DNA of 64,000 nucleotides from Elusimicrobiota bacterium (GTDB lineage Bacteria > Elusimicrobiota > Elusimicrobia > F11), in assembly GCA_003140895.1 (NCBI GenBank), contig PLLH01000118.1, positions 11,494-75,493 of the forward strand, read 5' to 3'. This document shows, one piece after another, positions 1 through 64,000 of the stretch. The notes beneath the pieces are model-generated. The model saw only the letters and a list, made by a program, of their open reading frames with translations. It did not search any database and was not told the origin of the DNA. Position 1 is the first letter of the stretch; each line of letters starts with the position of its first letter. The translations under genes were made by a program, and so were the position numbers.

Positions 1-255
1 TCCCCTTTTTTAAGTTGATGGACTTTTTCCGTCACCTTCCCGACTTTCATCACGCTCACTTCCAAAACATCGTTGATGGATGGTTTGGAGGACGGCGTAA
101 AAGGGGATTCCCCGACGCCCGGAATGGTCAGCTCAATAAATTGTCCGGTGCGGAAGGGGACCGGCTGCTCCGGTTTAAACCGAATGGTTTTAATGGTCGG
201 AGTCTCGGCGGTGACTTCCAACACCTCCGCTTTCAGAATCCGATAGGGATTTTTC
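1..255 (-). CDS. FAD/NAD(P)-binding oxidoreductase subunit (ferredoxin-NADP-reductase fold; AsrB/HydG/PyrK-like). Only the N-terminal part is in the window and the gene continues past the window start.
   Basis: Minus-strand ATG at 255..253 overlaps the stop of the upstream gene (ATGA coupling). Translation begins MLEKNPYRILKAEVLEVTAETPTIKTIRFKPEQPVPFRTGQFIELTIPGVGESPFTPSS, a typical FAD-binding beta-barrel of FNR-like electron-transfer subunits. Confidence 0.55.
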
Positions 256-1290
256 TCAAGCATTGGCAACCAGCCTCTTCAAAACTTTTCGGATATCAAT
301 TTTGGCGGGGCAGGCGCTGATGCAGCGGCCGCAACCGGTGCAGGCATACACCTTGAGCACTTTGGGGAAGAAGTCAAACTTCTTTTCAAAACGGTTCCGA
401 AGCCGCATCCATAATCTTTTCCGGGGGTTCGCTCCGCCGGCCACCCGAGCGTAATCTTTAATCATGCAGGAATCCCATACGCGAAGGCGGGCCATCTTTT
501 TATCATCTTTCTGATCGTAGAGAAAGAAACAGTGGCAGGTGGGACAAATATTGGTGCAGGCTCCGCACTCAACACAGGTCTTGGCTTCTTCTTCCCAAAT
601 TTTGGAGGCAAAGTTCCGTTCGATGATTCCTTGAAACTTATCCTCGGTGGGAACCTGAAATTTTTTGAGGTTCTCTTCAACGGCCCGGGTGGTTTTGGCG
701 CGCTGCTCTTCCTTGGCCCGCAACTCGCTTTCGGCGGCATTTTTAAATAAGGAAGGATATTTTTCTAAAAGCGCTTTCCCTTTCTCCGACCCTTCTTCGA
801 CCACGTAACCTCCGGGAACGGTGGAGAGGTTCAAGTCAAAATCCCGATGGGGATAGGGTTTAATTCCAAGGGCGATGCAAAAGCAGGTGTCGATGGCGCA
901 GGTGCAATCGGCGCCAATAATTAGATTTTTCTCCCGGTTGTGGATATAAAAAGGATCTTCGAGACCGTTATTTTTAAAAACGAAATCCTGAATTTGAAAC
1001 CCTTTCAGGTCGCAGGCCTTAACCCCCACGATGGCGTACGGTTTGTGATTTATTTTGGGCGGTTCGGCGGAAAAATTCTCGGCCACGAATTCTCTGGCGC
1101 GAGAGAAAAAAGCTTTGAGCGGTTCGAAGGGCCGGACTTCTCCGACGACAGGGTGGTCATTGGCATTAACGAATTTTTTGAAGAACCGCTGAGAACCGTT
1201 TTTAACGGGGAAGAAAACGTCGAAGTCAAAGGACAACTTGTCCAGAAAGCCGGTGAAATCGGCATCCTTAAGAATAAAACTTTTTCCCAC
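256..1290 (-). CDS. 4Fe-4S dicluster protein, anaerobic sulfite reductase subunit A / sulfhydrogenase beta (AsrA/HydB)-like.
   Basis: 344 aa with two CxxCxxCxxxCP ferredoxin motifs (CVECGACTNICPTC and CTGCGRCISACP). GTG start at 1290 is preceded by AGGAG. Gene is tightly coupled to the downstream FAD-subunit gene. Confidence 0.6.
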   Translation of the reverse strand: MGKSFILKDADFTGFLDKLSFDFDVFFPVKNGSQRFFKKFVNANDHPVVGEVRPFEPLKAFFSRAREFVAENFSAEPPKINHKPYAIVGVKACDLKGFQIQDFVFKNNGLEDPFYIHNREKNLIIGADCTCAIDTCFCIALGIKPYPHRDFDLNLSTVPGGYVVEEGSEKGKALLEKYPSLFKNAAESELRAKEEQRAKTTRAVEENLKKFQVPTEDKFQGIIERNFASKIWEEEAKTCVECGACTNICPTCHCFFLYDQKDDKKMARLRVWDSCMIKDYARVAGGANPRKRLWMRLRNRFEKKFDFFPKVLKVYACTGCGRCISACPAKIDIRKVLKRLVANA

Positions 1291-1361
1291 CCTGATTCTC
1301 CTTTAGGCGGTCAACTATTTAATTTAGGATTTGACGCTGGATTGTTTAGGAATGCACGATG

Positions 1362-1389
1362 TTTATACAAATTTTCGCAATAGCGTCAA
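1362..1389 (-). promoter_or_regulatory. Candidate sigma70-type promoter for the Fe-S/FAD oxidoreductase pair.
   Basis: Minus-strand TTGACG (reverse complement of 1384..1389), a 16-nt spacer, then TATAAA (reverse complement of 1362..1367). It sits about 70 nt upstream of the GTG start in the 129-bp gap after the giant gene. Confidence 0.3.
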
Positions 1390-1419
1390 AAGTTTTCCAT
1401 CTTTTGGAAAAAGGAAAGG

Positions 1420-4400
1420 TTAAGCGGCTTTTAACGTTTGACTGGTTTCGTCGACGGAGCGTTGAACGTCCGGAGCCCAACGGGCCGAGAGAGCTTTGAG
1501 GAGTTCGTCGATCAAGAGATAAATCGTTTCTTTTTGGAGGAAGATTGAATTGGAGTCGAGGCCGTTCCAATTAAAGGCGGGCGCGTTTTGAGATGAAACG
1601 ATATTCATGGATCCATGCGCCTGAATGATTCGCGCGACGATCGGGAATTGAACCGCGTTTTCTCCGAAATACGTTTCCAATGTTTTGAGGCGCCATTCCC
1701 CCCCTTGCAAGGCGCCTGTTTGGTCCCCGTCCACAACGGAAACAAATGCCGGATTCACCAGCCCCCTTAACCGTTCCGCCAAAGCGTTTGTTTGAGCGAC
1801 CAGCGTTGTTGGCGTATGCGGGTCGAGGCTTTTCACGAGTTCTTCGAGGTGGGCTTCCAGGCTTGGATCGACGAAAATGAGAGTTCCACTGTTTTTCCTG
1901 AGCGGATCGGTTCGAAGAGTTTCCCCCAACCCCAGGTTGATCGGCGTCCCTTTCAGCAAGGACTCAAGCACAATTTGAGTGGGTGACATCGGAACCTTGC
2001 GGTTTGAGTTGTTAACCGCGCCGATTCTGTTCATGCAGGATAGTAGTGGTTTCACCAACAGGAATGATCCTACAGGCGTGAGGATGCCCCAAACTATATT
2101 GATCCCACTGAGCAATTTGGAATAAAGAATAGACAGAGAGCGTGCCAGCGGGTTGTAAACCCAATAGAGAGCGCGAGAAACGGAGGGTCGCGTTTCCACG
2201 CGGACCAATGGGATCTCCGGCAGGGAACTCGAGGCGTTCCAGTCAGGATCGAACAGCTTGTCATAGCTTGAATGCCAGTGGTGGTTGTGTCGCGCCCATT
2301 CAATAATTAAGTTGTCAATTTCTGAATAGTTGAGGTGAGGGCCGCCCTTTTGCGCCAAAAGGTCTCCTATGGCTCGCATATCATCCATGGAAAATGGGCT
2401 CATCCCCGGAAGAGGCTTGCCGGTTAATAAGTCTCGCCCATCCATTAGTCTGCCCGTGAGCAAGAGCACGTGATTGGAAAGATTTACGTGGTCTATAATC
2501 ACCGCACCTAAGCAAGCAAAGATGATTGCGCGCGTGAGGAGAGCTGGTTTGTCCTCGATCCCTTTTCCACTAAGCGCGGCAGATTGAGCCAGATGGATTG
2601 GGTTGTTGTAGTCTTTTGGCAACTGATCGGCATACGCGGCGACGCGATAGCCGTGGTCTCTCAATCCCTCTAATTCAAAAATGTGAGCACCTCCACGGAC
2701 AACGACCAACGCTCCAGAAGGATGTTCCCGCTTGTAGTCATCAATTTGATTCATCAATGCCTGGGCCCGTAATTCCAACATCTTGGCTTGGTCCCTTGAA
2801 AAAGATGCATATTCGTCCATGGCTTGATTTAAATGCCCTTGCCGGAAATGGTCAATGGCCAAGAAGTAATGAATTTCCGACAGGAAGTTGAATCGGACTG
2901 TATCTCCTGTTGGTATTTCTTCCAATGTTTGAATGTCACTTATGTTTTTTAAATGTTCATTCATTCGGGATATAAGCGGATTCTTCGGCTCGGCGGAATT
3001 CGGAGTGCGATTATACCAATCGACATATGCGCTCATTCCGGAGGCATTATTGCTGTCCTCAAGCAGGGCGATAAGATCTGGAAATTCAGCGTGGTCCTTC
3101 CATCTCTCGGCAAAATTAAGAAGGGCGTTAATTTCCGTATCCGTCAGCCCTGACTGACTTTGTTCCGCGCGAAACGACTCTCGATTATTTCGATATCTCG
3201 TTCCAAGAACATTCATATCGCGGTCAAAATCGTTGTAAGGACCTCCCCCACTCTCCTGCAAAACAGCGACTGACAGAGCCCCTCGTTTGCGGGCGTCTTT
3301 AATTGCTTCTTCAACGGAAGAGCTCATATGGTCATAGTCACCCTTTCTCCCGTGAGGTCCCAGTACGTAATAAATAAAGTCATGCTGTGGGTTCTGAATG
3401 AAGTAAGTGAGCGATTTCAGGAGAATAGCGATCACGATTGAAAAAATAACTGAACCCGCAATCCAAAAGCCGAGGGTTGGGTTAAGAAATGTAATGACGG
3501 GCCATGACAGAAGGGCGATGGCGGTTGTTAATTCGAAAACCGTGAACCCGTCGCGGGGGCCGGGCTTTTTGTGTGGCGCTTTCTGAATGAAGTTATCCAC
3601 TTCGTCTGTCAGTTTTTGTTGCCGGTTGTGGCGCTTGCGTTTTTCTTTCACGTCTTTCCCACCCATCCGAAGACTGACAATTGAATAGATGAGAACGAGG
3701 CCGAGCAGAATTCCCATGGTAACAACGGCCACAAGGGAGGCGTAAAAATTCGAAGCCAAACTGACGGGGGACCATCCCTGCTTAAAGTAATTGGTCAACC
3801 CGGCGGAGGCAACGATACTCAAGATAACAATCGTTTTGACGGGCCACGAAAGACTGTAGTCTGCTTTGGCGAACCGGTAGAGGAAATAAAAGAAAACAAA
3901 GGTCACAAACCACAGAATGTTGGTGGCGATGTTGATGGGTCCCATCATCCAGGAATTGGAGAGGGTCCCCACCATCAGAAACGTGGCTAGATAACCAATG
4001 AGGAGCAAGGTGGCGGAGAAGGAGAACGAATCTTTTTTCTGGTAGATGCGATCCAAGGACTTGCCGTGGCTATAGCGGCTGATCACCACTCCTAAGAGCA
4101 AATAGCCCAGGATACACAACGGGATGGAGATGATGAGCGTCAATAGGAAAGCCGGTAAGAGATCATTTCCTGCGACTCCAACGCCCCGGCCCAAATTGAG
4201 ACTCCTCTCAATCTCCCTCATGCTCCGGCCTTGCGCCCATAAATTCTGCCCTTGCGCCAAAATCCCAGTGATGGTTGCCCATAGTAGAAGAAGTTTTGTC
4301 GTTTGTCCGCCCAAGTGGGCGCCATCGGCGGGCGAATCGGCGGTTTCGGAAGGACGAGTGAAAACGACCAGGGTGTCAGCGTCTATTTGTTTATCGCGAT

Positions 4401-7400
4401 CAGCGTAGCCGCTAAAGCCTGGGAGAAAGCCACCGAATTTCCCCATGTGCCCAAAGGACAAAGCCCAGCGACCCTCTTTGCCGGCGAGTTCAGTTTGAAG
4501 CAGGGCCACCATGCGTTTGTCCTCCTCTAGGTTAAAGGAGGCGAGGAGTTCAGCCAATTCAATCCGCGCGGGTTTGCTTCTGGCCCCCTGGCCCTGATCG
4601 GACACGACGATTCGCCCCCCCGGTTTCATCAGCGCGGTCAAAACCCCGACGTCCGCCGGAGTCAACCCGATCGGATTCAATTTGCTCCTTGTTTCAAGAT
4701 GAAGGGTCCCGACGCTCCCCGGTTGAATCAGCGTTGGAAGCTGCGCTATGGGGCCAAAGTGAACCTTGACCTTGTCTTCAACGTCAATGACCAGGGCCGC
4801 TTTTTTAAGAAACCGCGCCCATTCCGGTTTGGTGGTAACAAAAACGACTTTGCGGGAACCCTTTTTGATTTCAGGCAAAGTGAAGAGGCCATGGAAGTTT
4901 GAACCGATGTCCAGATAAAGAGAGGCGGAGTTCCCCGGATTTTCGGCGTCATGAAGAAAAGGAGGAGTCTCCGCGGCATCCCACAATTTGTTCATATCTC
5001 GCCGGAGAAGGAGCGCGTCGCTCGTGGCGCGGTAATCCAACAGTTTGTTGGCGAAGGCCGGGTCGCTTTCGGCCCTGGAAAGAATGGCGGGAAAAACGCT
5101 CGGAATTTTGATATCGGGAGTGGATACCTTCGACACCCTTCCCTTCGTGGCCGCTTTTGCGGCGGCCCGAATTCGCGCCTGAAAAACGGTCTTGGCGTAC
5201 TTTTCAGAGAGCTCCGGTATCGATTCGAGAAGAGAAACGAAGAGATCTGAATAATTATGATCGGGGAAACGCAAGCTGAGATAATAATATTGGCTGGCCA
5301 CATCGGCGAAAGAATATCTCGTGCCAGAAGAGATCCCGCGGAGATCTTCTTCCGGGTCGGAGCGCCTTTCCATGAATTGCCTTTGTACTGATTTCCCCAT
5401 CATTGCCAGTTCGTGCTTGAAGTAGGCGTCTCTTTCTTGGGGGTCGGTGGGAATAGTGGAGGCCAACTCGTCCCATCCCTCCGGCTTTTCCAGGCAATCA
5501 AGAAAGACGTTGTATCGCCCGGCCAGAAACAGAACCAAATTCACCAAGGACTGAATGGTTTCCTTGTCCCTTTTCTTTGGAAAAAGAATGACAGTTTGCA
5601 CCCAATCCAACGCGTCATCCTCGAGAATGATTTTTTCCTCTTGAAGGAGTTTTCCTATTTCGTTCCCGATGTTTTCTGCCCATTGGGGCGGATTTCCTTT
5701 GATCTTTTTTGAAATTTCTTTGAGTTGATTCTTAAACTGAGGGAAATCGCCTTGGGCGCCGTCAATTTGGCGTTTGAATTCTTTAAGTGATAAAGAATTT
5801 TTCTCCGCGGAGTTGCTGTCGCTCAACCCCGGCAAGGCAACAGTCGCCCCCAGCATCAAAATTGACCCAATCCACAGACCCAGAAGCGGACTCATCCAGG
5901 TGATTCCGGCCCACGAAAAGAGGCCCATGGCCACGGTGAGTTCGTTCAACGCAAATCCGTTCCGTGAGCCGGGCTTGTTGGGTCGTTCCGATCTCATTGC
6001 CTTCGATTTATTAGCGTTAGCAAGATCGATACGCGACACCATGGGATAGACGCTCGTCTCAACCCCATCAATCGTTTTCTTTTTCGCATGGGGAGGCTGA
6101 GAAGCGTGCTGGAAACCTTCAGAGAGAAAGAACGGGAGATTTTCAATGGATCTCTCCGGGACGGCAAGGATGATTTTTTCATTATTTACATACCGGGCGG
6201 AGTTCTTAACGTTCTCCATCAGGCGGTGGCCCACGCCCAAGCGTCGGTAGTCCGGGTGAACGCCAATTTCCGCTATGGATTCTTTCCCCTCTCCATATCT
6301 AAACGCCACGGCCCCGATGATGTGTCCGGCAATCGTAGCGACCCGGGTCTCGATCTGGGCGTCATGAGCGGGGGAAAAGACGTCTCTTCCGTTGAACCAG
6401 GGACGATCGCTGCTGAACTCATCCCAGAGTATATCGGCCATATCTGATCCATTTGTTTCCATCATCGGTCTTATATGTAAAAAATCCTGGATCAATTTTT
6501 TACGAAAAGCGGGGTAATCGACAATTTGGGATTGTGTTAACTCAAGCGTCTTGTCGAGCAGGATTTTAGAGATTGAGTCGGTGATAAGCTCTGCTCGTCT
6601 CGGGAGCGCGTCAACGACTTCATAAGCAAGGTCTTCAATCGGAAGACGGGCAATCCGCGCGCGATCCGAGGTTGCGTTAAAGAAGGAGCGGCGTTCATAC
6701 TCATTCGGTTTGGGTCCCCAAAGGGAGGAGCGCTCTTTTCTGATGCCTTGTTCGTCATAGGACCAGTTGGGATGTTCTTTGAAAAATACCAGGCGCTCCA
6801 GAATTTGCCTTAACGAATGCGGGTCGAGATCAGGCCGAAGCGCGAATTTCGTCAATAACGTGAGAGAATTGGGGGTATTTGAACGCGCCAACACGTCTTC
6901 AAAGATTTTCCTTTTCCCTTCCTTGTCGGCGGATCTGAAACGCGTCATTTCCGGCGGTTCGGAGTGCTTTGTTATAGGGGTTCTGTCGCTATAATTCATG
7001 TTGGAAGCGTCAAATATCAGATGAGAGATGAGTGCCCAATAAGGCGAAGCGCCGAGGTAGGGAAGAACGGGATAGAGAGCAAAAATAAAAAGGCGAACAA
7101 GATTGATCCAGCGAAGCGGCGGCCCGCGGATGTCGGAGTTGGGGTGAACCCACTCAAAAACGATGTGAGCGGCAAAGAGCGGAATGAGCCACGCGAGCGC
7201 GGCAAAGATTCCATAATTGTTTGTGAGCCACGCCGCCAATGCCCCTTCCCCCGCCGCCCAGATCAGCGAAGCGGCTGAGATGAGCGTATGGGTTGTTTCC
7301 TCGCTGAACTTGGCTGAGATCCAGTCGTGAATCGCCGGAAGCGTGAGGATGAAGTAGATGAAAGATAAAGGGACTGTCCCTTGAGAACCGGACCCATTGA

Positions 7401-10400
7401 CACGGCCAAGCGTTCGTGTTTGGACGATGGTGATGGTCCAATGGCCAGGCTGCTGCGGGTCGGCTGTTATGACGACTTCGATGTCCCGGGGATTTTTTGC
7501 TTGAGCCTCCGTTTGCTGGCCGATCTCGCAGAGGGACCGGATCAAGCGATTCGCGTCGGGAAGTTTTAAAAATTCCTTCGTAACGGGAATGGTTTTTGTG
7601 CCGCCGGTTTTGGAGAGAACCGAGCAGCGTTTTTTATTTCCCGGAGATTTTTCGACAATCCTGTTGCGCGTCTTATCCCAGATGATCTGGGTTGGAGATC
7701 CGGCAAATCGGTTGTCATCTCCAACCAGCGATTCCCCCAAGCCCTGAACGGCCTCGATCACCAGATGGCTGGGTTCATTCAGGGCCACATCCGAAGTATG
7801 GATGACACATGAAAAATCCGCCGGTAAAGACGGAACAAGCCAGGCCGCCGGGAAAACGGTCGTTTCATTAATCTGATACTTTCGTCTATTCTCGAAGGCC
7901 TCGTCGGTCCAAACCGAGGCCATCACCTTTTTAATGGCGGGCCAGAAGGCGCGCTTTCCAACAATGTGCGGGATGGTGAGATAAATCCCCGCTCCAACAC
8001 CCGGATATTTTTCAAGATCCTGGGCGTTTGTTGAATCTCGGACAAAAGTCCCTTTTTCCCATTGGGGGTGTCCTTCCGCCTGTTCTAGCGTGGTCCAAAA
8101 CCGAGGGGCCAGGGCGTTTGTGTTTAATCCCATTATAAGACGTCTTATTTTTTTAAGTGTTTGAGCAGCCTGGAGTCCTTCGGCTCCGGTGAGTGATTGA
8201 ATCAGTTTTTTGAAATCAGCATAAACTCCGTTTTTCTTTAGAAGGTGGATAAAGGTTCTATAGGGGATTCCCACTCCTTTGGCGAACTCCGGGTGAATAC
8301 GGGGATCGGACAAGCGAGGGGAGTGGAGGGAGAGACGATTGACTTGAGCCGGTTTGTTGCCGACGACATTGGGCCGGACCATCTCGGGATCATTTGGGGC
8401 GAGGAAATAGTTGTCGCCTTCCAGCGTGACGGAGGGCAGTTGAACTTTGATGCGCCGGGGTTTTGAAATCCGGGGAAGATCGGATTTCGTCGCTTTTCGA
8501 ATGGAGGCGGACCGGTTTGTCACAGTGAGCACAACCATCTGGCCGTCGAGAGACCTTAGTAATTCCGGCCCGGGCCAAACGGCGAGAGGAATATTGTCGG
8601 CCAGAGCGCGCGCCCGGGCGTGTGAGGTTTTTCCCTCATTGATAAAAGTGACGATGCCGTTAAAACGGCCTTCGATATCGACGTAAGACTTTGGCAGAAA
8701 CTTCATGGCCACGATAGAGTTGCTTGGAACCCTCTTCAGGGCGGAAAGGGAAGGCTCTTCCCCCTTTATAATTTGAAGCTTCCCAACTCCTGTACCGGCG
8801 AATTCGGGGGTTGGTTTTTTAACCCGCTGGGGAGCGTAAGAGGTCGGTTGAGCGAATATTTGTGAAGCCTGTTTCCCCTCTGGTTGGAGTTTTTTTGAGA
8901 GGGTATTGATCTCCTCCATTGTTTCCCGCAATTTTTCTGCATAATCATTTGGGCAGTAGCGTTTCTGTAAAAAATCAGCTATTTGTTCGCCGAGTTTCGT
9001 TAAGAGAGTTTCATCGTCTATGGCCGAAAGAATTATTTTGCTGTTGTTTGGGTTAAGATAGCCGAATAAACCGGCAATCCCGCTTAAATTGTACTGAACC
9101 AGGTAGGTGTCTCCCTTAAATGTCATGGGCGCGTTTCTATTTTTGAGAGCCAATCCGCGTTTCACAATTGCGCCGAACAAGTCCATCTCCATCTTCCCGG
9201 ACTGAACTGTCGATTCCCATCGTTCGTGATTTCCCTTGACGCAGGCGAGGATCGTCGCCGCCAGATCCGGGTACCAGTAATATATGGCCCGCAAGGTGTT
9301 GGCGGCCGAGTCAAAAACGGGGTGATTGAGAATAAAAATATCGCCGATGCCCTGGATACTGTTTCCTTCTTTTGAGAATGGGAGAGTAGACTCGAAAATG
9401 TGCTCAACTAATTCTTTCTCGTAGTCCGGCTTTGGCCATTTTGGATTCCAATGTTTCGGGCCGGTTTTTTTCGGATTTGAAAGGGAAAGCTCCGTGCGGC
9501 CAAGATTGGCGAGCAATAGAATTTGGAAGAACTTCCTTAGCGTTTGGAGAACAGCGGGCGGCGCGCGGCCTGGGTAGTTTTCCCCCCACTGAACCAGCCC
9601 GTCGTTGGTGTAGTGGGCGAGAACAAGAAGGACGCTGGCGATCGAAAGTGGAAGCCATGGGTTCCAATCAATGGCGAGGCCGAGAACGCTCAAAATCCCG
9701 AAGGAGATGAAAAACACCTTTCGGAGCTGGTTGACGGCCGCGGCGCGGTTCTGAGAAATTAACTTTAATTCCTCAGCACTTAGCGTTTCCCGCTCCCCTC
9801 GCGTCACGGTATGAAGCCAGACGAAAAATGATTTATTGACCCACAAGCCGAGGATGAACAGAGAAGTTGACGCGACGGCGACAAGAACAGATGACAGTAA
9901 CGATAGAGACGTGGGGCCATAAACGCCGAGTGACCAAAGTAACCCCGTAAGAGGAAGGCCCAGTGGGATCACGCCGAAGACAAGGGACTCCAGGCCCGCC
10001 AGATAGTGGCGGTAGGGCCCCCATTTGAACAGGCTGAGTTCGCTCTCCGGCATCGACGTTGCCGATAGTTGGGCCATGACCGCGGCATGCTTAGCCTTAG
10101 TGATGGCCTGCTGGCGGTCGGCGAAATTGTCGAGCAGCGCTTGTTCTCCCATGAGTGTTGGGTGGGCCGCCACTTCTTCAAGAAGGGTATCAATCGACTC
10201 TGGGATGGCCGTCTCCCTTAAAATCTCAAGGATGGATTCGCCCATGCTTTTGTCATCAATCATCTCAGCCATAAAGCCTATACCCTGTACACCAGCCGTA
10301 TTCCCAATATGGTGATCGACAAGAGGAGGCCTTTCAAAGACGACTTTCCCTGCTCTCACTCGTTCTGTGGCGTAGGACATCATTGCATTGAGATCGTCGG

Positions 10401-13400
10401 TGATTGCTTTGGCTCTGGGAAAAACCCGCTTTACGCCAGCCAAATCCCCTTTGATGGCGGATAAGCGTGTTTCCTTAATTATCTCGCGCAGTTCTCTCAA
10501 ATAGGGAATCATCAAAGAGAAGAATTCGGCAGAATCTGCGATTACCTCATCTGGAACCACTCGTTTTTGAGGAGTCTCATCTTCCTGGTTCCCCCAATGA
10601 GGAAAGATGGGTTGGTAAGCGTGGAATCGTTGGGTTTTAAGAAGACGGTTCAGAACCCGCGACGTGTTCATCCACAGCAGCCAGCGGTGAATAGATCCAA
10701 GCCCTTTATCTTTCTCTTCAATCTTATTCCAATCAATAAGAACGTCGAGCAGGGGAATGTTTTGGCCTCCGATCTCGATTTGAGCGTCCTTATGAATATC
10801 CTCCAAAAGCTTGCTTAGGATTTCGATCAGTTTTGTGTTGGGATCGACACCCGGGTCGCGGACATATCTGTTGTAGAGGGCTCGTCTTTCTGAGGGCGTC
10901 CACTGCGTCCAACCACTCTTGAAGTTCTGCCTTCGGTTTGGTGGGAAGAACAGAAGAAGGATGAAGTCGTTTATGATTTCTCGGATCCTAACCGTTATTG
11001 GATCGGCGGGATGATCCCCCTCAAGGACGTGTATGGTTTCTTCCAGGAGTGACTTGTGCCAGTACTTGTAGTGGGGATCGACGATGACGATCCTTTTCGC
11101 ATCGGGATCAATACCGAGCGCCTCAAGAACTTGCCGTGGGGAAACATCCAATCTTTGCGCGATCACTTGAAGGTGGTCGTTGGTCAAATGGGTTCCCCAC
11201 GCGTGGGTCTTTCTCTTCCAGCCCTCATTTTCAATCGGGGAGTGCGTCCCGCCCCCGACGAATTTGCCGATGTAGAAAAGTTGATCCTCGGATCCCCAAG
11301 GCATCAATAATCCGTAGGCTGGATCGCCGACCTGAGGAAAAAGAACGGCCACCCCTTCGTTTTGCAGAATCCGGTGGAGGTCCTCGGCTGGGGGTAATCC
11401 CGGGATGGGAGAGCTTAAGGAGATTTCCCTTTGTTGTCGCCGGCTTTTCTCATTTTTCTTGTCCAACAAAGTGTCCCCTTTAGAATCGGTACGGGTGCCT
11501 TTCACAACGTATGCGGGATCCTTGACGAGCACGGTCGCGATGGCCTGCTCAAACCCTGTTCTCCGGGCCAGTACCCCCCCGATTTCATAGGCTTTCTTGT
11601 GTTTTTCAGGATCCCTATTTAATAACTCTAAAACCACGTTTGCTAAATACTCACCGTATTCATAACTAAAACCGGGTTCCAATTTAAACCGCCCGGTGAA
11701 CCTCGAAAACCAGCTTTCGTGCCGCTTGGCCAACTTTCGAAACCCCTTCTCCCAGGAGGAAGGCGGAAATTCAGCGATGATTTCACGGACGGTCTTAGCA
11801 CTTGATCCGCCATAGTGGCTGGTTGATATCCCCAATTCAGCGGCTCGTATGGTTCGAAAATAACTGGCCGCAAAAGCGTTCGAGCGGTCTCCCATGGCTA
11901 GGATTGGAAATACAACGTGGGTGAGCTCATGGAAAATATTCGCACGCAAGGAGGACTCATCAGGGAACCGCCACTTGAAAACCAATACTTTTTTACTGAA
12001 GTTCAGCTTGACTCCGTTGGCGCCCCGAAGGGTTTGAACCGTCGCTTTAGCTCCAAACAACAAAGACCAAAAACCAATCATCTTCAAAATCGGGATGAAA
12101 TCCCAGCCGATCAAAGAAAACGGCAGAAAAACGATGGCGAGCGGAACAAACCAGAATAGAAACTGAGGCACAATTAATCTTCGAAAGGCTTGCCACGGAC
12201 TTGAAGCGACTTCAACTGTCCTTCTTAACGGTTTTTCTAATCTCCTCCCTTTTGAACTTTCGGCATCCCCAGGAAAACCCGTCACCTCAATAAAGTGGCC
12301 CACTTCCTCCCGGACTATTCTTTCGTCGGCGGAAATTTGGGACGCCGGGTTCCTTGCGGCCATAACGTGAGCGTCAAATGGCATGTGGAAAGGAAGAGCA
12401 AAGTAGGGTGAGAATCCGAAACGAGGGAAAGCAATATAGAGAGCAAAAATAAAAAGGCGAACGAGATTGATCCATCGGAGCGGCGGCCCGCGGATGTCGG
12501 AGTTGGGGTGAACCCACTCAAAAACGATATGAGCGGCAAAGAGCGGCATGAGCCACGCGAGCGCGGCAAAGATTCCATAATTGTTTGTGAGCCACGCCGC
12601 CAATGCCCCTTCCCCCGCCGCCCAGATCAGCGAAGCGGTTGAGATGAGCGTATGGGTTGTTTCCTCGCTGAATTTGGCTGAGATCCAGTCGTGAATCGAC
12701 GGAAGCGTGAGGATAAGGTAGATGAAAGACAAGGGAGTTGTCCCTTGAGAACCTGACCCATTTATAGACTTGATACGTCTTTCGACTCGCTCCTTGGTTC
12801 CCAGCTTTGTCACGATACCCTTGGATTGTTGATTAATCGTGTTTTCAGGAGGGTGTGAAATATTCTGGCGGAAGGAATTAATTTCCAATATGCGGCTCCG
12901 AATGCGTCTAAACAATTCATCTTTCGAATCGCTTGAAGATAAGGTTTGATGAAGATCGGATCTTAACCGTTCCAGAGCCGGGCCATATTCGTCCTTGCGC
13001 AGTCCGCCACGGGCAATATACCTGGCTCTCATATCATGGAATCGGTTCATCTCCCCCATGAGTCTTTCGATAAAGAGATACCTTTCTACGGGCTTGACAT
13101 AGGGTCGTCTAAAGAATTCCAGCATAGACTCCACTTTATCTTGGACTGTTTCATGGACAAGTTTATGGAACGAGATTAAGATTTCTCTTCCAGATGCGGG
13201 ATGGATAAGCAGAGGTTTTCTGGTTTGGATAAGTGTTCTTTCTTGAACCGTAATCTGAAGATCATTCGTTGCGCTTATTAACTTCTGCTTCAGCCTTTCT
13301 ATGAACTGAAGTTCCAAATCACTGTCCAGAAAATGCGAAAATTGAATATCCAAGTCATCCACCGCTGAGAATGGGACGTAACCCTCTTCATCCTGGAGGT

Positions 13401-15687
13401 AAAATGCGCTCCCATAGGCTTGCGCCAAAACCCGTTGGCCATCGGGAGCCACCATCTCATCGGCGGTTTCCTGAATCATTTTCCGAAGAAACCCGAAATT
13501 GATTTCGTAATTTTTGAATCCCTTCTGTCTCGCAAAAACGGGATTCTTTATCTCAGCCAAGGAAAACCCCGAGAAACTATCGTTATAGAATAGTGACGCG
13601 GAGGTCTCTCTCCCCGATATCCGGCCCGAGCCGGGTCCGACATCGGGTTGGGAAGAATCCCTCATCATCGCCATCCCCACCACAAACGGCGCCATTGAAA
13701 GGAACGCGACTATTTCCTTTGCGTGGATCTTCATCCAATCCCAACCGAGGGCCATCCATTCGGGGTAAAGCAGGCTGACGAGGGCGCTTGTTGTGAGGAG
13801 GGCTGAGAGAGTGAGAGGGGTGCGGATGCTCTTCATCCCCCATTTTTCATCAATGGCAATCGTTAAAGATTTGGATGTGCGATTTGAGAGGGCCGTGATG
13901 TGGATAAGACCCGCTTTGGCGAGGTGGATTGTTGCGCGGGAGGCGATCCTCATTCTTCTTAAAACTTTCTCAACGTATTGTTGCGCGAACGGAATGCCGA
14001 TGACTTGTTTCATGACGCCTCGAGCGGCGAAGAAAAGGCCGGCTTTGGCGAACGCTGGGTTGGACACGGGCTCTTGGGCCAGGAAGAGTTTTTCCCCTTC
14101 GAAGAGCTTTTCAAGCGGGGTTTTCTCCTGAGTGAAGACGCTCAGATAGGTTGCCCCCGTTGATGAGTCCACTTTGGTCACTTTGGGAACAACGGTGATG
14201 GTGGTGAATCCGGCGTCCTGAGCCAGACGGTTGATCCCGCTTGAGTGATAGCCGCCGGTTACAAGAACCGCCACGTTGGTTTTATTCTCCCCCATGGTCC
14301 TTAAAAGGTTATTCGCCATCAAGGTGTCGCGCGCGTCGGCTTCGGAGTAAAATTTTTCAAACGGCGAAAAATTTGGTTGATGGTCTATGGACTGATACTC
14401 TTTCCACTCTTCTTTCGTGAGTCCAAAGTCGAGAAGTTTTCCAACAAGATACAGCCGCCGAGACTCTGCGACATCTTTTTTCTCGTCGTCCGTTCGGATC
14501 AACGACGCGTAGGTCGCGTCTTCTAAGTTGCTGATTTCTTGATGTAGCTTCTCCGCATCAATGGAGTCGGAGAGAAGGACATACTGGAGGTAATCGAACA
14601 TCGCTTTGTAATACGAAAGGTTGACGCCTTGTTTCTCGCACATGGTTTTTAAGGCTTGGTAGAAATCAGCGTGGTTGAGTTGGCCGAGACGGAACGCCAA
14701 CGTCAAATTAACGAGGGGTTGCGTTTGGTCGGCCGGCAGCTTCCTGAGGAGTTCCTCCAAAAGTAGAGAACGCTCCCGTTCAACGCGCGCGAAATCCAGC
14801 GACTTTTCAAGTTGGAGGGCGCGAAGGAAGTTGTTGAAATTGTGCCCGGGCACTTTTTTGTTATTGAACGAATTCAATAACTGCGCGTAGTCACCAAGTG
14901 AGAGGGTCCCCCTTTGGTACGCCTGGACGTTTCGGTCAAACGCTTTTAAATCGGGATTAAACCGGGTTTCTTTTTCTGCCGCCAGCGTTTGTTCAAGTTT
15001 TGCCAGTTTTTCTTTTTGGGTGGCGGTCTGCGGCGCGGATTCGCGGACGGCGTTGACGTTCGCTCCGTAGCGCGCGGCATCATCAATCCCGACGTACGGT
15101 GGCGGGGTGAGTTCGGAGACGAGAGCCGTATGAATCGGGCCTGAAATGGCGTTTTCGGCAAGCAGATGATCGGCTACCTCGCGGATGGTTTCTTTGTGAG
15201 GAAATTCTCTGAGGAGCGAAAGATCGAGCGGGGCGAAGGCTCCTTCGAGAGCCACCAGGTCCACCCGTTGTTTATTGATGAGCGTTTGGATTACGGCGGC
15301 GATGTTTTTCTGGGCTTCCCCATTCATGTGGATGTCTTGAACATGAATGATGATTTTCTGCTGAGAGCGGGACGCGGGCCTTGAAACAGAACGGATGCTC
15401 CCAAATTGAAGCGGGATGGCGCTTAATACATTTTTCAGGGAGAGGTCTTGCACATCTTTTGCCCATTTGTTGAAGTGGACATTCGCGGATAACGTGTCGG
15501 CAAAATTTGTTGGGAGCGAGGAATGGGTGAATCCCGCCACGGCGGGTAAACTCGCCAATTGGACGGATTTTTTTCGTTCCGTCCAGAAATCGGTTTCTGC
15601 TTTGTAGGCGAAGAGACAATTGGTGGAGAGAAGGGCCATGGCCAAGGCCATTGTGAGGCATCTTGAAAAGAAAGACGTATGCTTCAA
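1420..15687 (-). CDS. Giant (4755 aa) mosaic multidomain membrane protein. In order: signal peptide; Tiki/TraB/ChaN-like domain; transmembrane helices; repeated TM module; HExxH motif; phosphohistidine swivel plus PPDK_N nucleotide-binding (dikinase) module; second copy of the TM module; GNAT acetyltransferase domain; further TM clusters; second Tiki/TraB-like domain.
   Basis: A continuous 14,268-nt ORF without stops. TTG start at 15687 follows GGGAGA. N-terminus MKHTSFFSRCLTMALAMALLSTNCLFA is a signal peptide. Motifs seen in the translation: IIIHVQDIHMNGEAQ ... VLVTGGYHSSGINRL (ChaN/TraB-like, residues ~110-510); IFHELTHVVF (HExxH, residue 1253); IVTFINEGKTSHARARALADNIPLAVW (PEP-utilizer swivel, His ~2356); VVGNKPAQVNRL ... 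SVWTDEAFENRRKY ... VIEAVQGLGESLVGDD (PPDK_N, ~2440-2680); IIGAVAFRYGEGKESIAEIGVHPDYRRLGVGHRLM (GNAT, ~3115-3160); ALVVVRGGAHIFELEGL (second TraB-like GGxH motif, ~4330). There are multiple hydrophobic stretches. Confidence 0.8.
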   Translation of the reverse strand: MKHTSFFSRCLTMALAMALLSTNCLFAYKAETDFWTERKKSVQLASLPAVAGFTHSSLPTNFADTLSANVHFNKWAKDVQDLSLKNVLSAIPLQFGSIRSVSRPASRSQQKIIIHVQDIHMNGEAQKNIAAVIQTLINKQRVDLVALEGAFAPLDLSLLREFPHKETIREVADHLLAENAISGPIHTALVSELTPPPYVGIDDAARYGANVNAVRESAPQTATQKEKLAKLEQTLAAEKETRFNPDLKAFDRNVQAYQRGTLSLGDYAQLLNSFNNKKVPGHNFNNFLRALQLEKSLDFARVERERSLLLEELLRKLPADQTQPLVNLTLAFRLGQLNHADFYQALKTMCEKQGVNLSYYKAMFDYLQYVLLSDSIDAEKLHQEISNLEDATYASLIRTDDEKKDVAESRRLYLVGKLLDFGLTKEEWKEYQSIDHQPNFSPFEKFYSEADARDTLMANNLLRTMGENKTNVAVLVTGGYHSSGINRLAQDAGFTTITVVPKVTKVDSSTGATYLSVFTQEKTPLEKLFEGEKLFLAQEPVSNPAFAKAGLFFAARGVMKQVIGIPFAQQYVEKVLRRMRIASRATIHLAKAGLIHITALSNRTSKSLTIAIDEKWGMKSIRTPLTLSALLTTSALVSLLYPEWMALGWDWMKIHAKEIVAFLSMAPFVVGMAMMRDSSQPDVGPGSGRISGRETSASLFYNDSFSGFSLAEIKNPVFARQKGFKNYEINFGFLRKMIQETADEMVAPDGQRVLAQAYGSAFYLQDEEGYVPFSAVDDLDIQFSHFLDSDLELQFIERLKQKLISATNDLQITVQERTLIQTRKPLLIHPASGREILISFHKLVHETVQDKVESMLEFFRRPYVKPVERYLFIERLMGEMNRFHDMRARYIARGGLRKDEYGPALERLRSDLHQTLSSSDSKDELFRRIRSRILEINSFRQNISHPPENTINQQSKGIVTKLGTKERVERRIKSINGSGSQGTTPLSFIYLILTLPSIHDWISAKFSEETTHTLISTASLIWAAGEGALAAWLTNNYGIFAALAWLMPLFAAHIVFEWVHPNSDIRGPPLRWINLVRLFIFALYIAFPRFGFSPYFALPFHMPFDAHVMAARNPASQISADERIVREEVGHFIEVTGFPGDAESSKGRRLEKPLRRTVEVASSPWQAFRRLIVPQFLFWFVPLAIVFLPFSLIGWDFIPILKMIGFWSLLFGAKATVQTLRGANGVKLNFSKKVLVFKWRFPDESSLRANIFHELTHVVFPILAMGDRSNAFAASYFRTIRAAELGISTSHYGGSSAKTVREIIAEFPPSSWEKGFRKLAKRHESWFSRFTGRFKLEPGFSYEYGEYLANVVLELLNRDPEKHKKAYEIGGVLARRTGFEQAIATVLVKDPAYVVKGTRTDSKGDTLLDKKNEKSRRQQREISLSSPIPGLPPAEDLHRILQNEGVAVLFPQVGDPAYGLLMPWGSEDQLFYIGKFVGGGTHSPIENEGWKRKTHAWGTHLTNDHLQVIAQRLDVSPRQVLEALGIDPDAKRIVIVDPHYKYWHKSLLEETIHVLEGDHPADPITVRIREIINDFILLLFFPPNRRQNFKSGWTQWTPSERRALYNRYVRDPGVDPNTKLIEILSKLLEDIHKDAQIEIGGQNIPLLDVLIDWNKIEEKDKGLGSIHRWLLWMNTSRVLNRLLKTQRFHAYQPIFPHWGNQEDETPQKRVVPDEVIADSAEFFSLMIPYLRELREIIKETRLSAIKGDLAGVKRVFPRAKAITDDLNAMMSYATERVRAGKVVFERPPLVDHHIGNTAGVQGIGFMAEMIDDKSMGESILEILRETAIPESIDTLLEEVAAHPTLMGEQALLDNFADRQQAITKAKHAAVMAQLSATSMPESELSLFKWGPYRHYLAGLESLVFGVIPLGLPLTGLLWSLGVYGPTSLSLLSSVLVAVASTSLFILGLWVNKSFFVWLHTVTRGERETLSAEELKLISQNRAAAVNQLRKVFFISFGILSVLGLAIDWNPWLPLSIASVLLVLAHYTNDGLVQWGENYPGRAPPAVLQTLRKFFQILLLANLGRTELSLSNPKKTGPKHWNPKWPKPDYEKELVEHIFESTLPFSKEGNSIQGIGDIFILNHPVFDSAANTLRAIYYWYPDLAATILACVKGNHERWESTVQSGKMEMDLFGAIVKRGLALKNRNAPMTFKGDTYLVQYNLSGIAGLFGYLNPNNSKIILSAIDDETLLTKLGEQIADFLQKRYCPNDYAEKLRETMEEINTLSKKLQPEGKQASQIFAQPTSYAPQRVKKPTPEFAGTGVGKLQIIKGEEPSLSALKRVPSNSIVAMKFLPKSYVDIEGRFNGIVTFINEGKTSHARARALADNIPLAVWPGPELLRSLDGQMVVLTVTNRSASIRKATKSDLPRISKPRRIKVQLPSVTLEGDNYFLAPNDPEMVRPNVVGNKPAQVNRLSLHSPRLSDPRIHPEFAKGVGIPYRTFIHLLKKNGVYADFKKLIQSLTGAEGLQAAQTLKKIRRLIMGLNTNALAPRFWTTLEQAEGHPQWEKGTFVRDSTNAQDLEKYPGVGAGIYLTIPHIVGKRAFWPAIKKVMASVWTDEAFENRRKYQINETTVFPAAWLVPSLPADFSCVIHTSDVALNEPSHLVIEAVQGLGESLVGDDNRFAGSPTQIIWDKTRNRIVEKSPGNKKRCSVLSKTGGTKTIPVTKEFLKLPDANRLIRSLCEIGQQTEAQAKNPRDIEVVITADPQQPGHWTITIVQTRTLGRVNGSGSQGTVPLSFIYFILTLPAIHDWISAKFSEETTHTLISAASLIWAAGEGALAAWLTNNYGIFAALAWLIPLFAAHIVFEWVHPNSDIRGPPLRWINLVRLFIFALYPVLPYLGASPYWALISHLIFDASNMNYSDRTPITKHSEPPEMTRFRSADKEGKRKIFEDVLARSNTPNSLTLLTKFALRPDLDPHSLRQILERLVFFKEHPNWSYDEQGIRKERSSLWGPKPNEYERRSFFNATSDRARIARLPIEDLAYEVVDALPRRAELITDSISKILLDKTLELTQSQIVDYPAFRKKLIQDFLHIRPMMETNGSDMADILWDEFSSDRPWFNGRDVFSPAHDAQIETRVATIAGHIIGAVAFRYGEGKESIAEIGVHPDYRRLGVGHRLMENVKNSARYVNNEKIILAVPERSIENLPFFLSEGFQHASQPPHAKKKTIDGVETSVYPMVSRIDLANANKSKAMRSERPNKPGSRNGFALNELTVAMGLFSWAGITWMSPLLGLWIGSILMLGATVALPGLSDSNSAEKNSLSLKEFKRQIDGAQGDFPQFKNQLKEISKKIKGNPPQWAENIGNEIGKLLQEEKIILEDDALDWVQTVILFPKKRDKETIQSLVNLVLFLAGRYNVFLDCLEKPEGWDELASTIPTDPQERDAYFKHELAMMGKSVQRQFMERRSDPEEDLRGISSGTRYSFADVASQYYYLSLRFPDHNYSDLFVSLLESIPELSEKYAKTVFQARIRAAAKAATKGRVSKVSTPDIKIPSVFPAILSRAESDPAFANKLLDYRATSDALLLRRDMNKLWDAAETPPFLHDAENPGNSASLYLDIGSNFHGLFTLPEIKKGSRKVVFVTTKPEWARFLKKAALVIDVEDKVKVHFGPIAQLPTLIQPGSVGTLHLETRSKLNPIGLTPADVGVLTALMKPGGRIVVSDQGQGARSKPARIELAELLASFNLEEDKRMVALLQTELAGKEGRWALSFGHMGKFGGFLPGFSGYADRDKQIDADTLVVFTRPSETADSPADGAHLGGQTTKLLLLWATITGILAQGQNLWAQGRSMREIERSLNLGRGVGVAGNDLLPAFLLTLIISIPLCILGYLLLGVVISRYSHGKSLDRIYQKKDSFSFSATLLLIGYLATFLMVGTLSNSWMMGPINIATNILWFVTFVFFYFLYRFAKADYSLSWPVKTIVILSIVASAGLTNYFKQGWSPVSLASNFYASLVAVVTMGILLGLVLIYSIVSLRMGGKDVKEKRKRHNRQQKLTDEVDNFIQKAPHKKPGPRDGFTVFELTTAIALLSWPVITFLNPTLGFWIAGSVIFSIVIAILLKSLTYFIQNPQHDFIYYVLGPHGRKGDYDHMSSSVEEAIKDARKRGALSVAVLQESGGGPYNDFDRDMNVLGTRYRNNRESFRAEQSQSGLTDTEINALLNFAERWKDHAEFPDLIALLEDSNNASGMSAYVDWYNRTPNSAEPKNPLISRMNEHLKNISDIQTLEEIPTGDTVRFNFLSEIHYFLAIDHFRQGHLNQAMDEYASFSRDQAKMLELRAQALMNQIDDYKREHPSGALVVVRGGAHIFELEGLRDHGYRVAAYADQLPKDYNNPIHLAQSAALSGKGIEDKPALLTRAIIFACLGAVIIDHVNLSNHVLLLTGRLMDGRDLLTGKPLPGMSPFSMDDMRAIGDLLAQKGGPHLNYSEIDNLIIEWARHNHHWHSSYDKLFDPDWNASSSLPEIPLVRVETRPSVSRALYWVYNPLARSLSILYSKLLSGINIVWGILTPVGSFLLVKPLLSCMNRIGAVNNSNRKVPMSPTQIVLESLLKGTPINLGLGETLRTDPLRKNSGTLIFVDPSLEAHLEELVKSLDPHTPTTLVAQTNALAERLRGLVNPAFVSVVDGDQTGALQGGEWRLKTLETYFGENAVQFPIVARIIQAHGSMNIVSSQNAPAFNWNGLDSNSIFLQKETIYLLIDELLKALSARWAPDVQRSVDETSQTLKAA
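7072..7398 (-). repeat. Copy 2 of the 327-bp intragenic direct repeat (residues 2764-2872). It lies exactly 5364 bp (1788 codons) from copy 1, in the same frame.
   Basis: Near-identical DNA and peptide to 12436..12762. The alternative-frame ORFs 7017..7214 and 12315..12578 (both beginning MESLPRSRGS...) mirror the repeat. Confidence 0.9.
12436..12762 (-). repeat. Copy 1 of a 327-bp intragenic direct repeat (about 95% nucleotide identity) encoding a ~109-aa multi-TM module. It corresponds to residues 976-1084 of the giant protein.
   Basis: The DNA string atagagagcaaaaataaaaaggcgaac...gtcccttgagaacc recurs at 7072. The encoded peptide NGSGSQGTTPLSFIYLILTLPSIHDWISAKFSEETTHTLIS...RWINLVRLFIFALY is nearly identical in both copies. 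Confidence 0.9.
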
Positions 15688-15873
15688 AATGATTTCTCCC
15701 GAAGGAAGGAATAAGCGAAACGATGAATTCGGCTCTTATTAAGGAGAGATTTTACTCGAGGGGTGGTTAAGATCGTCTTAAGAACCTGTAAACAACTAGT
15801 AAATTATATTCCCCTCTTGAAATAACCGCGTTTTTTGTTAGATTTAAGTGTAAGTTCAGCAGAGGAGTCATTC

Positions 15874-16164
15874 ATGTTTCAATTCATTAAAAAAGTAGTG
15901 AATTGGTTCAAAGGGGACGCGGTTCCGCCAGTCCAGGCTGCCGCCGAGACGTCTCGTAAGGTTGCCGAGGCAGCCGCTCAAAAAAGAACCCCGGCTCTCT
16001 CGCCAACGGAAGATGTGTATAGGAAAATTATTGAAGACGCTCGCGTGGGCGATTTTTTGAAAGAACTTCAGTCCATCCCCCCCGCTACAAAGGAATTTGA
16101 AAAGTCCAAAGAAAACATGGTTCAAGAATTAAAGAAACTGAAATCTCCGAAACCCCCTCAATAA
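15874..16164 (+). CDS. Small hypothetical protein (96 aa from the ATG at 15874).
   Basis: ATG preceded by GGAG (agaggagtcattcATG). Lys/Glu-rich with no recognisable motif. The ORF track starts earlier at 15835 but has no RBS there. Confidence 0.4.
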   Translation: MFQFIKKVVNWFKGDAVPPVQAAAETSRKVAEAAAQKRTPALSPTEDVYRKIIEDARVGDFLKELQSIPPATKEFEKSKENMVQELKKLKSPKPPQ

Positions 16165-16527
16165 ATGGCTTCCTCCGACCGCAGAGAATCAAACCGGTTT
16201 CAAACCTCCTTGCCCGTCGAGATTCGTTTCTCCCCGGACGGCGTTCCGATGCAGGGAAAAAGCCTCGACATCGGTCCGAACGGAATGAGGTTGTTGACGC
16301 TTCAGCCGCTGGTGGAAGCCACTCTGATTCACATTTCTTTTCAGAACGCTTCCAACAACACCCACTGCGAAGGGCGCGTGGTGTGGACGCAACGGTCGGA
16401 AGACAACACGGAATTTGAAAGCGGGGTTGATATTCAGCGGTGGGGTGGCGGTGTTCCCGGTTCCGACGTCATCCACGAGATCCCGGATCTAAAACAGAAG
16501 AAAGACCGCCGCAACAAGTCTCGTTAA
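16165..16527 (+). CDS. PilZ domain protein (c-di-GMP binding).
   Basis: RRESNRFQTSLPVEIRF ... GKSLDIGPNGMRL matches the PilZ RxxxR ... (D/N)xSxxG signature. 120 aa. Confidence 0.6.
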   Translation: MASSDRRESNRFQTSLPVEIRFSPDGVPMQGKSLDIGPNGMRLLTLQPLVEATLIHISFQNASNNTHCEGRVVWTQRSEDNTEFESGVDIQRWGGGVPGSDVIHEIPDLKQKKDRRNKSR

Positions 16528-16545
16528 GACAGCCTTCCTCCCATA

Positions 16546-19500
16546 TTACGTGTTCGGCAGTTCTCCCAATTCCTTGAGCGCTTCTTTCAGGTCGGCGTCG
16601 TGTTTGTGGCTTTCAAACCGGGCGAGAAGACTATAGACGCACGGAACGACGAGAAGAGTGAGAAGGGTTGAAACCAGAACGCCTCCAATAACCACGAGGG
16701 CCATGGGGACGCGCGTTTCGCCTCCCGGCCCCATCCCAATCACCGGCGGAATGGCCGCCGCGATGGTCGAAACGGACGTCATGAGAATGGGTCTCAAACG
16801 AATCGGACAGGCTTCCATGAGGGCTTCCCGCAAGGGCTGACCTTTCTTGCGCCGTTCGTTTGTGAAATCCACCAGCATGATGGAATTTTTCTTAACGATA
16901 CCCATGAGCAGAATCATGCCGATAAAACTGTAGAGGTTGATGGATTTATGCCCCAGCCAGAGGGCGATAAAAGCGCCCGTAATGCTGAACGGAAGCGCCA
17001 AAAGAACCGTGAAGGGATGCGTGAAGCTGTTGAATTGCGATCCCAAGACCATATAGGCCACGAGGATTCCCAGCGCGAGGGCCAAGAAAAGGCTCGTGAA
17101 GGAGTCTTTAAAGGTTTGCGCGCTTCCGGAAATAACCAGCCGGTACCCTTCGGGGAGGATTTCTTTTCCCATTTTTTGAACGGCGTCGATGGCTTCCGCC
17201 TGGGATTTTCCCTGAGCCACGTTGGCGAAAACGCCGATGGCCCTCTCGCGGTTGCGACGAGAAATCGAGAGAAGCGTCGGTTTCTCCGAGATGCCGACCA
17301 CCTCCGATAGCCGGATCACTTCGCCGCGGTTATTCCGAACCCAAATCTTATTGATGTCGCTGGACTTTTGGCGGAACTGTTCGGCAAAACGGACGCGGAT
17401 GTCATAGCGCTTACCGCCTCTCGTGAATTTCCCCACGCGAATGCCTCCGATGGACGCGTTGATCGCGTTGGCGATGGCCTGAATGCTCACGCCCCGTTCC
17501 GCCGCTTTCTGCCGGTTTGGGACCACTTTGACCTCCGGCATGCCCAATTGGTAATCCGTATCCACGTCCACCATGAGGCCGGAAGCGTTCATCTTGTCCA
17601 TGATTTGCTGGCTGAAACCGGCCATCTTGTCCCAGTCGCTTCCGCGAATCGTGAATTCAATCGGGAATCCGCGTTGAGAGGTAAACCCGGCCAGAGACAA
17701 ATCTTGAGTCACAGCCCGGAAGAGGCCCGGGATTTGTTTCAGGTCTTTCCGCGCTTGATTCATGAAATCCTGCTGGCTGAATCTCTTTTTAGCGCCGGGG
17801 CGAAGAGGCCGGTCTCCGGGTTCTTTGAGAGTCACGAAAACAAAACCTTGGTTAACGACGGCGCCTCCCATCCCCCCCACCGATCCAAAATAACGCATCA
17901 CTTCCGGCTGCGCGGTGAGGTAAGCCTCCACCTTCTTAAAAACATCGTCGGTGAATTCAATGGAGGAACCCACGGGCGTTTGAATTCGCAACATCAGAAT
18001 GCTTTGGTCTTGCGACGGGACAAATTCTTTTTTGAGAGGGATCCAAAGCGATAGGGAAGCGATGAACATCAAAACGGAGATTCCGATCACTTTCCACCGG
18101 TTGTCCAAGCATAGGTTCAAAATGCGGCGATACGTATTCGCCAGCCCCTTCATCCAGTGGTCCATTTGTTTCCCGATCCAGGTGGTATGGCCTGTCTCAA
18201 GGAATTGCGAGGTTCGCATGGGCGTCAGTGTGAGCGCTTCAAAAAGGGAGAGCATCACAGCGACGGAAATCGTCACTCCGTATTGAAAGAAGTATTTTCC
18301 GACAATCCCGCTCATGAACACGACGGGGATAAAAACAGCCAGGATGGCGATGGACGCCGCCATCGCGGCGAAGGTGATTTCTCTCGCACCCACCAGCGCC
18401 GCGTGAACCCGGCGCGCGCCTTCTTCTTTGTGCCGCACGATGTTTTCCAACACCATAATGGCGTCGTCCACGACGATTCCGATCACGAGCGTCAGCCCCA
18501 AAAGCGTGAAGGTGTTGAGAGTGAATCCGAGAAAATAGAGAACGATAAAGGTTCCCAGAATGGACGTGGGAATGGCCAGAATAATATTGAAGGCGGAACT
18601 AAAGGACCCCAGGAAAAGCCAACAGACGATCGACGTGAGGATGGCCGAGAGAATCAAATTGAAATTAAGTTCATGCGTGGAATCTTTGATGAATTTGGTG
18701 CTGTCGAAATTGACGTCCAGATGAATACCGTTTGGGAGATTCTTCTGAATTTGGGCGAGGCGCTCTTTGACGCGATTGGCGACGTCCACCGCGTTGGACC
18801 CGCGTTGTTTTTTGATGCCGATCCCGACGCCGGGAAGGCCGTTGGTCCGGGAAAACCGCCGGGCGTCCTCCAGCCCGTCTTCCACCTGCGCCACGTCTCC
18901 GATGTGAAATTTTTTCCAAATGGGTGAACCGCTCCGGCGCGGAATCACGAGAGTTCGGAATTCTTCGACGCTCGCGGCTTCGCCCATGACGCGGACGTTC
19001 AGTTCATTTCTCCCGGTATCGATCGTGCCGGCCGGGAGTTCCGCGTGTTCGGTGGAAATGGCCGATGTGACATCATCCACCGTGAGTTCATTTTTCTCCA
19101 TCTTGTCGGCGTCCAACCAGACGCGCAAGTTGGGTTCCAAATAGCCGCCCAGCGTGACTTCTCCCACGCCGGAGACGGTCGTGAACTGGTCTTTGACCAC
19201 GTCTTTTGTGTACTGCATGAGGTATTTCAAATCGCGGTTTCCGGAGAGGCCGAGCCACAGGATCGGTTGGTCTTCGGGGTTTGTCTTCGTCACAATCGGA
19301 GGATCGATGTCTTTGGGGAGGTTGCGCTGGGCCTGGGCGATTTTGGTTTGAATTTCCTGAAGCGCCGCGTCAATATCCCGGCTCAGTTCAAATTCAACGG
19401 AAATGGAGGTTTGCCCCTGGCGTGAGATCGATGAAATTTCTTTGACGCCCTGGACCTGGATCACGGCGTCTTCAATGGTGTCCGTCACTTCGGTTTCCAT

Positions 19501-19674
19501 TACTTCCGGAGACGCCCCTTCCCATGTGACCTGAACCGAGATGACGGGAAAGTCCACGTCGGGGAGCTGGCTGATGCCGAGGCGCGTAAAGCTCAACCAG
19601 CCGAAAAACATGAGCCCGAACATGAGCATCCAGGCGAAAACGGGATTTTTTATGGAGACGTCAGAGAGTGTCAC
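16546..19674 (-). CDS. RND efflux transporter permease (AcrB/HAE1 family).
   Basis: 1042 aa. N-terminus MTLSDVSIKNPVFAWMLMFGLMFFG is the typical AcrB opening. Two large periplasmic loops and 12 TM helices are evident. Start overlaps the OMF stop by 4 nt. Confidence 0.9.
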   Translation of the reverse strand: MTLSDVSIKNPVFAWMLMFGLMFFGWLSFTRLGISQLPDVDFPVISVQVTWEGASPEVMETEVTDTIEDAVIQVQGVKEISSISRQGQTSISVEFELSRDIDAALQEIQTKIAQAQRNLPKDIDPPIVTKTNPEDQPILWLGLSGNRDLKYLMQYTKDVVKDQFTTVSGVGEVTLGGYLEPNLRVWLDADKMEKNELTVDDVTSAISTEHAELPAGTIDTGRNELNVRVMGEAASVEEFRTLVIPRRSGSPIWKKFHIGDVAQVEDGLEDARRFSRTNGLPGVGIGIKKQRGSNAVDVANRVKERLAQIQKNLPNGIHLDVNFDSTKFIKDSTHELNFNLILSAILTSIVCWLFLGSFSSAFNIILAIPTSILGTFIVLYFLGFTLNTFTLLGLTLVIGIVVDDAIMVLENIVRHKEEGARRVHAALVGAREITFAAMAASIAILAVFIPVVFMSGIVGKYFFQYGVTISVAVMLSLFEALTLTPMRTSQFLETGHTTWIGKQMDHWMKGLANTYRRILNLCLDNRWKVIGISVLMFIASLSLWIPLKKEFVPSQDQSILMLRIQTPVGSSIEFTDDVFKKVEAYLTAQPEVMRYFGSVGGMGGAVVNQGFVFVTLKEPGDRPLRPGAKKRFSQQDFMNQARKDLKQIPGLFRAVTQDLSLAGFTSQRGFPIEFTIRGSDWDKMAGFSQQIMDKMNASGLMVDVDTDYQLGMPEVKVVPNRQKAAERGVSIQAIANAINASIGGIRVGKFTRGGKRYDIRVRFAEQFRQKSSDINKIWVRNNRGEVIRLSEVVGISEKPTLLSISRRNRERAIGVFANVAQGKSQAEAIDAVQKMGKEILPEGYRLVISGSAQTFKDSFTSLFLALALGILVAYMVLGSQFNSFTHPFTVLLALPFSITGAFIALWLGHKSINLYSFIGMILLMGIVKKNSIMLVDFTNERRKKGQPLREALMEACPIRLRPILMTSVSTIAAAIPPVIGMGPGGETRVPMALVVIGGVLVSTLLTLLVVPCVYSLLARFESHKHDADLKEALKELGELPNT

Positions 19675-21005
19675 GGGATATCTTCCACTGTGATGCGCAG
19701 ATTAATTTCATTGAGTTTAGTTCCCACCTGGATCCCGTCCCACTGTTGTTTGGTTTGCTCCATCGTGTTTAAGGCAGACAAGACTTCCAGATTGTTCACG
19801 AGTCCAAGGCGGTATTCTTTAACCTGGATCTCATAACTTTTCTTCGCTTTCAAATAGGCGTCGTGAAGAAAATCCGATTGCCGGAGTGAGGATTCGAGCG
19901 TGAGATGGACGCTCTTGACATCTGATTTGATTTGCCGCGTTAGCCGTTCCACATCCAACCGGGCCTGTTCATAAATGGAACGGGCTTCTTTGACGTTCGC
20001 GTTCACCAATCCCCCTGAAAAAAGAGGAAGGTTGATATTAAAGAGAAGATCCCATTTGATGGGTTCTAACGATCCGTCTCTCGTTGTGTAATAATTTCCA
20101 ATGACGTCGGCGGCCGGCCAATGATCGCTTTGCGCGATGCGAATGGCGTACCTTTGCGCGTCCATTTCTTCTTTTACGGCCATCAAATCAGATCTCTCCA
20201 ACGCTTTTTTGACGGCGTCGTCGAGAGAGAGAAGGGAGGTGGGGCTGTCCAAATCAGATTGGAGCGGCGTGTCGCCGATTTCTTTCCCCGTCAAAAAGGA
20301 GAGGAGATTTCGGGCGATCGCGATGGCGCTTAAATCGCTTTCCCTATTGGAAAGAAGAGAGGAAAGTTGTGAATCGGCGCTGAGCAATTCGCTTTCACGG
20401 GATTTTCCCAGATTGATCCGCTGTTTCAATTCCGCAATTCGTTCCTGGGTGAGTTGAATAAAGGATTCCACGTCTTTGAGATCGATTTCCAATCGAACAA
20501 TGAGGAAATACGTTTGCGCTACATCCTGATAAAGGAGAAGAGAGGCTCGTTTATAAAGTTGTTTTGATTTTTCCGTTTCGAATTTGGAGCCTTTCATCGC
20601 GGCAAATTCTTTGAACCCTCGAAAGAGAGGTTGGCTTGCCGTGAACTTGGATAAGGTCGTTTCTCGCCGGGCGTTGGCGGGGTTGTTGTGTGTGTCGACG
20701 TCCTGGATCAGGCTCGATACGTTGAATTTCAGATTGGGAAGAATGGTGCTGAGGGCTTGGTTGTACCGTGTTTCGGCTTGAAGAATGTTTTGAGCGCTAC
20801 TTTTTAGAGTTTCGCTCTGCGCCAACGCCAGTTCGTAACACGCCTTCAGCGTGAACGCTTTCAGCGTGAGCGCTTTAAGCGTGAGCGGGGCGGCAGGCGA
20901 ATTCTGAGACGGTTGGGAGGCGTCTCCGGTGGAGTCGGTTGGAAGAAGAGCGACGAGGCTCAAGACGGCCATAAACAAGAGCGGCCGACCCCATTTGTGT
21001 TTCAC
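19671..21005 (-). CDS. Outer membrane efflux protein (TolC-like OMF).
   Basis: 444 aa with a signal peptide and the coiled-coil/beta repeat pattern of OMF proteins. GTG start at 21005 overlaps the carB stop by 1 nt. Confidence 0.8.
   Translation of the reverse strand: MKHKWGRPLLFMAVLSLVALLPTDSTGDASQPSQNSPAAPLTLKALTLKAFTLKACYELALAQSETLKSSAQNILQAETRYNQALSTILPNLKFNVSSLIQDVDTHNNPANARRETTLSKFTASQPLFRGFKEFAAMKGSKFETEKSKQLYKRASLLLYQDVAQTYFLIVRLEIDLKDVESFIQLTQERIAELKQRINLGKSRESELLSADSQLSSLLSNRESDLSAIAIARNLLSFLTGKEIGDTPLQSDLDSPTSLLSLDDAVKKALERSDLMAVKEEMDAQRYAIRIAQSDHWPAADVIGNYYTTRDGSLEPIKWDLLFNINLPLFSGGLVNANVKEARSIYEQARLDVERLTRQIKSDVKSVHLTLESSLRQSDFLHDAYLKAKKSYEIQVKEYRLGLVNNLEVLSALNTMEQTKQQWDGIQVGTKLNEINLRITVEDIP
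20841..20885 (-). repeat. In-frame 15-bp x 3 tandem repeat inside the OMF gene. It encodes TLKAL/TLKAF/TLKAC just after the signal peptide.
   Basis: cgccttcagcgtgaa / cgctttcagcgtgag / cgctttaagcgtgag. Confidence 0.85.
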
Positions 21006-24000
21006 TATGATTTCCTTAAGGGTGACACGTTCTTAGACGTCGTGGTCTTCGAATTTGTGTTACCAGAATCCGATGAATCCAGAAGCCGGTAGTAATCCTG
21101 AAGAGAACGAATGGTCCACGCCGTTTTCTGCAGGGAATCAATGGCGGTCGTGGCGGCTTCGGCGGCGGCCAGCGTTGTGATAATGGGGAGCCCCGCGGCC
21201 AAAGCGGCGTTACGAATGGCAAATCCATCCGACCTTGAATGCGCGGCGGAGGGCGTGTTGATCACGAGGGTCACTTCGCGGTTTGTGATGATGTCCACGA
21301 CATTGGGCCGGCCTTCGGCGATTTTCCGTACGGTTTCAACCGGGATATTGGCTTCTTTGAAAGCGGCGGCGGTCCCTTCGGTGGCAATGAGCGTGAACCC
21401 GAGTTTGGTCAGGCGTTCGGCGATCCCGATGGCTTTGTGCCGCGTCGATTTTTCGAGGCTGATCAATACTTTCCCCTTGGTGGGAAGCGGAGACCCCGCG
21501 GCCGCTTGAGATTTGGCGTACGCCGATGGAAAACTATCCGCGATGCCCATCACTTCTCCGGTGGACCTCATTTCAGGTCCGAGGACGGCATCGACGCCGG
21601 GGAACCTTGTCCAAGGAAGAACCGCTTCCTTGATGGACGTCCATTGAGGCTTAAATCCTTTTTTGCGGACGTGCGCCGGGAGAACCTCGGACAGTTTTTT
21701 GCCCAACATCAGCTTCGCGGCCAGTTTCGCCAACGGGACTCCGGTCGCTTTCGAAACAAACGGGACCGTGCGGCTCGCGCGCGGGTTCACTTCCAAAATA
21801 TAAATGACGTTGTCTTTGATGGCCAACTGCATGTTCATGAGCCCTTTCACTTTGAGGGCTTTGGCCAGGGTTTTGGTGTAGTGCTCGATGGTGTCCATGG
21901 TTTCTTTGGAGAACCGCCGGGAGGGAAGAACGCAGGCGGAGTCGCCGGAATGAATTCCGGCGGCTTCGATGTGCTCCATGACGCCGCCGATGTAGGTTTC
22001 CGTTCCGTCGGACAAAGCGTCGACGTCCACTTCCATGGCGTTATCAAGAAATTTGTCGATCAAGACCGGATGATCCGGCGAAACTGTTGTGGCGCGGTTG
22101 ATGTAGGACTCCAGCATGTTTTCGTCGTAGGCCACCTCCATGGCGCGCCCCCCCAACACATACGAGGGGCGGAGCATGACGGGGTAGCCGATTTTATTGG
22201 CGACGTTGCGCGCTTCTTCAAAGGAACGGGCCACGCCGTGGGGCGGTTGGGGAATGCCCAGTTTGCTGAGGAGCTGGCCAAAACGGCCCCGGTCTTCGGC
22301 CAGGTCGATGGAATCGGGAGAGGTTCCGAGAATGTTGACGCCCGCCGCTTCGAGGGGAAGCGCCAGGTTCAGCGGCGTTTGCCCGCCGAATTGAACGATG
22401 ACCCCTTTCGGCCTTTCCTTTTCAATGACGTTCAACACGTCTTCCAGCGTGAGAGGCTCGAAATAGAGGTGGTCGGCGGTGTCGTAGTCCGTCGAGACGG
22501 TTTCCGGGTTGCAATTGACCATGATGGTTTCGTATCCGTCTTCCCGAAGCGCCAGGACGGCGTGCACGCAGCAGTAGTCAAATTCAATTCCTTGTCCGAT
22601 GCGGTTGGGCCCCCCTCCCAGAATCATGACCTTCGTTTTTTTCGACGGGCGGGTTTCGTCTTCTTCGCTGTAGGTGGAATAATAATACGGCGTGTAGGCT
22701 TCGAATTCGGCGGCGCAGGTGTCCACCAGATTGTACACCGGCAGAATTTTGAGTTTTTTCCGGAGGGCCCGCATACTCTTTTCCGTCTGGCCCAGAAGAT
22801 ACGCCAGCTGGATGTCGGAGTACCCGAGTTTTTTGGCCTCCAACAGAAGCTCCCCGCTGATGACGCCGGCCCCTTCCTTTTTGTTTTTGACGCTCTCAAG
22901 GAGAGATTCTTCAAAACGGGCGAGCTCGTTGATCTGAGCGATGAACCAGGGGTCTATTTTCGACAAATTGAAAATTTCCTCTTCGGAGACTCCCAACTGA
23001 AGAGCCCCCTTCACGGCGAAGAGCCGGTCTGAATTCGGGATTCGGATTTTTTCCCGGAGCGTGGTCAGGAGGCCGGAGTATTTTTGGCTCCAGGCTTCCT
23101 GGCTCAATTTCAGTTTTTCTTTCAGGGCCTGATCGAATAAAGGATTGATGGCTTTCCCGTCGGAGCCGAGCCCGGCTCGTCCAATTTCCAACCCTCGGAA
23201 GGCTTTCTGGAGAGCTTCTTTAAAGTTTCGTCCGAGCGCCATCACTTCGCCGACCGATTTCATTTGAGTCCCGAGTTGCTGGCTGCTGGCGGAGAATTTT
23301 TCAAAAGCGAACCGAGGCACTTTGACCACGGTGTAATCGATGGTCGGTTCAAAACAGGCCGGGGTTTTCTTCGTGATGTCGTTTGAAATCTCATCTAACC
23401 GGTAACCAATGGCCAGGAGCGCCGCCATTTTGGCGATGGGAAACCCGGTGGCTTTGGACGCCAGCGCGCTGGACCTCGAAACCCGTGGATTCATTTCGAT
23501 GATCACCATGCGGCCGTTTTTGGGATTGACGGCGAATTGAACGTTGGACCCGCCCGTCTCGACGCCGATCGCGCGAATGCAGGTAAAGGCGGCGTCCCTC
23601 ATCCGTTGATATTCGCGGTCTGTCAGCGTCATGGCCGGCGCCACGGTGATGGAATCGCCGGTGTGAACCCCCATGGGGTCGACGTTTTCAATGGAGCAGA
23701 TCACGATGCATTGGTCGGCGTGATCGCGCATGACTTCCAACTCAAATTCTTTCCATCCTTCGAGGGATTCCTCAATCAACACTTCGCTGATGGGGCTGAG
23801 CTGGAGCCCCCGTGAGGCGGCGCTCAAAAACTCATCCCGCGTATAAACCAGCGACGAACCGGACCCCCCCAACGTGAACGACGGGCGAATGATGAGAGGG
23901 AATCCGATCATCTGCGATATTTCTTCGGCTTCCGTCAGATTTTTGGCGAAACCGCTGCGAGGCAAATCCAAGCCGGCTTCTTCCATGGTTTTCTTAAACA

Positions 24001-24391
24001 GGCGCCGGTCTTCGGCTTTGTGGATGGCGTCCAATTTGGCGCCGATCATTTCCACGTTGTATTTTTCGAGGGTGCCTCGTTTGGCCACTTCCACTGAGAG
24101 ATTGAGCGCCGTTTGCCCCCCGAGCGTGGGGAGAAGCGCGTCCGGGCGTTCCTTTTCAATAATGGATTCAAGAACTTGAGGCGTGAGAGGCTCGATGTAG
24201 GTGCCGTCCGCCAGTTCCGGATCGGTCATGATCGTGGCCGGATTGGAGTTGATCAGAATCACGTTGTACCCTTCTTTCTTGAGGGCTTTCACGGCCTGGG
24301 TTCCGGAATAGTCGAATTCACAGGCTTGGCCGATCACAATCGGGCCAGAGCCGATAATCAACACTTTTTTGATGTCAGTTCGTTTGGGCAT
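21005..24391 (-). CDS. carB: Carbamoyl-phosphate synthase large subunit.
   Basis: 1128 aa. Two ATP-grasp halves ([33 protein letters not shown] ... second half [25 protein letters not shown]) and an MGS-like C-terminus. Confidence 0.95.
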
Positions 24392-24412
24392 AGGAGTTAA
24401 AAAGGTTTCCTT

Positions 24413-25678
24413 TTAGTTTGTTTTCGAGTCCATGAGTTTTAAAAATCGATCGAACAGATGCCGTGCGTCGTGCGGGCCGGCGGAGGCTTCGGGATGATAC
24501 TGAACGGAAAAGAGAGGCAAGTCCCGGTGCCGGAGTCCCGCGATGGAAAAGTCGTTTAGATTGACGTGCGTGCAAATGATTTCTTTGTTTCCTTTGAGCG
24601 CCCACGTGTCGTCCTTTTGTTTTTCTCCTTCGACGGCGAATCCGTGGTTCTGGGTCGTGATGTCCACGCGTCCGGTTTCCACGTCTTTGATGGGATGGTT
24701 GGCCCCGTGGTGGCCGAATTTGAGTTTGAAGGTTTTGCCGCCCAGCGCCAAGCCCAACATCTGATGGCCGAGGCAGATTCCAAAAATCGCGAACCCTTTT
24801 TCCCCCTTCTTTTGACGGGTGAGGTTGTAGTCGATCAAATCTTTGATGGTGCCGATGCCGGTCGTGACGGCGGCGGGATCGCCCGGGCCGTTTGAAATCA
24901 TGATGCCGTCGGGTTTCAAATTCAAAATCTCGGAGGCCGGTGTGTTTGCCGGAACGACCGTGACGTCGCAGTTCCGATCCACGAGACAACGGAGGATGTT
25001 TTGTTTCACGCCGAAATCCATCACCACGACTTTCCGGCGGGAATATTTCGTTGGCGTCGTATTTTTGCCGGAGTCGATCTTCTCCCTCCACTCTCCCGAC
25101 CCGTGAGTCCATTCGTACGGCTTATCCGCCGTCACAACGTGAGTCAAATCCTGGCCTTCCAGGCTTGGAATGGCCTTTGCCTTTTTGATGAGGGTTTTCA
25201 CATCTGTTCCGTCCGTTGAAATAAGACCGTTCACGGAGCCTAATTCTCGTAGGTGCTTCGTCAGGGCGCGCACGTCAACGCCGGTCATCCCCGCCACGCC
25301 CGCCTTGGATAAATAGGCGTCCAGCGTTTCGTTGGCCCTCCAATTAGAGGAGATGTTGCTCAGTTCTTGAACAACGAACCCGGAGAGAAAAATCCGGCGC
25401 GATTCCATGTCTTCAGGGTTGATTCCGTAATTTCCGATATGAGAGGCCGTCATGGCGACGATCTGCCCTTGATACGACGGATCCGTCAAAATTTCCTGAT
25501 ACCCGCTTAGCGAGGTGTTAAAAACCACTTCACCGGTTGCAGGCCGACTGTCTTTCTTTCCGCCAGGAATGGCACCGCCGGGAATGGCGCCGCCGGGAAT
25601 GGCGCCGAAGCTCCATCCGGTGAAGACGCGTCCGGTGGCTAAGACGAGAACCGCTTTGGCGCGTTTTACTGAAGCCAC
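24413..25678 (-). CDS. carA: Carbamoyl-phosphate synthase small subunit (glutamine amidotransferase).
   Basis: GEVVFNTSLSGYQEILTDPSYQGQIV and a class-I GATase C-terminus (GICLGHQ). Contains a 3x GAIPG insertion. Confidence 0.95.
   Translation of the reverse strand: MASVKRAKAVLVLATGRVFTGWSFGAIPGGAIPGGAIPGGKKDSRPATGEVVFNTSLSGYQEILTDPSYQGQIVAMTASHIGNYGINPEDMESRRIFLSGFVVQELSNISSNWRANETLDAYLSKAGVAGMTGVDVRALTKHLRELGSVNGLISTDGTDVKTLIKKAKAIPSLEGQDLTHVVTADKPYEWTHGSGEWREKIDSGKNTTPTKYSRRKVVVMDFGVKQNILRCLVDRNCDVTVVPANTPASEILNLKPDGIMISNGPGDPAAVTTGIGTIKDLIDYNLTRQKKGEKGFAIFGICLGHQMLGLALGGKTFKLKFGHHGANHPIKDVETGRVDITTQNHGFAVEGEKQKDDTWALKGNKEIICTHVNLNDFSIAGLRHRDLPLFSVQYHPEASAGPHDARHLFDRFLKLMDSKTN
25562..25606 (-). 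repeat. In-frame 15-bp x 3 tandem repeat inside carA. It encodes GAIPG x3 inserted in an N-terminal loop.
   Basis: ccaggaatggcaccg / ccgggaatggcgccg / ccgggaatggcgccg. Confidence 0.85.
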
Positions 25679-26961
25679 GGGAAGTCCTTATCAAGGATGA
25701 GGGTTTCTTCGCGGCTTTTTCCCATGGAAACCAAGGCGCATTTGGCGTCGACGGCTTTTTCGATTTCTTTCACGAATCGCCGGGCTTCCAACGGGAAGGC
25801 TGAGAAATCCTTCAGCTCTCGCAGATTGCCTTTGAATCCGCGGAAGTTTTTGTAAATCGGAACGCTATTCGCTTGCAGCGTCCGGCTGACGGGGAAGTTG
25901 CTCAGCGTTTTGCTCCCCACTTTATAACCGACGCAGATGCGGATGGGATCGAGCCCTTCCAAAACGTCCAATTTTGTCAGCGCGAAGCGTTTAATCCCAT
26001 TGATTCGGAAGGCGTGTTTGACGACCAATGCGTCAAACCAGCCGCACCGCCGACGCCGGCCGGTTGTGGCGCCGAACTCCTGTCCTTTGGATTGAAGATA
26101 GTTGCCTTCGGCGCTGTTCAACTCCGTCGGGAACGGGCCGTCTCCCACGCGCGTCGTGTAAGCTTTGATGACGCCCAAAACCTCATCGATGTAGCGGGGG
26201 CCCACTCCGGCGCCGGAACACGCTCCTCCCGCGATCGGGTTAGACGATGTGACGTACGGGTAGGTCCCGAAGTCCACATCCAACATCGTTCCCTGCGCGC
26301 TTTCGAAGAGCATGCGTTGATCTTTCTTGATGGCGTTACTGAGAAGAATTGTGGTGTCGGTGGCGAATTGCTCCATGAAATCCCGGAGTTCCCGGTAGTC
26401 CTTCATGATCTCCTGCCGAATTTGCTTGATGGGTTTCACTTGCGAGAGAAGCGGTTCTTTCTCCTTCAGATTTTGATCGAGCAGGGTTTGGAAGAGCTCC
26501 GGTTCCAGATAATCCGCGACGCGGATGCCGGTTCGTCCCACTTTGTCGGAATAGGCGGGGCCGATTCCTTTGCGGGTTGTTCCGATGGCGCCGGATTTGG
26601 AGGCGGTTTCCCGGAGCGTATCCAAGTATTTGTGATAGGGAAGGATCACATGGGCGGCCAGGGACACGTAGAGGCGTCCGCGCACCTTGATTTTTCGATT
26701 TTCAAAAAATTCCACCTCTTCTTTGAAGGCGGCCGGATCGATGACCAGGCCGTTTCCCAGGACGCATTTTTTCCCGGGTTCTAAAATACCGGACGGAAGT
26801 AAGTGAAGCACGAAGTGCTTTCCGTCGAAAACAACCGTATGGCCGGCGTTGTTTCCGCCCTGATATCGAACGATGTAATCCGAATTTTTTCCGATGAGAT
26901 GAACGATTTTCCCTTTTCCTTCATCTCCCCATTGCGCTCCGATGACGACTAAAGATGGCAT
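25666..26961 (-). CDS. purA: Adenylosuccinate synthetase.
   Basis: MPSLVVIGAQWGDEGKGKIVHLIG ... GNNAGHTV ... typical PurA motifs. 431 aa. Overlaps carA by 13 nt. Confidence 0.95.
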   Translation of the reverse strand: MPSLVVIGAQWGDEGKGKIVHLIGKNSDYIVRYQGGNNAGHTVVFDGKHFVLHLLPSGILEPGKKCVLGNGLVIDPAAFKEEVEFFENRKIKVRGRLYVSLAAHVILPYHKYLDTLRETASKSGAIGTTRKGIGPAYSDKVGRTGIRVADYLEPELFQTLLDQNLKEKEPLLSQVKPIKQIRQEIMKDYRELRDFMEQFATDTTILLSNAIKKDQRMLFESAQGTMLDVDFGTYPYVTSSNPIAGGACSGAGVGPRYIDEVLGVIKAYTTRVGDGPFPTELNSAEGNYLQSKGQEFGATTGRRRRCGWFDALVVKHAFRINGIKRFALTKLDVLEGLDPIRICVGYKVGSKTLSNFPVSRTLQANSVPIYKNFRGFKGNLRELKDFSAFPLEARRFVKEIEKAVDAKCALVSMGKSREETLILDKDFPWLQ

Positions 26962-27566
26962 TAGTTCATAACCCCCAATTTTTTTAAATCCTGCACGAGT
27001 TGTACATAATTTTGATAGTGAATTCCGTTCATCCCCACGGCATTGGCCGAATCGATGTTGGCGGAAAGATCGTCAATAAAAACCGTCTCGGACGGCTCGA
27101 CTCCGAATTTCGAAATTGCCATTTTATAAATCGCGGGGTCTGGTTTTCGGACCCCCACCTCATTCGAGAGCCACAGATGGTCGAAGACCTGCATGATCGG
27201 ATAGGTTTTGAGAAGATGCGCGACGTGAATCGCGTTGGTGTTGGAAATAAGGCCCAGTTTGCAGGTCTTTTTGATTTGAGTCACGAGAGTGGAAACGCGT
27301 TTGTCTTCGTCAAAAATGTCATTAAAAATGGGGACAAATTCATCCAACGTTAGGTTCGTGATATCGCATGATGTTTTGATGTGCGCGAAGAAATCCGCGG
27401 GGCTCACTTTTCCCATCTCGAAGTTCTCAATAATGTGGTGGTTCCAGAACGATTCTAAAATACGATCCGGAGTTTGCTTGCAATATCGGGTGAGGACATT
27501 GGCCATACGAAACCCATCCACCGGCAAGATGACGTTGCCGAGGTCGAAATAAACCGCTTTTATCAT
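26961..27566 (-). CDS. HAD-superfamily hydrolase.
   Basis: MIKAVYFDLGNVIL (DxG motif I) ... VFIDDLSANIDSANAVG (motif IV). 201 aa. 1-nt overlap with purA. Confidence 0.7.
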   Translation of the reverse strand: MIKAVYFDLGNVILPVDGFRMANVLTRYCKQTPDRILESFWNHHIIENFEMGKVSPADFFAHIKTSCDITNLTLDEFVPIFNDIFDEDKRVSTLVTQIKKTCKLGLISNTNAIHVAHLLKTYPIMQVFDHLWLSNEVGVRKPDPAIYKMAISKFGVEPSETVFIDDLSANIDSANAVGMNGIHYQNYVQLVQDLKKLGVMN

Positions 27567-27683
27567 GTTGATTGTGTTCGGAGAACTCCTTTGTTGTGCT
27601 GCCCAAAACGATATTCTTCAGGCGGGAGAGAAGCCTAGCAAACGCTCTTTAGGGCGTCAATTGGGTCTCGTTTTTCAGAGGAG

Positions 27684-30506
27684 GTGTCGAAGGCGGCCGC
27701 GATCAAGGACGAAAACAAAATGGTGTTTCTCGTCGTGAATTTTGTTATAGTTCTTTCTATGGGGAGGAAATCCTATCTATCAAGCGGGTGTATCTCTGTT
27801 CTTTTGCCGCTTCTCTTTATCCTGCCTTCTTTCTCCCTCGTCAAGGTTGAACCCGAATTAACGTCCGAAACGATTGAGTCTCTTCAGAACCTCCCTCACG
27901 GTATCGGCAACCAGTCTTCCCTATTAATAAGGACCAAACATGTGGATTCTGTTGGTTTTTCAGGGGGAGGGGCCTTTAGCCAATACGGTTACACGCATGT
28001 TGAAGGGGTGGCTCAGACCGGGTTATGGCTTCGCCTCATCAACAAAGGGTCGTCTTGGTCCAGTGGAAGCATCAGTTTCCGGAAGGCCTTTGATCTTTCC
28101 AGGTACAATTCCGCGGTGATTTGGGCCCGGTCCCTCCAGCCAGGGCAAAAAATCATGTTGATTCTTCAGGATTCCAACTGGGTTCAAGGCGATACGCCTC
28201 AAGCGATCTCAGCCCCCTTCCCATCTCAAGGTTTTCCCAAAAATCAAATCGTCCAATTGGTTATTCCCTTTAGCTCGATTAAGGCCAATAAAGGCATCGA
28301 TTATTCTTCCATTCAACGGGTGGGGTTTGAGTTCGGTCACAAGACGGCGGGGAACGCGTTGACGAATGAAATTGAAATTATTGGTGTGTCCTTTGTCTCT
28401 CAGACGGAAGAGTTAAGCGGGCCCGTGTTGGTAGGATTGAAAGGAACGGATTCTCAGAAAACGGTTCAAGCGGACGCGCCGCCTCCGGTGGTGGCGGCGC
28501 GAAAGGCGCCGGAAGCAAAACCTGTCATTAAGAAGGCGGAAGAGAACGTTAAAGTCATTCAGCTGGCAGCTCAAAAAAAAGAGCCGTCCGCGCCTCTTCC
28601 CCCCCCCGCTCACGAGAAGAACGTGGTTCGGACCATTCAGGCCCCGCTCCTTCAGAAACCCGTCGCGGCCAAAGCGCCGGTGGTTCAACAGACCGGGACA
28701 GTCAGCGGGATTAAACCGGTTGTGGCTCCTGCCGCCCCGGCGATTGCCGCCCCGGCGGGGGCCGCCCCGGCCATGAACGTCCTCCCGAAAAGCTTAAGGG
28801 TTGATGCTTTCACACCGGTTTTATTAGGCCTTAAAGACGATGTTGAAAAAATCCGGACCGCGGTTTCGTCCGCTGTGATGCAAATGGTCAACCGCATTCA
28901 TTGGCGGTTGGTGGGGATCGTTGCGGCCCTTCTCGCGGCGTTGTTAGGTCTTGTTTTCCTGGCGAGATTCCTTAAAACCTCTTTCTCTTCAGAGTGGACC
29001 TTGGAAAAAGTGATTCATGAAATTCGCTGGCCGCACACGTTGGACGGCGAGTCAAGCCACGCCCGGGAACAGAAAAAGTTTTGGAGGGAGTTGAGCCTGA
29101 TGGGCGTGAAACAAGGGTGGCTTTCCCCGTTCCAAGCGTCGTTTGATAAGCCCAGCTCCACCGCGGAGCCCTCCTCCGGATCCTTATCAACCGGTTCCGC
29201 CGAGCCGTCCCAAAAAGAATCATCGCTTGAGGAGTATCGAGGCGAGATGTTCCTTTATCGCCAACGTGGTTTTGCCGAGCAGGCTGGCGTTGAAATGATT
29301 CCGAGCTTCTGCTTTGTTCGAACGCTGTTTCATTACGAAACGTTTTTGGCGAACCCCAAACTTTACCTGATTAAACACGTGCCGGTGTCCGATCGGCATT
29401 TTAGCGACGAAGAGTTGCGAATCAAAAACATCGGATTTTTCCCCGTGTGGATCCCCCCCTTCTGGCAGAAGCAACATGAGCTGCCGGAGCGAGTCCTGGT
29501 TCCGTATGGAAAGCTCCCGGGCGTCATGGTGTCGAACGACAGCATTCAATTTAACTTGGCCACGCCGGAGCTGCGGACGTTCGCTATTTCTGTTTTGGAA
29601 CGATGCGCCGCCCGGGCTGACGCGGTCCGCATTGAAGGAGCGGCGGCGATGCTCAATTCCTTTATCCGCCGTTACTGGCGCGGGTCGATTCCGAGTATCC
29701 GCGCCGTTCAACGGACCGAGTTTTGGACGGACGTCATCGGCGCCGTGAAGGAAAAATTCCCCAAATTCGTGATGATCGCCGACGGGGCCGGTTCTGAAGG
29801 GCAAAAGCTTCTTGAACTGGGATTTGACCGGTTTGAGAACAATCACCTTCGGGATATCATCGTGAATCAGATCCGCCTGGAGTCCGTCGGTAATTTGGTC
29901 AACGCCCTGCAGGGAGAGGCGGTCCCCTTCCTGGATAAATCCATTTATAATTTGACGCCGCTCACATCCTCGGAACAATTCGTCGTCGAGATGTCCCGTA
30001 AACAAAATCTTCTTTGCTGTTACGTGTTGGCGCTCCTTCCCGGGAATATTTCAATCGACAACCGGATTCCTCATGACCTCGATGAGTTTTTGAAGATTGT
30101 CTCAAAATTGCCTGTCATCAAGCGGGGCCGTTTTTCACTCCTGCAAACATCCTCAACGTCTGTGATGGGGATCGCTCGGTGGGACCAACAGGTCCTCTCC
30201 GTTGCCGTCGTGAATTTCTCGATGACGCAGCAAGATCTCTCGGTTCGTTTTGACCCGGTCCAGAGCGGGTTTAGCGATAAAAAATTATATTTGTTCAGCG
30301 ATATGCTTCATGGCACTCCTTTTCGCCGGAACCTCCCCGCGAGTTCCTCCGACAAGCCGGCCATCACCGTTTTGGGGGAGGACTTGCGCGAATCAGGACT
30401 CACCTTGACCTTGCCCCCCCTCGGTATCAAAATGGTCTCCGTCCCTATGTCCAGTCCCATTCACGATGAACCTTCTTCAGAACTACGCCAAGTTCATAAA
30501 GCTTGA
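27684..30506 (+). CDS. Large membrane-anchored protein. In order: signal/TM; CBM-like beta-sandwich domain; Pro/Ala/Lys-rich linker; TM helix; divergent alpha-amylase-family-like (TIM-barrel) C-terminal domain.
   Basis: 940 aa. An alternative start is at MGRKSYLSS (27759). The linker is PPPVVAARKAPEAKP...VAPAAPAIAAPAGAAPA. TM helix WRLVGIVAALLAALLGLVFLARFL. C-domain motifs ADAVRIEGAAAM (resembles GH13 region II) and FENNHLRD (resembles region IV). The 3' end overlaps the mqnP-like gene by 41 nt. Confidence 0.55.
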   Translation: MSKAAAIKDENKMVFLVVNFVIVLSMGRKSYLSSGCISVLLPLLFILPSFSLVKVEPELTSETIESLQNLPHGIGNQSSLLIRTKHVDSVGFSGGGAFSQYGYTHVEGVAQTGLWLRLINKGSSWSSGSISFRKAFDLSRYNSAVIWARSLQPGQKIMLILQDSNWVQGDTPQAISAPFPSQGFPKNQIVQLVIPFSSIKANKGIDYSSIQRVGFEFGHKTAGNALTNEIEIIGVSFVSQTEELSGPVLVGLKGTDSQKTVQADAPPPVVAARKAPEAKPVIKKAEENVKVIQLAAQKKEPSAPLPPPAHEKNVVRTIQAPLLQKPVAAKAPVVQQTGTVSGIKPVVAPAAPAIAAPAGAAPAMNVLPKSLRVDAFTPVLLGLKDDVEKIRTAVSSAVMQMVNRIHWRLVGIVAALLAALLGLVFLARFLKTSFSSEWTLEKVIHEIRWPHTLDGESSHAREQKKFWRELSLMGVKQGWLSPFQASFDKPSSTAEPSSGSLSTGSAEPSQKESSLEEYRGEMFLYRQRGFAEQAGVEMIPSFCFVRTLFHYETFLANPKLYLIKHVPVSDRHFSDEELRIKNIGFFPVWIPPFWQKQHELPERVLVPYGKLPGVMVSNDSIQFNLATPELRTFAISVLERCAARADAVRIEGAAAMLNSFIRRYWRGSIPSIRAVQRTEFWTDVIGAVKEKFPKFVMIADGAGSEGQKLLELGFDRFENNHLRDIIVNQIRLESVGNLVNALQGEAVPFLDKSIYNLTPLTSSEQFVVEMSRKQNLLCCYVLALLPGNISIDNRIPHDLDEFLKIVSKLPVIKRGRFSLLQTSSTSVMGIARWDQQVLSVAVVNFSMTQQDLSVRFDPVQSGFSDKKLYLFSDMLHGTPFRRNLPASSSDKPAITVLGEDLRESGLTLTLPPLGIKMVSVPMSSPIHDEPSSELRQVHKA

Positions 30507-31308
30507 ACACACGCTGTTTTCGATTCCGCTGATCCTCTCTGGGGCTCTTTTAGCGGAGCGAGGGTGGCCTTCTCCGATGTCTCTCCTGTTGATTTTCCTC
30601 GCGGCGGGCGGAGCGCGGACGTTCGCTTTGTGCCTGAACCGGATTATCGACCGGAACATCGATCGACAGAATCCACGAACGAAAGACCGCCCGTTGGCCA
30701 ACGGGTCCATGTCGCTCCTTGAAGCGTGGCTCTTGGCCGCTGTTTCCATCATTATCTATTTGGCGGCGGCGAAATCATTGTCGGGATTTTGCTTAAAATA
30801 TTCATGGATTCCGCTTGTGGCGTTTACGATTTATCCCTATTTCAAACGGTTCACCAAGTGGAGCCATATCGGCCTTGGATTGGTTTGGTCTTTAATTCCG
30901 CTGTCGGGATTTTTTGCGGTTAAGCCGGCGTTTGATGGATTGGGCGCGGTTTTGATGCTGGCGCTCTTTAGCCTCTTTTGGCTGGCGGGATTCGATATTA
31001 TCTATTCCACGTTGGATGAGGATTTTGATCGGGAAGCCGGGCTCCATTCTCTCCCCTGCGCGTGGGGAAGCGAGCGGGCGCTTAAATTGTCGGGCACGTT
31101 TCATCTCATTTCGTTTATGGTTTTGGTGGTGCTTTATGGCGTGTGGTTGGGGGGTCCCGTGACGGTGATGTTCTTAGGTATCATCGGTATTCTTCTTTAT
31201 CTTGAACAGCAATTCGCCAATTACGTCGATTTGTCCTTCTTTAAAATGAACGTGGCCATCGGCTTCGCCGTTTTCTTTTTTATCTGGTCGGGGCTTAAAG
31301 GGGTATGA
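30466..31308 (+). CDS. UbiA-family prenyltransferase (MqnP-like 1,4-dihydroxy-6-naphthoate prenyltransferase).
   Basis: 280 aa polytopic protein with NRIIDRNIDRQNPRTKDRPL (first Asp-rich motif) and a DxxxD-like second motif. Confidence 0.8.
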   Translation: MNLLQNYAKFIKLEHTLFSIPLILSGALLAERGWPSPMSLLLIFLAAGGARTFALCLNRIIDRNIDRQNPRTKDRPLANGSMSLLEAWLLAAVSIIIYLAAAKSLSGFCLKYSWIPLVAFTIYPYFKRFTKWSHIGLGLVWSLIPLSGFFAVKPAFDGLGAVLMLALFSLFWLAGFDIIYSTLDEDFDREAGLHSLPCAWGSERALKLSGTFHLISFMVLVVLYGVWLGGPVTVMFLGIIGILLYLEQQFANYVDLSFFKMNVAIGFAVFFFIWSGLKGV

Positions 31309-31309
31309 C

Positions 31310-31858
31310 ATGAGAACAGTGGTTGGGTTAACGGGAGCCTCGGGCGCGGCGGTGGCCGTCGATTTTTTGAAACGTTGCCCCGGCGAGAAGTATCTGATTT
31401 TGTCCCGCTGGGGGAAGTCCGTTCTCTTTCAGGAAACAGGGCTCACGCCGGAAAATCTGGCTCCTTATGTGGATCACATTTTTTCGAATGACGATATGAA
31501 CGCGCCTTTCGCGTCCGGTTCCGTTTCATTCGATCAATATGTGATTCTCCCGTGTTCGCTCACAACTCTCGCTCGGTTGGCGGGCGGCATTGGAGAGAAT
31601 TTGATTTCCCGCGTCGGAGAGGTGGCTCTTAAAGAGAACCGCCGAATGCTCTTGGGCCTTCGGGAATCCCCTCTCTCCGCGATCGCTCTTGAAAACGCTC
31701 TCAAGTTGTCCCGCCTCGGCGTCACGATCATGCCGTTGTCGCCCGCTTTTTACTTGCAACCCAAATCCGTCGATCAAATGGTGTCTGATTTTGTAGATCA
31801 TATTTTTTCCGCGCTTCATCTGCCGTCGAAACAAGGGTGGCGAGAAGAATTGATTTAA
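31310..31858 (+). CDS. UbiX-family flavin prenyltransferase (MqnL-like).
   Basis: MRTVVGLTGASGAAVAVDFLK is the typical UbiX/Pad1 N-terminus. 182 aa. Confidence 0.85.
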   Translation: MRTVVGLTGASGAAVAVDFLKRCPGEKYLILSRWGKSVLFQETGLTPENLAPYVDHIFSNDDMNAPFASGSVSFDQYVILPCSLTTLARLAGGIGENLISRVGEVALKENRRMLLGLRESPLSAIALENALKLSRLGVTIMPLSPAFYLQPKSVDQMVSDFVDHIFSALHLPSKQGWREELI

Positions 31859-33633
31859 GAAGGATCGCCATGTCATTTTCCCATCTGCGCTCGTTTGTCG
31901 ATTTTCTTGAAGGAAAAGGAGACCTTTGCCGCGTTAAGGCGGAGGTGGATTCTGAATTGGAAGTCACGGAAATAGCCACCCGGGTTTTTCGAGAAAAAGG
32001 ACCGGCGCTCCTCTTTGAAAACGTCAAAGGATCGGCCTTCCCTCTTTTGATCAATGTTCTCGGAACGCCCAGCCGCATTGAGGCGGCGTTGGGGCGAGCT
32101 CCGGCGGAGGTGGGAGAGGCGCTCACGAAAGCCGCTGAGAGTTTTCTGCCTCCCACGCCTCGGAAAATTTGGGACGAGCGTTTCACTCTGTCTCGTTTTC
32201 TCTCCATGCGCCTTAAACCCAAACGAGCGGCCCCTGTTATGGCCCACCGGATTTCTCCGGCCGATTTAAGCCGCCTTCCTATTCTCAAATGCTGGCCCTT
32301 CGATGCAGGCCGGTTTATCACGTTTCCTCTGGTCGTCACAAAAAGTCCGGTCGACGGGCGCCAGAACCTGGGCGTGTATCGAATGCAGGCGTTCAACGCG
32401 CGGGAAACAGGCATGCATTGGCAGATTTCTCGCGGGGGCGGCGCTCATTATCAAGAAGCGGAACGCCGGAATGAACCGCTTCCCTTGGCAGCGGTTGTGG
32501 GAGCGGATCCGATTCTCCTCCTGGCGGGGGTGCTTCCTTTGCCGGAAGGCCTGGATGAGATGGCCTTCGCCGGATTTCTTCGAGGTCGCCAGACGGAAAC
32601 CGTTTCCTGCTGCGGCGGTCGCCTGGCGGTTCCGGCCGAAGCCGAGTTTTTGTTAGAGGGAGTTGTTCCCCCGAATGAACGCCGGACCGAAGGGCCGTTC
32701 GGCGATCACTTCGGACATTACTCGCAGGAGGCGCTGTTTCCCGTGTTTCACATCGAGCGGATTTATCACCGGGACAATCCCATATTCCCTGTCGCCGTGG
32801 TCGGCAAGCCGCCGCAGGAAGATCAGGTGATCGGAGACGCCATTCAAGAGATGTTGGTTCCCTTATTAAAACTCATGCACCCGGAGTTGGTGGATTTGTG
32901 GGCGTATCAGGAAGCGGGGTTCCATAATCTTCTGGTCGCCAGCGTGAACGAGCGGTTTGAAAAGGAAGCGCTTAAAACCGCCCTTTGGATTTTGGGAGAG
33001 GGTCAGCTGGCGATGACCAAATGCGTGGTGTTGGTGGGGCCCAAGGTCAATGTCCGCCGGTTTGACGAGGTGCTGCGGGCCCTTCGGGATCATTTTGATC
33101 CCAGCGAGGATTTCATCCTTCTTCCCGGGACGTCTCAGGACACCTTGGATTTCACGAGTTTCAAGATGAATCTCGGAAGTAAAATGATTTTGGACGCCAC
33201 GGTGCGCTCGCCAAAGCCCGCGCCGCGCCGGGAGGTTGATATCGACAAAATAAAACGGCTCGATTCCCGGATTTTGGGCGCTCGTTTGGTGGAAAACTCT
33301 CTTTTGGCCCTTCAGGTCAAGTCGGACGGCCGCTCTGTTTTAGAAGGCGTGTTGGCTTCCTCGCTCCTGGGGCCGGTGCCGATCGTGGCGGCGGTGAGCG
33401 CCGACATCCCCTTGAACGACCCCGTCCTTCTTATTTGGGGCCTTTTTACGCGATTTGACTGTGAACGAGACACGTTTTTTTCTCAGGCTTCTCTTCAAAA
33501 GGGGCATCCTGTCTATGGCGGGACGTTGGCCATCGATGCCACGTGGAAAGAGGGATATCCCGCGCCTCTGTCTATGTCGGAAGAGGTGGTCAAAAAAGTT
33601 GATCAGAGATGGAAGGAGTATCAAATTAAGTGA
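31837..33633 (+). CDS. UbiD-family (prFMN-dependent) decarboxylase (MqnM-like).
   Basis: 598 aa with the UbiD-like core (VVTKSPVDGRQNLGVYRMQ ... EGPFGDHFGHY). Overlaps the UbiX-like gene by 22 nt. Confidence 0.85.
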   Translation: MARRIDLRRIAMSFSHLRSFVDFLEGKGDLCRVKAEVDSELEVTEIATRVFREKGPALLFENVKGSAFPLLINVLGTPSRIEAALGRAPAEVGEALTKAAESFLPPTPRKIWDERFTLSRFLSMRLKPKRAAPVMAHRISPADLSRLPILKCWPFDAGRFITFPLVVTKSPVDGRQNLGVYRMQAFNARETGMHWQISRGGGAHYQEAERRNEPLPLAAVVGADPILLLAGVLPLPEGLDEMAFAGFLRGRQTETVSCCGGRLAVPAEAEFLLEGVVPPNERRTEGPFGDHFGHYSQEALFPVFHIERIYHRDNPIFPVAVVGKPPQEDQVIGDAIQEMLVPLLKLMHPELVDLWAYQEAGFHNLLVASVNERFEKEALKTALWILGEGQLAMTKCVVLVGPKVNVRRFDEVLRALRDHFDPSEDFILLPGTSQDTLDFTSFKMNLGSKMILDATVRSPKPAPRREVDIDKIKRLDSRILGARLVENSLLALQVKSDGRSVLEGVLASSLLGPVPIVAAVSADIPLNDPVLLIWGLFTRFDCERDTFFSQASLQKGHPVYGGTLAIDATWKEGYPAPLSMSEEVVKKVDQRWKEYQIK

Positions 33634-33670
33634 TAGTCTATATCCAACGCACTCCTACGGAGGTGCTCCC

Positions 33671-34774
33671 ATTCTGATCAAAGATTCCTCCCTATTCCCC
33701 CTCTGGAAAAAAGTCCAGGACGGCCAGCGCCTCACCTTTGAGGAGGGGCTGGTTCTTTTCTCCACCGATGATATTTTGGGTCTCGGTCACATGGCCAATT
33801 GGGTGAAGGAAAAAAAGACCGGAAACCACGGCTTCTTTGTCGTCAACCGCCAGATCAATCCGACCAATATCTGCGTTTTATCCTGCCGTTTTTGCGATTT
33901 CGCCAAGAAAAAGACCGATCCGGCCGCCACCGTTATGAGTGACGACGCCATTGTGGCCGCGTGCAGCCCCGAATTGACGGAAGTCCATATCGTGAGCGGT
34001 CTCTATAGCGGATGGCGGTTTGACCAGTATCTGAACGTCATTCACCTTATTAAAGCCAACTATCCCCATATTCAGGTCAAAGCGTACACGGCGGTGGAGA
34101 TTGAGTTTTTTGCCCGCATCGAAAAGATTTCCATCAAAGAGGTGTTGGAAAAAATGAAAGCGGCCGGAGTCGTGTGTATTCCGGGAGGTGGGGCGGAGGT
34201 GTTTAGCGAACGGGTTCGGAAAGCCTTGTTTCCCTTTAAGATTGGAGCCCGAACCTGGCTTGACGTGCATCGGACCGCTCACTCCATCGGCCTTAAATCG
34301 AACGCCACGCTGCTTTACGGGCATATGGAGACCGTTGAGGAGCGGGTGACTCATATGTTGAAACTCCGAGAACTGCAGGATGAGACGCACGGGTTTCTCT
34401 CATTTATTCCGTTGGCGTATCAACCGGGCACCACGAAGGTGGTGGAACGGCCGGCGTCGGCGCTGGACGATTTGAAAACAACGGCGGTCTCACGGCTCCT
34501 CTTGGATAATTTTGTTCACATCAAAGCGTATTGGGTGACGATGGGCGAGCAGATGGCCTCCGTCGCCCTTCATTTCGGCGCCGATGACATCGACGGGACG
34601 ATTGGCGAGGAAAAAATCATGCATGCGGCCCGGGCGTCGTCCCCGGTCGCGATGGCGCGCGAGAGGATGGTGAGTCTCATTCGGGAAGCCGGGCGCCACC
34701 CCATTGAGAGGGACGCCCTCTACAACGTTGTGGCCTCTTATGACGAAGCGGACCGCGTCGCGGTGATTCCATGA
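33671..34774 (+). CDS. Radical SAM menaquinone (futalosine pathway) enzyme, MqnC/MqnE family.
   Basis: NICVLSCRFCDF CxxxCxxC cluster motif and GGGAE region. The start is uncertain: no canonical start lies between the UbiD stop and the first in-frame ATG at 33791. The ORF track extends the frame back to 33455, inside the upstream gene. Confidence 0.75.
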   Translation: MLIKDSSLFPLWKKVQDGQRLTFEEGLVLFSTDDILGLGHMANWVKEKKTGNHGFFVVNRQINPTNICVLSCRFCDFAKKKTDPAATVMSDDAIVAACSPELTEVHIVSGLYSGWRFDQYLNVIHLIKANYPHIQVKAYTAVEIEFFARIEKISIKEVLEKMKAAGVVCIPGGGAEVFSERVRKALFPFKIGARTWLDVHRTAHSIGLKSNATLLYGHMETVEERVTHMLKLRELQDETHGFLSFIPLAYQPGTTKVVERPASALDDLKTTAVSRLLLDNFVHIKAYWVTMGEQMASVALHFGADDIDGTIGEEKIMHAARASSPVAMARERMVSLIREAGRHPIERDALYNVVASYDEADRVAVIP

Positions 34775-35559
34775 CGATTCCGATGAACGTGGGACGCATT
34801 ATCTACACGAATACAGAGCCTTTTTTCGCGAAGTGGCCCTATCATCTTTTTCCCGTCATGTCGGGGTTCCCCAGGCAGCTGGCTCAGGCCGCCAGAGACG
34901 GAGAGATTGTGGCGGGGGCGCTCCCCATCGTCGAATGTTGGAATTTAGAGAGAGAGTTTGATCCTCTTGGATCCTTTGGAATCGCCGCCAAAGGAGCCTG
35001 CCAGAGCGTTTTGCTCCTTTCAAAGCGGCCGATGTCGGATTTAAGACGCGTGACGGTGGGGTTAACGCGTGAGTCCTCCACATCCGTGATGCTGCTCGAT
35101 GTCTTAATGAAATACCGATACCAACAGATCGATATCACCTACAAGCGCGGTCTTCAGCCGAATGATGACGCCTGGCTCATGATCGGCGACCAAGCCCTCC
35201 GGGTCTGGGACAAGGGCGGACTCCCTCAGTGGCCGTATGTGACGGATCTGGCGGTGGAGTGGTGGAAATGGCAGCAGCTCCCCTTCGTTTTTGCCCTGTG
35301 GGTGTGCCTGCGCCGGATAGAATTCCAAATGAAAGAGAGGCTTCATCAAACATTGGCCAGTTCGTTGGAAGCGGGTCTGGCCTCTTTGCCGGAGATTGCC
35401 GCCCGGCAATGGCCCACTCTCCTGATTCCTTCCGAAAAAATCGTGCGCTACCTCCAAGGGTTTACTTACATGTTGGGAGAAGAGGAAATGGAATCCGCGC
35501 GGATATTTCGGCAGTTGGCTCACGGGCGGGTGAGTGAGCTGGCGTCGTCTCCGGTTTAA
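34771..35559 (+). CDS. mqnA: Chorismate dehydratase MqnA-like (MqnA/MqnD family).
   Basis: VGRIIYTNTEPFF matches the MqnA GRIxYLNxxP-type N-terminal motif. 262 aa. Coupled to the flanking rSAM genes. Confidence 0.7.
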   Translation: MTIPMNVGRIIYTNTEPFFAKWPYHLFPVMSGFPRQLAQAARDGEIVAGALPIVECWNLEREFDPLGSFGIAAKGACQSVLLLSKRPMSDLRRVTVGLTRESSTSVMLLDVLMKYRYQQIDITYKRGLQPNDDAWLMIGDQALRVWDKGGLPQWPYVTDLAVEWWKWQQLPFVFALWVCLRRIEFQMKERLHQTLASSLEAGLASLPEIAARQWPTLLIPSEKIVRYLQGFTYMLGEEEMESARIFRQLAHGRVSELASSPV

Positions 35560-35561
35560 TT

Positions 35562-36764
35562 ATGGGATCTCCTCTTTCCAATATCATCGAGAAGAAGATC
35601 CTGCGCCAGGAGCGCCTCTCTGTGGAGGAAGGCCTTTTCCTTCTTGACGACGCGCCCCTCCTGTGGCTGGGTCGTTTGGCATCGGAGGAACGGTTTCGGC
35701 GTTTCCCTCAAAAAGAAGTGACCTTTGTTTTGGATACCAATCCGAATTACACCAATGTGTGCGAAACGGCCTGCCAGTTTTGCGCTTTTTACCGCCATTC
35801 GGAAGACCCGGACGCGTACACGCTGAGCGTCGACGAGGTGATGGAAAAAATTGACAAGGCTGTTCAAAACGGCGTCACGACGGTCCTTCTTCAAGGAGGG
35901 CACAACGACGCCTTGCCGTTGGATTATTATCTCTCCTTGGTGCGTGAAACGAAGAAACGCTTTCCCACGGTCACGCCTCATTTCTTTTCCGCGTCTGAAA
36001 TTCAAATGATGTCGCGCGTGTCCGGATTGTCTGTCATCGATGTTCTTCGAAAACTTAAAGAAGCGGGGCAGACGTCCCTCCCCGGGGGCGGGGCTGAAAT
36101 CTTATCCGACCGCGTCAGAGACAAAATCTCCCCCCAAAAAGGCGGCCCCTCGGAGTGGTTGTCTGTTCACAGCGCGGCGCATGAACTGGGTTTCCTGTCG
36201 ACGGCCACGATGATGTACGGCCACGTGGAAGAATCGGAAGATGTGGCGGAGCATTGGGAAGCGGTTCGCCAATTGCAGGATGAGTCGAAAGCAAAAAAAA
36301 TGGGCGGTCACTTCACCGCGTTTGTTCCGTGGAGCTTTAAACCGGAAAACACGGCCCTCGAGCGGCGTTTCCCCCGCCGGGCCGGGACGATCCCTTATTT
36401 AAGAATGATCGCGGCCTCCCGCCTCTATTTGGACAATATCGACCATATTCAGGCGTCCTGGTTTTCAGAAGGCAAGAAAGTGGGGCAGACGGCGCTTCAA
36501 TTCGGGGCGGACGATTTTGGCGGGACTCTCTTTGAAGAGAACGTGCATGCCGAGGCGGGGTTCGTCAATACAACCACTCCCTCCGAAGTGATCACTCTTA
36601 TTCATGAAGCCGGATTTGACGCGGTACAGCGAACCACGGACTATCAGAGGATTAAAACAAACCAGCGCTCGGATTCCGGAAGTTCCATTGGGCCTTTGAC
36701 GGGCGCCGGCGACATGCCCATTCGGAAAAACACGGCCACCCCCATCGATTTCGTGTCGATGTAA
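35562..36764 (+). CDS. Radical SAM menaquinone (futalosine pathway) enzyme, MqnC/MqnE family, with a C-terminal extension.
   Basis: CETACQFCAF cluster motif. 400 aa. Paralogous to 33671..34774. Confidence 0.8.
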   Translation: MGSPLSNIIEKKILRQERLSVEEGLFLLDDAPLLWLGRLASEERFRRFPQKEVTFVLDTNPNYTNVCETACQFCAFYRHSEDPDAYTLSVDEVMEKIDKAVQNGVTTVLLQGGHNDALPLDYYLSLVRETKKRFPTVTPHFFSASEIQMMSRVSGLSVIDVLRKLKEAGQTSLPGGGAEILSDRVRDKISPQKGGPSEWLSVHSAAHELGFLSTATMMYGHVEESEDVAEHWEAVRQLQDESKAKKMGGHFTAFVPWSFKPENTALERRFPRRAGTIPYLRMIAASRLYLDNIDHIQASWFSEGKKVGQTALQFGADDFGGTLFEENVHAEAGFVNTTTPSEVITLIHEAGFDAVQRTTDYQRIKTNQRSDSGSSIGPLTGAGDMPIRKNTATPIDFVSM

Positions 36765-36776
36765 AAGAGAGGATTT

Positions 36777-37571
36777 TTACCTCTCTTTTTTCGCTTTGGT
36801 TTTATGCAGCCGTTTGAGCGCCTTCATTTTTTTGACATCCACCAAAATTGAATCATAAAGAATTTCTTTTTCCGGTGATTTTTCATAAATGTTGACTTGA
36901 AAACGGTTTTTGGGAGAGCGTGTTTCAGGGACATTCACCCGGACGCCCAGGGCCCCCCCCCGTTTTTTGACCTCCGACGTGAATTGCTGGATATCAGGCA
37001 GTTCGCTGACGATCTGAATGGCTTTGTCGATATCTTCCGGCGGGATGGGTCTGGCAAGGCCGATGGATTTCTTGATGCGTTTTATTTTGATCGTCCAGGG
37101 ACGAAGGTCAAATCGACGTGTGCCTTTATTCCAGTAGAAATCCTGACCCTCGCCGCAGTTCGCGCAGAATGAAATAGAAAATGCTTGGTCTCCCGGGTCG
37201 CCTTGTCCCGTTGTACCGGGGGCATGAATGTAAACCGGTTCTTTGACTTCAATGAAATAGAGCTTTTGATAGCGGTGCGGATCTTTTAACTCGGTCGCAA
37301 CCAACAGAAAATAGCGCGGTCCCCCGTCGGGAAGGTCGTAGAGGCCCGATATGGCGATATCATCTTGACCGTCTTTGTTGAAATCTCCCTGAGGCGCGAA
37401 TAACGGTTGTGGATCCTCGGGCCGAAGCGATGGAATGTCGTCCGAGTTGAGAACGCGCGGCAATTTTTCATGATCGAGAAGAAGATCCAACACGTTGTTG
37501 GGTTCGATTCCATAGAGGATCGGAGGGAACAAGACCAGGCAGAGCGACAAGAGGAAACCGTTCAATTTCAT
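36777..37571 (-). CDS. Secreted hypothetical protein.
   Basis: 264 aa with signal peptide MKLNGFLLSLCLVLFPPILYG and no recognisable catalytic motif. Confidence 0.5.
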   Translation of the reverse strand: MKLNGFLLSLCLVLFPPILYGIEPNNVLDLLLDHEKLPRVLNSDDIPSLRPEDPQPLFAPQGDFNKDGQDDIAISGLYDLPDGGPRYFLLVATELKDPHRYQKLYFIEVKEPVYIHAPGTTGQGDPGDQAFSISFCANCGEGQDFYWNKGTRRFDLRPWTIKIKRIKKSIGLARPIPPEDIDKAIQIVSELPDIQQFTSEVKKRGGALGVRVNVPETRSPKNRFQVNIYEKSPEKEILYDSILVDVKKMKALKRLHKTKAKKER

Positions 37572-37740
37572 TTGTTTATATTAAACGAAAAGGAGCCTTC
37601 ATTCTAGTCGGATCGACCATTAATAAACGGTGTCAAAAAAGACGCCTGGTGTTGTAAAATCCCAAGTCGCCAAAGCCGGGGGTCGGGATTTCTCCTTAAG
37701 TCGCATCAAAGAAAATCGGCCCTCGCAAAAGGAGAGAGTC

Positions 37741-38124
37741 ATGACGGCATTGAAAATAATTCTTGCTGTTGATGATGAGCCTGGGTATCTGGAAGTGATT
37801 AAGTTTGAGTATTCAGGGAAAGGGTTCACAATTTTCTCAGCGAGAAATGCCGACGATGCCCTCGCGGTTCTCAAGAGAGAAAGCATAGATCTTGTTATCA
37901 CGGACATGAAGATGCCGGGCAAAGATGGGTTAGACCTGGTGATTCAGATTCGAAAAACCCTTCCGGATCTCCCCATTATTATCATGACGGGCTATGCGAT
38001 GGAAGATCGCCTTAAACGGGTTCTTGAATTTAAACGAACCGTTCACATCCATAAACCATTCGACCTTGATAAGTTGGGGGCCACCGTATCTCAACTCCTG
38101 TCTGAAGAAAAACTCCTGTCCTAA
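37741..38124 (+). CDS. Single-domain response regulator (CheY-like receiver only).
   Basis: ILAVDDEPGYLEVIK ... DLVITDMKMPGKDGLDLV ... IIIMTGYA. ATG at 37741 preceded by AAAGGAGAG. The ORF track N-extension from 37630 lacks an RBS. Confidence 0.8.
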   Translation: MTALKIILAVDDEPGYLEVIKFEYSGKGFTIFSARNADDALAVLKRESIDLVITDMKMPGKDGLDLVIQIRKTLPDLPIIIMTGYAMEDRLKRVLEFKRTVHIHKPFDLDKLGATVSQLLSEEKLLS

Positions 38125-38157
38125 TCAATCCAACCATAGTGATAACGAAGGGATGAA

Positions 38158-39267
38158 TTAGCGAATTTTCTTAAAGAAGGTCGGGCCGTTGATTCGGGGA
38201 ACAACCTTGAAGATGAACGGGTGAGTGAGAGCCATTGTATTGAAGGAACCGGCGGCCGGCTCCTTTAGTTTGAAATAAACAATCCGCGCTGGTTTTCCCT
38301 CCCAGCTGGTTTCTTCCACCTTGGCGATTTGAAACGCGAAGCCTCCGCTGTTTTTAACACCTGCGAAAAGAGCGATCACTTGATTGTTTTTGAAATCAAC
38401 GCGAGGACTCGTCGCCGGCGGGGTTTGAAATTCTGCATGATTTTTCCATATCTTTTCCCATGCGTCTTGTTTCGAAATGACGGTTTCAAGGGGCTCTATA
38501 ACCCCGCTATTTTGGCCGCTTAATTCCTGGAAAGGCGGTTCTGCAGCGGCCGAATCCGCAACGGGTTGCGCTTTCATTTTTTCCTCTTGTTTTTCTATCC
38601 CGATCTTATCGCTTTGAGTTCCTTTCAAGAGCAACTGTTTTTCCGAGCGCGGGGCGACAGCGACAGACGCAGAGTTTAATGCGATCGCTTGTGGTTGAAC
38701 CGATTTTTCGCCCAGGGCTGGCGGAACGCCGAGGGTCTTGGATTGAAGATTCATGGCCCATCCCTGATGCCCCTCTTTCTTCTGATCCAGCAGAGGCGTT
38801 GCCGGGAGGTTGGTGAGAGCGTCCGTTTGGGGTTCGCGAGCGATTTCTTTATGACGAGATTGGACGGGGACGGCTTGTTGACGGGTCGAAAAGGTCAGCG
38901 TGTCGTCCGGGATATTTCGAATGACCATCACAGCCAGAACCCCGGCCACGGCCCATCCCAACGTTTTATAAAAGGGAAAATGAAACGATCCATGAGAAGG
39001 CTCTGCTCGTTTTATTTTTTCCGGTTTTTGTTTTTCTTGAACCGAAGCGGGACTCAACCATTGGTTCAGTATTTTCTTTTCCAGCCCTGATGGGATCTCC
39101 ACGGTCGGAACGGCTTTTAACAGGCGGATGTTGTGTTGAATCTCGTCCAGATGGCGGCGACACCCCAGGCAAAAAATCAAATGGGACCGGACCTTCTCCC
39201 TTTGCGGCGTGGAGAGGGTCTCGTCAACATAATCCGTTAATAAGTCAGTGATGTGGTTGTCGATCAT
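38158..39267 (-). CDS. Anti-sigma factor (zinc-finger type, single TM helix).
   Basis: N-terminal HLIFCLGCRRHL zinc-finger-like motif, TM helix LGWAVAGVLAVMVI, and 4-nt overlap with the ECF sigma gene. Confidence 0.6.
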   Translation of the reverse strand: MIDNHITDLLTDYVDETLSTPQREKVRSHLIFCLGCRRHLDEIQHNIRLLKAVPTVEIPSGLEKKILNQWLSPASVQEKQKPEKIKRAEPSHGSFHFPFYKTLGWAVAGVLAVMVIRNIPDDTLTFSTRQQAVPVQSRHKEIAREPQTDALTNLPATPLLDQKKEGHQGWAMNLQSKTLGVPPALGEKSVQPQAIALNSASVAVAPRSEKQLLLKGTQSDKIGIEKQEEKMKAQPVADSAAAEPPFQELSGQNSGVIEPLETVISKQDAWEKIWKNHAEFQTPPATSPRVDFKNNQVIALFAGVKNSGGFAFQIAKVEETSWEGKPARIVYFKLKEPAAGSFNTMALTHPFIFKVVPRINGPTFFKKIR

Positions 39268-39878
39268 GGATACCGTCCTCCCAGTCGCCGGTAGGTTTCT
39301 CGAAGCGCTTCTCGGGCCCGGAATAGACGTGATTTAACCGTTCCCATGTTCAAGTCCATCGTCTTGGCGATGTCCTCGTAAGATCTGTTTTCAATGTCTT
39401 TCAAGAGGATCACTATTTTGTCATCGGGATTTAATTTGTCCAGCGCTTTCATGATGAAGTGGTTGTTTTCCAATTCTTCAATTCGTTGATCGGGGCGCAG
39501 GGCCTTGTCGACCAGTTCGATCTCGGATTCGTTTTCCTCGGCATCCGTTGGCCCTTGAAGCGAAAAATGCATTCCAAAAAAGCGCCTTTTTTCATATCGA
39601 ACCCGATTTTTCCAAGCGTTGATGGCGATTCGGTGCAGCCATGTCGAGAAGGCGGCGTCTCCTTTGAATTTTTTAACGGCTTGAAACGCCTTAACAAAAA
39701 CCTCCTGGCACAAATCCTCGGCATCGGATTGATGAAGGCACAGTTTTAAACATAAGTTGTACACCCGAGGAAGCTCCGCTTTAACAAGCCGAGCCACCGC
39801 GTCGGGGTCCTCTTTTTGAATGAGGACCATCAATTCGTTTTGATCTGTTCGTGCCGCGTTTTCCATCAAGTTAGACAC
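39264..39878 (-). CDS. ECF (sigma-70 family group IV) RNA polymerase sigma factor.
   Basis: Region 2 (LCQEVFVKAFQAV ... FSTWLHRIAINAWKN) and region 4 (SYEDIAKTMDLNMGTVKSRLFRAREALR) are recognisable. 204 aa. Confidence 0.85.
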   Translation of the reverse strand: MSNLMENAARTDQNELMVLIQKEDPDAVARLVKAELPRVYNLCLKLCLHQSDAEDLCQEVFVKAFQAVKKFKGDAAFSTWLHRIAINAWKNRVRYEKRRFFGMHFSLQGPTDAEENESEIELVDKALRPDQRIEELENNHFIMKALDKLNPDDKIVILLKDIENRSYEDIAKTMDLNMGTVKSRLFRAREALRETYRRLGGRYP

Positions 39879-39911
39879 CCGTTTGAGAATAATGTTTCAT
39901 GAAAATGATTT

Positions 39912-40856
39912 TCAAGAAGAAACGACAGGCGGTTGCGTGAGTTCTTTGGGAAGGGCAAAGATCACATTTTCTTCTCGTACGAAGATTTCCTCCGTTTCAG
40001 CTCCATAGTCGCTCTTGAGGCGGTTGACAACGGATTGGACGAGATATTCCGGCGCCGACGCTCCGGCTGTCAGTCCCACGACGGAATCGGAGGCAAGCCA
40101 GGAGGCATCGATTTCAGAGGCTTTATCGATCAAGTAGGCTTTCACGCCTTGTTCCCGCGCCACTTCACAAAGCCGTCTTGAATTGGAGCTGTTTTGCGAG
40201 CCGACGACAAGGAGAACGTCAATTCCCTTCTTTAACAGTTCCCGGATGGCGTCCTGGCGGTTCTGGGTGGCATAGCAGATGTCATCCTTCGGCGGGGTTT
40301 GGGCCGACGGAAATTTTTTTCGGATGGCGGCGATAATTCCTTTCGCTTCATCGATGCTCAACGTCGTTTGAGTGAGGATCATGACCTTTCCCGGATTCGG
40401 GACGGATAAGGATGGCACGTCGTTCACATTTTGGACGAGCTGAATTTTGTCCGGCGCTTCTCCGACGGTCCCGATGACCTCATCGTGGTCTTTGTGGCCG
40501 ATCAACACGAGAGAATAGCCGTCTCGAATAAAACGGTGGACCTCGAAATGAACCTTGGTGACCAGGGGGCAGGTGGCGTCGATGGTTTTAAGGTCCCGCT
40601 CCTTGGCCTGCTCGCGGACATCCGGGGCGATGCCGTGCGCGCTGAAAATAACGCAGCTTCCACGAGGCGCTTCATCCAGCTCATCGATGAAAATAACGCC
40701 CCGCTCTTTAAAATCATCGACGACAGATTTATTGTGGACGATTTCCTTTCGGACGTAAATGGGCGAGTGGTGACGCTCCAGCGCCAAGTTGACGATCTCA
40801 ATGGCTCTTCGCACGCCGGCGCAAAATCCCCTCGGGGCGACGGTGAGGACCTTCAC
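39912..40856 (-). CDS. ispH: 4-hydroxy-3-methylbut-2-enyl diphosphate reductase.
   Basis: MKVLTVAPRGFCAGVRRAIEIV is the IspH/LytB signature. 314 aa. Confidence 0.9.
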   Translation of the reverse strand: MKVLTVAPRGFCAGVRRAIEIVNLALERHHSPIYVRKEIVHNKSVVDDFKERGVIFIDELDEAPRGSCVIFSAHGIAPDVREQAKERDLKTIDATCPLVTKVHFEVHRFIRDGYSLVLIGHKDHDEVIGTVGEAPDKIQLVQNVNDVPSLSVPNPGKVMILTQTTLSIDEAKGIIAAIRKKFPSAQTPPKDDICYATQNRQDAIRELLKKGIDVLLVVGSQNSSNSRRLCEVAREQGVKAYLIDKASEIDASWLASDSVVGLTAGASAPEYLVQSVVNRLKSDYGAETEEIFVREENVIFALPKELTQPPVVSS

Positions 40857-41527
40857 CGTATCAACTGAAAGAATTCATCCTGGAATTGTTCGAACAGGCC
40901 GTATTCCTTCAGTTTCTTCCCAAGAACAGGGACGAGGGCCCGATCTGTCTTGGCCTTCTGAATCAGCTGTTGGATTTCGCGTTCTTGGCGTTTGGTGGCG
41001 ACGTCCTCTTCGAAAAAACCGCGCTCGTGAAGTTCATTCACATTGGAGGTGAAAGACGAGAGCGTCTCTTCGACGATAAATTTCATGATCGATAGCTCCC
41101 ACAGTTTGTCGGTTCCCTTGATGATGGCCGATCGTGTCTGGCTCTGACGGTCGAAATCCTTGGTGAGTTCCGCGATGAGAACCGAGGGTGGAACCAACTC
41201 AACCCGGACGTTCTGCGGTTCATTCCGAAAATGATATTCCAAGCCCTTCAGCGCTTCTCCGTATTGGGCGATGAGCGAGTCGGCGTATTCTTGCGCGACC
41301 TCGCCGAACCCTTCAAAACGTTCTTTGAGGATGCGCGGGGTGATGATCTGGGGTTTGGCCGCCGTGACGCGGCCCATGCGAACGCGCGAACGGTCGGGAA
41401 GCCCCGGAACGTCGGTCACCAGTTGGTAAAGGATGTCGGAGGTTCCAAACGTCGATAACCGGTGTTTGGGAGGCCGCACCACTTGGATTTGTTGCATGAG
41501 TTTTTTGAACTGCGTGAAACTCGCCAT
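40853..41527 (-). CDS. Hypothetical protein.
   Basis: 224-aa ORF with a 4-nt overlap with ispH. No recognisable motif. Confidence 0.45.
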   Translation of the reverse strand: MASFTQFKKLMQQIQVVRPPKHRLSTFGTSDILYQLVTDVPGLPDRSRVRMGRVTAAKPQIITPRILKERFEGFGEVAQEYADSLIAQYGEALKGLEYHFRNEPQNVRVELVPPSVLIAELTKDFDRQSQTRSAIIKGTDKLWELSIMKFIVEETLSSFTSNVNELHERGFFEEDVATKRQEREIQQLIQKAKTDRALVPVLGKKLKEYGLFEQFQDEFFQLIR

Positions 41528-41654
41528 AGGCGCATTCTACTTAATTTTTCCCGGAGAGAACGTTCCGCGCGTGAGTCTTCTCCGCCCCATACATTGGGGT
41601 TGCAGAAAAGATAATATCAGGCCACGTTGACGCGATAAAAGGAGTTTTCACCAG

Positions 41655-42455
41655 ATGGAGCGGTTTGTGAGCGGTTCTGTCGTTCGTTGGCGCTGGTTCC
41701 ATGCGGCGGTGGTCTTGGCTGTTTCTTCTGCGGCGTTGGGCTTTTTTATGGGGCCAAAAGAGATGGCGGGGGCCTCTATGGGCGGGCTCCTCGTTGCCGG
41801 CCTTGGGTTGTATTTATGCTTTGTCCGATCCGATCAGTACCCTCCCCGATGGATCATGGCGGGGGCGGTCGTGATCCATATCGTTCTTCTGGGGGGCGCG
41901 GTGTTTCTTCAGAGGTTTTTCTTGAGCGCGTTGCCGTCCGGTTCCATGATTTTCCCCCCCTTGTCTCACACGTATCTTGATCCAGGGAAACGATTTCGCG
42001 TGCGAGGGCCGGAGCATTGGGATTACACGCCGATCGATTCATCCTTTGAACAGGGGGTCCTCATCAGCCCCGGTTCCCGTGGGGCGTATATGGGGGTTTC
42101 GGAGGTCCGTCTCTATTTGAAACAGTTGGATGAAGCGCCGGCCTCCAAAGAAGAGGCTCTTTCAAAAATGGCCGCTTGGGCTGATAACCCGCGCACCAAA
42201 GGAGACAAAGAGAAAAAAATTTCTTTTTCCGTCGATCCAGTGGATCTGTTGAATGGAGAAAAGGGCTTGTTCGCCGTGTTAGAGGCCAAGCGTTTTTGGG
42301 TTCCTGTTCGCCAGGTGACTCTTTTTGGCATCAAACGGGGCCGTACTCTTGTCACCGTCACGGCTGTTGGCCTCGCGTCCCACGCCGTGTTGGCCAAAGT
42401 GCTGTGTCTCGGCCTTTTCGAAAAAACGGTGCCCCTCGTCATCCCGTCGAATTAA
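41655..42455 (+). CDS. Hypothetical membrane protein.
   Basis: 266 aa with two N-terminal hydrophobic helices. No recognisable motif. Confidence 0.4.
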   Translation: MERFVSGSVVRWRWFHAAVVLAVSSAALGFFMGPKEMAGASMGGLLVAGLGLYLCFVRSDQYPPRWIMAGAVVIHIVLLGGAVFLQRFFLSALPSGSMIFPPLSHTYLDPGKRFRVRGPEHWDYTPIDSSFEQGVLISPGSRGAYMGVSEVRLYLKQLDEAPASKEEALSKMAAWADNPRTKGDKEKKISFSVDPVDLLNGEKGLFAVLEAKRFWVPVRQVTLFGIKRGRTLVTVTAVGLASHAVLAKVLCLGLFEKTVPLVIPSN

Positions 42456-42503
42456 ATAAATAAAGCCCTTCAAATCGCATGGATTTCTGGTTACAATATT
42501 TAG

Positions 42504-44648
42504 GTGACTCCGATTGACGATCACACTCCTTTTTCTCTAAGCCGATATCGATGGCAAATCAAAGAAATTGCCATCGTCTTGTTTGTCCTCGGCTTCTTCG
42601 GCGTTTATTCGAAGGTTCCCTTTGTTTCCCATATCGTGGATGCGGTTGTCGAACCCAGCGTCCGCGGTTTGTCTCTCGCCTACAGCAAACTCTCAACGTC
42701 GCTCTATAGCGCCACCAACCTTGATGCGGGCTTGGTCAATCCTTCGTTGGATCCTGACTTTCTCTTCCGCGTTCAATTGGCCACTTATGTCAATGAGCGG
42801 CGGGCGGGCCCCCTCCTTGATTTGGCCGACAACAAGCTGATTCCCCTGAGCCGCCGTGAAGCGGCCTTGCAAGCGCTTCATAAATTCGATTCTTCTTCCG
42901 AGTGGATTCAACCGTTCCTCAACGAATTGCCCAAGGGAGGCATGTTGGGGCTCTATGACGAGAAGTCTCCGCTGATTGACGAGTTGATGCGAAACATTCG
43001 AGAGGAAGGCGGAATCCAGAAGAGTTTGGTTAAAGCCTACGCCGAAGTGGTTTTTGAATTCATGATGCAGGTTCCTGATCGCGTGGTTCGCATTCACGCG
43101 GTCAAGTGGCTTTCCGATATCTTGCCTGAGGAGTCGATTTTTTTGATTGTGCGCCGGTTGCCCTATGAAACAGACCCCGATGTCCGGAATGAAATCGTGA
43201 ACGCTCTTTGGGATGTCAGAGCCATCTCGGACCCCTCCAAAGCGTTCAATTTGCTCATGCCGATTTCCCAGCAGCTTCCGTGGCCTGACCTCCGCCCGCC
43301 TCTCTCAGTGATTATGTATCGGTTAAGCCATTCCAAGACGAAAGGATATTTGGAATCAATGCTCAAATCGCCGACTCTGTCGGAAGATCAGAAGATCAGC
43401 ATCAGCGTCGCGTTGGCGCAGACGTCGTATCCAACGGAATTGAAACGGACAACGGAACGGCAAAAGAAATTGGATGATCGCCGAAAGATGCGCGAATCGC
43501 AGTATCTTCTCGCGAAAAACAAACAGCAGAAGATTTTAAAGGAAGAACAATTGGCGAAACTCGCCATGATGGCGGGGACCGCCGCCGATTTGTCCGAAGA
43601 AGTCATTGCCCCTAAAAAGACGGCCCTTCCCGTTCAAAAGAAAATAGGAGCGGCGTCTTCTGCGGGTGCGATTTCCAAAGCGAAAACATCCAAGCCGAAA
43701 GAGGCGGTCGTTTCTCCGCCCTCAGTGAAACCGGTGGCCGTTGTCGAGACGCCGAAGGAATCAGTTGCGCCGGCGCCGGCACAGGTGGCTTTGGCCCCCC
43801 AGATCCCTGTGTCCCTCCCCGCGCTTCCCGAACCTCCCGTGGAAGAGGTTAAGCACGGGTCTAACATGCGGACGGTCGATATCATTTTTGAAACGAAAGA
43901 CAAGGTTCCTCTCTATCAAAATCCCGGATACGATTCACCCACGGGCACCGCTTTGCCGTCGGGATCCAAAGGGAAGGCCAGCCTCGAATATGTGGATGGT
44001 GATGAGAAGTGGTATCAAGTGAAATCAAAGAAAGGAAGCGGCTGGGCGAATAGTCGACTGTTGACGATGTTTGATCTCGCTCCTCTGGCTCCCCCCATGG
44101 CCCCCCCGGTTGAAGAGGTTCAAATTCAACGTCAGGAAGACGACAAGACAGGAGAAGAGGAATCCCAGGAAAAAATTTATTTCGAAGCCAATATGGAAAA
44201 TGCGCCTGCCTATGAAAAGACGTCTGATCAGTCAACCGTCGTTGGACATCTGACGGAAGGTCAAATCTATTCGGCCACGCGTTCGGACAAGGTTGGGAAT
44301 GATCGGTGGTTCCTTTTGGAAATAAAGAAGGGAGAAAAAGGGTGGGTTCAAGGCTTTAATTTGCTGTTGGCGGACGCTCCGTCGGCGCCCGCGGCGTCAA
44401 AGCCGCTGGGTCGTCAGAACCAGTCCGCTTTTGCCGCTCGATGGATTGTGGCGGACGTCAAAGACGTGACGGTCTACGCCCGGCCTTCCATCGCCGGAAA
44501 ATCGATGAAACAGATTTCCCCTCCCACGGTCTATGAGGTTTTGGAATCCAACGAGGGCGGCGGGGATGAGTGGTACAAGATAAAACTTCCCAACGGAGGA
44601 GAGGGTTGGGTCAAGGCGATGGATGTTAACTTGACGAAGCCGAAGTAA
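42504..44648 (+). CDS. HEAT-like repeat protein with a Pro/Ala-rich linker and three C-terminal SH3b-like repeats.
   Basis: GTG start at 42504. PBS-lyase/HEAT-like DPDVRNEIVNALWDV. Three motifs of the form W[YF]..K....GW. (EKWYQVKSKKGSGWAN, DRWFLLEIKKGEKGWVQ, DEWYKIKLPNGGEGWVK). Confidence 0.55.
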   Translation: MTPIDDHTPFSLSRYRWQIKEIAIVLFVLGFFGVYSKVPFVSHIVDAVVEPSVRGLSLAYSKLSTSLYSATNLDAGLVNPSLDPDFLFRVQLATYVNERRAGPLLDLADNKLIPLSRREAALQALHKFDSSSEWIQPFLNELPKGGMLGLYDEKSPLIDELMRNIREEGGIQKSLVKAYAEVVFEFMMQVPDRVVRIHAVKWLSDILPEESIFLIVRRLPYETDPDVRNEIVNALWDVRAISDPSKAFNLLMPISQQLPWPDLRPPLSVIMYRLSHSKTKGYLESMLKSPTLSEDQKISISVALAQTSYPTELKRTTERQKKLDDRRKMRESQYLLAKNKQQKILKEEQLAKLAMMAGTAADLSEEVIAPKKTALPVQKKIGAASSAGAISKAKTSKPKEAVVSPPSVKPVAVVETPKESVAPAPAQVALAPQIPVSLPALPEPPVEEVKHGSNMRTVDIIFETKDKVPLYQNPGYDSPTGTALPSGSKGKASLEYVDGDEKWYQVKSKKGSGWANSRLLTMFDLAPLAPPMAPPVEEVQIQRQEDDKTGEEESQEKIYFEANMENAPAYEKTSDQSTVVGHLTEGQIYSATRSDKVGNDRWFLLEIKKGEKGWVQGFNLLLADAPSAPAASKPLGRQNQSAFAARWIVADVKDVTVYARPSIAGKSMKQISPPTVYEVLESNEGGGDEWYKIKLPNGGEGWVKAMDVNLTKPK

Positions 44649-45393
44649 ACCGGACTGTTTCAATCTCGTTTGTTTTGACCCATCCCTTCAGTCCTTGTTG
44701 AGGCACGCCGATTTGAATCCAATCCGGCCGTTGATTTAAAACGATCACTTTGCTTCCTTCCGGAACCGTGAATCCAACGGCGTAATCATTTCCCGGGCCG
44801 TTTCGCACTTCTCCCGGCGATTGTGTCACCACGGCCGCCGGCGTCTGTCCGAAGAAAAGGGAGAGGCCCAACCAAGAGGCGGTTAGAAGAAGAAAAAGCC
44901 CGGAGGTCCACAACGTCGCGGCCGGCCATAGTTCCCCTTCAATCCAACCCAATCTGAGCGCTCCGAACACACCGAAAAAAATCCAGAGAAGAAGGAGGAG
45001 TGTCGCGGCCAGCTCGTTTTCGGTGAACGTTGAAATGATGGATTGAATCAAGGGGTCTTTTTCATCTTTGAGATGAGAACGCGCCATGGCGAGATTAAAT
45101 TGGACATCGCCGTCCCTTGGAGAGAGCATGCGGGCCCGCTCATACCATAAAATCGCTTTCCCCCGTTCTCCTTTCCGATACGCGATATTCCCCAGGTTGT
45201 AGGCGAGCGCCGTTCCGCCGAACCCTTTTCGAACGAGCGTGGCATATATCTCCTGGGCTTTGTCCAAATCACCTTTCTCCAGGAGGGCGTTGGCTTGATT
45301 GAATTGCTCTTGTTCGATGAGGGCCGCTTTTGGAACGGCCGGAAGAAAAAGGGCCAGGAGGGCGCCGAGAAGAAGGGTCCGAGATGATGTCAT
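44626..45393 (-). CDS. BatE-like protein (TPR repeats, TM helices, C-terminal SH3 domain).
   Basis: Signal peptide, TPR region (AYNLGNIAYRKGERGKAILWYERA), two TM helices, and SH3-like GWVKTNEIE. It is the last gene of the Bat operon. Confidence 0.6.
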   Translation of the reverse strand: MTSSRTLLLGALLALFLPAVPKAALIEQEQFNQANALLEKGDLDKAQEIYATLVRKGFGGTALAYNLGNIAYRKGERGKAILWYERARMLSPRDGDVQFNLAMARSHLKDEKDPLIQSIISTFTENELAATLLLLLWIFFGVFGALRLGWIEGELWPAATLWTSGLFLLLTASWLGLSLFFGQTPAAVVTQSPGEVRNGPGNDYAVGFTVPEGSKVIVLNQRPDWIQIGVPQQGLKGWVKTNEIETVRFTSASSS

Positions 45394-47243
45394 GGTAAGA
45401 CCTCGTTTAACTGTTCCAATAATGTCTGGGTTTTTGCCAGACTGGCTTCGCGCGTTTCTTCCGAGAAGGTCGTTGTCCCGAATCGAACCATATCCGCCTC
45501 TTCCCAGATTTCCCGGAGGGATGTTCGCAGTTCAGCTGCGACTCCTTTTTCAGCCAGTTGCCGGTCCACTTCGTCCCACACCATTTCCGATGCGGGAATA
45601 GAGAGCTTGTCCGCGCAATATCCCTTCACGGCGGCATTAAGAACCCCGTAGAAATCCGTTGGGTCTTGCATGCGGAATAATTTTTTCGAATTTTTGAGTT
45701 TCTTCTTCGCTTTTCGGAGCGCTTCTCGGGAGCGGTAATGGGCGGCGTTGGTGATCCGTCTGTTCGTTCTCCATTCCGTTAAGACGGCGCCGAAAGCGAA
45801 AATAAGGGGCAGAAGAGCGGCGGTGATGAAAAGGCCGTCGGACAAAAGTCCGTCGGACAAGAACGGTTTTTTCCGGGAAGAAATTTTGCCGCTTTTCAGG
45901 AATCGAATGTCTTTCTCAACGACCTTAACCCCTTCGGTGGCTTGTCCCGCTCCTGGCGGCACAAAGGTTTCCGGAGCCCCTTGGGACGGCGCCCCGGGCT
46001 TGACGGTCAATGGAATCTCGTGGGTTGATTCAGTGACGTATTGGTTTTGTTCGGGATTGAAATAGGAAAAAGAAAGGGATGGAAGAGAAATTTGTCCTGA
46101 GACTTGCGGGATCAGGAGGATCTTAAAATCCTTCGAGCCGTGAATAAATTTTCCTTCATTGTTGATGTTGGATGAGGAGATGCCTTCATAGCGGCGAAAC
46201 GATCCCATCTCAGGCAGGGCCGGCTCTTTGATGGATTTTATATTCCCCACCCCTTCGATCTTGACGATCAAATTCAACGGTTTCCCGACTTCCAATGGGC
46301 CTCCGCCGGCATCGACGCTCGCGGCCATTTTGTATCGCCCCACGGCGCCGGTGAAATGGGCCGGTTTGTTTTTTGGAAGGGCCCTGACTTGAATGGGAAT
46401 GGCTCGCGTGTTCAGTTTCACCGTTTGACTGCGTCCGAAGAATCCCTGGAAGAAACCGTTGGGGTCGAACGGGTCGATTTGAGTGTGGACCGCCAAGTCA
46501 ACATTGGCGCTTCCAATCACGAATTCTCCGTCGGAGGTCGGGAAGAGGGCGTACCGGAGTTCCGTCACCTGATATTGGACCCCTTGGATGGTTGTCGTGA
46601 ATTCCTGTTGTTTCATCGGTTCGACGATAAAGCCCGTCATGTCGGGTTCTGAGTAGCGGGGTTGAGAGGCCAGGCGAATGTCCGGCCGCCGGATAAATTG
46701 GATGGATAAAAGAATTTGCTGTCCCACGTAGGCTTCTTTCACATCTGTGTTGGCCGTGAGAAAAACAGGCTTTAACCCTTCGGACGGGACGGAAATTGAT
46801 TTTGCCCCCGTTGAGTCTTGTTGGTTGGATTGGTTGGAGCCCGATGGCGTCCCTGTGCTTGATCCCGGGCGGACCGTGATGTTGATGGGCTGGCTGCTGG
46901 CCGACTTTCCGTCGCTGTTCAAATTGATGGGAGGGATTTGAAAGGTTCCCGAATTGGTCGGAGTCAGAATATAGTTGAAGGCGATGAGAGAGGACGATTG
47001 CCCATTGACCCATTGATACGATTGCGTTTGTCCCGCTGATTGAATTTGAAATCCGGGGATGGATGGGCTTGGCGCGTTGCTGACATTGGAGACGCCGGAA
47101 ATTTCAATGGTGAGCGTGATCGAATCGTTGAGTGAAATGTCCGTCGAACTGACTCGAGTGGCGATCTGCGGCTCCGCCCAAAGGCCCGCCGCCAGGAGAA
47201 GCCCGCTTCCAAGGAAGCCGATAAATTTAATCGTTTTCACCAA
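45390..47243 (-). CDS. BatD-like oxygen-tolerance protein.
   Basis: 617 aa with signal peptide, long beta-rich ectodomain, C-terminal TM helix and TPR-like tail. Position in operon matches BatD. Confidence 0.6.
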   Translation of the reverse strand: MVKTIKFIGFLGSGLLLAAGLWAEPQIATRVSSTDISLNDSITLTIEISGVSNVSNAPSPSIPGFQIQSAGQTQSYQWVNGQSSSLIAFNYILTPTNSGTFQIPPINLNSDGKSASSQPINITVRPGSSTGTPSGSNQSNQQDSTGAKSISVPSEGLKPVFLTANTDVKEAYVGQQILLSIQFIRRPDIRLASQPRYSEPDMTGFIVEPMKQQEFTTTIQGVQYQVTELRYALFPTSDGEFVIGSANVDLAVHTQIDPFDPNGFFQGFFGRSQTVKLNTRAIPIQVRALPKNKPAHFTGAVGRYKMAASVDAGGGPLEVGKPLNLIVKIEGVGNIKSIKEPALPEMGSFRRYEGISSSNINNEGKFIHGSKDFKILLIPQVSGQISLPSLSFSYFNPEQNQYVTESTHEIPLTVKPGAPSQGAPETFVPPGAGQATEGVKVVEKDIRFLKSGKISSRKKPFLSDGLLSDGLFITAALLPLIFAFGAVLTEWRTNRRITNAAHYRSREALRKAKKKLKNSKKLFRMQDPTDFYGVLNAAVKGYCADKLSIPASEMVWDEVDRQLAEKGVAAELRTSLREIWEEADMVRFGTTTFSEETREASLAKTQTLLEQLNEVLP

Positions 47244-48985
47244 TCTTCTTCCCCTTCGTTCTGCTTCTTCGGTTTTTTCGTGCCGATGGAAACCGGTTTT
47301 CCCTTCCTCATTTTATCGGCTTCTTGCTCTTGCATCATTTGGAGAACGCGTTCAGCGTCTTCTTTTTTTATTTCGCCGCTGTTCTTCGTTCGTTCGTCCT
47401 GTTTCTCATTTGATGGGGAGGAATCTCCCTTGCCTTTTTCCTGCTGACTTTTATTATCAGACGAGTCTTTGCTTTTTTGATCCTGGTTTTGCGGACGTTG
47501 TGGCGGAGGCGGCGGTTGCTTTCCCGCTTTGATGTATTCGATATTATACTTGGCATCCATGTCTTTTGGATTGAGTTTCAAGCACTCTTTGAATTCATTG
47601 ATGGCTTCTTCCCGTTTTCCCATGGTGAAAAGAAGGTGGCCGAGGTTGTAGTGAATTTTTGATTTGAGATCGGGCCCGGTGGCGGCCGCTTTGGCTTTCT
47701 CATATGTTTTCTGAGCCTGTTCCAAATTCCCTTCCAAATAATACGTTCCGGCGATGTTGTACGGCAAAAAGGCCGCTTCGGGAGCGTCGATTTGGGCGGA
47801 CTCGAATTCCGCTCTAGCTCCCGCATAGTCTCCTTTCTGAACCAAATGATTCCCTTCCCTCACCTGATCTTTCCAATGGGCCTGAACGGTTCCGGCGAGA
47901 AAGGTCAACATGAGAAGAAGGCCTGAGCTTCGCCCCACCCGTTTCATGAACCCCTGTTGCGATTGTATCCATTGAAGAATCCGTTTCCCTGCTCCCGGAC
48001 ATTCGGCAAAGAAAAATTCGAACAGGAGCAGAAGCAAACCGAGAAGGCCCGCGTATTGATAGCGCTCTTCAAACCGCTGGAAAATTTTGGACGACAATTC
48101 TTTCTTGTCAAAGCCGTTTAACATGTCCGCGATCTCGTCGATCTCTTTGTCCGTTGAGCTGGCGCGGTAGTAATGCCCTCCCGTGATCGTGGCGATTTTT
48201 GCGAGCAGGGCTTCGTCCAGACGGCTCAAGACCATTTCCCCTTTGAATTTGTGAAATTCAATCACTTTTCCCTGTTCATCGCGTTCTTTGATCACTTCGC
48301 CTTTGGCGGTCCCGATGCCGATGGGCAACAGGACGACGCCGTTGTCCTTGGCGAGATTGGCGGCCGCGATCGGATCGGAGCGGTGGTCTTCTCCATCGGT
48401 CAGGAGGACGATGGCTTTCCCGGTTTTGTCTTCCTTATTAAAGCTGTTGACCCCAAGACGGATGGCGTCGCCGATGGAGGTTCCTTGAGAGGGAACCGTT
48501 TTTTCATCGATGATATCGAGGAACATGCGCGCGGCTTCCGTATCCGTTGTGAGCGGGCACTGTAGGACGGGGTATTGGGCGAAGGCGATAATGCCGACTC
48601 GGTTCCCCTCCAATTTGCTGATGAGTAGTTCCAGCGATCGTTTGGCCCGCTCAAGACGGGACGGCGGGACGTCTTCGGCCAGCATGCTCCGGGAGGTGTC
48701 GATGGCGATAAACACGTCGACGCCTCTGTGCTTGACTTCGGCCAATTTCGAGCCGAATTGAGGCCCCACCGCGGCCAGGAGAATGAACAGGATCCCGATC
48801 AGAGTGAGAACATCTTTGGTTTGTCGCCGCTTCAAGGCGGCGACGGGAACCAAGTGTTGAATCAACCGCCAATCCCCCAATTTGAGAATATCGCGCCGCC
48901 TCCGAAACCGGGACCAAAACGTCAGGGCGATCGCCAAGGCGTATCCGAATAGAAAATTAAAATGGGAAGGGTAATGAAAATGCAT
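47237..48985 (-). CDS. VWA-domain protein fused to TPR repeats (BatB/BatC-like).
   Basis: VWA MIDAS motif DVFIAIDTSRSM ... IVLLTDGEDH, followed by a TPR region and an acidic Lys/Glu tail. Confidence 0.75.
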   Translation of the reverse strand: MHFHYPSHFNFLFGYALAIALTFWSRFRRRRDILKLGDWRLIQHLVPVAALKRRQTKDVLTLIGILFILLAAVGPQFGSKLAEVKHRGVDVFIAIDTSRSMLAEDVPPSRLERAKRSLELLISKLEGNRVGIIAFAQYPVLQCPLTTDTEAARMFLDIIDEKTVPSQGTSIGDAIRLGVNSFNKEDKTGKAIVLLTDGEDHRSDPIAAANLAKDNGVVLLPIGIGTAKGEVIKERDEQGKVIEFHKFKGEMVLSRLDEALLAKIATITGGHYYRASSTDKEIDEIADMLNGFDKKELSSKIFQRFEERYQYAGLLGLLLLLFEFFFAECPGAGKRILQWIQSQQGFMKRVGRSSGLLLMLTFLAGTVQAHWKDQVREGNHLVQKGDYAGARAEFESAQIDAPEAAFLPYNIAGTYYLEGNLEQAQKTYEKAKAAATGPDLKSKIHYNLGHLLFTMGKREEAINEFKECLKLNPKDMDAKYNIEYIKAGKQPPPPPQRPQNQDQKSKDSSDNKSQQEKGKGDSSPSNEKQDERTKNSGEIKKEDAERVLQMMQEQEADKMRKGKPVSIGTKKPKKQNEGEEDW

Positions 48986-49977
48986 TAGGGCACCGTCCGA
49001 AAAATTGTTTTTGCCAATCCGAATTCCAAGAGGAGAAGGATCAGGCAGGGAAGCAGGAAGTAAATATAGAGGTCTTCGTAATCCATGTAGGATTTCGTTT
49101 TGATGTCGGTCTTTTCCATCTTATCGATCTCAGAGAAAATGCTTTTAAGTCCGCCCGACGTTTTAGCCCGGAAATAGGCGCCGTTCGTTTCATTGGCGAT
49201 TTTGAGCAGGGCGTTCTCGTCGAGATCGTTGCCGCTGGGCACGAGGCGTTGGCCGAAAATGGGATCGTCAATCGGCATGAGGCCTCCGTCGGGCGAGCCG
49301 GCGCCGATCGCGTAAATTTTGATGTTGAAGGCGGCGGCGGATTTGGCGGCGGTGATGGGGTCGATCGTCCCGGCGTTGTTGGAGCCGTCCGTGACCAGGA
49401 TGATCACTTTGCTTTTGGCTTTGGAGTTTTTGAGGCGGTTCACGGCGGTGGCGATCCCAACGCCGATGGCGGTTTGATCCGGCGGAATCGACCCCACGTT
49501 TATTTTTTCGAGAATGGAGAGGAGGGCGGTTTTATCGAAGGTGAGCGGACATTGCGTGATGGCGTGCTCGGCGAAGAGAACCAGCCCGAGCCGGTCGCGC
49601 TCGCGGCCTTTGATGAATTCTCCGATCACGCTTTTGGCGACTTGAAAACGGTTTTCCGGTTTAAAATCGACGGAGAGCATGCTGCGCGAGGAGTCCAGAC
49701 AGAGCATGATGTCGGTGGCTTTCGTGGTCATCTCTTCCGTTCTTAAGCCCTTTTGCGGCCGGGCCAGGCTCAAAATCAGGAACAAAAGGGCGGTCATTCG
49801 AAGCCCTCCCAAAACCCAGACGCTCACATTGAGGTTTACATGTCCGCTCCGGCTGAGCTTTTCCAGTGAAGAGAAACGGAAACTGGGGATGTCGTTCGAT
49901 CGAAAGAAAGCCAGATAGAACGCCAGGAGCGCAAGCGCCAGGAGGAACCAGAAATAGAGGGGATCGGCAAATTTCAT
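48985..49977 (-). CDS. VWA-domain protein BatA-like (aerotolerance N-terminal TM region plus VWA).
   Basis: Start taken at MKFADPLYFWFLLALALLAFYLAF (ATG 49977, ATGA overlap with the upstream gene). VWA motif DIMLCLDSSRSM ... ILVTDGSNN. The ORF-track N-extension to 50265 overlaps the upstream gene and is rejected. Confidence 0.75.
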   Translation of the reverse strand: MKFADPLYFWFLLALALLAFYLAFFRSNDIPSFRFSSLEKLSRSGHVNLNVSVWVLGGLRMTALLFLILSLARPQKGLRTEEMTTKATDIMLCLDSSRSMLSVDFKPENRFQVAKSVIGEFIKGRERDRLGLVLFAEHAITQCPLTFDKTALLSILEKINVGSIPPDQTAIGVGIATAVNRLKNSKAKSKVIILVTDGSNNAGTIDPITAAKSAAAFNIKIYAIGAGSPDGGLMPIDDPIFGQRLVPSGNDLDENALLKIANETNGAYFRAKTSGGLKSIFSEIDKMEKTDIKTKSYMDYEDLYIYFLLPCLILLLLEFGLAKTIFRTVP

Positions 49978-50951
49978 AGCGGCGCCGGCTCCTTCGGCGT
50001 CTCTTTCGTTTCCGGGGTCGTGACGGAGATGATCTTTTTCACCTGGACCAGGTCGTTTTCGATCTCTTCTTCCGTCGGCGTCCATTTGGCGAATTTGACC
50101 AGGTCGCTGTTGTCGAAAAATGTCCGGAGATCGGTTGATAAATCCAAGGAGAAATTGAGCCGGCGAAATTCCAGGAGCAGCTCGGTCGTCGTCCGGTCGA
50201 GAGCGGAAAACTGGAACCGGTCCTCCAGATAGCGGCGGAGAATGAGTGATAGACGAAAATACCATTCTTTGATCTGGCCCGTGGACAGAAGGTCCGAGTC
50301 CTCCAAGGCTTGCAGGGTCTCCCAGGCCCGTTCTTCAGGCTGTTTGGGCGGGCCTTCCGGGAAGAGTCCCTCTCTTTTCTTTTTGAAATAAAAGAAGGCG
50401 AAGCCCCCTCCTGCCAGAAGAAGGAGGGCCAACGCGATCCAAACCCACACATACGACCGGAAATTAAAGAATCCTTTGAGAGGCTGGAGGTTTCCCCGGT
50501 CGCCCCACATCTCAAGAACGGATTTGACGGTGATGTCGATGGTTTCTGTCTTGGCTTCGGCTTGCTTTCCGTCGGTGGTTGAGAACAAAAGCGATAAGGA
50601 TGGGAGGGTATGGGTCCCGGTGGAAAACGACGTGAGGATCAGGTGATGCGTCAGCGTCAATTTCTCGTTAGGCAGTTTCTTGGGTTGTGACGGCGCGTAG
50701 TCCAGAAGTTCAAAATCCCCCATTGGATTTGGAACAGAAAGAGGGGACGGCGCCACTTCGTTTGAATAGACGACGGTCATGGAATAGTGAATGGGGTCGC
50801 CAATGGTGATTTCTTTTGGGTTGACTTCCACTCGCAACTGGATGGAGGCGGGTGTCGCCGCCTGAAGAGGCGGGGTGTTTAAGAGTGGAGCCCCACACGC
50901 CAGCGGGAGAAGTAGGAACCATCGAAGAATGCGGTGGCGAATCCGTCTCAT
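49974..50951 (-). CDS. Hypothetical protein of the Bat operon (DUF4381-like position; signal peptide plus internal TM helix).
   Basis: 325 aa. Signal peptide followed by a beta-rich domain and an internal hydrophobic helix (ALALLLLAGGGFAFFYF) around residue 190, with a cytoplasmic tail. Coupled on both sides. Confidence 0.5.
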   Translation of the reverse strand: MRRIRHRILRWFLLLPLACGAPLLNTPPLQAATPASIQLRVEVNPKEITIGDPIHYSMTVVYSNEVAPSPLSVPNPMGDFELLDYAPSQPKKLPNEKLTLTHHLILTSFSTGTHTLPSLSLLFSTTDGKQAEAKTETIDITVKSVLEMWGDRGNLQPLKGFFNFRSYVWVWIALALLLLAGGGFAFFYFKKKREGLFPEGPPKQPEERAWETLQALEDSDLLSTGQIKEWYFRLSLILRRYLEDRFQFSALDRTTTELLLEFRRLNFSLDLSTDLRTFFDNSDLVKFAKWTPTEEEIENDLVQVKKIISVTTPETKETPKEPAPL

Positions 50952-51850
50952 CGGAATCGCCTGGCCCGGTCCTGGAAGAACGCCATGAGAGGCTTTACGT
51001 AGTCTTGGTTGGTCTGAAACACCACGCGGTCCATGTTCATCTTTCCAAAGAGGATGTCCCGGGCGGAACGTTGGTCCATCATGGTTCTTTCAAAAACCTC
51101 TCGAGCTCGTGAGTTTTTCATTGAAATGAGTTGTTTGTGACCTGTTTCCGCGTCTTCAACGAGAACCCGCCCCAGTTTGGGCCATCGTTGCTCCAGGGGG
51201 TCTTCCAGAACGAAGGAGATGGTGTCATGACGACGCTGGGTGATGGAGAGGCTTTTTTCAAAGTTGACGTCCACAAAGTCGGAGATGAGAAACACAATGG
51301 CGCGCTTTTTCTGAACGCGGTTCAAATATTGGAGGGCGGTGTCAATGTTGGTTCCGGCGTGTTGCGGTTCAAAGCTGAGAACGTCCCGGACGAGCCGGAG
51401 CGTGTGGCTTTTCGATTTTCGGGGTGGAATATAGGTTTCGATGCGGTCGGAGAAGAGAAGAAGCCCCACTTTGTCGTTGTTTTTTAGCGATGAGAAAGCC
51501 AGGAGCGCCACCAGTTCCGCCGCCAGTTCGGATTTAAAGCGGGCCCGCGTTCCGAAGGAGTTGGAGGCTGAAACGTCGACGGCAATGAGAATGGTTAGTT
51601 CGCGTTCTTCGGTGAAACGTTTGATGTAGGGATGTCCGAGACGAGCGGTCACGGCCCAATGGATGTTCCGGACGTCGTCGCCGGGGATGTATTCGCGGAT
51701 ATCGCAAAACTCCATCCCGCGGCCCTTGAACGTGGAGAGATACCGCCCGCCGAAGAGCTCGTTGACGAGCCGGGACGTGCGGATCTCAATGCGCCGGGTT
51801 TTTTTGAAAATTTCGGCTGGAGTCGTGTTGGTTAACGATGCTCGCGGCAT
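50948..51850 (-). CDS. DUF58-family protein (vWA-like, MoxR partner).
   Basis: 300 aa. RRIEIRTSRLVNELFGGRYLSTFKGRGMEFCDIREYIPGDDVRNIHW is the conserved DUF58 core. Confidence 0.75.
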   Translation of the reverse strand: MPRASLTNTTPAEIFKKTRRIEIRTSRLVNELFGGRYLSTFKGRGMEFCDIREYIPGDDVRNIHWAVTARLGHPYIKRFTEERELTILIAVDVSASNSFGTRARFKSELAAELVALLAFSSLKNNDKVGLLLFSDRIETYIPPRKSKSHTLRLVRDVLSFEPQHAGTNIDTALQYLNRVQKKRAIVFLISDFVDVNFEKSLSITQRRHDTISFVLEDPLEQRWPKLGRVLVEDAETGHKQLISMKNSRAREVFERTMMDQRSARDILFGKMNMDRVVFQTNQDYVKPLMAFFQDRARRFR

Positions 51851-51876
51851 GAAAGCCTCTTTACGCCGGACTCGAA

Positions 51877-52863
51877 TTACGGGACCTCTACCACATCCAG
51901 AATTTGATGAAGGATATCGTCGGACGTTTTGTTTTCCGCCTCCGCTTCAAAGCTGGGGATGATGCGGTGGCGAAGAATATCGGGTCCGATGGATTTGATG
52001 TCCTCCGGCGTCACGTAGCCGCGTCCTTTCAGAAAGGCATAGGCCTTGGCGGCGATCGAGAGAGCAATGGTCGCTCTGGGTGAGGCCCCATAGGAGATGA
52101 GGCTTGTCATGTCTTTGAGGTTGAATTTGGCCGGTTCGCGTGTCGCGAAGACCAGGTCCAGGATGTAGCCTTTGATTTTTTCGTCCATATAGACTTCCCG
52201 AACGGTTTGCCGGACTTCTTCAATCCGCTGGGGTGTCATGAGGCACCGAACGGCTTCCTCCGGCCCGGATTTTTTCTCAAGAATGGCCTTTTCCTCCTCG
52301 CGGTTCGGATACGTGATGGAAATTTTCAGCATGAACCGGTCAATTTGGGCTTCAGGCAAGGGGTAGGTTCCTTCTTGTTCAATCGGATTTTGTGTGGCCA
52401 ACACCAGAAAGGGCGACGGCAATGGATAGGTGGTATCTCCGATCGTCACCTGTTTTTCCTGCATGGCTTCCAGAAGGGCCGACTGCACTTTGGCCGGAGC
52501 GCGGTTGATTTCATCGGCAAGAATAATGTTCGCAAAGACGGGGCCTTTCTTAATGCCGAAATCTCCCGATTTGGGATTGTAGATCAGGGTTCCGATCAAG
52601 TCGGACGGCAAGAGATCCGGCGTGAATTGGATTCGTTGGAATTTGGCGTCGATGGTGCTGGCCAGGGTTCTCACGGCGAGGGTTTTGGCGAGGCCCGGAA
52701 CCCCTTCCAATAAAATGTGGCCGTCGGCGAGAAGTCCCACCAGGAGTCGTTCCAAAAGGTACCGTTGTCCGACGATGGCTTTCCCGATTTCATGAAACAT
52801 TTCTTCGACGAAGATACTTTCTTTTCGCACCTTCTCATTAATCGCACGAATGTCTTGCGCCAT
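51877..52863 (-). CDS. MoxR-family AAA+ ATPase.
   Basis: Walker A GVPGLAKT, Walker B ILADEINRA. 328 aa. Confidence 0.9.
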   Translation of the reverse strand: MAQDIRAINEKVRKESIFVEEMFHEIGKAIVGQRYLLERLLVGLLADGHILLEGVPGLAKTLAVRTLASTIDAKFQRIQFTPDLLPSDLIGTLIYNPKSGDFGIKKGPVFANIILADEINRAPAKVQSALLEAMQEKQVTIGDTTYPLPSPFLVLATQNPIEQEGTYPLPEAQIDRFMLKISITYPNREEEKAILEKKSGPEEAVRCLMTPQRIEEVRQTVREVYMDEKIKGYILDLVFATREPAKFNLKDMTSLISYGASPRATIALSIAAKAYAFLKGRGYVTPEDIKSIGPDILRHRIIPSFEAEAENKTSDDILHQILDVVEVP

Positions 52864-52954
52864 GTGTCGTAATCCTCCTCACGTGTTGAGTAGAAACAGA
52901 GTGACCGTTTTTTAGATTGGAACAGGTGAAATTTAAAAAGTTTTTAGATGAATT

Positions 52955-54178
52955 TCAACTTCTGAAACGCGCTTGCCGGGAGGACGGTATCCGTCGCCGG
53001 AACTTTCCAAAGCGATCTGCCAGATTCGTTGGTTTTGAGATGAGTTGAGGAGGCACGAGATAAGGGAAATTGGGGATCACGCCTCGGGGCAGCGTTTTGG
53101 AAATAAATTTTTCAATCCGTTTTAAATAAGATTCTTCGTCGGGAGCCACCAGCGTAAAGGCGTCGCCCGTCGCATGAGCCCGGCCGGTGCGGCCAATGCG
53201 GTGAACGTAATCTTCCGGGTGTTGCGGAACGTCATAATTAATCACGTGGCTGATGTCTTTGACGTCGATGCCTCGAGAAGCGATGTCCGTGGCGACGAGG
53301 ATTTGAAATTTCTTCATCCGAAAGCCGTCCAGCGCGGCTGTCCGCTCGTTTTGGCTTTTGTTGGAGTGAATGACCGCCGCCCCTTTCCCCATTCGCCTGA
53401 GAATGCTCAAGAGGTGGTCCGCGCCGTGTTTTGTCCGGCAGAAAATGAGGGCGGAAATGATGTTGCTGCTTTCAAAAAGCGCCTGAAGAAACGCCTCTTT
53501 CTGCGACCGGGAAATCGGATAGACCATCTGGGTCACGGTGTTGGCGGGGACGGACGGCGAGAGATCGATGGTGATGGGGTTTTTAAGAAAGCTTGTCACC
53601 AGTCCCTGGATTTCAATCGGGTACGTGGCGGAGAAGAGCATGGTCTGGCGTTTCGGCGGAACCAAGGACAAAATACGGCGGATGTCCGGTAGAAATCCCA
53701 TGTCCAACATGCGATCGGCTTCATCAAGAATGAGCGTGTCGATGTGTTTCAGCGTGAGCGTACGGCGTTGAACGTGATCGAGGAGCCGCCCGGGGGTCGC
53801 GACGATGATATCCGCTCCGGCCTGAATTTGCTTTACCTGGCGGTCAAAATTCATTCCCCCCAGGAGAAGAGCTCCTTTGATTTTCGTGAAGCGTCCGGCG
53901 TCCCGAAGGACGGTCATGCCTTGGGCGCTCAGTTCCCGTGTCGGGGAAACGATGAGAACGGACGGCTTGACGTGATGCGGGTGATGGAGCAATTTGTTGA
54001 GGATCGGGACGATAAAGGCGATGGTTTTCCCGGTTCCGGTTTGGGCGCAGGCGCGGATATCGTGTCCCAGGAGCGCTTCAGGAATCGCCTTGTCTTGAAC
54101 CGGGGTCGGGATGGTGTATCCCAATTCCCGGATTCCTTTCATAAGGTCTGGATGAAGGTCAAATTTGGTAAATCCCAT
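52955..54178 (-). CDS. DEAD-box ATP-dependent RNA helicase.
   Basis: Q-motif, AQTGTGKT, DEAD (ILDEADRMLDMGF), SAT, HRIGRTGR. Confidence 0.9.
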   Translation of the reverse strand: MGFTKFDLHPDLMKGIRELGYTIPTPVQDKAIPEALLGHDIRACAQTGTGKTIAFIVPILNKLLHHPHHVKPSVLIVSPTRELSAQGMTVLRDAGRFTKIKGALLLGGMNFDRQVKQIQAGADIIVATPGRLLDHVQRRTLTLKHIDTLILDEADRMLDMGFLPDIRRILSLVPPKRQTMLFSATYPIEIQGLVTSFLKNPITIDLSPSVPANTVTQMVYPISRSQKEAFLQALFESSNIISALIFCRTKHGADHLLSILRRMGKGAAVIHSNKSQNERTAALDGFRMKKFQILVATDIASRGIDVKDISHVINYDVPQHPEDYVHRIGRTGRAHATGDAFTLVAPDEESYLKRIEKFISKTLPRGVIPNFPYLVPPQLISKPTNLADRFGKFRRRIPSSRQARFRS

Positions 54179-54253
54179 TGGGGGGTTTTTTCCTTGTTGG
54201 CCGAGTTAGAAAAAGAAATGCCAAGTACGGCAAGAATACATCATTCTGTATCG

Positions 54254-55111
54254 TTAGAGTACATCCCTCAGAATGTCAACGCGGGTCGGCGCGGGGATGA
54301 TTCCCGCACGGTAGGCTTTGTCATAGAGAAGATTGAGGGCGCGTTCCCCTTCTTCTCCGATGTTCAGTGTATCGTTGTTCACGTACATGCCGATAAATTG
54401 ATCGCCCAACGGTTGGGAGAGGCCGCGTCCAAATTTAATGGCGTAGGAAACGGCTTCTTCACGTTGCGCGAGGCCGATTTGAATGCTCTGTTTTAGAGCG
54501 AGCCCGATTTTGACGGCCATCTCTTTTCCCAGATCTTTTCTGACGACATCGAGCCCCAAGGGAATCGGAAGGCGGGTTTCCTCCATCCAGCGCTCGCCCA
54601 AATTCATCACTTTTTCCAACCCCATCGATTCATAGGTGATTTGGGCTTCGTGGATGAGGAGGCCGTAATCGATGTCGCCGGAGTTGAGCGCGGCGGGAAT
54701 TTCATCAAACCGGTATGAGATCGGTTGGTAGTCTTCCGTGTAAAGTCGCAGAAGGAGGAAGGCTGTCGTATAGCGTCCTGGAATGCCGATTCGTTTGGTC
54801 GCGGGGGTGGTTCCAGCTTTTTTAACAACGACAGGGCCGTAATTTCGTCCCACGCTGGCTCCCACGGGCAAAATCCAATACGAGTGTTGCAAAGACGGAT
54901 ACACCGCCGCTGAGACGGCGGTGACTTCGATCTCGCCATGGAGAGCTTTTTGATTGAGGGTTTGAATGTCTTCCAGCACATGCTGAACTTCATAATCGTC
55001 GATTTGGACCTGTCCCGAGGCGAACCCGTAAAACATGAAGGCGTCATCCGGATCGGGCGTATGGCCAATTCGAAGAGTTTTATTCAAGAGCGGGAGTGTG
55101 GAGGGGTTCAT
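54254..55111 (-). CDS. mqnD: 1,4-dihydroxy-6-naphthoate synthase MqnD-like (MqnA/MqnD family).
   Basis: LRIGHTPDPDDAFMFYGFASGQV resembles the MqnD LxxGxSPCPNDTFxF N-terminal motif. 285 aa. Confidence 0.65.
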   Translation of the reverse strand: MNPSTLPLLNKTLRIGHTPDPDDAFMFYGFASGQVQIDDYEVQHVLEDIQTLNQKALHGEIEVTAVSAAVYPSLQHSYWILPVGASVGRNYGPVVVKKAGTTPATKRIGIPGRYTTAFLLLRLYTEDYQPISYRFDEIPAALNSGDIDYGLLIHEAQITYESMGLEKVMNLGERWMEETRLPIPLGLDVVRKDLGKEMAVKIGLALKQSIQIGLAQREEAVSYAIKFGRGLSQPLGDQFIGMYVNNDTLNIGEEGERALNLLYDKAYRAGIIPAPTRVDILRDVL

Positions 55112-55120
55112 AATGGCCGG

Positions 55121-56599
55121 TTATTGAAGGGAGATTAAATAATGCAGGAGCGTTCGGACCATGGCGCCGGTTCCGCCGGCGGGCGAAAGAGCGGTTCCCT
55201 CGTCCGTCCATGCCACGTTGGCGATGTCGATGTGCGCCCACGGAAGACCTCTCTCGACAAATTCGCTCAGGAAAAGCCCCCCCATGATGGTGCCCGCTTC
55301 GCCGGCGGGACCGATATTTTTAATGTCAGCCACTTTGCTGTCCAATCCTTTGCGGTATTCTTTTTCAAGCGGGAGTTCCCACAGTTTTTCCCCGGAATCA
55401 TTGGAACTATTTTTGAGGCGTTGAAGGAGGTCCGCATTGTTTCCCATGAGAGCGGCAATTTTATCCCCCAAGGCGATCCGACACGCGCCGGTTAAGGTGG
55501 CCACGTCGATGATTTCATCCGGCTTTTGGCGGCAGGCGTAGGCCAGCGTGTCGGCCAGAATCAGGCGCCCTTCGGCATCCGTGTTTAAGACTTCGATGGT
55601 TTTCCCTTGGAGTGATCTGAGGACGTCCCCCGGTTTCAGGGCATTTTCCCCCGGCATGTTTTCCGTCAACGCGGCGAAACCGTGAATTTCAACCGCTGGT
55701 TTAAGACGCGGAAGCAGTGCGAAAATGGCCAGGACCGCCGCCGCTCCGGACATATCGTCTTTCATCGTTTCCATGGATTTGGCGGGTTTGAGAGAAAGGC
55801 CCCCGGAATCGAAGGTGATTCCTTTCCCGCAAAGAGCGATCCGGCGTTTCGGCTTTGTGTTGGGGCGATAGATGAGATGGATAAAAAATGGAGGTTTGCC
55901 GCTTCCGCGGTTAACTCCCAAAAGGGCGCCCATGCCTAGTTTGGCCATTTGTTGTTTGTTTAAGACGGTGAGCTTAATGCCTTTTTTGGCGACGGTTTTG
56001 GCGATGGACACGAGATCGCTGGGAGTTGTGTCGCTGGGCGGTTGATTAATGAGATCCCGGGCAAAATTGGTGGCTTCGGCGAACAGGAGCCCTCGTGCGA
56101 AGCCCTGATCCATCGTTTTTTTCTCAGCCCCGTTTTTAACAGACACAAGGATTGACTCAACCGCCTTTTTTGACTCCGAATTGGTTTTGTACCGGGTGTA
56201 GGCGTAAGCTCCGAGAAGGGCCCCTTCGGCGGCGGCGTGCGCGCTCCCGCCGGCATTGCCGATGAGAGGCAGTTTTGTGAAAAGCTGTTTTATTGATTGG
56301 CGCTCCGCCAGGCGAACCAGAGAGGCCATGCCTTGGCGAAGCGTTTCAAGCGTGGCGTCTTTTCGGGGGCCCAGTCCAATGAAAACGACTCGGGGAATTT
56401 TCTTGTTCGGGGTGTGAACCAGTTGGTTTTGGCCGCATTTTCCTTCGAAGCCTTCTTTTTGAGCCCAGGCGAAAGCCTGGACCACCGGCGCCGATGAAAA
56501 CAGAGGCCACACAGACAAGCCGCTTTTTTCGAACGCAAACACAACCAGGGGGCTGGAGGGAGGACAGGATTGAGAGAGTGTAGAATCAACTCGAAGCAT
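55121..56599 (-). CDS. pepA: Leucyl aminopeptidase (M17).
   Basis: VLNTDAEGRLILADTLAYA is the M17 signature. 492 aa. Confidence 0.85.
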   Translation of the reverse strand: MLRVDSTLSQSCPPSSPLVVFAFEKSGLSVWPLFSSAPVVQAFAWAQKEGFEGKCGQNQLVHTPNKKIPRVVFIGLGPRKDATLETLRQGMASLVRLAERQSIKQLFTKLPLIGNAGGSAHAAAEGALLGAYAYTRYKTNSESKKAVESILVSVKNGAEKKTMDQGFARGLLFAEATNFARDLINQPPSDTTPSDLVSIAKTVAKKGIKLTVLNKQQMAKLGMGALLGVNRGSGKPPFFIHLIYRPNTKPKRRIALCGKGITFDSGGLSLKPAKSMETMKDDMSGAAAVLAIFALLPRLKPAVEIHGFAALTENMPGENALKPGDVLRSLQGKTIEVLNTDAEGRLILADTLAYACRQKPDEIIDVATLTGACRIALGDKIAALMGNNADLLQRLKNSSNDSGEKLWELPLEKEYRKGLDSKVADIKNIGPAGEAGTIMGGLFLSEFVERGLPWAHIDIANVAWTDEGTALSPAGGTGAMVRTLLHYLISLQ

Positions 56600-56626
56600 A
56601 AAACGGCTTAGTGCAGGGAACGGGAG

Positions 56627-57082
56627 TTAGGAGCGCTCAAAACGGGCTTGGCACTTGATGCAGTAGCGGGCGTAGGGCATATATTTGAGACGCATGGCCT
56701 TGATCCGGCTGACGCAGGATTCGCAATAACCGAACGTTCCTTTTTCAATTCGCCGCAAAGCGGCTTCCACCTCATCCAGGAGGCGGTGTTCGTTATCCGT
56801 TAATTCAAAAACGAGGTCGCGCGCGACGGAACGAGAGGCAACGTCCCCTTCGTCTCCCACTTCCGTTTCCGGGAGGGCTTCTTCGCGCTTTTTCTGTACG
56901 GTCTTCAGTAAATCGGCCCGCAAGGCCTCGAGTTTCTTTCGATAAAAATCGAGGTTCCCAATCCGTTTGATGCCGGGCGCTTTTTTCTTCGCCGTTTTCG
57001 ATTTTCGTTTGTTTTTTGGCTTTTTCATGAGCGCACCTTTTATCTTATTTACGTTCCCTTGAACAGAAGATTTTCGTCTCAA
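56627..57082 (-). CDS. DksA/TraR-family C4-type zinc-finger protein.
   Basis: C-terminal CESC ... CIKC four-cysteine finger with a coiled-coil region. Lys-rich N-terminal tail. Confidence 0.7.
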   Translation of the reverse strand: MRRKSSVQGNVNKIKGALMKKPKNKRKSKTAKKKAPGIKRIGNLDFYRKKLEALRADLLKTVQKKREEALPETEVGDEGDVASRSVARDLVFELTDNEHRLLDEVEAALRRIEKGTFGYCESCVSRIKAMRLKYMPYARYCIKCQARFERS

Positions 57083-57096
57083 GAAGCTCGGAGGAA

Positions 57097-58581
57097 TTAG
57101 TGCAAGGCGACGACGCGAACCGTTCGGAGCGCTTCCGCTTCCTGGCCTGAAACCCGAATGGCCCGTTCCGTTAAGTCTTCCAGATATTCAACAATCTCCG
57201 CCGTGATACGTTCTCCGGGGATCAGGACCGGGATGCCCGGAGGATAGGGTGTCAACGACTGAGCCGAAATATGGCCGATGGCTTTCCGAAGAGAAACGCG
57301 TTTGGACCGGTAAAGAAGGAACACATCGCGCGGGTTCATGACGAGTTCGGTTGAGAGAGACGGGATCCGCAAGACCCAGTTTTGCGCTTCCCCCCTCTTT
57401 TTTCCGTCGATTTCACTTAGAGCGTTCACCAGAGCGTCGAGGTCCGCCTTGGTGGTACCGGTTCCGCAGATGGCGATCAGATTGAAAAGATCGGCGGCGT
57501 CCACCTGGATATTAAAATCTTTCGCCAGGACCTCGCTGATTTGCTGGCCTGAATAACCGGAGCGGGTCACGTTGATGGTGAGCTTGGTGACGTCTAAGTC
57601 GCATCCGCGTCCTTGGATTTCCGCGCGCGTGAAACAGCTGAAATTGGTGAGGTGGTTGATGGCCGCCCGCGCCCGCTCGGTGTGTTGAATGAGTTTGGTG
57701 AGGATCTTCTCCCCTTCCGCCACCATTTGCCGGCGGGCGAGATCAAGACTGGCCAACGTCAAATAATTGGGGCTTGTGGTCTGAAGCATGGAAACCACGC
57801 GTTTCACCTTGCTCATTTCAACGAGCTTGGAGTTGAAATGAAGCACCGATCCCTGCGAGATGGCCGAGAGCGTTTTATGCGTCGATTGAACGATGAGATC
57901 CGCGCCCGCTTCAATGGCGGACATCGGCAAATCTTTGTGAAAAATTAAATGCGCGCCGTGGGCTTCGTCGACGAGAAGGACTTTTCCGCGGGCGTGGCAA
58001 ATCTCGGCGATCTTTTTGATGTTGGTGGTGACGCCGTTGTACGTGGGGCTCGTGACAAGCACCGCTTTGGCTTCGGGGTATTGTTTGAGAGTGGCTTCCA
58101 CTTGTTCCGGCGTCGCGTCGAACAGGATGTCCAGGTTTTGATCGATGCCCGGTTGGATCCAGATGGGCCACACGCCGGCGAGAATGATGCCTCCCAAGGT
58201 CGATTTGTGCGCGTTTCGGGAAATGATAATGGAATCGCCGGGCCGGCAAACGGAAAGAATCATGGCCATATTTCCGGTGGAAGAACCGTTGACCAGGAAG
58301 AACGATTGCTCGACGCCGTAGGCGCGCGCCATGAGCTGTTGGGCTTTCCGAATGGGGCCTGTCGGATCGTGCAGGGAATCGACTTCGGGGAAAACCGTGA
58401 CGTCCAGCGCATACACGTTCCGGCCGGTGAAGCTGGCCAGCCGTTTGTCGATGCCGCGGCCGTTTTTGTGTCCCGGCGTGTGAAAGGAGATGACTTTCCG
58501 CTTGGCGTGAGAGATCAGCGTGTCGAGAAGAGGGGTTTTATCCTGGTTGAGAGCCCCGTTTTTTGGTTTAGCGTTCCTCAT
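57097..58581 (-). CDS. Orn/Lys/Arg decarboxylase family (arginine decarboxylase SpeA-like, PLP-dependent).
   Basis: 494 aa. STHKTLSAISQGS is the PLP-lysine motif of the OKR decarboxylase fold. Position in a polyamine operon. Confidence 0.8.
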   Translation of the reverse strand: MRNAKPKNGALNQDKTPLLDTLISHAKRKVISFHTPGHKNGRGIDKRLASFTGRNVYALDVTVFPEVDSLHDPTGPIRKAQQLMARAYGVEQSFFLVNGSSTGNMAMILSVCRPGDSIIISRNAHKSTLGGIILAGVWPIWIQPGIDQNLDILFDATPEQVEATLKQYPEAKAVLVTSPTYNGVTTNIKKIAEICHARGKVLLVDEAHGAHLIFHKDLPMSAIEAGADLIVQSTHKTLSAISQGSVLHFNSKLVEMSKVKRVVSMLQTTSPNYLTLASLDLARRQMVAEGEKILTKLIQHTERARAAINHLTNFSCFTRAEIQGRGCDLDVTKLTINVTRSGYSGQQISEVLAKDFNIQVDAADLFNLIAICGTGTTKADLDALVNALSEIDGKKRGEAQNWVLRIPSLSTELVMNPRDVFLLYRSKRVSLRKAIGHISAQSLTPYPPGIPVLIPGERITAEIVEYLEDLTERAIRVSGQEAEALRTVRVVALH

Positions 58582-58586
58582 GGGCT

Positions 58587-59519
58587 CTATTTGTAGAAGT
58601 AGATGAGTTTGTCTTTTGTGATGAGGCGCTTTTCCGCGGTCAGGCGCGTTCGCAAGTATTTGGGAATATGGAACAGGCCGACGTGAGCCACGCCGTCATA
58701 GAAACTGAGTTTCCCCCGCAGTCTCTTTTTGATGAGCGCGTCGGTTCGCTTTTGATTCATGCGAAGCGGATCGGTGGTATTGGACCCGATCAGGAAAGCC
58801 CACGGGACATCGAACGAGGGGACGTAGGCGTAAAAAGGCCGGACAATCTTAAACATGTGCCGGATGGTGGAATTAAGAACTTGATGGAGTTCAAATTGAA
58901 GAAGGTTCCCGGAGCCCGCTTGCATGACGAAAACGCCGTTCGGGTTGAACCGCTTCATGAGGTCCTTATAAAACTCGATGGTATAAAGGAGGTAAGCCGG
59001 TCCTCCCTCGATGGGGGATGGCAGGTCGGAGATGATCACGTCGAACGTTTCATCGGTTTCTTCCACGAATTTTTTCGCGTCGCCGACGATCAATTGAAGC
59101 CGCTTGTTTTTGAACGCCCCCTGATGCCAGGAGGTGAGATGTTTTTTGCAAAATTCGATGACGTCCCCGTCAATGTCCACCATCGTGATTTTTTGGACGG
59201 TTTTGTGTTTCAGGAGTTCGCGGACCGTGGCTCCCTCTCCGCCGCCCATGATGAGAATGTTCTTCGGATTCGGATGACAGAGAAGCGCCGGGTGAACGAG
59301 GCATTCATGGTAAATAAATTCGTCATGCTGGCTGGATTGCATTTCGCCGTCGAGAATGAGGCATTTGCCGAAGGAATATGATTCGGCGACGATGGCGTCT
59401 TGAAACGGCGTTCGCTTGCGGACCAGGGTGCGTTTGATGTGGTGAGAATGGGATTCGTGCGGCGTGAACCATTCTTTGAGCCATGTGGGTTTGTTTTTAA
59501 TTTTTTTATCGAGGTTCAT
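58587..59519 (-). CDS. speE: Spermidine synthase.
   Basis: ILIMGGGEGATVRELLKH ... MVDIDGDVIEFCKKHL ... DVIISDLPSP. Confidence 0.85.
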   Translation of the reverse strand: MNLDKKIKNKPTWLKEWFTPHESHSHHIKRTLVRKRTPFQDAIVAESYSFGKCLILDGEMQSSQHDEFIYHECLVHPALLCHPNPKNILIMGGGEGATVRELLKHKTVQKITMVDIDGDVIEFCKKHLTSWHQGAFKNKRLQLIVGDAKKFVEETDETFDVIISDLPSPIEGGPAYLLYTIEFYKDLMKRFNPNGVFVMQAGSGNLLQFELHQVLNSTIRHMFKIVRPFYAYVPSFDVPWAFLIGSNTTDPLRMNQKRTDALIKKRLRGKLSFYDGVAHVGLFHIPKYLRTRLTAEKRLITKDKLIYFYK

Positions 59520-59554
59520 AATAGTCGAGAGGGAATGCGAGGGTTGAATGGGAG

Positions 59555-59932
59555 TTAGCCTAGCTTCGCTGTTCTTTTGCCTGCCGGAAACAGGCCCCGT
59601 TTAAATTCCATCGCTGTCACGTTTTTAGATTTGAAATTTTTATGAATGTATTCATAGGCTCTCCAGGGGTTGACCTTGGAGCCGCAGGTGTAAATGTCGA
59701 CGGAAGCGAAATCATATTCGGGCCAGGTGTGGATGGACAGATGGGACTCGGAAATGACGATCATGCCGGAAATGCCGTTGGGGCTGAAATTGTGGAACAC
59801 CACGTCCACAATGTGTGCCTTCGCGTGCTTGGCGGCGCCCACCATGATCTCTTCAATACGGCGCACGTCCGAGATAACCCGGTGATCGCATTGATACATT
59901 TCGACGAGAAGATGACGGCCTAACGTTTTCAA
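59555..59932 (-). CDS. speH: S-adenosylmethionine decarboxylase proenzyme (class I, bacterial/archaeal type).
   Basis: 125 aa. ISESHLSIHTWPE contains the autoprocessing Ser (ES/HL cleavage site). Confidence 0.85.
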   Translation of the reverse strand: MKTLGRHLLVEMYQCDHRVISDVRRIEEIMVGAAKHAKAHIVDVVFHNFSPNGISGMIVISESHLSIHTWPEYDFASVDIYTCGSKVNPWRAYEYIHKNFKSKNVTAMEFKRGLFPAGKRTAKLG

Positions 59933-60052
59933 TTTGGTTGACGTTCCTTTTTTCGCGGCTTGGATGGGAGAAAGTATGACTTTTCTGACTGCGTGTCAAG
60001 AATAGGCGCGTTCGCGGGAGCCATTTTTATCGACGGTAAAAAAATAGTTGGA

Positions 60053-61942
60053 TTAATTGTCAAACCGGATTGTAATGCCGGCCCAGTAGGTTCGTTCCGG
60101 AAGCGGCAATAATGAGGTGAGGGGAACGCTTCCCCCCACAGGCGTGAACGTGTTGACGGCCTCGGCGTATCGTCGGCTTGTCACGTTTTCAATATCGGCG
60201 TGAAGATCCGCCTTTAATATTTTTATTTTGACGCGGAGGTTCCAAACGTAAAACGGCGGAACGCGGACGCCAAAGCGATTGTCGAACTGGTACTGCTCGG
60301 ATTTGTATTGTATTTCGTTCGTGAGAGTGAGTTTCCCCGGAAGATGCTGATTGAGTTGAGCGAAGACCAGATGCCGCGGCGTCATGGCCGTGGAAGAGAA
60401 GCTGCCTCCGCCCGCCAACGACCTATGGCTTTCTTGCGCTGTCCACGTGGCGTTCAGCTCGATGTTTCGAAACGTTGTTTTTTCTCCCAGCCGGACGTTG
60501 ATCTCGGTCTCGACACCCCTATTCTCTTCCCGGCCTGAGTTGGTCAAAAGAACTGAATTGGGCTGCGTATGGATCAAATCATTCACCTGGGAATAAAAGC
60601 CTGTCAGAGACGAATGGAACCAAGGTCCGGGCTTCCAGTTGAGGCCCACATCATACGACCACGCTTTCTCGGCCTCAGCGCCTCCGGCCACGCGCGCGTT
60701 TCCGCTTGAAACAAACAGTTCGTCGAAGGCCGGGGCGCGGAAAGAGCGCTCCGCGTTCGAGGAAATAAGAAACGAGCTGGAGGGGTGAAATTGAAGCGCG
60801 AGACGCGCGGTGGGCTGGCCTTTGATGTCGGAATGATCGTCGTATCGAAGTTGCGGCAGCACCATCCATTTGTCCGATGCCCACGTGTTGAGGAGGTAGG
60901 CGCCGCTTCGATGTATTTTTTCCGACACGTATGGATATTGCTTTTCCCTTTCAATCTCGCCTTGAGCTCCCATCTCAAATTCCCCCTTCCTCCATTTGAG
61001 TTGGGCGATGGAGCGATTCGTGTCTTGGGATAGAAACGAAACTCCGTCGTGGGTGAATCGCTCGTCGGATTTCCGGGTGAGCGACATGGCCATGGCGTAA
61101 AAATGTCCTCCCCTCCACTCGGGGCTGCCGAAAGATATTTTCTCGTGTTGGGTCTTCTCCGTCCGTTGTTGCGTGAGGGAGAGTGGCTCCCGCTCGAGCC
61201 GGCGGTTCCATTGATCGAAGGGGACGGCGGTTCCTTGCGGGAGTCCCACCTCGGCGGCGTGGTTATAATATTCCGTTCCCCAAAACCCTCCTTGGCCGAA
61301 CGATCGCGATAGAGTGGCGAAATGATTTTCCGCCTGATAATCGTCGTTGAAGGTGAAGCCGCTCTGATTGACTCGGTTGGGCAGATACGCGATGTCTCCG
61401 ACGAAGGATCTCACCTGAAAACGGCCTTCGACGTTTCGTTCCCCGTTCCGGCCGGCCCCCGTTCCGAGTTCCGTCACAAGACCGTCTTCTTTCGGACGGC
61501 TCGTGATGATGTGAATAACGCCCCCCACCGCTTCGCCACTGTACGAGAGAGACGATCCCCCGCGCGTGATTTCAATCCGTTCGACGATGTTCAAGGGTAT
61601 TTGGGCGAGGTCCACTTGGGCATTGGAATCAGGGTTAAGCGCAATCCCGTCCAGAAGAACCAGAACGCCTCTCGATGTCGCACCGCCCCGGATTTTGGCG
61701 CGCGTTCGCGAGCCGCGAGAGCCTTCGTGTTCAAGATTGATGGAGGAAACGCCTTCCAACGCGTCGGCCACGGAGAAAAGAGGACGGCCGCGAAAATCGT
61801 CGCGCGTGAGCACCGTCACATCAGCCGGCATCATGGGCCCGGCGTGCCCGGGACGTGCCCACAAAAGGAGAAATACGGACAGGATCAGGACAAGTCGGCG
61901 TGCGAGAAGAAACAACAGCGGTTTACGCGCAAGAGCAGTCAT
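60053..61942 (-). CDS. TonB-dependent outer membrane receptor.
   Basis: Signal peptide and plug domain (LEGVSSINLEHEGSRGSRTRAKIRGGATSRGVLVLLDGIALNP), followed by a ~450-aa beta-barrel region. 629 aa. Confidence 0.8.
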   Translation of the reverse strand: MTALARKPLLFLLARRLVLILSVFLLLWARPGHAGPMMPADVTVLTRDDFRGRPLFSVADALEGVSSINLEHEGSRGSRTRAKIRGGATSRGVLVLLDGIALNPDSNAQVDLAQIPLNIVERIEITRGGSSLSYSGEAVGGVIHIITSRPKEDGLVTELGTGAGRNGERNVEGRFQVRSFVGDIAYLPNRVNQSGFTFNDDYQAENHFATLSRSFGQGGFWGTEYYNHAAEVGLPQGTAVPFDQWNRRLEREPLSLTQQRTEKTQHEKISFGSPEWRGGHFYAMAMSLTRKSDERFTHDGVSFLSQDTNRSIAQLKWRKGEFEMGAQGEIEREKQYPYVSEKIHRSGAYLLNTWASDKWMVLPQLRYDDHSDIKGQPTARLALQFHPSSSFLISSNAERSFRAPAFDELFVSSGNARVAGGAEAEKAWSYDVGLNWKPGPWFHSSLTGFYSQVNDLIHTQPNSVLLTNSGREENRGVETEINVRLGEKTTFRNIELNATWTAQESHRSLAGGGSFSSTAMTPRHLVFAQLNQHLPGKLTLTNEIQYKSEQYQFDNRFGVRVPPFYVWNLRVKIKILKADLHADIENVTSRRYAEAVNTFTPVGGSVPLTSLLPLPERTYWAGITIRFDN

Positions 61943-61957
61943 ATCTCATGGGGTCGA

Positions 61958-62548
61958 TTATCGGGGTGAGACAGGCTTAACGGTGACGATGGACCGGCCC
62001 TCGTTGGACACGCGTTTTGTGTTGGGGTCCGGGATCCGTTTGTCGTTCACGATAAACATGTATTCGTATGTCCCCGGTTTTAATTTGAGTGAGACGCCCC
62101 ACAGGTTGTTTTTCTTTTTGGTGAGCGGCTCCCTCGTCCAATTGTTGAAGCTTCCGACGATGAAGACCTGTTTGGCGGCTGAGTTGTGATAGGAGAACAA
62201 AATATTTCTCAATGAAGAAGACGTGTTGTGAGAGGCTTTTTCTTTCGGAGCCGGTTTCGAATGGGTTTTGGCCGGAGCCGGTTCTTCGAGCGGCGCCGGC
62301 TCTTCGAGCCGCGCCGGTTCTGATGTTTGGGCGCCGGCCGGCATGCGATCTGTTTTCATCGGGGAGGCCGCGGACGAATCGGATGATGACGGAGTGACTG
62401 GCAAGGGAGCTGGAGCGGCTGGTTCAACTTGTTTGAGCGGAACATCCACAATGGATTTTTCTTGAAGGGCCATGAAGAGATAACTGGCGGATCCCACCGC
62501 CACAACGAGGGATATCAGCGTGACTCCTCCCCAAAATCGTTTGTTCAT
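61958..62548 (-). CDS. Membrane-anchored protein with a CBM48/AMPK-beta glycogen-binding-like domain.
   Basis: N-terminal TM helix and a Pro/Glu-rich linker containing LEEPAP x2 (an 18-bp DNA repeat). C-terminal VFIVGSFNNWTREPLTKKKNNLWGVSLKLKPGTYEYMFIVNDKRIPDP matches the CBM48/E-set glycogen-binding fold. Confidence 0.55.
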   Translation of the reverse strand: MNKRFWGGVTLISLVVAVGSASYLFMALQEKSIVDVPLKQVEPAAPAPLPVTPSSSDSSAASPMKTDRMPAGAQTSEPARLEEPAPLEEPAPAKTHSKPAPKEKASHNTSSSLRNILFSYHNSAAKQVFIVGSFNNWTREPLTKKKNNLWGVSLKLKPGTYEYMFIVNDKRIPDPNTKRVSNEGRSIVTVKPVSPR

Positions 62549-63348
62549 AGCGGCATAACGGGCGGTTTAGGATTTACGGCGCCCAGCGCTGGCGACCCCG
62601 GCGTTGCCGATCCCGGCGTCGCCGGTTTCGGGGCCATAATAATCGTCGCATCGGGGTTCGCGCGAGGTCCCGGTTCCTTCCCTTTCAATCGGGCCATTTC
62701 CTTCTCTAAAATAATGACATGCTCGGCCAGTTTGAGCAGCTTTTGAGCGAAATCACCCATGTCTCTCGGCATTTCCTTGAGTTCCCCCGCCTCCGCTTTT
62801 TTCGTTGCGTTGCTGGTGTTCTCAAAGCTGTCCTCCAGGTCGGACACTTTTTTGTTCAAATTTTTAATCTGAGTGATGACGATATCCAGCTGGCCCTGTA
62901 TGGCCGCTTCTCCGGGGGCGATGACCATGGTTTTGTCGGAACGGTCCTCTTTTTTGACGCTCGGAGAGATGGGTGGCGTTGGGAGCGGATGGTCTTCCAC
63001 CACCGGATTGATTTGTTGGGGTTCTTCTTTTATGGGGATGGCGATCGGGGCGGGCGCGGGCGTTTCATCAGCGGGAATTTCCCCACTTGGAATTGGTTCC
63101 TCCACGTCCCCATGCGGAACCGTGAAGGCATCCGCGCTTTTTCGCGGCGAGGCGATCCATTTGATGAGACCAAAGAAAAACGCCAGAAAACTCAGAATGA
63201 AAAGGATGGTTCCGATCAACAGGAGTGGATCGGAGAGGATTTGATCGATGTTGATCATTCCAATGAGCCGGTTTAAAAGCGTCACAGTGTGAACCTCTTT
63301 TGGATAATTTTTGGATGAATCAGCGGGTGATGGGAATCGAACCCACAT
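62545..63348 (-). CDS. Hypothetical membrane protein with a coiled-coil segment.
   Basis: 267 aa with a TM helix (LLLIGTILFILSFLAFFFGLIKW). 4-nt overlap with the downstream gene. Confidence 0.45.
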   Translation of the reverse strand: MWVRFPSPADSSKNYPKEVHTVTLLNRLIGMINIDQILSDPLLLIGTILFILSFLAFFFGLIKWIASPRKSADAFTVPHGDVEEPIPSGEIPADETPAPAPIAIPIKEEPQQINPVVEDHPLPTPPISPSVKKEDRSDKTMVIAPGEAAIQGQLDIVITQIKNLNKKVSDLEDSFENTSNATKKAEAGELKEMPRDMGDFAQKLLKLAEHVIILEKEMARLKGKEPGPRANPDATIIMAPKPATPGSATPGSPALGAVNPKPPVMPL

Positions 63349-63392
63349 CTAAAGCTTGGGAAGCTTTCATTCTACCACTGAACTACACCCGC
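63322..63392 (-). tRNA. tRNA-Gly (anticodon CCC).
   Basis: Minus-strand GCGGGTGTAGTTCAGTGGTAGAATGAAAGCTTCCCAAGCTTTAGATGTGGGTTCGATTCCCATCACCCGCT folds into a cloverleaf. Acceptor GCGGGTG/CACCCGC, D-arm GTTC..GAAT, anticodon stem AAAGC/GCTTT with loop TTCCCAA, T-arm GTGGG-TTCGATT-CCCAT, discriminator U. 71 nt, CCA not encoded. Confidence 0.8.
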
Positions 63393-63397
63393 GAAAA

Positions 63398-64000
63398 TTA
63401 AACGCTAACAGCAACTTTCCCCATATTCTTTATACTTTTAAAATTGCCTTTGGTAGTATTTTTGGTAGTATTTAATTTGGGACTGTACCCATACATACTT
63501 CCAATGACCGCTCCCGCCACTTGAAGGTCATTTTGCGTAGGATTGACATAGATTTGGGTCATTTTAATGTCGCTATGACCCAAATACTTGGATACCGTTC
63601 CGATATCAATGCCTTTTTGAAGCATCATCCTCGCTCCTGTCCTTCTTAAGTCTCGAAATTGAAACCAGGGAATTTTCGATTTTTTCCTGGCTTCATTAAA
63701 CAGCTTCGAAAAATTCGTGAAATCAAATATTACATCACCCTGAGCTGTTTCAATAAGTTTTCGCATTGTTTCATTTATGGGAACTTGATACAACTTTTTA
63801 ACCTTGGACTGTGTCCCCCCAAAGACGTTGGCAGCCTCGTAAATGTTTTTCTTTGTCAAGATTTTGAGGGTTTTCCAGCGCAAGGTTGTGTTTACGGCCG
63901 CTATGCAGATTCGCCGTACGGATTCAGGTGCGACATTCAAAAACTTTTGGAATTCTTCAGGGGCCACAATCCGTGTTCGTGAATAGGGGCGTTCGTCGGC
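63398..64000 (-). mobile_element. Tyrosine recombinase (phage-type integrase). Only the C-terminal catalytic domain is in the window; the reading frame stays open to the window end.
   Basis: FRDLRRTGARMMLQKGIDIGTVSKYLGHSDIKMTQIYV shows the box II / LGH...Y catalytic tyrosine pattern. The frame is open upstream of the GTG at 63967, so the N-terminus lies beyond 64000. The stop is 5 bp from the tRNA-Gly 5' end. Confidence 0.75.

Follow-up and report, generated by a model that had tools for sequence, protein, structure and literature searches.

The locus considered here raises the question of whether one bacterial gene really extends over 4755 codons and, if it does, what sort of protein it encodes. 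The ORF (the giant, in what follows) lies in a window of 64,000 nucleotides, which is the whole stretch of DNA analyzed, and runs through it without an internal stop (Table 1). A preliminary description of this DNA held that an uninterrupted ORF of this size could not have arisen by chance, and this has been borne out: the chance of 4755 stop-free codons at this composition is about 1e-83, and codon usage ranks the annotated frame (frame 1) top in 30 of 30 windows of 300 codons, with a bias weaker than that of housekeeping genes (LLR 0.119 vs 0.261). In addition, the 4743-aa protein that begins at Met13, the start chosen by other gene callers, is encoded in identical form on three other metagenome contigs, one of them a 169-kb scaffold, and a fragment of the ORF with 99.3% identity has been found in a separate JGI metagenome. 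The giant ORF is confirmed as a genuine, intact single gene. Its source is an uncultured bacterium, probably of the Elusimicrobiota, and the assemblies are of the peat/permafrost metagenome type. The gene is read from the minus strand; the preliminary description gave no strand.

Table 1. Features of the giant ORF and its surroundings, in window positions; residues are numbered from the TTG start.
Feature	Residues (aa)	Window positions	Strand	Remarks
Whole ORF	1-4755	1420..15687	-	4755 codons + stop, begins with TTG; 4743 aa if started at Met13
Shine-Dalgarno-like GGGAGA		15695..15700	-	Lies 7 nt ahead of the TTG start; read from the sequence itself
Signal-peptide-like N-terminus	1-28	15604..15687	-	Hydrophobic stretch ..TNCLFA/YK.., then conserved ETxFWxERR motif
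TIKI/ChaN-fold head	29-556	14020..15603	-	With ~240-aa helical insertion
Initial hydrophobic anchor segment(s) following the head	623-676	13660..13821	-	Hydropathy only
Duplicated 109-aa multi-TM module, copy 1	976-1084	12436..12762	-	311/327 nt identical to copy 2
TM hairpin + HExxH module	1166-1389	11521..12192	-	H1253-E-L-T-H1257 at 11917-11931
Cluster of ~4 TM helices	1895-2028	9604..10005	-	Hydropathy; weak similarity to P0003
Phospho-histidine swivel (PEP-utilizers-like)	2296-2388	8524..8802	-	Candidate catalytic His2356 (T-S-H) at 8620-8622
1-nt indel site	codon ~2302	8782	-	GGG in window, GG in ENA contig ERZ19980630 c_634
PPDK_N ATP-grasp nucleotide-binding domain	2468-2762	7402..8286	-	PF01326
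Duplicated 109-aa TM module, copy 2	2764-2872	7072..7398	-	Directly after PPDK_N
GNAT acetyltransferase (RimI/YpeA-like)	3083-3197	6097..6441	-	HMMs above cut-offs
TM hairpin 1	3238-3289	5821..5976	-	Starts with prepilin-like motif ..KPGSRNG/FALNE..
6-TM module	3800-4044	3556..4290	-	Weakly Yip1-like
TM hairpin 2	4041-4099	3391..3567	-	Starts with prepilin-like motif ..KKPGPRDG/FTVFE..; same position in P0038
Second alpha/beta domain with helical insert	4098-4500	2188..3396	-	G-x-H4112 ... E ... R ... G-G-x-H4335
C-terminal stretch	4578-4673	1669..1956	-	31% identity to the C-terminus of the relative P0038

A split reading frame, which the preliminary description had looked to as evidence against a single gene, does occur in one assembly. 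The ENA contig ERZ19980630 c_634, an independent one, is otherwise 99.99% identical to the window over 18.7 kb; its shorter G run leads to a stop five codons on, and its gene calls divide the ORF into products of 2294 aa and 2428 aa. On such grounds the true locus might consist of two or more genes, the single ORF being the product of a sequencing or assembly error or of a chimeric join across a 327-nt repeat; the gene does contain a repeat of that length with 95% identity, and the majority of the family members to which it is related are only 1,100-3,700 aa long. However, the uninterrupted version is present on three contigs, each half runs on for over 2,000 codons without a stop, no window has a better coding frame than frame 1, and both copies of the repeat have unique flanks in an arrangement repeated in independent assemblies. 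Moreover, the split falls inside the swivel domain, whose first ~30 residues would be lost from a second product starting at Met2328, and this region aligns in frame with the paralogue L048 from aa 2297, straight through the indel site. The artefact is the least probable of the readings weighed here, with a very small chance of being right, and the single intact gene is retained below. The case nevertheless advises caution in surveys of giant genes, as a one-base homopolymer difference between assemblies is enough to halve a gene call.

At the N-terminus, the signal-peptide-like segment is conserved throughout the family, in agreement with the export signal proposed before, and would direct the head across the membrane. 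The head itself had been described as a Tiki/TraB/ChaN-like domain, and this assignment stands. It has the expected alpha/beta fold, with a parallel beta-sheet core and flanking helices, and its invariant residues are D118, H120, Q126, E148, R453, and G478-G479-x-H481, with D118, H120, E148, R453, and H481 invariant in 34 sequences. Against PF04187 (Cofac_haem_bdg) it scores 16.3-18.6 bits, under the curated cut-off of 27.7, and this model is matched by 16 of the 34 relatives at E<=0.01 (best 5e-6); a sequence search of the PDB with the head-family profile gave no match. The comparators within the TIKI/TraB/ChaN/erythromycin-esterase superfamily (PF04187) are ChaN (2G5G), Bcr135/136 (2QGM/2RAD), EreC (6XCQ), HopBA1 (5T09), and RRSP (5W6L), from which the giant differs in that its all-helical insertion separates the two halves of the fold and in that the head is fused to thousands of residues containing TM segments and cytoplasmic-type domains. 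Ere, RRSP, and Tiki are enzymes, and ChaN is a haem binder. In RRSP, the motif is E3900-x-H3902 ... E3930 (PMC6254334), and the spacing in D118-x-H120 ... E148 of the head, 28 residues between His and Glu, is the same. Because the order acid-x-His, Glu 28 residues on, Arg, and GGxH is invariant, the head probably works as a periplasmic-side hydrolase, either protease or esterase, and is apparently catalytically competent across the family.

Behind the head the chain would return repeatedly to the membrane. TM segments are found at ~600-700 in the relatives as well. The duplicated 109-aa TM module noted in the preliminary description proved to be an in-frame duplication of 327 nt. The cluster of 10 or more TM helices proposed earlier is better split into a module of six TM helices and a hairpin of two. 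The 6-TM module also occurs as stand-alone proteins of 218-275 aa, and one of its relatives, P0040, matches PF04893 with an E-value of 6e-5, below the cut-off. The best explanation for the whole is a multi-pass inner-membrane mosaic protein of ~4,750 aa. Its topology may comprise one anchoring TM region after the head, the remaining chain lying mostly on the cytoplasmic face and being stapled to the membrane by TM hairpins or bundles of even helix number; the cofactor-dependent modules would thereby be placed where ATP and acetyl-CoA are available. We infer this cytoplasmic body from a crude hydropathy scan and from the positive-inside rule, applied to the numbers of K and R on either side of the TM clusters; were the helix count off by one, the enzyme modules would end up across the membrane.

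Among the enzyme-like modules is the dikinase-type unit, described earlier as a His-swivel with an ATP-binding domain. The ATP-binding part is secure, since PPDK_N (PF01326) is matched with an E-value of 1.9e-20 and 73.8 bits (cut-off 27), and the PDB matches are rifampin phosphotransferase and PEP synthase. The swivel remains under the cut-off of PF00391 (E 0.01, 15.8 bits vs 23.1), yet it covers nearly the full profile (positions 2-67 of 72) and contains T-S-H2356, and this His and the whole unit are kept in one paralogue, L048. In this unit, ATP would phosphorylate His2356, which would then swivel and hand the phosphate to some acceptor. In the glucan, water dikinase StGWD1, the His domain precedes the ATP-binding domain, with another domain before them (PMC13553574), and the giant is alike in presenting a putative acceptor region, then the His-swivel, then the ATP-grasp. 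A PPDK_N-type ATP-grasp, together with a putative PEP-utilizers-type His domain that contains T-S-H, links the giant to the swivelling-His dikinases (GWD, PEP synthase, PPDK, rifampin phosphotransferase, and PigC/RedH). Unlike them, it has none of the known acceptor domains in Pfam and NCBIfam scans (PEP/pyruvate TIM-barrel, CBM45 plus central domain, or rifampin-binding domain), and its unit is set between TM bundles of a huge membrane protein. The NCBIfam models for PPS, RPH, and PigC are matched in the ATP-grasp part only, far below their cut-offs. With an acceptor domain absent and these models matched in part, the unit is therefore regarded as a dikinase-like module, and not as an orthologue of PPS, PPDK, GWD, or RPH.

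Another enzyme-like module is the GNAT acetyltransferase, as had been proposed: three Pfam models exceed their curated cut-offs (PF13508, 35.1 bits vs 27; PF00583, 31.1 vs 20.7; PF13673, 30.1 vs 23.6), and the PDB matches are to YpeA. The membrane-proximal HExxH motif reported before, of the kind known from zincin metalloproteases, is also present, in a module where no third ligand was recognized, that matches no Pfam or PDB family and that is 31-37% identical to one paralogue, L063, where the block IFHELTHxVFP is conserved. By contrast with these cases, the class-I methyltransferase-like stretch suggested at aa ~3590-3760 is not supported: aa 3290-3600 and 3600-3840 have no Pfam match even at E<=10, and the sequence LDIGSNFHG lacks the GxGxG of motif I. 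The second alpha/beta domain, which the preliminary description took for a second TraB-like domain and which is shared with proteins of 1263-7376 aa, is possibly TIKI-like. Scans with Pfam, NCBIfam, and PADLOC gave no NRPS/PKS, RHS, toxin, or adhesin-repeat matches, which is consistent with the absence of such motifs claimed at the outset. For about 70% of the giant (some 3,300 aa) neither a homologue nor a domain could be detected, and major functions may therefore be invisible. Overall, the description of the protein as an intact, membrane-embedded mosaic of normally separate modules is supported by the TIKI/ChaN head, the dikinase-type and GNAT modules, the TM repeat, and HExxH.

The head also places the giant in a family, centered on Elusimicrobia. 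Relatives of the head are encoded by 249 stretches in species-representative genomes. All of the best 80 of these 249 matches belong to Elusimicrobia MAGs, several of which have at least 5-8 copies per genome among those 80. The ORFs of the relatives measure 1,127 aa at the short end and at least 3,962 aa at the long end, many having 2,000 aa and up, and the giant is the largest member among those found here. In the protein database there are 33 head homologues, and the named ones are almost all from Elusimicrobia MAGs, a distant one (P0029) being annotated from an Omnitrophica MAG. The claim that the protein belongs to no recognizable family thus survives in part: there is no curated family for the whole protein in Pfam, NCBIfam, PADLOC, or PDB, but its N-terminal ~550 aa define a large paralogous family (the 249 genomic matches). 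The search for co-linear homologues recommended in the preliminary description yielded partial relatives only, namely P0038, which shares the head, the 6-TM module, and the C-terminal stretch, and P0044 and P0045, which have the head and second domain in common with it. Of the giant's body modules, no more than two recur among 75 relatives. The cargo of the relatives includes TPR, CheY, HATPase, sigma70_r4, NUDIX, ADK, HEAT, hexokinase, aminotransferase, GATase, LMWPc, DnaJ, GH18, PPDK_N with PEP-utilizers, and GNAT. Since the paralogues retain the head and exchange the rest of the chain for other modules of cytoplasmic type, the architecture of the family may be described as a scaffold in the membrane that receives shuffled enzyme and regulatory domains. 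The first suggestion, a self-contained machine for modifying some polymer or membrane substrate, may hold; a single dedicated pathway is disfavoured because the paralogues carry quite different cargo. To the combined explanation (a genuine gene, an exported hydrolase-like head, a mostly cytoplasmic membrane-stapled body, and a family of shuffled domains) we assign a probability of roughly 50%. The head family is absent from Pfam, NCBIfam, and PADLOC and could be defined as a new family, head and second domain making two new models; at ~1-5 kaa, these proteins are within reach of heterologous expression, topology mapping, and proteomics.

Some of this cargo invites a different explanation, in which the giant would be a trans-membrane signalling or regulatory protein whose periplasmic head senses or processes a ligand (e.g., a peptide) and whose cytoplasmic body transduces or executes the response. 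PrgY and Tiki, both of the TIKI family, have secreted signalling peptides or proteins as their targets. A CheY receiver, HATPase_c, five sigma-70 region-4 repeats, a LuxR-type HTH, or a LMW phosphatase occurs in relatives that have the same head, and a PilZ gene (c-di-GMP receptor-type) lies divergently upstream of the giant. However, PilZ is near only one other locus, where it is 5.8 kb away, no recognizable signalling domain was found in the giant with Pfam and NCBIfam, and many relatives have domains of purely metabolic type (hexokinase, aminotransferase, and GATase), so that a signalling role appears quite unlikely. The multi-effector and polymorphic proteins offer a further comparison, for example the MARTX toxins, among whose effectors is the TIKI-family RRSP. 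They resemble the giant's family in the conserved N-terminal part followed by variable enzyme-like arrays, in the several paralogues per genome, and in possible autoprocessing. Nevertheless, the TIKI-fold domain is cargo in MARTX and the conserved head here; the giant lacks RTX repeats, a cysteine protease domain, Rhs/PAAR, and any toxin/immunity features, and a body threaded with TM segments is ill-suited to a secreted toxin.

More closely comparable are the Archaeovorins of Omnitrophota, giants of at least 30,000 aa with numerous TM helices, whose hallmarks are divergent SecA-DEAD/preprotein-binding domains and an adjacent T2SS/T4P-like locus (West-Roberts et al., bioRxiv 10.1101/2023.11.21.568195). 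In both cases TM segments are interleaved with soluble modules, most of the sequence is unannotatable, the topology is ambiguous, and proteolytic processing is in question; the cargo of the giant and its relatives overlaps with theirs in PPDK_N, GNAT, NUDIX, HEAT, TPR, HATPase_c, and sugar-metabolism enzymes. The preliminary view that the protein could not be assigned to a described family was accordingly too strong, as comparable TM-rich giants with PPDK_N, GNAT, NUDIX, and HEAT are known in Omnitrophota (bioRxiv 10.1101/2023.11.21.568195). The differences are of several kinds: the giant comes from another phylum (probably Elusimicrobiota), its 4,755 aa amount to roughly a sixth of the 30,000-aa minimum, it belongs to a multi-copy paralogous family, and that family is defined by a TIKI-fold head unmentioned in the same work (bioRxiv 10.1101/2023.11.21.568195). 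SecA gave no match in the giant at E<=1, and no T2SS/T4P-like locus was found beside the giant, among the window ORFs scanned, or beside its relatives P0043, P0044, and P0045, the giant's neighbors being AcrB/OEP, carAB, purA, Fe-S/hydrogenase-like genes, menaquinone genes, and a Bat operon. Membership of the Archaeovorins was considered and rejected on size, phylum, SecA, and secretion locus, the many TM helices alone being shared. The family of the giant thus adds a second, differently organized lineage of TM-rich mosaic giants, proteins which, when built with housekeeping domains, have so far been known mainly from Omnitrophota.

From the same overlap it might be supposed that the giant is a surface weapon or attachment machine like the Archaeovorins, with its soluble modules mostly extracellular and acting on the envelope or polymers of another cell, or on environmental polymers. 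The occurrence of cell-wall- or glycan-acting domains (GH18, M23 peptidase, or NAGPA) in some relatives and the Omnitrophica origin of P0029 would fit. In addition to the differences in size and secretion locus, a Pfam scan of the giant gave no SecA-DEAD, dockerin, adhesin-repeat, or glycosyltransferase domains, modules needing ATP or acetyl-CoA would be useless outside the cell, and nothing among the evidence examined points to predatory Elusimicrobia; this use of the protein is very unlikely.

The two TM hairpins (Table 1) bear on whether the chain stays whole. A class III signal consists of a hydrophilic leader ending in Gly, followed by ~21 hydrophobic residues with Glu5 (PMC4471445). Segments that agree with this definition lie at aa 3244 and aa 4047 of the giant (aa 3229-3265 and 4032-4068), with an equivalent in P0038 (~3085-3120); all have a basic leader, Gly-1, Phe+1, Glu+5, ~21 hydrophobic residues, and Pro+23. 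The giant might thus be a polyprotein, inserted in the membrane as one chain and then cut into independent membrane proteins, either by a prepilin-peptidase-type enzyme at the two internal G/FxxxE sites or by its own TIKI head, HExxH, and second TIKI-like domain, or by both, the products downstream of the cut having type IV (pseudo)pilin-like starts. The strict motif has no further occurrence in the ~203,000 residues that make up the family proteins, the 6-TM module has stand-alone homologues that stop exactly before it, and protease-like modules are available in cis, with a Peptidase_A8 domain embedded in the relative P0045. Processing has also been proposed for the Omnitrophota giants, whose loci hold genes with class III signals (bioRxiv 10.1101/2023.11.21.568195). 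Such signals are, however, N-terminal by definition, and those of the giant lie inside the chain, over 3,200 residues beyond its N-terminus; the N_methyl/TIGR02532 HMMs do not match at E<=1, and behind each motif in the giant a further hydrophobic helix completes a hairpin, unlike in pilins. We know of no precedent for internal processing by PilD. Furthermore, no prepilin peptidase and no pilus or secretion (T2SS/T4P) gene was found near the giant among the window ORFs scanned, and the three copies of the motif are mutually homologous, being effectively one conserved element. Cleavage of the giant is for these reasons unlikely, and the broader proposal that the TIKI-headed proteins form a new, largely Elusimicrobia-specific polyprotein system, cut at internal class III signals and/or by TIKI/HExxH modules to release pilin-like membrane-anchored enzyme modules, is very doubtful. 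If true, it would be a new route to make and co-localize envelope proteins and would open a mechanistic way into the question of whether the giant proteins of bacteria function intact or as fragments. The internal prepilin-like motifs supply, together with the GWD-ordered dikinase unit, concrete testable hypotheses.

The giant gene occupies window positions 1420..15687 on the minus strand as an ORF of 4755 codons plus stop without interruption, and at its base composition the chance of meeting no stop over 4755 codons is ~1e-83. Housekeeping genes of the same window served to train a codon model, by which the annotated frame was the best in 30/30 sliding windows of 300 codons, with a codon bias weaker than that of the housekeeping genes (mean LLR 0.119 vs. 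0.261). The stop-free length and the best frame in all windows therefore establish that the ORF is genuine and coding from end to end, as the preliminary description had held. A GGGAGA sequence sits 7 nt 5' of the TTG start. Public gene calls start at Met13 and yield 4743 aa; an exact look-up found this version in the databases and no match to the TTG-start product. Promoter and terminator scans at both ends of the gene gave nothing exceeding chance. The identical 4743-aa product has been found on three contigs, one of them a 169-kb scaffold (WOOD18-1_SAMN07125095 scaffold_64) with identical neighbours, and a short contig from a JGI metagenome encodes a 412-aa stretch with 99.3% identity. A frameshift splitting the ORF, which the preliminary description had named as evidence against a single gene, does occur in the ENA contig ERZ19980630 c_634. 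This contig is 99.99% identical over 18.7 kb and reads GG instead of GGG at window position ~8782 (9926 in locus L001), that is, at codon ~2302, so that a stop follows 5 codons on and the ORF is called as two genes, of 2294 and 2428 aa. However, the ORF of an independent paralogue (L048) aligns in frame with giant residues 2297–2656, spanning the indel site, and the intact frame is thus the conserved one; the second gene call of the split version would start at Met2328, within the PEP-utilizers-like domain. The GG version reflects an error in assembly or else a disabling change of very recent origin, and it is highly improbable that the locus holds two genes joined into one ORF by a sequencing or assembly error. 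The halving of a giant gene call by a one-base homopolymer difference is a warning for giant-gene surveys.

Features of the 4755-residue giant protein, numbered from the TTG start
Feature	Residues	Remarks
Signal-peptide-like segment	1–28	shape ..TNCxLA[YH]xxExNFWxERR kept across relatives
Head	29–556	invariant residues and AlphaFold model
Hydrophobic anchors	~623–676	after head
109-aa multi-TM module, copy 1	976–1084	duplicated
TM hairpin, then HExxH	H1253–H1257	
About 4 TM helices	1895–2028	
PEP-utilizers-like swivel domain	2296–2388	E 0.01, nearly full profile covered; T-S-H2356
PPDK_N	2468–2762	E 2e-20
109-aa multi-TM module, copy 2	2764–2872	duplicated
GNAT domain	3083–3197	
TM hairpin 1 with prepilin-like motif	3238–3289	motif at window 5941–5958 (aa 3244)
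6-TM module	~3800–4044	
TM hairpin 2 with prepilin-like motif	4041–4099	motif at window 3532–3549 (aa 4047)
Second alpha/beta domain with helical insert	4098–4500	
C-terminal stretch	4578–4673	resembles C-terminus of P0038, a 3279-aa relative

The head, which defines the family, agrees with the TIKI superfamily in structure and in key residues and scores below the threshold of the curated HMM. Its match to the ChaN/Tiki model PF04187 lies under threshold in the giant protein, and 16 of 34 family members match that model. The residues D118, H120, Q126, E148, R453 and G478-G-x-H481 are invariant in the family, and AlphaFold, run with the family alignment, gives a confident model of the head (pLDDT 80.6, pTM 0.77), in which a helical insertion of ~240 aa divides the fold. 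The pattern acid-x-His, 28 residues, Glu and a later His is that of the 2His/2Glu site of the RRSP and Ere enzymes (PMC6254334). Since the head profile gave no matches among PDB sequences, fold comparison was used instead. The Cys in the signal-peptide shape is often conserved at the end of the hydrophobic core (window 15604–15687; P0001–P0038 among the relatives), and it might mark an atypical lipobox instead of a signal peptidase I site.

Relatives of the head were searched for in proteins and genomes. Three word-index segment searches of a 5.8-billion-protein database returned 33 relatives of the head, the named ones almost all labelled Elusimicrobia and one distant one labelled Omnitrophica, and outside the head only the giant protein itself. 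In GTDB species-representative genomes, surveyed with a narrower family alignment because the first one was too diverse for pattern design, 249 stretches match the head; the best 80 of these are all from Elusimicrobia/Elusimicrobiota MAGs, often with at least 5–8 copies per MAG (e.g., Ca. Obscuribacterium magneticum, F1F2.bin.33, and RA.bin92). Complete ORFs at family loci encode 1,127–3,746 aa; several others, of 3,900 aa or more, extend past the end of the fetched DNA. The bodies of these relatives carry a changing mix of normally cytoplasmic domains, including TPR, CheY, HATPase_c, sigma70_r4, NUDIX, ARMT1, NAGPA, M23, HEAT, hexokinase, class-V aminotransferase, GATase, LMW phosphatase, DnaJ, GH18, PRTase, GNAT, and PPDK_N with PEP-utilizers. 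For example, P0038 has five sigma70_r4 repeats, NUDIX and adenylate kinase, and the 7376-aa P0045 has Peptidase_A8 and glycogen phosphorylase. Only two of the giant's own body modules recur among 75 relative ORFs. That the giant is a signalling protein is considered quite unlikely. Co-linear homologues, for which a search had been suggested, exist in part: P0038 and the giant have three modules in common and in one order, namely the head, then the 6-TM module and its pilin-like motif, then the C-terminal stretch; P0044 and P0045 have the head and the second domain in common with it. However, GTDB genomes and JGI metagenomes, each scanned with the single protein, yielded no close orthologue and none with the full architecture. 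The giant protein, the largest member seen in this analysis, thus belongs to a phylum-wide family of TIKI-headed mosaic membrane proteins, multi-copy and so far undescribed, on which no publication was found in the literature. The preliminary description, right about the ORF, had seen no recognisable family, which the 33 protein and 249 genomic matches contradict; its possible methyltransferase-like stretch at aa ~3590 was discarded, as aa 3290–3840 have no Pfam match even at E<=10. Two family loci have peculiar surroundings. In L083 (393–30155), P0045 leads without gap into a 2543-aa ORF with a Glu/Leu/Phe/Val dehydrogenase domain, and both may be one larger gene split by a stop or frameshift. 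P0038 adjoins three tandem tyrosine-recombinase genes and a Y2 transposase (L084 2860–6478, 20276–20632), so part of the family may lie in DNA that is mobile or rearranging.

Within the body lies the dikinase-type unit, in which an ATP-grasp and probably a swivel domain are present and which is kept entire, including the His, in the L048 paralogue (32% identity). Its order is that of potato glucan, water dikinase, namely upstream domain, His domain and ATP-binding domain (PMC13553574), unlike PEP synthase, PPDK and rifampin phosphotransferase. No acceptor domain was recognisable in the unit, which is therefore not an orthologue of PPS, PPDK, GWD or RPH. The two copies of the 109-aa module are identical, in frame, at 311/327 nt, with sharp borders and faint similarity outside, which indicates a recent intragenic duplication or gene conversion. 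The HExxH motif lies in an IFHELTHxVFP block that is kept, with ~170 further residues, in a single paralogue (L063; 31–37% identity); this module matches no Pfam or PDB family, and a profile search against the PDB was empty. The 6-TM module also occurs as stand-alone proteins of 218–275 aa, one of them weakly Yip1-like. The second alpha/beta domain, common to proteins of 1263, 3127, 5930 and 7376 aa, keeps GxH...E...R...GGxH (structure model pLDDT 79.2). Its membership of the TIKI type, claimed as a second TraB-like domain in the preliminary description, is possible; Foldseek against the PDB gave nothing significant, the head profile does not pick it up with hmmsearch, and hhalign comparison with the head gave a probability of 3.8–5.5%. 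Segment-wise Pfam searches at E<=10 also returned nothing for aa 556–970, 1100–1890, 2890–3090, and 4420–4755, nor for 3290–3840 as a whole, ~3,300 residues of the protein are without annotation, and PADLOC matched it to no defence system.

Another feature of the body is a pair of homologous TM hairpins (44% identical), each with a prepilin-like motif consisting of a basic leader, Gly-1, Phe+1, Glu+5, a hydrophobic tract and Pro+23. The motifs sit at module boundaries, directly after a basic stretch, and the same motif is found in the same place in P0038 (aa ~3095). These internal class III-like signals (criteria in PMC4471445), the stand-alone 6-TM homologues that stop just ahead of the motif, and the protease-like modules present in cis would all suit a processed polyprotein; none of the window ORFs scanned is a T2SS/T4P or prepilin peptidase gene, and this reading is rated as unlikely. 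Conserved and unexplained, this internal motif could be relevant to the processing of giant proteins.

The giant protein combines a TIKI-fold head, which looks exported and whose catalytic-type constellation is intact, with an ATP-grasp and His-swivel unit, a GNAT domain and many TM segments, in a family whose body varies freely between members. The head would be periplasmic and hydrolytic. The K/R counts beside the TM clusters (4 ahead of the 6-TM module and 8 behind it, 4 ahead of each pilin-like hairpin, and 3 on either side of the hairpin at 1170–1213) agree with a topology in which the clusters are mostly even-numbered, both their ends being cytoplasmic. This would place the body on the side of the membrane that faces the cytoplasm, with ATP and acetyl-CoA at hand. 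There, His2356 would be autophosphorylated from ATP and, in the manner of GWD (PMC13553574), hand its phosphate to an acceptor that the region before it binds. These modules and the predicted topology lead to a picture of the giant as a row of enzyme modules stapled to the membrane, with a periplasmic hydrolase head in front, to which we give a probability of roughly 0.5. Among whole proteins already described, the giant comes closest to the Archaeovorins of Omnitrophota, a class of TM-rich proteins with PPDK_N, GNAT, NUDIX, HEAT, TPR and HATPase_c among their commonest domains, mostly unannotatable, possibly processed, and with class III signal genes nearby (bioRxiv 10.1101/2023.11.21.568195). 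However, the giant lacks the Archaeovorin hallmarks (a size of 30 kaa or more, origin in Omnitrophota, SecA-DEAD domains, and a neighbouring secretion locus) and has a TIKI/ChaN/TraB head, of which that paper makes no mention. A direct link was rejected, the larger relatives P0043–P0045 being also without SecA-DEAD domains or T2SS context, and an Archaeovorin-like extracellular weapon is a very unlikely reading of the giant. The TIKI-headed family falls within a class recognised only recently, that of TM-rich mosaic giant proteins. Big mosaic proteins from uncultured bacteria are no longer surprising per se, and the function of this one is inferred; the family is uncurated, and its member sizes are suited to experiments.

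The surroundings of the giant gene are ordinary chromosome. On its 5' side lie OEP and AcrB genes on the same strand, then carAB, purA and a HAD hydrolase, with a small ORF (~96–109 aa) and a 120-aa PilZ gene (window 15835–16527, plus strand) between AcrB and the giant and divergent from the latter; on the 3' side are a 4Fe-4S protein and an Mbh/Ech-like hydrogenase cluster. When Fer4, the small ORF, PilZ, AcrB, OEP and a 940-aa ORF were compared with 80 family loci, one PilZ match only was obtained, a 53%-identical gene ~5.8 kb 5' of a family member in the sole other MAG with it (L036), which means that family loci have no conserved neighbourhood. The OEP gene adjoins the AcrB-type RND pump gene (window 16546–21005, minus strand), and neither between the two nor beside them is there a gene for a membrane-fusion (adaptor) protein; carB comes directly next. 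The 940-aa ORF (window 27684–30506, plus strand) has no Pfam match and shows a TM/signal segment at the N-terminus, followed by a linker rich in Pro/Ala, a second TM and, C-terminally, a large soluble region. Farther off are an ECF sigma/anti-sigma pair, ispH, a TonB-dependent receptor and the futalosine menaquinone genes (window 30466–36764, plus strand), which encode a UbiA prenyltransferase, a UbiX-like flavoprotein, UbiD, two CofH/MqnC-like radical-SAM proteins and VitK2_biosynth. Finally, a Bat/MoxR-type operon (window 44626–52863, minus strand) comprises a MoxR AAA_3 ATPase, DUF58, BatA-VWA, VWA-TPR, BatD and TPR-SH3, and a 714-aa SH3-domain protein is encoded 5' of it on the other strand.

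Follow-up and report, generated by a model that had tools for sequence, protein, structure and literature searches.

A ChaN-like head domain and a probable divergent Tiki-fold module in a giant membrane protein of Elusimicrobiota

Introduction

Does a giant protein from an uncultured Elusimicrobiota bacterium carry a Tiki-type domain near each of its ends, and if so, are the two domains a duplicated pair? The protein is 4,755 amino acids long, and it is encoded on the minus strand of the window (the whole stretch of 64,000 nucleotides that was analyzed) by an ORF with a TTG start (1420..15687, stop codon included). The original prediction, which was made from the sequence, was that its N-terminal and C-terminal segments have the motifs of ChaN and TraB, and that they form a duplicated pair that brackets a membrane machine.

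The Tiki/TraB/ChaN/Ere superfamily is small, and its mechanism is debated: its members have been viewed as metal-dependent or not, and as proteases, esterases, or haem binders. ChaN, Tiki, and TraB/PrgY are extracytoplasmic. ChaN is a haem-binding protein and is not a known enzyme. The features of the superfamily are a parallel β-sheet core flanked by helices, two histidines and two glutamates (2His/2Glu) at the ends of strands, and a conserved basic residue (PMC6254334). In the erythromycin esterases and in RRSP, a His-Glu pair activates water and an arginine holds the substrate (PMC6254334).

The giant protein and its motifs

The gene product is a giant multi-pass membrane protein, with about 20 hydrophobic segments, and it has independent modules along one chain. 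(All features of the protein are on the minus strand, and residue i corresponds to window position 15687-3(i-1).) Judging from the sequence, the first 28 residues (15604..15687) are probably a hydrophobic, signal-peptide-like leader. Homologues keep this leader, and it is followed by A-x-x-x-E-x-N-x-W-x-x-R. Other modules include an ATP-grasp domain of the PPDK_N or PEP-synthase type (residues 2468-2762; 7402..8286), a GNAT acetyltransferase domain (residues 3083-3197; 6097..6441), and a conserved C-terminal tail that ends in -AA (residues 4576-4755; 1423..1962). Comparing the giant protein to itself identified two internal duplications: residues 970-1126 are 76% identical to residues 2758-2916, and residues 3238-3330 are 29-44% identical to residues 4041-4133.

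The surroundings of the ORF in the window are ordinary chromosomal genes, which encode an AcrB-type pump, an outer-membrane efflux protein, CarAB, and PurA. We considered whether the giant ORF could be an artefact of assembly and rejected this, because an independent database entry (P0038) is identical to the C-terminal 2,428 residues of the giant protein and because the window's purA (25666..26961) recurs, with an identical sequence, on five contigs from the ENA and Logan assemblies. (One of the contigs with purA is a 169-kb scaffold, WOOD18-1.)

The motifs that had been reported for the two segments are all where they were said to be, within one ORF: IIIHVQDIH at residues 112-120 (15328..15354), ALEGA at residue 146, VLVTGGYHS at residues 474-482 (14242..14268), and VVVRGGAHI at residues 4328-4336 (2680..2706). 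It was recognized beforehand that the GGxH motifs might be coincidental. Across the 4,755 residues, there are exactly two places where a hydrophobic strand leads into GGxH, as compared to an average of 0.015 from shuffles that preserve the composition, and none of 2,000 shuffles reached two occurrences. These two places are also the only matches to R-x24-GGxH (0.027 expected), which is a pattern that we chose post hoc. The pattern of a strand and GGxH is more frequent than by chance. We dropped a third GGxH (FVGGGTHS, with GGxH at residues 1479-1482) as a Tiki motif: no Arg-helix comes before it, and homologues do not support it.

Domain 1 belongs to the Tiki superfamily

We then examined the N-terminal segment, or domain 1 (residues 80-510; 14158..15450). 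Its only match in Pfam is to PF04187 (Cofac_haem_bdg, or ChaN), and the match to the window's sequence (E = 0.0016, 18.9 bits) is below the cut-off of 27.7 bits. This sub-threshold match spans the C-terminal part of domain 1, with Arg…GGxH. A homology search with domain 1 found 37 proteins, and all of those with named sources are from Elusimicrobia. Six of the 37 have a precomputed match to PF04187, and when we scanned 29 aligned homologues one by one, 17 of them matched PF04187 (E <= 0.01; the best was 4.9e-7). Domain 1 has no match to Pfam's erythromycin-esterase family, and a profile search against PDB with alignment A1 gave only chance matches to coiled coils.

The AlphaFold2 (AF2) model of domain 1 has a pLDDT of 83.2 and a pTM of 0.76. 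The predicted fold is α/β and has the superfamily's parallel β-sheet core and flanking helices. In alignment A4, D39, H41, E69, R374, G399, G400, and H402 (numbered within the segment) are invariant among the close homologues, and in the model, this catalytic-type set follows the strands at 33-39, 65-68, and 393-399 (same numbering). In the numbering of the giant protein, the candidate active-site residues Asp118 (15334..15336) and His120 (15328..15330) form an Asp-x-His right after the first core strand, and Glu148 (15244..15246) comes after the second strand. Arg453 (14329..14331) is on the helix that precedes the last catalytic strand, and after that strand is Gly-Gly-x-His, ending in His481 (14245..14247). 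Domain 1 has an aspartate in place of the first glutamate of the 2His/2Glu set.

An unusual part of domain 1 is an all-helical insertion of about 265 residues (residues 204-467; 14287..15078), which we identified from the secondary structure of the model and from alignment A1. It separates the N-terminal β-α-β unit from the C-terminal Arg-helix and GGxH strand, and it is conserved across the family. Just beyond domain 1 is another stretch that is strongly conserved, yet low-confidence in the model and apparently unstructured (residues 514-540; 14068..14148; YLSVFTQEKTPLEKLFEGEKLFL). It reads YLSVFTQEKTPLEKLF-GEKLFL and marks the domain 1 family; this stretch was the search pattern that recovered the family.

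The structural matches to domain 1 were ChaN (2g5g, score 10.3), two Bcr proteins that are similar to erythromycin esterases (2rad, 10.1, and 2qgm, 9.8), a TraB-family subunit (8bqs_DQ, 9.8), EreC (6xcq, 9.4), RRSP (5w6l, 9.2), and HopBA1 (5t09, 9.2). ChaN, which is in the Tiki clan, is the top match, but it lacks the helical insertion. Also, ChaN is a lipoprotein of about 250 amino acids, while domain 1 heads proteins of 700 to over 4,700 amino acids, and the window's sequence is under the gathering threshold of ChaN's family. Domain 1 is just 9-14% identical to the erythromycin esterases (EreC and Bcr135/Bcr136), and those are stand-alone resistance enzymes rather than part of a giant membrane protein. 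The TIKI/TraB/PrgY/GumN proteins (PF01963) and RRSP share the superfamily's fold and have an active site of two histidines, a glutamate, and an arginine. Like domain 1, RRSP is a Tiki-fold module within a multi-effector bacterial protein of several thousand residues (MARTX). However, we did not find RTX repeats, CPD, or other features of MARTX in the giant protein, and its host is from a free-living, environmental lineage of Elusimicrobiota. Overall, the profile, the predicted fold, and the catalytic residues agree, and we take it as settled, as far as fold and motifs go, that domain 1 belongs to the Tiki/ChaN/TraB/erythromycin-esterase superfamily, as was originally predicted.

Domain 2 is a divergent module

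The C-terminal segment had been placed at about residues 4120-4360. These limits are too narrow: the conserved module, which we call domain 2, is at residues 4098-4472 (2272..3396). (The original prediction did not include domain 2's N-terminal strand, His4112, or Glu4145, which is in VAVLQE.) Pfam has no match to the window's domain 2, and word-indexed homology searches, with domain 2 by itself or with a profile from alignment A2, found nothing. An exhaustive HMMER search of 1.84 billion representative proteins found relatives of domain 2 only in five other very large proteins: P0042 (a fragment), P0045 (with two tandem copies), P0046 (5,930 amino acids), P0049 (7,376 amino acids), and P0051 (5,879 amino acids). 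In this search, the relatives are 22-25% identical to domain 2 over about 400 residues; the figure for the seven copies of domain 2 is 18-23%. P0045 is marked as partial in its NCBI record. P0042 belongs to a series of ORFs that share a strand and partly overlap, beginning at the end of a contig with 2.8x coverage, so it probably represents part of a giant gene that is frameshifted. Scanning genome contigs with the alignment of domain 2 did not yield a confirmed locus.

Domain 2 has four candidate active-site residues: His4112 (His13 within the segment; 3352..3354), Glu4145 (Glu46; 3253..3255), Arg4307 (Arg208; 2767..2769), and His4335 (in GxxH236; 2683..2685). The glutamate is invariant across all seven copies of domain 2, and the two histidines (including the G-x-x-His) and the arginine are kept in six of the seven. 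The exception is P0051, from which the arginine and the two histidines have been lost jointly, as expected if these residues form one site. The first motif of domain 2 is Gly-Pro-His, without an acidic residue two positions before the histidine; this Gly-x-His resembles the "GTxH" type of motif from TraB and Tiki.

Although the AF2 model of domain 2 was built from only seven sequences, it was unexpectedly confident (pLDDT of 83, pTM of 0.83). The predicted order of elements is β-α-β-[helices]-β-[helices]-β-α-β, which is the same order as in the model of domain 1. In the model, the conserved His/Glu/Arg/His lie at the ends of strands and on the helix that are equivalent to the positions in domain 1. 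Also, the spacing from the arginine to the second histidine is 28 in both domains. On the other hand, Foldseek found nothing in PDB for domain 2 at E <= 0.001. ChaN had the best Foldseek probability (0.33) and TM-scores, which are not significant. The sole contact with Pfam is from one of the seven copies: P0046's domain 2 aligns to TraB_PrgY_gumN (PF01963) at matching positions of the N-terminal motif, with E = 0.069. (When we compared A2 to PDB profiles, there was also a match to P450 BM3, at "LNGxDxxTGEPL" with E of 0.008-0.05, which we rejected as a chance match to a short motif.)

So, of the checks that had been proposed for the two segments, the HMM comparison supports domain 1 by way of its homologues and gives no Pfam match for domain 2. 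In the structure predictions, the two domains share the order of elements and the positions of the key residues, but the Foldseek results for domain 2 are not significant. The claim of a C-terminal Tiki-like segment is probably right: the predicted order of strands and helices and the His/Glu/Arg/His set match, but there is no similarity to Pfam families and no significant match by Foldseek. The signals for domain 2 are each weak, but they all lead to the same clan and at matching positions, and we think that domain 2 is probably a divergent Tiki-fold domain.

Directly upstream of domain 2 is a hydrophobic hairpin (residues 4041-4092; 3412..3567), which is part of the second internal repeat. 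The hairpin is preceded by a stretch that is rich in Lys and Arg, and it starts with KPGPRDGFTVFELT, which resembles the G|FxxxE motif of prepilins. The other copy of the hairpin is at residues 3238-3289 (5821..5976). The motifs GFTVFE and GFALNE are both present, each after a basic stretch. Matches of the hairpin to prepilin-type models were sub-threshold, with 9.1 bits for TIGR02532 (the cut-off is 16.3 bits; E = 1.2) and E = 0.66 for PF07963. The hydrophobic stretch of the hairpin is about 44 residues, and the helix of a pilin is shorter. We retain a prepilin-like signal as a possible lead.

Distribution of the two domains

The HMM for domain 1 matches the N-termini of the window's protein and of P0041, P0047, P0050, P0046, P0049, and P0051. 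For the N-terminal part, every one of the best relatives comes from an Elusimicrobia or Elusimicrobiota metagenome-assembled genome (MAG), so the host almost certainly belongs to this phylum and is uncultured. When we scanned GTDB with each species represented by one genome, we found at least 223 loci with domain 1. The best 80 of the 223 are all from Elusimicrobiota MAGs; a single genome often has six to nine copies, and these are sometimes in tandem. We surveyed the ORFs at these 80 loci and at the locus of P0018, or 81 loci with 89 ORFs that contain domain 1. Domain 1 always starts within the first 90 residues or so of these ORFs. The ORFs that end within their locus encode 741 to 3,746 amino acids, and many others continue past the end of the locus, by which point they exceed 3,900 amino acids. 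(A domain 1 ORF of 432 amino acids in L048 overlaps its neighbor and is apparently one part of a gene that was split.) When we compared the P0018 locus to the giant protein with tblastn, only domain 1 was in common. In Elusimicrobiota, then, big proteins that form a large paralogous family have domain 1 as their shared head. The papers that we consulted on giant genes and on Elusimicrobia make no mention of this domain family.

None of the 89 ORFs headed by domain 1 contains domain 2, in the up to about 3,900 residues that the 81 loci cover. The -AA tail also has no matches in the 81 loci; it is at the extreme C-terminus of three other giants that are headed by domain 1 (P0041, P0047, and P0050). 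Where domain 2 does occur, its position varies: it is at residue 3850 of 5930, at 6509 of 7376, and at 4766 of 5879. Of the domain 2 proteins, four have an intact N-terminus, and each of the four has domain 1 as its head, but this co-occurrence may only reflect that domain 2 is confined to this class of giants. Domain 2 is a rare and optional module, not a fixed partner of domain 1.

Relationship between the two domains

Did the two domains arise by duplication within the giant protein, as a functional pair that flanks and serves a membrane-embedded middle? Both domains are in one ORF, near its opposite ends; true internal duplications do exist elsewhere in the protein; and all of the domain 2 proteins with intact N-termini start with domain 1. 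But the self-comparison found no similarity between domain 1 and domain 2, even though it readily found both the 76%-identical and the 29-44%-identical repeats, so the domains are not a recent duplicate pair. When we aligned the full profiles of the two families with hhalign, the sole alignment paired the Arg…GGxH of one family with that of the other (E = 0.03, probability of 1.7%), which is a single motif. As for the idea of bracketing, domain 1 heads many loci without domain 2 in the sequence that we examined, so a bracketing pair is not supported as a conserved design. In P0041, P0047, and P0050, the head and the tail are present without domain 2; domain 2 is internal, at variable positions, and is tandemly doubled in P0045; and the related giants are largely strings of soluble enzymes, not membrane machines. 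We consider an origin by internal duplication very improbable, and the results support neither the duplicated pair nor the bracketing of a membrane machine from the original prediction. If the domains are related at all, then, from their sequences, they would be different families of one superfamily, with no detectable similarity beyond Arg…GGxH.

Conversely, domain 2 might not be related to domain 1: only domain 1 might be a Tiki domain, and domain 2 might have another three-layer α/β fold (flavodoxin-like or Rossmann-like), with motifs that arose by convergence or chance. This would fit with the lack of a Pfam match, the insignificant Foldseek results, and the low hhalign probability. Aligning the C-lobes alone gave E = 6.5e-5 and a probability of 64%, but a mismatched control (C-lobe against N-lobe) still gave E = 0.0026. 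The N-lobes aligned with glutamate on glutamate, which was not significant (E = 0.18). Nevertheless, domain 2 has four conserved polar residues exactly at the catalytic positions of the Tiki fold, with the identical spacing from arginine to histidine; P0051 has lost three of them jointly; and the best signals from hhalign, Pfam, and Foldseek, while weak, are all to the same clan. Furthermore, flavodoxin-like and Rossmann-like folds have signature motifs that differ from those of Tiki. We view an unrelated fold for domain 2 as doubtful, and we favor the divergent Tiki fold.

Potential functions

On the whole, the reading that seems likely to us is that domain 1 is an exported hydrolase head of the Tiki superfamily and that domain 2 is a rare and divergent Tiki-fold module rather than a recent copy of domain 1. 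The leader resembles a Sec signal in its sequence, so domain 1 is probably exported. The complete catalytic set suggests that domain 1 is most likely a hydrolase, either a peptidase or an esterase. By analogy to characterized enzymes, its His-Glu pair would activate water and its arginine would hold the substrate. Domain 2 is about 4,000 residues further downstream, behind the hairpin, and it most likely has a His/Glu/Arg/His site. With the same fold and this site, domain 2 would likely have similar hydrolytic chemistry. While the motifs, the sets of homologues, the fold of domain 1, and the statistics on architecture are direct results, we infer the Tiki fold of domain 2, catalysis by both domains, the metal-dependent hydrolysis or haem handling that was originally proposed, and the side of the membrane that each domain faces. 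Domain 2 may face the cytoplasm, given the Lys/Arg-rich stretch and the hairpin and the positive-inside rule. The ATP-grasp and GNAT modules are presumably cytoplasmic, because they need cytoplasmic cofactors.

Alternatively, domain 1, and perhaps domain 2, could be a non-catalytic module that binds haem or another ligand, as ChaN does, and could serve as a periplasmic head for binding or anchoring. There is precedent for this, as some Tiki-fold proteins are inactive, such as the C1/C2 domains of PMT (PMC6254334). But PMT lacks the catalytic set (PMC6254334), whereas the set of Asp/Glu-x-His, Glu, Arg, and His is invariant across the domain 1 family. Also, the enzymes EreC, RRSP, and Bcr135/136 score nearly as high as ChaN in the structural comparison. 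We think that a non-catalytic role is unlikely. A more speculative idea is that domain 1 is a maturation or autoprocessing protease of bacterial giant "polyproteins" of an undescribed kind, and that domain 2 is a second Tiki-type protease that is specific to a module. Chains of 2,000 to over 7,000 residues, with signal peptides, would be cut apart after synthesis into autonomous enzyme modules. The modules would be delimited by short repeated linkers or, in the window, by membrane segments or prepilin-like segments. All of the evidence for polyproteins is from repeated linker motifs in the sequences of relatives (RSE[AVL]R, 14 times in P0046 and P0051; [AS]SLG, 11 times in P0049), and we rate this idea as a long shot. 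An exported hydrolase remains our preferred view of domain 1.

Implications

The novelty here lies in branches of the Tiki superfamily that had not been annotated and in the giant proteins that carry them, whose architecture is new. At present, this is an advance in annotation and not a new mechanism. The superfamily gains two branches. One is a ChaN-like head that is multi-copy and found throughout Elusimicrobiota; its catalytic set is intact, and it has a large helical insertion. The head is invariant, while the rest of these very large proteins is hypervariable. The other, which is probably of the Tiki fold, is a much more divergent module, which is known so far just from within giant proteins. 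Should the head turn out to be an active hydrolase, it would hint at a role for this entire class of giant genes, which are unannotated and belong to an uncultured phylum; that role could be processing, delivery, or the remodelling of surfaces.

Modules within the giant protein

The giant membrane protein (4,755 amino acids, minus strand) holds two enzyme-like domains within its chain. One is an ATP-grasp domain of the PEP-synthase/rifampin-phosphotransferase type (window 7402..8286; Pfam PPDK_N, 1.9e-20; PDB 5hv6, 3.9e-8), and the other is a YpeA-like GNAT acetyltransferase (6097..6441; 2e-5). The chain also has one HExxH motif (in FHELTHVVF, 11917..11931; residues 1253-1257), a possible zincin-like metalloprotease site without Pfam support. 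It follows a transmembrane segment, in a stretch that is otherwise unannotated.

The protein also contains a recent internal duplication. Residues 970-1126 (12310..12780) and 2758-2916 (6940..7416) are 76% identical across a module of about 157 residues, with NGSGSQGT at its start and several hydrophobic helices. The second copy lies directly C-terminal to the ATP-grasp domain.

Sequences around domain 2

Two paralogous hydrophobic segments, one directly before the divergent, probably Tiki-fold module that we call domain 2 (residues 4041-4092; 3412..3567) and one at residues 3238-3289 (5821..5976), share the same layout: preceded by a basic stretch, each opens with KPG(P/S)R(D/N)GF(T/A)xxELT and continues with about 44 hydrophobic residues. 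Judged by sequence, they resemble a protein-internal version of the prepilin G|FxxxE cleavage/methylation signal. All of the HMM matches were below threshold (TIGR02532, E = 1.2; PF07963, E = 0.66; and NF007848, E = 3e-4, to the hydrophobic part).

A conserved motif (LTGRLMDGRDLLTGKPLPG, 2380..2420; residues ~4410-4425), with the consensus R-(I/L)-(L/M)-(N/D)-G-x-D-L-x-T-G, lies in the helical extension at the C-terminal end of domain 2. It weakly matches MLNGKDPETGEPL in cytochrome P450 BM3 (E = 0.008-0.05), a match that we attribute to chance.

Linker-like repeats and the C-terminal tail

Related giant proteins from outside the window, which are likewise headed by the N-terminal Tiki/ChaN-superfamily domain (domain 1), contain short repeats: 14 copies of RSE[AVL]R each in P0046 and P0051, and 11 copies of [AS]SLG in P0049. 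The copies are 150-900 residues apart, at module borders. In P0046, the first is at about residue 600, after domain 1, and copies at 3838 and 4259 flank domain 2 (3850-4228). These repeats look like polyprotein linker or cleavage motifs. No such repeats occur in the window protein. (By eye, motifs characteristic of cytosolic enzymes can also be recognised in the module strings of these relatives; one example is a Fic-like HDGNKR in P0046.)

The window protein ends in a conserved domain of about 180 residues whose last residues are -AA (1423..1962; residues 4576-4755). This domain is also at the extreme C-terminus of short fragments and of three other domain-1-headed giants (P0041, P0047, and P0050). 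An -AA ending is found in P0046 and P0049 as well. The domain was not detected in the 81 loci examined. The tail may be a signal for sorting, secretion, or degradation.

Expansion of the giant genes

At six Elusimicrobiota loci (L024, L030, L048, L068, L069, and L077), two or three large ORFs headed by domain 1 are arranged in succession on one strand. Individual MAGs, such as Ca. Obscuribacterium magneticum DUR003, F1F2.bin.33, and PL23a_bin.39, encode 6-9 copies. Our literature search found no description of such an expansion. The domain-1-headed giant genes are a lineage-specific expansion in the Elusimicrobiota.

Follow-up and report, generated by a model that had tools for sequence, protein, structure and literature searches.

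Probable gene conversion between two copies of an orphan membrane module within one giant Elusimicrobiota gene

A single gene in a 64,000-nucleotide stretch of an Elusimicrobiota genome (hereafter, the window) contains two nearly identical 327-bp segments, raising the question of how distant parts of one reading frame came to be so alike. Alignment of the segments was gapless, with 311 of 327 nucleotides identical (95.1%) at an offset of 5364 nucleotides or 1788 codons, and both copies lay in a common reading frame within one giant ORF, in which 104 of their 109 residues were identical. An earlier note on this DNA had described the repeat in these terms, and its in-frame arrangement, spacing, identity, and quoted peptides all proved correct. 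The pair was the sole direct or inverted repeat of at least 40 nucleotides in the window, which excludes a chance origin. As developed below, the two segments are probably the product of gene conversion that homogenised part of a membrane module duplicated earlier within the gene.

The 16 differences between the two high-identity cores comprised 10 synonymous and 6 non-synonymous changes, corresponding to dS of 0.13–0.14 (pS 0.12–0.13) and dN of 0.025; the resulting dN/dS of ~0.2 shows purifying selection on the putatively converted core. On the N-terminal side, the boundary of the repeat was sharp and the upstream sequences of the two copies were unrelated. On the C-terminal side, by contrast, homology extended for another 25 codons, and over these 25 codons 12 residues (48%) and 52% of nucleotides were identical. 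When similarity was scored over 28 residues from the same starting point, none of 100,000 shuffles scored as high, and synonymous sites in the next 25–42 codons were saturated (pS 0.84–0.87). Thus, the proposal that the flanking sequence is unrelated holds for the N-terminal side but not for the C-terminal side. Within the core, differences clustered toward the edges of the tract, and the longest exact run common to both copies (91 nucleotides, positions 7184–7274) fell inside the most homogeneous stretch (Table 1). A scan permutation, run after this clustering had been noticed, reached the observed value in 9 of 300 cases (p about 0.03), a marginal result, and the homogeneous stretch is possibly a nested, younger conversion tract.

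Table 1. Features of the giant gene and its repeated module (positions in the window).
Feature	Position	Strand	Remarks
Giant ORF	1420..15687	minus	4755 codons from the listed TTG, uninterrupted
Repeat copy 1, high-identity core, aa 976–1084	12436..12762	minus	311/327 nt identical to copy 2
Module copy 1, presumed old unconverted tail, aa 1085–1109	12361..12435	minus	48% aa and 52% nt identity to copy 2 tail
Repeat copy 2, high-identity core, aa 2764–2872	7072..7398	minus	begins 2 codons past the end of the PPDK_N match
Module copy 2, presumed old unconverted tail, aa 2873–2897	6997..7071	minus	homologous to copy 1 tail
Most homogeneous core stretch	7115..7334	minus	4 differences in 220 nt versus 12 in the remaining 107 nt
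HELTH (HExxH) motif, aa 1253–1257	11917..11931	minus	no family match
PPDK_N (ATP-grasp of PEP-utilising enzymes), aa 2468–2762	7402..8286	minus	inside the interval deletable by crossover
GNAT acetyltransferase domain, aa 3083–3197	6097..6441	minus	downstream of copy 2
C3 run (G3 in gene sense)	8782..8784		shortened to C2 in assembly L001, where the ORF breaks into parts of 2294 and 2428 aa, each with a single repeat copy

The repeated unit is a helical, hydrophobic module of ~135 residues with hydropathy peaks in both copies, and its AF2 model was all-helical, with 5–6 helices and a mean pLDDT of 70.8. Among 1.84 billion protein representatives, the module was found in one other cluster only, that of P0003, a paralogue of 3130 aa from this metagenome that also carries two module copies, with a spacing of 727 aa and different intervening content. 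A search of a 5.8-billion-protein index with the module alone gave no match, although this index apparently lacks the proteins of this genome itself, and no relatives were found in genome or metagenome contig collections using aa 2460–3210 or a four-sequence module alignment as queries. No significant profile or fold match to known membrane domain families was obtained in Pfam, NCBIfam, or the PDB. A resemblance to CPBP/Abi-like proteins, judged by comparing motifs by eye, was rejected because the spacing was wrong. A 2265-aa protein, P0156, considered as a deletion variant of P0003, turned out to be merely a C-terminal fragment that keeps both modules.

The P0003 copies provide a measure of how quickly the module diverges. 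Core amino-acid identity was 95% between the two copies described here, 73% between the two P0003 copies, and 60–62% for pairs between the two proteins; core dS was 0.63 between the P0003 copies and 0.9–1.4 for the between-protein pairs. In the tail, amino-acid identity between the two copies here (48%) was similar to that of between-protein pairs (44–52%), indicating that the copies are old. The low dS of the core in the giant gene cannot come from selection at the protein level, nor is it a property of module DNA, because the P0003 copies have a dS of 0.63. These comparisons suggest that module copies evolve in concert; the comparator, P0003, is a paralogue rather than an orthologue, and independent duplications in each gene could in principle also have occurred. 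In the tails, the residues ALP.H versus A.ISH hint that first copies, and likewise second copies, are orthologous across the two proteins, an observation of one or two sites only that we did not use.

Two features of these data favor conversion over the recent duplication that the earlier note had offered alongside it: a core with dS of 0.13 abruptly adjoins a homologous tail with saturated dS, and copies within a protein are more alike than copies between proteins. We infer conversion from this pattern in one genome population rather than from direct observation of an event. The two 327-bp segments would be core regions of module copies that became paralogous long ago. Non-reciprocal homologous recombination, in one or a few nested events, would have replaced 109 codons in one copy by those of its partner, and the last 25 codons at the C-terminus of the module, like all surrounding sequence, would have kept their old divergence. 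Such conversion probably occurs just because the copies are still similar enough to recombine, and every event would make a further one more likely. Crossovers would presumably be rare, and their products, which would lack 1788 codons and with them the ATP-grasp domain, would then be lost.

The gene that houses these copies is itself unusual. The public record starts it at an ATG at position 15651, giving a protein of 4743 aa, and this is probably the correct start. The protein combines PPDK_N and GNAT domains with ~20 hydrophobic segments and a signal-like stretch at the N-terminus. PPDK_N (PF01326) scored 73.8 bits (cutoff 27), and PEP-synthase and Rph-type chains in the PDB matched the ATP-grasp region with E = 4e-8. 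The dikinase swivel domain (PEP-utilizers) gave only an E of 0.22 upstream of the ATP-grasp region (11.6 bits; cutoff 23.1), the PEP/pyruvate-binding TIM-barrel domain (PEP-utilizers_C) was not found in the protein by profile search, and all NCBIfam full-length dikinase models scored well under their cutoffs. Thus, the interval between the copies does contain the HELTH motif, a TM cluster (aa 1896–2006), and PPDK_N, as had been suggested, but only the ATP-grasp part of the "entire dikinase module" placed there was detected. A second domain of the N-terminal type, proposed at the C-terminus from a similar-looking GG.H motif, was discarded when an HMM of the N-terminal domain matched no second copy. 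PADLOC returned no defence-system match. Genes for AcrB and PilZ lie on one side of the giant gene, and Fer4, oxidoreductase, and hydrogenase/Mbh-like genes lie on the other (~10 kb).

During short-read assembly, reads from two less similar regions, or from different strains, might instead have been mis-joined or cross-mapped, creating the high identity or even the second copy; we consider this improbable. The sequence does come from a metagenome (assembly record WOOD18-1_SAMN07125095_METAG-scaffold_64), breakage and mis-assembly are known problems of giant genes with repeats (bioRxiv 10.1101/2023.11.21.568195), and one assembly shows a homopolymer indel within the giant gene. That indel limits the description of the repeat as lying inside one gene, as the single ORF is intact in the window and three other contigs but split in L001 by a C-run that is one nucleotide shorter. 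Against an artefact, the uninterrupted 4755-codon ORF crosses both junctions of both copies, and the same 16 differences recur in contigs that break at different places (117 kb and 169 kb). All recovered contigs carry both copies and are identical across the repeat, which is weak independent evidence against consensus artefacts as the assemblies may share the same or related read sets (L007 is 100% identical to L002). The differences are also distributed as expected for coding sequence, P0003 independently has a two-copy architecture, and the longest exact run falls below the usual length of reads or large k-mers. The warning of an assembly hazard was therefore a fair one, but the hazard is small.

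The in-frame direct repeats were also proposed to be a built-in modular or phase-variation mechanism, in which excision of aa 1085–2872 would yield a shorter functional isoform. We regard this reading as unsupported and very unlikely. The copies are direct and in frame, exact identity over 91 nucleotides is long enough for RecA-type recombination, and the conversion tract indicates that recombination between the copies does take place. Among mycolactone polyketide synthase (PKS) genes, moreover, near-identical interspersed modules give rise to deletion and swap variants (PMC2569948). Yet the predicted deletion product of ~2955 aa was absent from a small sample consisting of the 90% cluster (members of 4743, 2428, 2294, and 419 aa only) and four contigs, and inspection of the AcrB/PilZ side and of ~10 kb past the Fer4 side revealed no recombinase, invertase, or silent cassette. 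No tandem repeats were found, and the window held no other repeats of at least 40 nucleotides. Deletion between direct repeats is irreversible, and retention of the 5.4-kb interval since a conversion old enough for dS of 0.13 argues that deletions are selected against. In P0003, both spacing and intervening content differ. Finally, the multiple-of-three spacing, from which in-frame excision had been deduced, carries no independent information, because two segments that encode the same peptide in one ORF are necessarily separated by a multiple of three.

A 327-bp cassette recently duplicated into an unrelated site by one insertion, or extreme constraint on an RNA or DNA element, would fit the sharp N-terminal boundary with unrelated sequence upstream and a core GC3 (0.63–0.64) slightly above the gene average (0.57), but is likewise very unlikely. 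Random insertion leaves unexplained why the target site already carried homologous sequence in the correct register and frame, the copies lack terminal inverted repeats and target duplications, no further copies occur in the window, the RNA fold of the repeat is not unusual (z = −1.3), Rfam gave no match within the giant gene, and the ordinary synonymous divergence of the module in P0003 speaks against a conserved nucleotide-level element.

Gene conversion thus accounts best for the repeat, and exchange of this kind between paralogous segments of one gene is textbook; the host gene is an unusual orphan. Conversion between dispersed bacterial paralogues is familiar from tufA/tufB and rRNA operons. 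As in those cases, older divergence lies on the borders of a tract with low synonymous divergence, the exchange appears non-reciprocal, and gene order is intact; unlike them, both partners here lie in one ORF and the homologous unit is only partly converted. Recombination also homogenises interspersed modules in the mycolactone PKS genes mlsA1, mlsA2, and mlsB (PMC2569948; PMC2730631). Those genes share with this one non-tandem, in-frame, near-identical domain segments kilobases apart in very large genes, copies that group by gene or strain rather than by position, a pattern attributed to gene conversion or domain replacement, and homology that also allows deletions. In contrast, the gene studied here is neither a PKS nor an NRPS, has two copies of one 109–135-aa membrane module at 95% rather than above 98.5% identity, and has no observed variant products or deletions.

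Recombination underlies phase and antigenic variation in pilE/pilS and vls, and repeat-mediated deletion occurs in the alpha C/Rib surface proteins. These systems resemble the present one in that repeated coding DNA in or near a gene is a substrate for recombination. They differ in that we found here no silent cassettes, tandem array, recombinase, observed variants, or reversibility, and in that the repeated unit is a membrane-embedded segment rather than a surface epitope.

What the module does may be reflected in its invariant residues, AAGEG...FAAHI(V/I)FE.VHPN..IRGPPLRWINL...H..FD, which include invariant His, Glu, Asn, Arg, and Asp. Together with a position that separates soluble enzyme domains, these residues suggest that the module is perhaps a membrane-embedded functional unit, either an anchor or an intramembrane site.

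The giant protein as a whole is reminiscent of archaeovorins, giant Omnitrophota membrane proteins of 10–85 k aa whose listed domains include PPDK_N and GNAT (bioRxiv 10.1101/2023.11.21.568195). Compared by description, both have a very long ORF, many predicted TM helices among divergent enzyme domains including PPDK_N and GNAT, mostly unannotated sequence, and a tendency of the gene to fragment in assemblies. The protein described here is smaller (4.7 k aa) and, judging from the names of its neighbours and homologues, has an Elusimicrobiota host, and SecA_DEAD, C39, and S8 domains were not detected in it. A more speculative and rather unlikely reading is that the module is an undescribed intramembrane domain always paired in one polypeptide, so far known from two giant paralogues in a single Elusimicrobiota lineage; its copies would form a pseudo-symmetric membrane unit, concerted evolution would be favored to keep the halves matched, and the giant protein would be a small archaeovorin-type relative outside Omnitrophota.

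For annotators, the locus carries a warning, as a homopolymer indel splits the gene in one public assembly and the repeat could confuse binning or assembly. It offers no route to a new variation mechanism unless read data show deletion variants. Its value lies in providing a clean, well-bounded example of probable intragenic conversion from an uncultivated phylum, and in pointing to an orphan membrane module and to lineage-specific giant, TM-rich, multi-enzyme Elusimicrobiota proteins that resemble archaeovorins.

We compared the two copies of the repeat without gaps at an offset of 5364 nt and found 311 of 327 nucleotides identical (95.1%), with identity falling to ~25%, the chance level, beyond the repeat at this offset. 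A repeat finder returned the same pair, which is the sole direct or inverted repeat of at least 40 nt in the 64-kb window. The earlier note had described a near-identical in-frame direct repeat within one gene, and we observed just that: both copies sit in one ORF and share its reading frame, and 5 of their 109 residues differ. The multiple-of-3 spacing, which it had offered as a clue, is uninformative, being forced by both copies encoding the same peptide in one ORF. Its claim of unrelated flanks held on the upstream side, where the edge is sharp and the preceding 16 codons show no similarity, but not on the C-terminal side, where 25 more codons are homologous. We call the 327-nt segment the core and these adjoining codons the tail; together they form a hydrophobic helical module of ~135 residues.

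Features of the giant gene and its surroundings (positions are those of the window; amino acids are counted in the 4755-codon ORF).
Feature	Window position	Strand	Amino acids	Remark
Giant ORF	1420..15687	minus		4755 codons from TTG
N-terminal domain	13798-15651		13-630	~540 aa after signal-like segment
G-S-x17-D-D-L-D pattern	12900-13500		~730-930	seen by eye only; upstream of module copy 1
Module copy 1 core	12436-12762	minus	976-1084	
Module copy 1 tail	12361-12435	minus		12/25 residues identical to copy 2 tail, ungapped
HELTH (one HExxH motif)			1253	
C-run with indel	8782-8784			C3 in window
PPDK_N, ATP-grasp of PEP-utilising enzymes			2468-2762	Pfam, above threshold; ends two residues before copy 2
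Module copy 2 core	7072-7398	minus	2764-2872	
Module copy 2 tail	6997-7071	minus		
GNAT acetyltransferase			3083-3197	Pfam, above threshold
Older internal repeat, first copy	5833-5976		3238-3285	44% aa identity between copies, E = 1e-10
Older internal repeat, second copy	3424-3567		4041-4088	
Region with OEP-AcrB efflux pair and inverted PilZ pair	15688-21005			compared with L005/L006 15834-17200

The tails are only 52% identical as DNA, and none of 100,000 shuffles reached their observed BLOSUM62 score (28 residues from the tail start, 12 identical). By Nei-Gojobori counts, the core carries 10 synonymous and 6 non-synonymous differences (dS 0.13–0.14, dN 0.025), whereas in the tail pS is 0.84–0.87, dS is saturated, and dN is 0.5–0.7. 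Because constraint at the protein level cannot lower dS, the common DNA ancestor of the cores must be much younger than that of the tails. A young core abutting an old tail, with register and frame preserved, is the hallmark of conversion overwriting part of an earlier duplication, and the earlier suggestion of gene conversion is thus supported. Core differences also lie toward the edges, with 4 in the central 220 nt (7115–7334) and 12 in the other 107 nt; a scan statistic for this clustering was exceeded in 9 of 300 permutations. Nested tracts that differ in age could give this pattern, for which the evidence is marginal. We looked at the repeat for terminal inverted repeats, target duplications, and tandem arrays and found none, and its predicted RNA fold was not unusual (z = −1.3). 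The repeat is genuine, and we are fairly confident that its best explanation is gene conversion of a tract inside an orphan membrane module that had been duplicated earlier within the gene.

An exhaustive HMMER search with residues 2400–3300 against 1.84 billion representatives gave 1071 matches, most sharing the ATP-grasp region only and many 2000–7500 aa long. The module occurred in just two of the representatives: P0001, which is the same giant protein (residues 2328–4755, 100% identity), and P0003, a 3130-aa protein whose two module copies (PA, residues 1459–1591; PB, 2186–2318) lie 727 residues apart and enclose different content without PPDK_N. The first ~640 residues of P0003 are 46% identical to the N-terminus of the giant protein. 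Its gene, called with a longer start as P0155, is found in the two ENA assemblies that also carry the giant gene, but on different contigs and at a locus without shared synteny, and the tetranucleotide signatures of these contigs correlate with that of the window at 0.97–0.98 (0.99 within the window). P0003 is therefore most likely a paralogue, encoded by the same genome or by that of a very close relative. In the core, the module copies cluster by gene, and the giant-gene tails (G1 and G2) date back as far as the divergence of the two genes; this pattern agrees with concerted evolution in which the giant gene underwent the later event. The P0003 module copies contain a 257-nt stretch of 87% identity within an overall 77%. 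We also noted a further internal repeat in P0003/P0155 (public contig L002, 6206–15598), ...VPVYLPIPSL(A/S)T.GVGA...PWLVLM..., near residues 730–770 of P0155 and directly after module copy PA.

Divergence between module copies within and between the giant gene (G) and the P0003 gene (P).
Pair	Core aa identity	Core dS	Tail aa identity
G1-G2	95%	0.13	48%
PA-PB	73%	0.63	64%
G-P cross pairs	60-62%	0.9-1.4	44-52%

Public records bear on whether the copies lie in one gene. The 117-kb ENA contig L001 matches window positions 1–18707 except for one substitution and one indel. At the substitution, position 249, the window has A and both ENA assemblies (L001 and L003) have G, so the window derives from a third record, distinct from these two but of the same population. 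The indel leaves C2 in L001 (about 9923) and shifts the frame, splitting the ORF into calls of 2294 and 2428 aa; there the single-gene description fails, but it stands in the window and in three other contigs, which encode an uninterrupted 4743-aa product (P0152, started at ATG 15651). Given these intact contigs and an ORF that stays open for thousands of codons on either side of the C-run, the single-ORF form is likely the functional state, and the L001 indel is either a mistake made in sequencing or assembly or a genuine frameshift variant, present in the population, that breaks the gene. All records are identical over both repeat copies. The assembly hazard raised earlier is real but small, as the longest exact run common to both copies is 91 nt and differently broken assemblies agree.

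A built-in modular or phase-variation mechanism, also proposed in the earlier note, is unsupported. Crossover between the copies would give a product of ~2955 aa, which we did not find among the 90% cluster members (4743, 2428, 2294, and 419 aa) or the contigs retrieved, and we found no recombinase gene beside the giant gene, either on the AcrB/PilZ side or in the ~10 kb beyond the Fer4 side. Moreover, a deletion between direct repeats cannot be undone, which sets it apart from classical phase variation. Since the copies recombine, yet the 5.4-kb interval was kept while a dS of 0.13 accumulated, deletion products are probably counter-selected.

With Pfam at E ≤ 10, module copy 2 had no match and copy 1 had only a chance-level PEP_mutase match (E = 0.21); a word-index protein search with the module also returned nothing. 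An AlphaFold2 model from the four known copies was all-helical, with 5–6 helices (mean pLDDT 70.8, pTM 0.50). Sixty-six columns are invariant across these copies, including the blocks AAGEG...ALAWL.PLFAAHI.FE.VHPN..IRGPPLRWINL and, in the tail, H..FD. The module is thus a hydrophobic helical domain, conserved but not described before, in which several polar residues are buried; it may be a functional unit that is embedded in the membrane and keeps soluble domains apart.

The record name WOOD18-1_SAMN07125095_METAG marks the source as an environmental metagenome assembly. For both the N-terminal domain and the neighbouring purA, all homologues carry the names of Elusimicrobia or Elusimicrobiota MAGs. 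Relatives with 78–79% identical PurA keep the ubiD-ubiA-HAD-purA-carA-carB block with no giant gene downstream, so the giant gene is lineage-specific; the module was not found in GTDB species-representative genomes or the JGI metagenome collection. In these relatives (contigs L005/L006, 15834–17200), carB runs straight into a pair of small genes (one of 94 aa, the other PilZ) and miaA. In the window, an OEP-AcrB efflux pair and the giant gene lie between and the PilZ pair is inverted, which points to an insertion or rearrangement specific to this lineage at the carB/PilZ spot.

The nearest mechanistic analogue is the homogenisation of interspersed modules of giant modular genes, best exemplified by the mycolactone PKS, whose domains are >98.5% identical, an identity attributed to recombination-mediated replacement, and whose deletions stem from the same homology (PMC2569948). 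The mechanism is ordinary; the gene is unusual. In gene type (TM-rich, with PPDK_N and GNAT) it resembles the archaeovorins, TM-rich giant proteins from Omnitrophota for which these two domains are among those listed (bioRxiv 10.1101/2023.11.21.568195), but its product is much smaller, comes from another phylum, and lacks SecA and peptidase domains. We did not assign it to that family.

PPDK_N and GNAT are the only Pfam domains above threshold in the giant protein, and a PDB sequence search concurs (ATP-grasp chains of PEP-synthase and rifampin-phosphotransferase type; YpeA-type GNATs). Sub-threshold matches are a swivel domain (E = 0.22) and, in the N-terminal region, Tiki/ChaN (E = 0.0016), and ~20 hydrophobic segments form several clusters. 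Reference to an entire dikinase module was thus overstated, as only the ATP-grasp part is represented. No defence-system model matches the gene. The G-S-x17-D-D-L-D pattern looks like a Pol-beta-type nucleotidyltransferase motif; Pfam gave no match for this region. The N-terminal domain, with its weak Tiki/ChaN (PF04187) match, stands at the head of a family of Elusimicrobia MAG entries, most of them truncated and labelled 'hypothetical protein, partial' (37–49% identity). It also begins other giant proteins that differ widely in what comes after it, such as P0009, where a glutamate dehydrogenase domain and PPDK_N follow. Finally, each copy of the second, older internal repeat reads KPG.R.GF(A/T)..EL and continues into a hydrophobic helix; the whole resembles a cleavage/methylation signal of the prepilin type, set inside the giant protein. 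Matches to prepilin-type families were sub-threshold (TIGR02532, E = 0.67; a prepilin peptidase-dependent protein model, E = 6e-4, far below cutoff). If these signals are real, they would suggest a polyprotein cut by prepilin peptidase.

Follow-up and report, generated by a model that had tools for sequence, protein, structure and literature searches.

The window, by which we mean the whole 64,000-nucleotide stretch of Elusimicrobiota DNA analysed here, carries on its minus strand a giant open reading frame (ORF) whose product is, according to a crude Kyte-Doolittle scan, a polytopic membrane protein with several hydrophobic blocks. Pfam recognises only a PPDK_N and a GNAT domain in this product, and the dikinase cassette to which PPDK_N belongs would provide an enzymatic foothold, one of few, in a giant membrane protein with hardly any other annotation. 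The features of the ORF are listed below in window coordinates, with residue numbers of the giant protein.

1420-15687, minus strand: giant ORF, 4755 amino acids from a TTG start, or 4743 amino acids from Met13 at 15651 in the gene callers' version
12310-12780: copy 1 of an internal duplication, residues 970-1126, 74-77% identical to copy 2 (self-BLAST)
9637-10002, minus strand: upstream hydrophobic (transmembrane) block, residues ~1896-2017, 3-4 segments by Kyte-Doolittle
8881-9486, minus strand: domain X, residues 2068-2269, all-alpha with one small beta hairpin
8488-8787, minus strand: phosphohistidine swivel of the PEP-utiliser mobile type, residues 2301-2400
8620-8622, minus strand: codon of His2356, the predicted phosphoryl-carrier histidine, in the motif K-T-S-H-A-R-A
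7402-8367, minus strand: PPDK_N-type ATP-grasp domain, residues 2441-2762, from Pfam, PDB sequence and AF2/Foldseek searches
6940-7416, minus strand: downstream hydrophobic block, residues 2758-2916, about four segments by hydropathy, immediately after the ATP-grasp domain
6097-6441, minus strand: GNAT acetyltransferase domain, residues 3083-3197 (Acetyltransf_7 E = 1.8e-8, Acetyltransf_1 E = 3.2e-7)

Gene calls give an identical 4743-residue product on three contigs. In the crude hydropathy scan, the dikinase cassette lies on a soluble loop of ~725 residues between two transmembrane blocks, and the GNAT domain lies on the next soluble loop. The dikinase loop is presumably cytoplasmic: about four hydrophobic segments separate it from the GNAT loop, a spacing in keeping with a cytoplasmic position of both loops, on the side that supplies ATP and acetyl-CoA. 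The block between them is copy 2 of the internal duplication found by self-BLAST. The N-terminal head domain has no PDB relative and displays only a sub-threshold match to ChaN/Tiki. A prepilin-like reading of the internal G-F-x-x-x-E motifs was rejected, as Pfam N_methyl reached E = 1.1 on one copy and did not match the other. The neighbours of the giant ORF in the window (a Fer4 protein, AcrB/OEP efflux, CarAB, PurA and UbiA/UbiD) gave neither a functional link nor a clue to a substrate.

Phosphohistidine and ATP-grasp domains

The ATP-grasp domain matches Pfam PPDK_N at E = 1.9e-20 and 73.8 bits, the gathering threshold being 27; residues 2468-2762 are aligned to profile positions 22-311 of 328. 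This match upholds the PPDK_N ATP domain that an earlier note, made from the sequence alone, had assigned here, but not its extent: the end at 7648 given in that note drops the last ~80 residues, including Glu2737 and Gln2756, and the GLGE motif, described there as terminal, is not the last motif of the domain. The proposed comparison of a structure model with rifampin phosphotransferase (RPH) bears out the ATP-grasp fold. The AF2 two-domain model (pLDDT 88, pTM 0.83) aligns in Foldseek with the RPH ATP domain 5hv1 at E = 7.2e-24 and 24% identity, and with 5hv6 at a TM of 0.84, while a PDB sequence search with this domain retrieves RPH at E = 3e-9. RPH and HpeI are its best matches in both sequence and structure, and the closest solved ATP-grasp domains are those of RPH-Lm (PDB 5HV1, 5FBS) and its relatives, phenolic phosphate synthetase and HpeHI. 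Both the ATP-grasp domain and the swivel are homologous to those of PEP synthase (PpsA) and PPDK; the PEP synthase NCBIfam models match the ATP region only, scoring 55 bits where 598 would be needed.

The swivel scores below threshold against Pfam PEP-utilizers (E = 0.013, 15.5 bits versus 23.1, residues ~2321-2387), and its fragment from the window does not match GWD1_pHisD (PF22973) at E <= 10. A profile built from 30 family sequences of the swivel region, however, finds the phosphohistidine domains of PEP synthase (8a8e, E = 1.8e-6; 2ols, E = 4e-6), in register on the catalytic His, and those of Enzyme I and PPDK, and a structure-model search supports the identity of the swivel by fold as well. 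The peptide IVTFINEGKTSHARARA spans residues 2345-2361 and, like the other peptides quoted in the earlier note, lies where that note had placed it, with His2356 encoded at 8620-8622. All 108 alignments with relatives have a His opposite His2356, and no other column of the swivel alignment is invariant. The swivel proposed earlier is established by the profile, the fold and this His, with its boundaries now at 2301-2400.

Across 14 diverse modules, His2356, Lys2445, Arg2550, Gly2649 and Gly2651 (both of GLGE), Glu2737 and Gln2756 are invariant. The near-invariant Glu of the family's TNAEDL motif is replaced by Gln2556 in the giant protein. This replacement, the sub-threshold Pfam score of the swivel and, in one public assembly, a frameshift shortly before the swivel would be in keeping with a degenerate, non-catalytic relic, or with a chance resemblance to a swivel in which only the ATP-grasp domain is real. 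We regard such a reading as extremely improbable: every family-invariant residue is kept, His2356 included, the ORF is intact on three contigs, and the frameshift comes from one base missing from a GGG run in that one assembly. In our assessment, residues 2068-2762 quite likely make up an entire dikinase cassette, probably an active one, with the architecture of a glucan, water dikinase (GWD): domain X, the His swivel and the ATP-grasp domain.

Domain order in relatives and in known dikinases

The swivel and the ATP-grasp domain together span window positions 7402-8787 on the minus strand, with the swivel first. The earlier note had likened this order to that of GWD, and Pfam, the profile and the models agree with it, the order of potato GWD1 being two CBM45 modules, a central all-alpha domain, the His domain and the ATP domain (PMC13553574). 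Canonical PpsA and PPDK, on whose catalytic His the family profile is aligned, consist of an ATP-grasp domain, a swivel and a PEP/pyruvate TIM barrel. In the giant protein the first two are reversed, and the TIM barrel (PEP-utilizers_C, PF02896) is, as had been claimed, absent from the whole protein at E <= 1; a transmembrane block, not a TIM barrel, follows the ATP-grasp domain.

An exhaustive cluster-representative search with the loop as the query returned 1200 representatives at E <= 1e-3, the 150 best of which score E <= 1e-10. Most of these 150 have the swivel upstream of the ATP-grasp domain: this order is the norm among the nearest relatives of the module and is not unique to the giant protein. 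Many of them are large multidomain proteins of uncultivated bacteria, the closest homologues being found in Omnitrophota MAGs, and the fusion partners of the module are very diverse. At least three strongly hydrophobic segments are present in only 4 of the 150 (a crude hydropathy count), in agreement with the earlier statement that a dikinase inside a polytopic membrane protein is unusual. Stand-alone relatives of ~650-710 amino acids have a DEAD helicase, an aminotransferase and a radical SAM gene as neighbours, which are uninformative about the substrate. A word-indexed, insensitive search of a 5.8-billion-protein set yielded no matches with the module alone and at least 22 proteins with the profile.

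The setting resembles the giant proteins of Omnitrophota (West-Roberts et al. 2023 preprint; 2026 complete-genome preprint), which are very long, anchored by transmembrane segments and lined with successive enzyme domains (GNAT and methyltransferases, for instance), PPDK_N being among the domains listed. Here, however, the host belongs to Elusimicrobiota by PurA similarity: the named PurA homologues at 77-82% identity all come from Elusimicrobia/Elusimicrobiota MAGs, so that an Omnitrophota host, suggested by the closest relatives of the module, was rejected. In addition, the length of 4.7 kaa is below the size classes of those studies, and the swivel, the domain order and domain X are not described there.

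The GWD1 and PWD enzymes of plants and algae (EC 2.7.9.4 / 2.7.9.5) display the same succession of an all-alpha domain, a phosphohistidine domain and a C-terminal PPDK_N domain, are likewise devoid of a PEP/pyruvate TIM barrel, and carry the catalytic His where a short helix begins, within an S/T-H motif, as the giant protein does. Among 21 relatives, GWD1_pHisD is matched by seven and PPDK_N by 20; relatives P0034, P0078 and P0100 align end to end with the module and pass both models, and one relative contains alpha-amylase and CBM48 domains. The shared order without a TIM barrel, the relatives that pass GWD1_pHisD and the one with alpha-amylase and CBM48 all favour a true GWD/PWD orthologue that acts on glycogen or a starch-like glucan. 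Nevertheless, (i) no CBM family (CBM45, CBM20 and CBM48 included) is matched by the giant protein, either whole or in eight sub-fragments at E <= 0.1, (ii) GWD1_pHisD is not matched by its own His domain, (iii) identity to GWD-type representatives is only 26-28%, (iv) the X-domain HMM does not match these representatives, although the all-alpha domain X sits directly before the His domain, (v) domain X, at ~200 amino acids, has no detectable homology to the 440-residue GWD central domain, (vi) the cassette is flanked by transmembrane blocks within a bacterial protein of 4.7 kaa, and (vii) no glycogen genes were found nearby. The giant protein is GWD-like in architecture only and is not a GWD orthologue; we rate a glucan dikinase of the GWD/PWD lineage as very unlikely.

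Domain X and the putative phosphate acceptor

Upstream of the swivel lies a co-conserved domain that had been missed in the earlier note and that we termed domain X. It carries the motifs HWNPxWPxP, LRAxYYxxPDxAA and H-x-W, and matches no Pfam family and no solved structure. Homology to the GWD central domain, to the rifampin-binding domain of RPH or to RPH-like proteins is not detectable; the GWD central-domain structures 9HA9 and 9QVI (PMC13553574) were absent from the PDB search matches, as was any GWD structure. Domain X, the swivel and the ATP-grasp domain are kept as one unit, at 36% identity, in an Omnitrophota protein. Relatives contain X in one to four tandem copies, and in 13 of them it is repeated upstream of the swivel. 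In GWD1, the all-alpha central domain immediately before the His domain is the proposed phosphate-transfer interface (PMC13553574). Judged by its position and co-conservation, domain X is probably the acceptor-binding domain of the cassette.

A model of X plus the swivel gives weak, long alignments (E = 6e-4 to 2e-3) to the substrate domain plus swivel of RPH and to the N-domain of Enzyme I, and the two would suit different kinds of acceptor. The first, together with RPH and HpeI being the best matches of the ATP-grasp domain, would suit an enzyme that phosphorylates small molecules (antibiotics or phenolics), akin to RPH, phenolic phosphate synthetase or HpeHI, and that has been fused into a membrane protein. 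These enzymes follow the same three-part logic (ATP-grasp, substrate-binding domain and His swivel), have no TIM barrel, convert ATP to AMP and Pi and use the same His-mediated dikinase chemistry (PMC4844700, PMC12167813). Their order is circularly different, however, with the ATP-grasp, rifampin-binding and swivel domains of RPH set against the helical domain, swivel and ATP-grasp domain of the giant protein. Moreover, the substrate domains are unrelated in sequence, the NCBIfam RPH model NF041857 covers the ATP region only (46.7 bits against a cutoff of 999, profile positions 45-300), and the tandem copies of X in relatives are atypical of a small-molecule pocket. We consider a small-molecule acceptor unlikely.

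The second alignment, to a region of Enzyme I composed of a helical protein-binding subdomain and a swivel, is what might be seen in a regulatory autophosphorylating histidine kinase or phosphorelay, in which phospho-His2356 would pass its phosphate to a protein, perhaps to another part of the same giant polypeptide. The Mycobacterium tuberculosis protein VadK sets a precedent, as it demonstrates that a PPDK-derived enzyme can serve as an autophosphorylating regulatory histidine kinase (PMC13400623), and the location of the module within a multi-enzyme polypeptide, with very varied partners in relatives, would be compatible with such a role. On the other hand, the similarity to Enzyme I is limited to the generic swivel fold, neither an HPr-like nor a receiver domain was detected in the giant protein (whole or in sub-fragments), and no partner was identified, and we consider a regulatory kinase unlikely.

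The cassette is most likely a His-mediated dikinase that would convert ATP and an acceptor to AMP, Pi and a phospho-acceptor; its family membership and conserved residues lead us to infer beta-phosphate chemistry. By analogy with PPDK, PEP synthase, RPH and GWD, we propose the following cycle. ATP-Mg would bind to the ATP-grasp domain, with predicted contacts to Lys2445, Arg2550, the GLGE loop, Glu2737 and Gln2756. His2356 of the swivel would then attack the beta-phosphate, and the gamma-phosphate would be transferred to water, releasing AMP and Pi. The phospho-His domain would pivot from the ATP-grasp domain onto the adjoining domain X, where the phosphate would be passed to a hydroxyl of the bound acceptor. 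As acceptor, our leading guess is a glycan-like polymer that the enzyme would handle at the face of the membrane, because X is present in one to four tandem copies in relatives, as is typical of polymer-binding modules, and because it sits where GWD1 has the all-alpha central domain against which, as has been proposed, its His domain delivers phosphate.

The catalytic core of eukaryotic GWD and PWD has been regarded as having arisen in eukaryotes that accumulate starch; GWD is held to be restricted to starch accumulators, and a few bacterial copies of it have been ascribed to lateral transfer (PMC6260743). In the literature we found, the coverage of which is incomplete, dikinases of the GWD order have so far been characterised only as starch-phosphorylating enzymes of plants and algae, and there is no characterised bacterial enzyme with the His-then-ATP-grasp order. 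A bolder proposal, which we put forward as speculative and on balance improbable, is that the X-His-ATP-grasp cassettes form a hitherto undescribed class of membrane-tethered dikinases, borne by giant proteins in Elusimicrobiota, in Omnitrophota and in uncultivated bacteria related to them, which would phosphorylate a polymeric glycan of the cell envelope or of a storage compound on the cytoplasmic side of the membrane, and that such bacterial cassettes were the source of the catalytic core of eukaryotic GWD and PWD. The copy in the giant protein is a compact, well-modelled and apparently intact example, with a candidate acceptor domain that is absent from databases. A glycan acceptor would make the cassette relevant to how starch phosphorylation arose; a protein or lipid acceptor would widen the chemistry known for the dikinase family.

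The giant gene and its host

The module lies within a single minus-strand ORF, in which residue n corresponds to window positions 15687−3n+1 to 15687−3(n−1). The features discussed here are as follows, with the limits of the swivel and the ATP-grasp in corrected form.

Window 1420-15687, minus strand: giant ORF, 4755 codons, TTG start
Window 12310-12780 and 6940-7416, minus strand: duplicated hydrophobic module of ~155 residues, GSGSQGT-PLSFIY...HIVFEWVHPNSDIRGPP...
Residues 2068-2269: domain X, upstream of the swivel, co-conserved in the closest relative outside the species, L001
Residues 2301-2400: phosphohistidine swivel
Window 8620-8622, minus strand: codon of His2356
Residues 2441-2762: ATP-grasp domain
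Residues 3083-3197: GNAT domain, in the next loop downstream of the dikinase loop
Window ~15874-16164, plus strand: 96-aa ORF, coordinates mapped from L003
Window ~16165-16527, plus strand: PilZ-domain gene, 120 aa, coordinates mapped from L003

Gene callers place the start at Met13, giving a 4743-aa product that is recorded identically on three contigs. In the public ENA assembly ERZ19980630 of the same organism (L002:2850-3100), one G is missing from a GGG run immediately before the swivel (around window 8782-8784, minus strand), which splits the gene in two, with products of 2294 aa and 2428 aa. The intact reading frame is present on three other contigs; we regard the frameshift as either a rare variant or an error of assembly.

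Other genes in the window, a segment of a bacterial chromosome, include CarAB, PurA, AcrB/OEP and UbiA/UbiD. The named homologues of its PurA (window 25666-26961; 77-82% identity) all derive from Elusimicrobia/Elusimicrobiota MAGs and thus identify the host as a member of the Elusimicrobiota; Omnitrophota, where the nearest relatives of the module are found, were rejected as the host on the same grounds. The dikinase unit (window 7402-9486) is taxonomically at odds with PurA, its closest homologues being in Omnitrophota MAGs (36-42% identity), and one Elusimicrobia protein matches it at 33% identity. Lateral exchange of giant-protein modules between Elusimicrobiota and Omnitrophota is possible. 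Oriented divergently from the giant gene, the PilZ gene and the 96-aa ORF separate it from the AcrB/OEP efflux genes. A 940-aa ORF (window 27684-30506, plus strand) has no Pfam match at E ≤ 0.001.

The swivel and ATP-grasp domains

At the level of sequence, the identity of the ATP domain as PPDK_N is unambiguous: residues 2468-2762 score 73.8 bits with the Pfam model, whose threshold is 27 (E = 1.9e-20). The RPH (rifampin phosphotransferase) ATP domain was matched in a PDB sequence search (E = 3e-9), and the match to the NCBIfam PEP synthase, RPH and PigC models is confined to their N-terminal ATP region, far under their cutoffs. An AF2 model of residues 2301-2762 (pLDDT 88, pTM 0.83) contains an ATP-grasp fold that Foldseek matches to RPH (E = 7.2e-24; TM 0.84 to the isolated RPH ATP domain) and that also resembles HpeI and PEP synthase.

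The swivel does match Pfam PEP-utilizers, the family to which the earlier note had assigned it, but under threshold (E = 0.013, 15.5 bits against 23.1), and the call from Pfam alone is marginal. The whole loop (residues 2040-2770) was searched exhaustively with HMMER against 1.84 billion cluster representatives, which gave 1200 matches at E ≤ 1e-3, 150 of them at E ≤ 1e-10. The residue aligned to His2356 is a histidine in all 108 alignments that span this position, within a conserved (L/T)-S-H-x-x-x-R-A-R motif. A profile of 30 swivel sequences matches the phosphohistidine domains of PEP synthases (8a8e, E = 1.8e-6; 2ols, E = 4e-6), Enzyme I and PPDK, in register with their catalytic histidine.

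Columns invariant across 14 diverse modules include His2356, Lys2445, Arg2550, Gly2649 and Gly2651 of the GLGE loop, Glu2737 and Gln2756. By alignment, we take those of the ATP-grasp to be the G-x-K motif, the V-R-S arginine and the DIE...Q-x-R end of the PPDK, PEP synthase and RPH ATP-grasp. The glutamate of T-N-A-E-D-L, near-invariant in the family, is replaced by Gln2556 (TNAQDL; window 8020-8022, minus strand), which is a caveat but does not disqualify the module.

The Pfam, profile and structural matches uphold the earlier note's placement of a swivel and PPDK_N module in the giant protein, and the peptides it quoted are found where it located them. Its end of the ATP-grasp was in error, cutting off ~80 final residues with Glu2737 and Gln2756. 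A Pfam search found no PEP-utilizers_C TIM barrel in the giant protein, in agreement with the note, and the glucan-water-dikinase-like order it described, swivel then ATP-grasp, also stands. A domain modelled as all-alpha, domain X, precedes the two, which gives the linear order of GWD1 (PMC13553574). RPH and PEP synthase were rejected as identities, both having the wrong domain order; the giant protein, moreover, lacks the rifampin-binding domain of the one and the TIM barrel of the other.

Domain X and the membrane setting

The closest relative outside the species, a 2012-aa ORF of an Omnitrophota MAG (L001), is 36% identical over 752 columns that cover the swivel, the ATP-grasp and ~200 residues upstream, the latter defining domain X. 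Of the 150 best representatives, 13 have one to four tandem copies of domain X directly ahead of the swivel according to an HMM of the domain, which matches none of the GWD-type representatives. The AF2 model of domain X is all-alpha with one small hairpin; the model of domain X plus swivel aligns along its entire length, though weakly, with the RPH substrate domain plus swivel (E = 6e-4) and with the Enzyme I N-domain (E = 2e-3). Three relatives aligning end to end with the module (P0034, P0078, P0100) pass both GWD1_pHisD and PPDK_N in Pfam, and GWD1_pHisD was matched in 7 of the 21 relatives scanned. Some relatives have sugar-handling partners (Bac_transf, alpha-amylase/CBM48). The existing database label of relatives is "PEP/pyruvate-binding domain-containing protein".

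The cassette occupies a hydrophilic loop of ~725 residues, flanked by hydrophobic blocks at residues ~1896-2017 and 2758-2916. The second block and residues 970-1126, 74-77% identical, are the two copies of an internal duplication that matched no Pfam family; the former comes after the dikinase loop, the latter after the N-terminal region. A crude hydrophobicity scan places about four hydrophobic segments between the dikinase and GNAT loops which, with ATP and acetyl-CoA both found in the cytoplasm, fits a cytoplasmic orientation of both loops. PPDK_N and GNAT are the only domains that Pfam recognises; ~4000 of the 4755 residues have no match, even as separate fragments at E ≤ 0.1. Residues 3238-3327 and 4041-4130 (window 5707-5976 and 3298-3567, minus strand) are 30% identical to each other, and both start with KPG-x-R-(N/D)-G-F-x-x-x-E-L, after which comes a hydrophobic helix, resembling a class III prepilin signal with its peptidase cleavage site. 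The profile matches do not support this assignment (Pfam N_methyl, E = 1.1 on one copy; NCBIfam PRK10557, E = 0.15).

Residues ~15-550 (window 14038-15645, minus strand) share 22-34% identity with the N-termini of five further large proteins in which the module occurs (P0006, P0007, P0015, P0102, P0108), which suggests a recurrent giant-protein family. This head has a sub-threshold ChaN/Tiki-superfamily match (E = 0.0016 on a fragment) and no relative found in the PDB. The polytopic setting is unusual for the module, as at least three strongly hydrophobic 19-mers occur in just 4 of the 150 relatives. Giant multi-enzyme proteins anchored in the membrane have been described as typical of Omnitrophota (10.64898/2026.06.07.730766), and the domains reported for Omnitrophota giant proteins include PPDK_N (10.1101/2023.11.21.568195).

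Proposed chemistry and significance

Family membership and the conserved residues lead us to infer His-mediated dikinase chemistry. The ATP-grasp would bind ATP-Mg; its β-phosphate would be transferred to His2356 and the γ-phosphate to water, with AMP and Pi leaving; the swivel would then deliver the phosphate to an acceptor held at or near domain X. For GWD1, a cycle has been proposed in which the His domain leaves its resting place on the central domain, swings to the ATP domain to be autophosphorylated, and comes back to pass the phosphate to glucan at the His/central-domain interface (PMC13553574). By analogy, the cassette may work like a GWD-type dikinase, with which it shares its linear logic. 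However, it is not a GWD orthologue: the giant protein has no CBM45, CBM20 or CBM48, its own His domain has no GWD1_pHisD match, and domain X has no detectable relationship to GWD.

Considering (i) the tandem copies of domain X in relatives, (ii) the GWD-parallel architecture and (iii) the sugar-handling partners of some relatives, we lean towards a polymeric, glycan-like acceptor. A small molecule, as for RPH, phenolic phosphate synthetase or HpeHI, or a protein, as for VadK or Enzyme I (PMC13400623), may be the acceptor instead.

Both the domain families and their GWD-type order were known already. What is new is the recognition that this order prevails in a large family of bacterial proteins, for which literature searches found no characterised member, a domain X co-conserved with the swivel and the ATP-grasp, and a dikinase cassette embedded in a polytopic giant protein.
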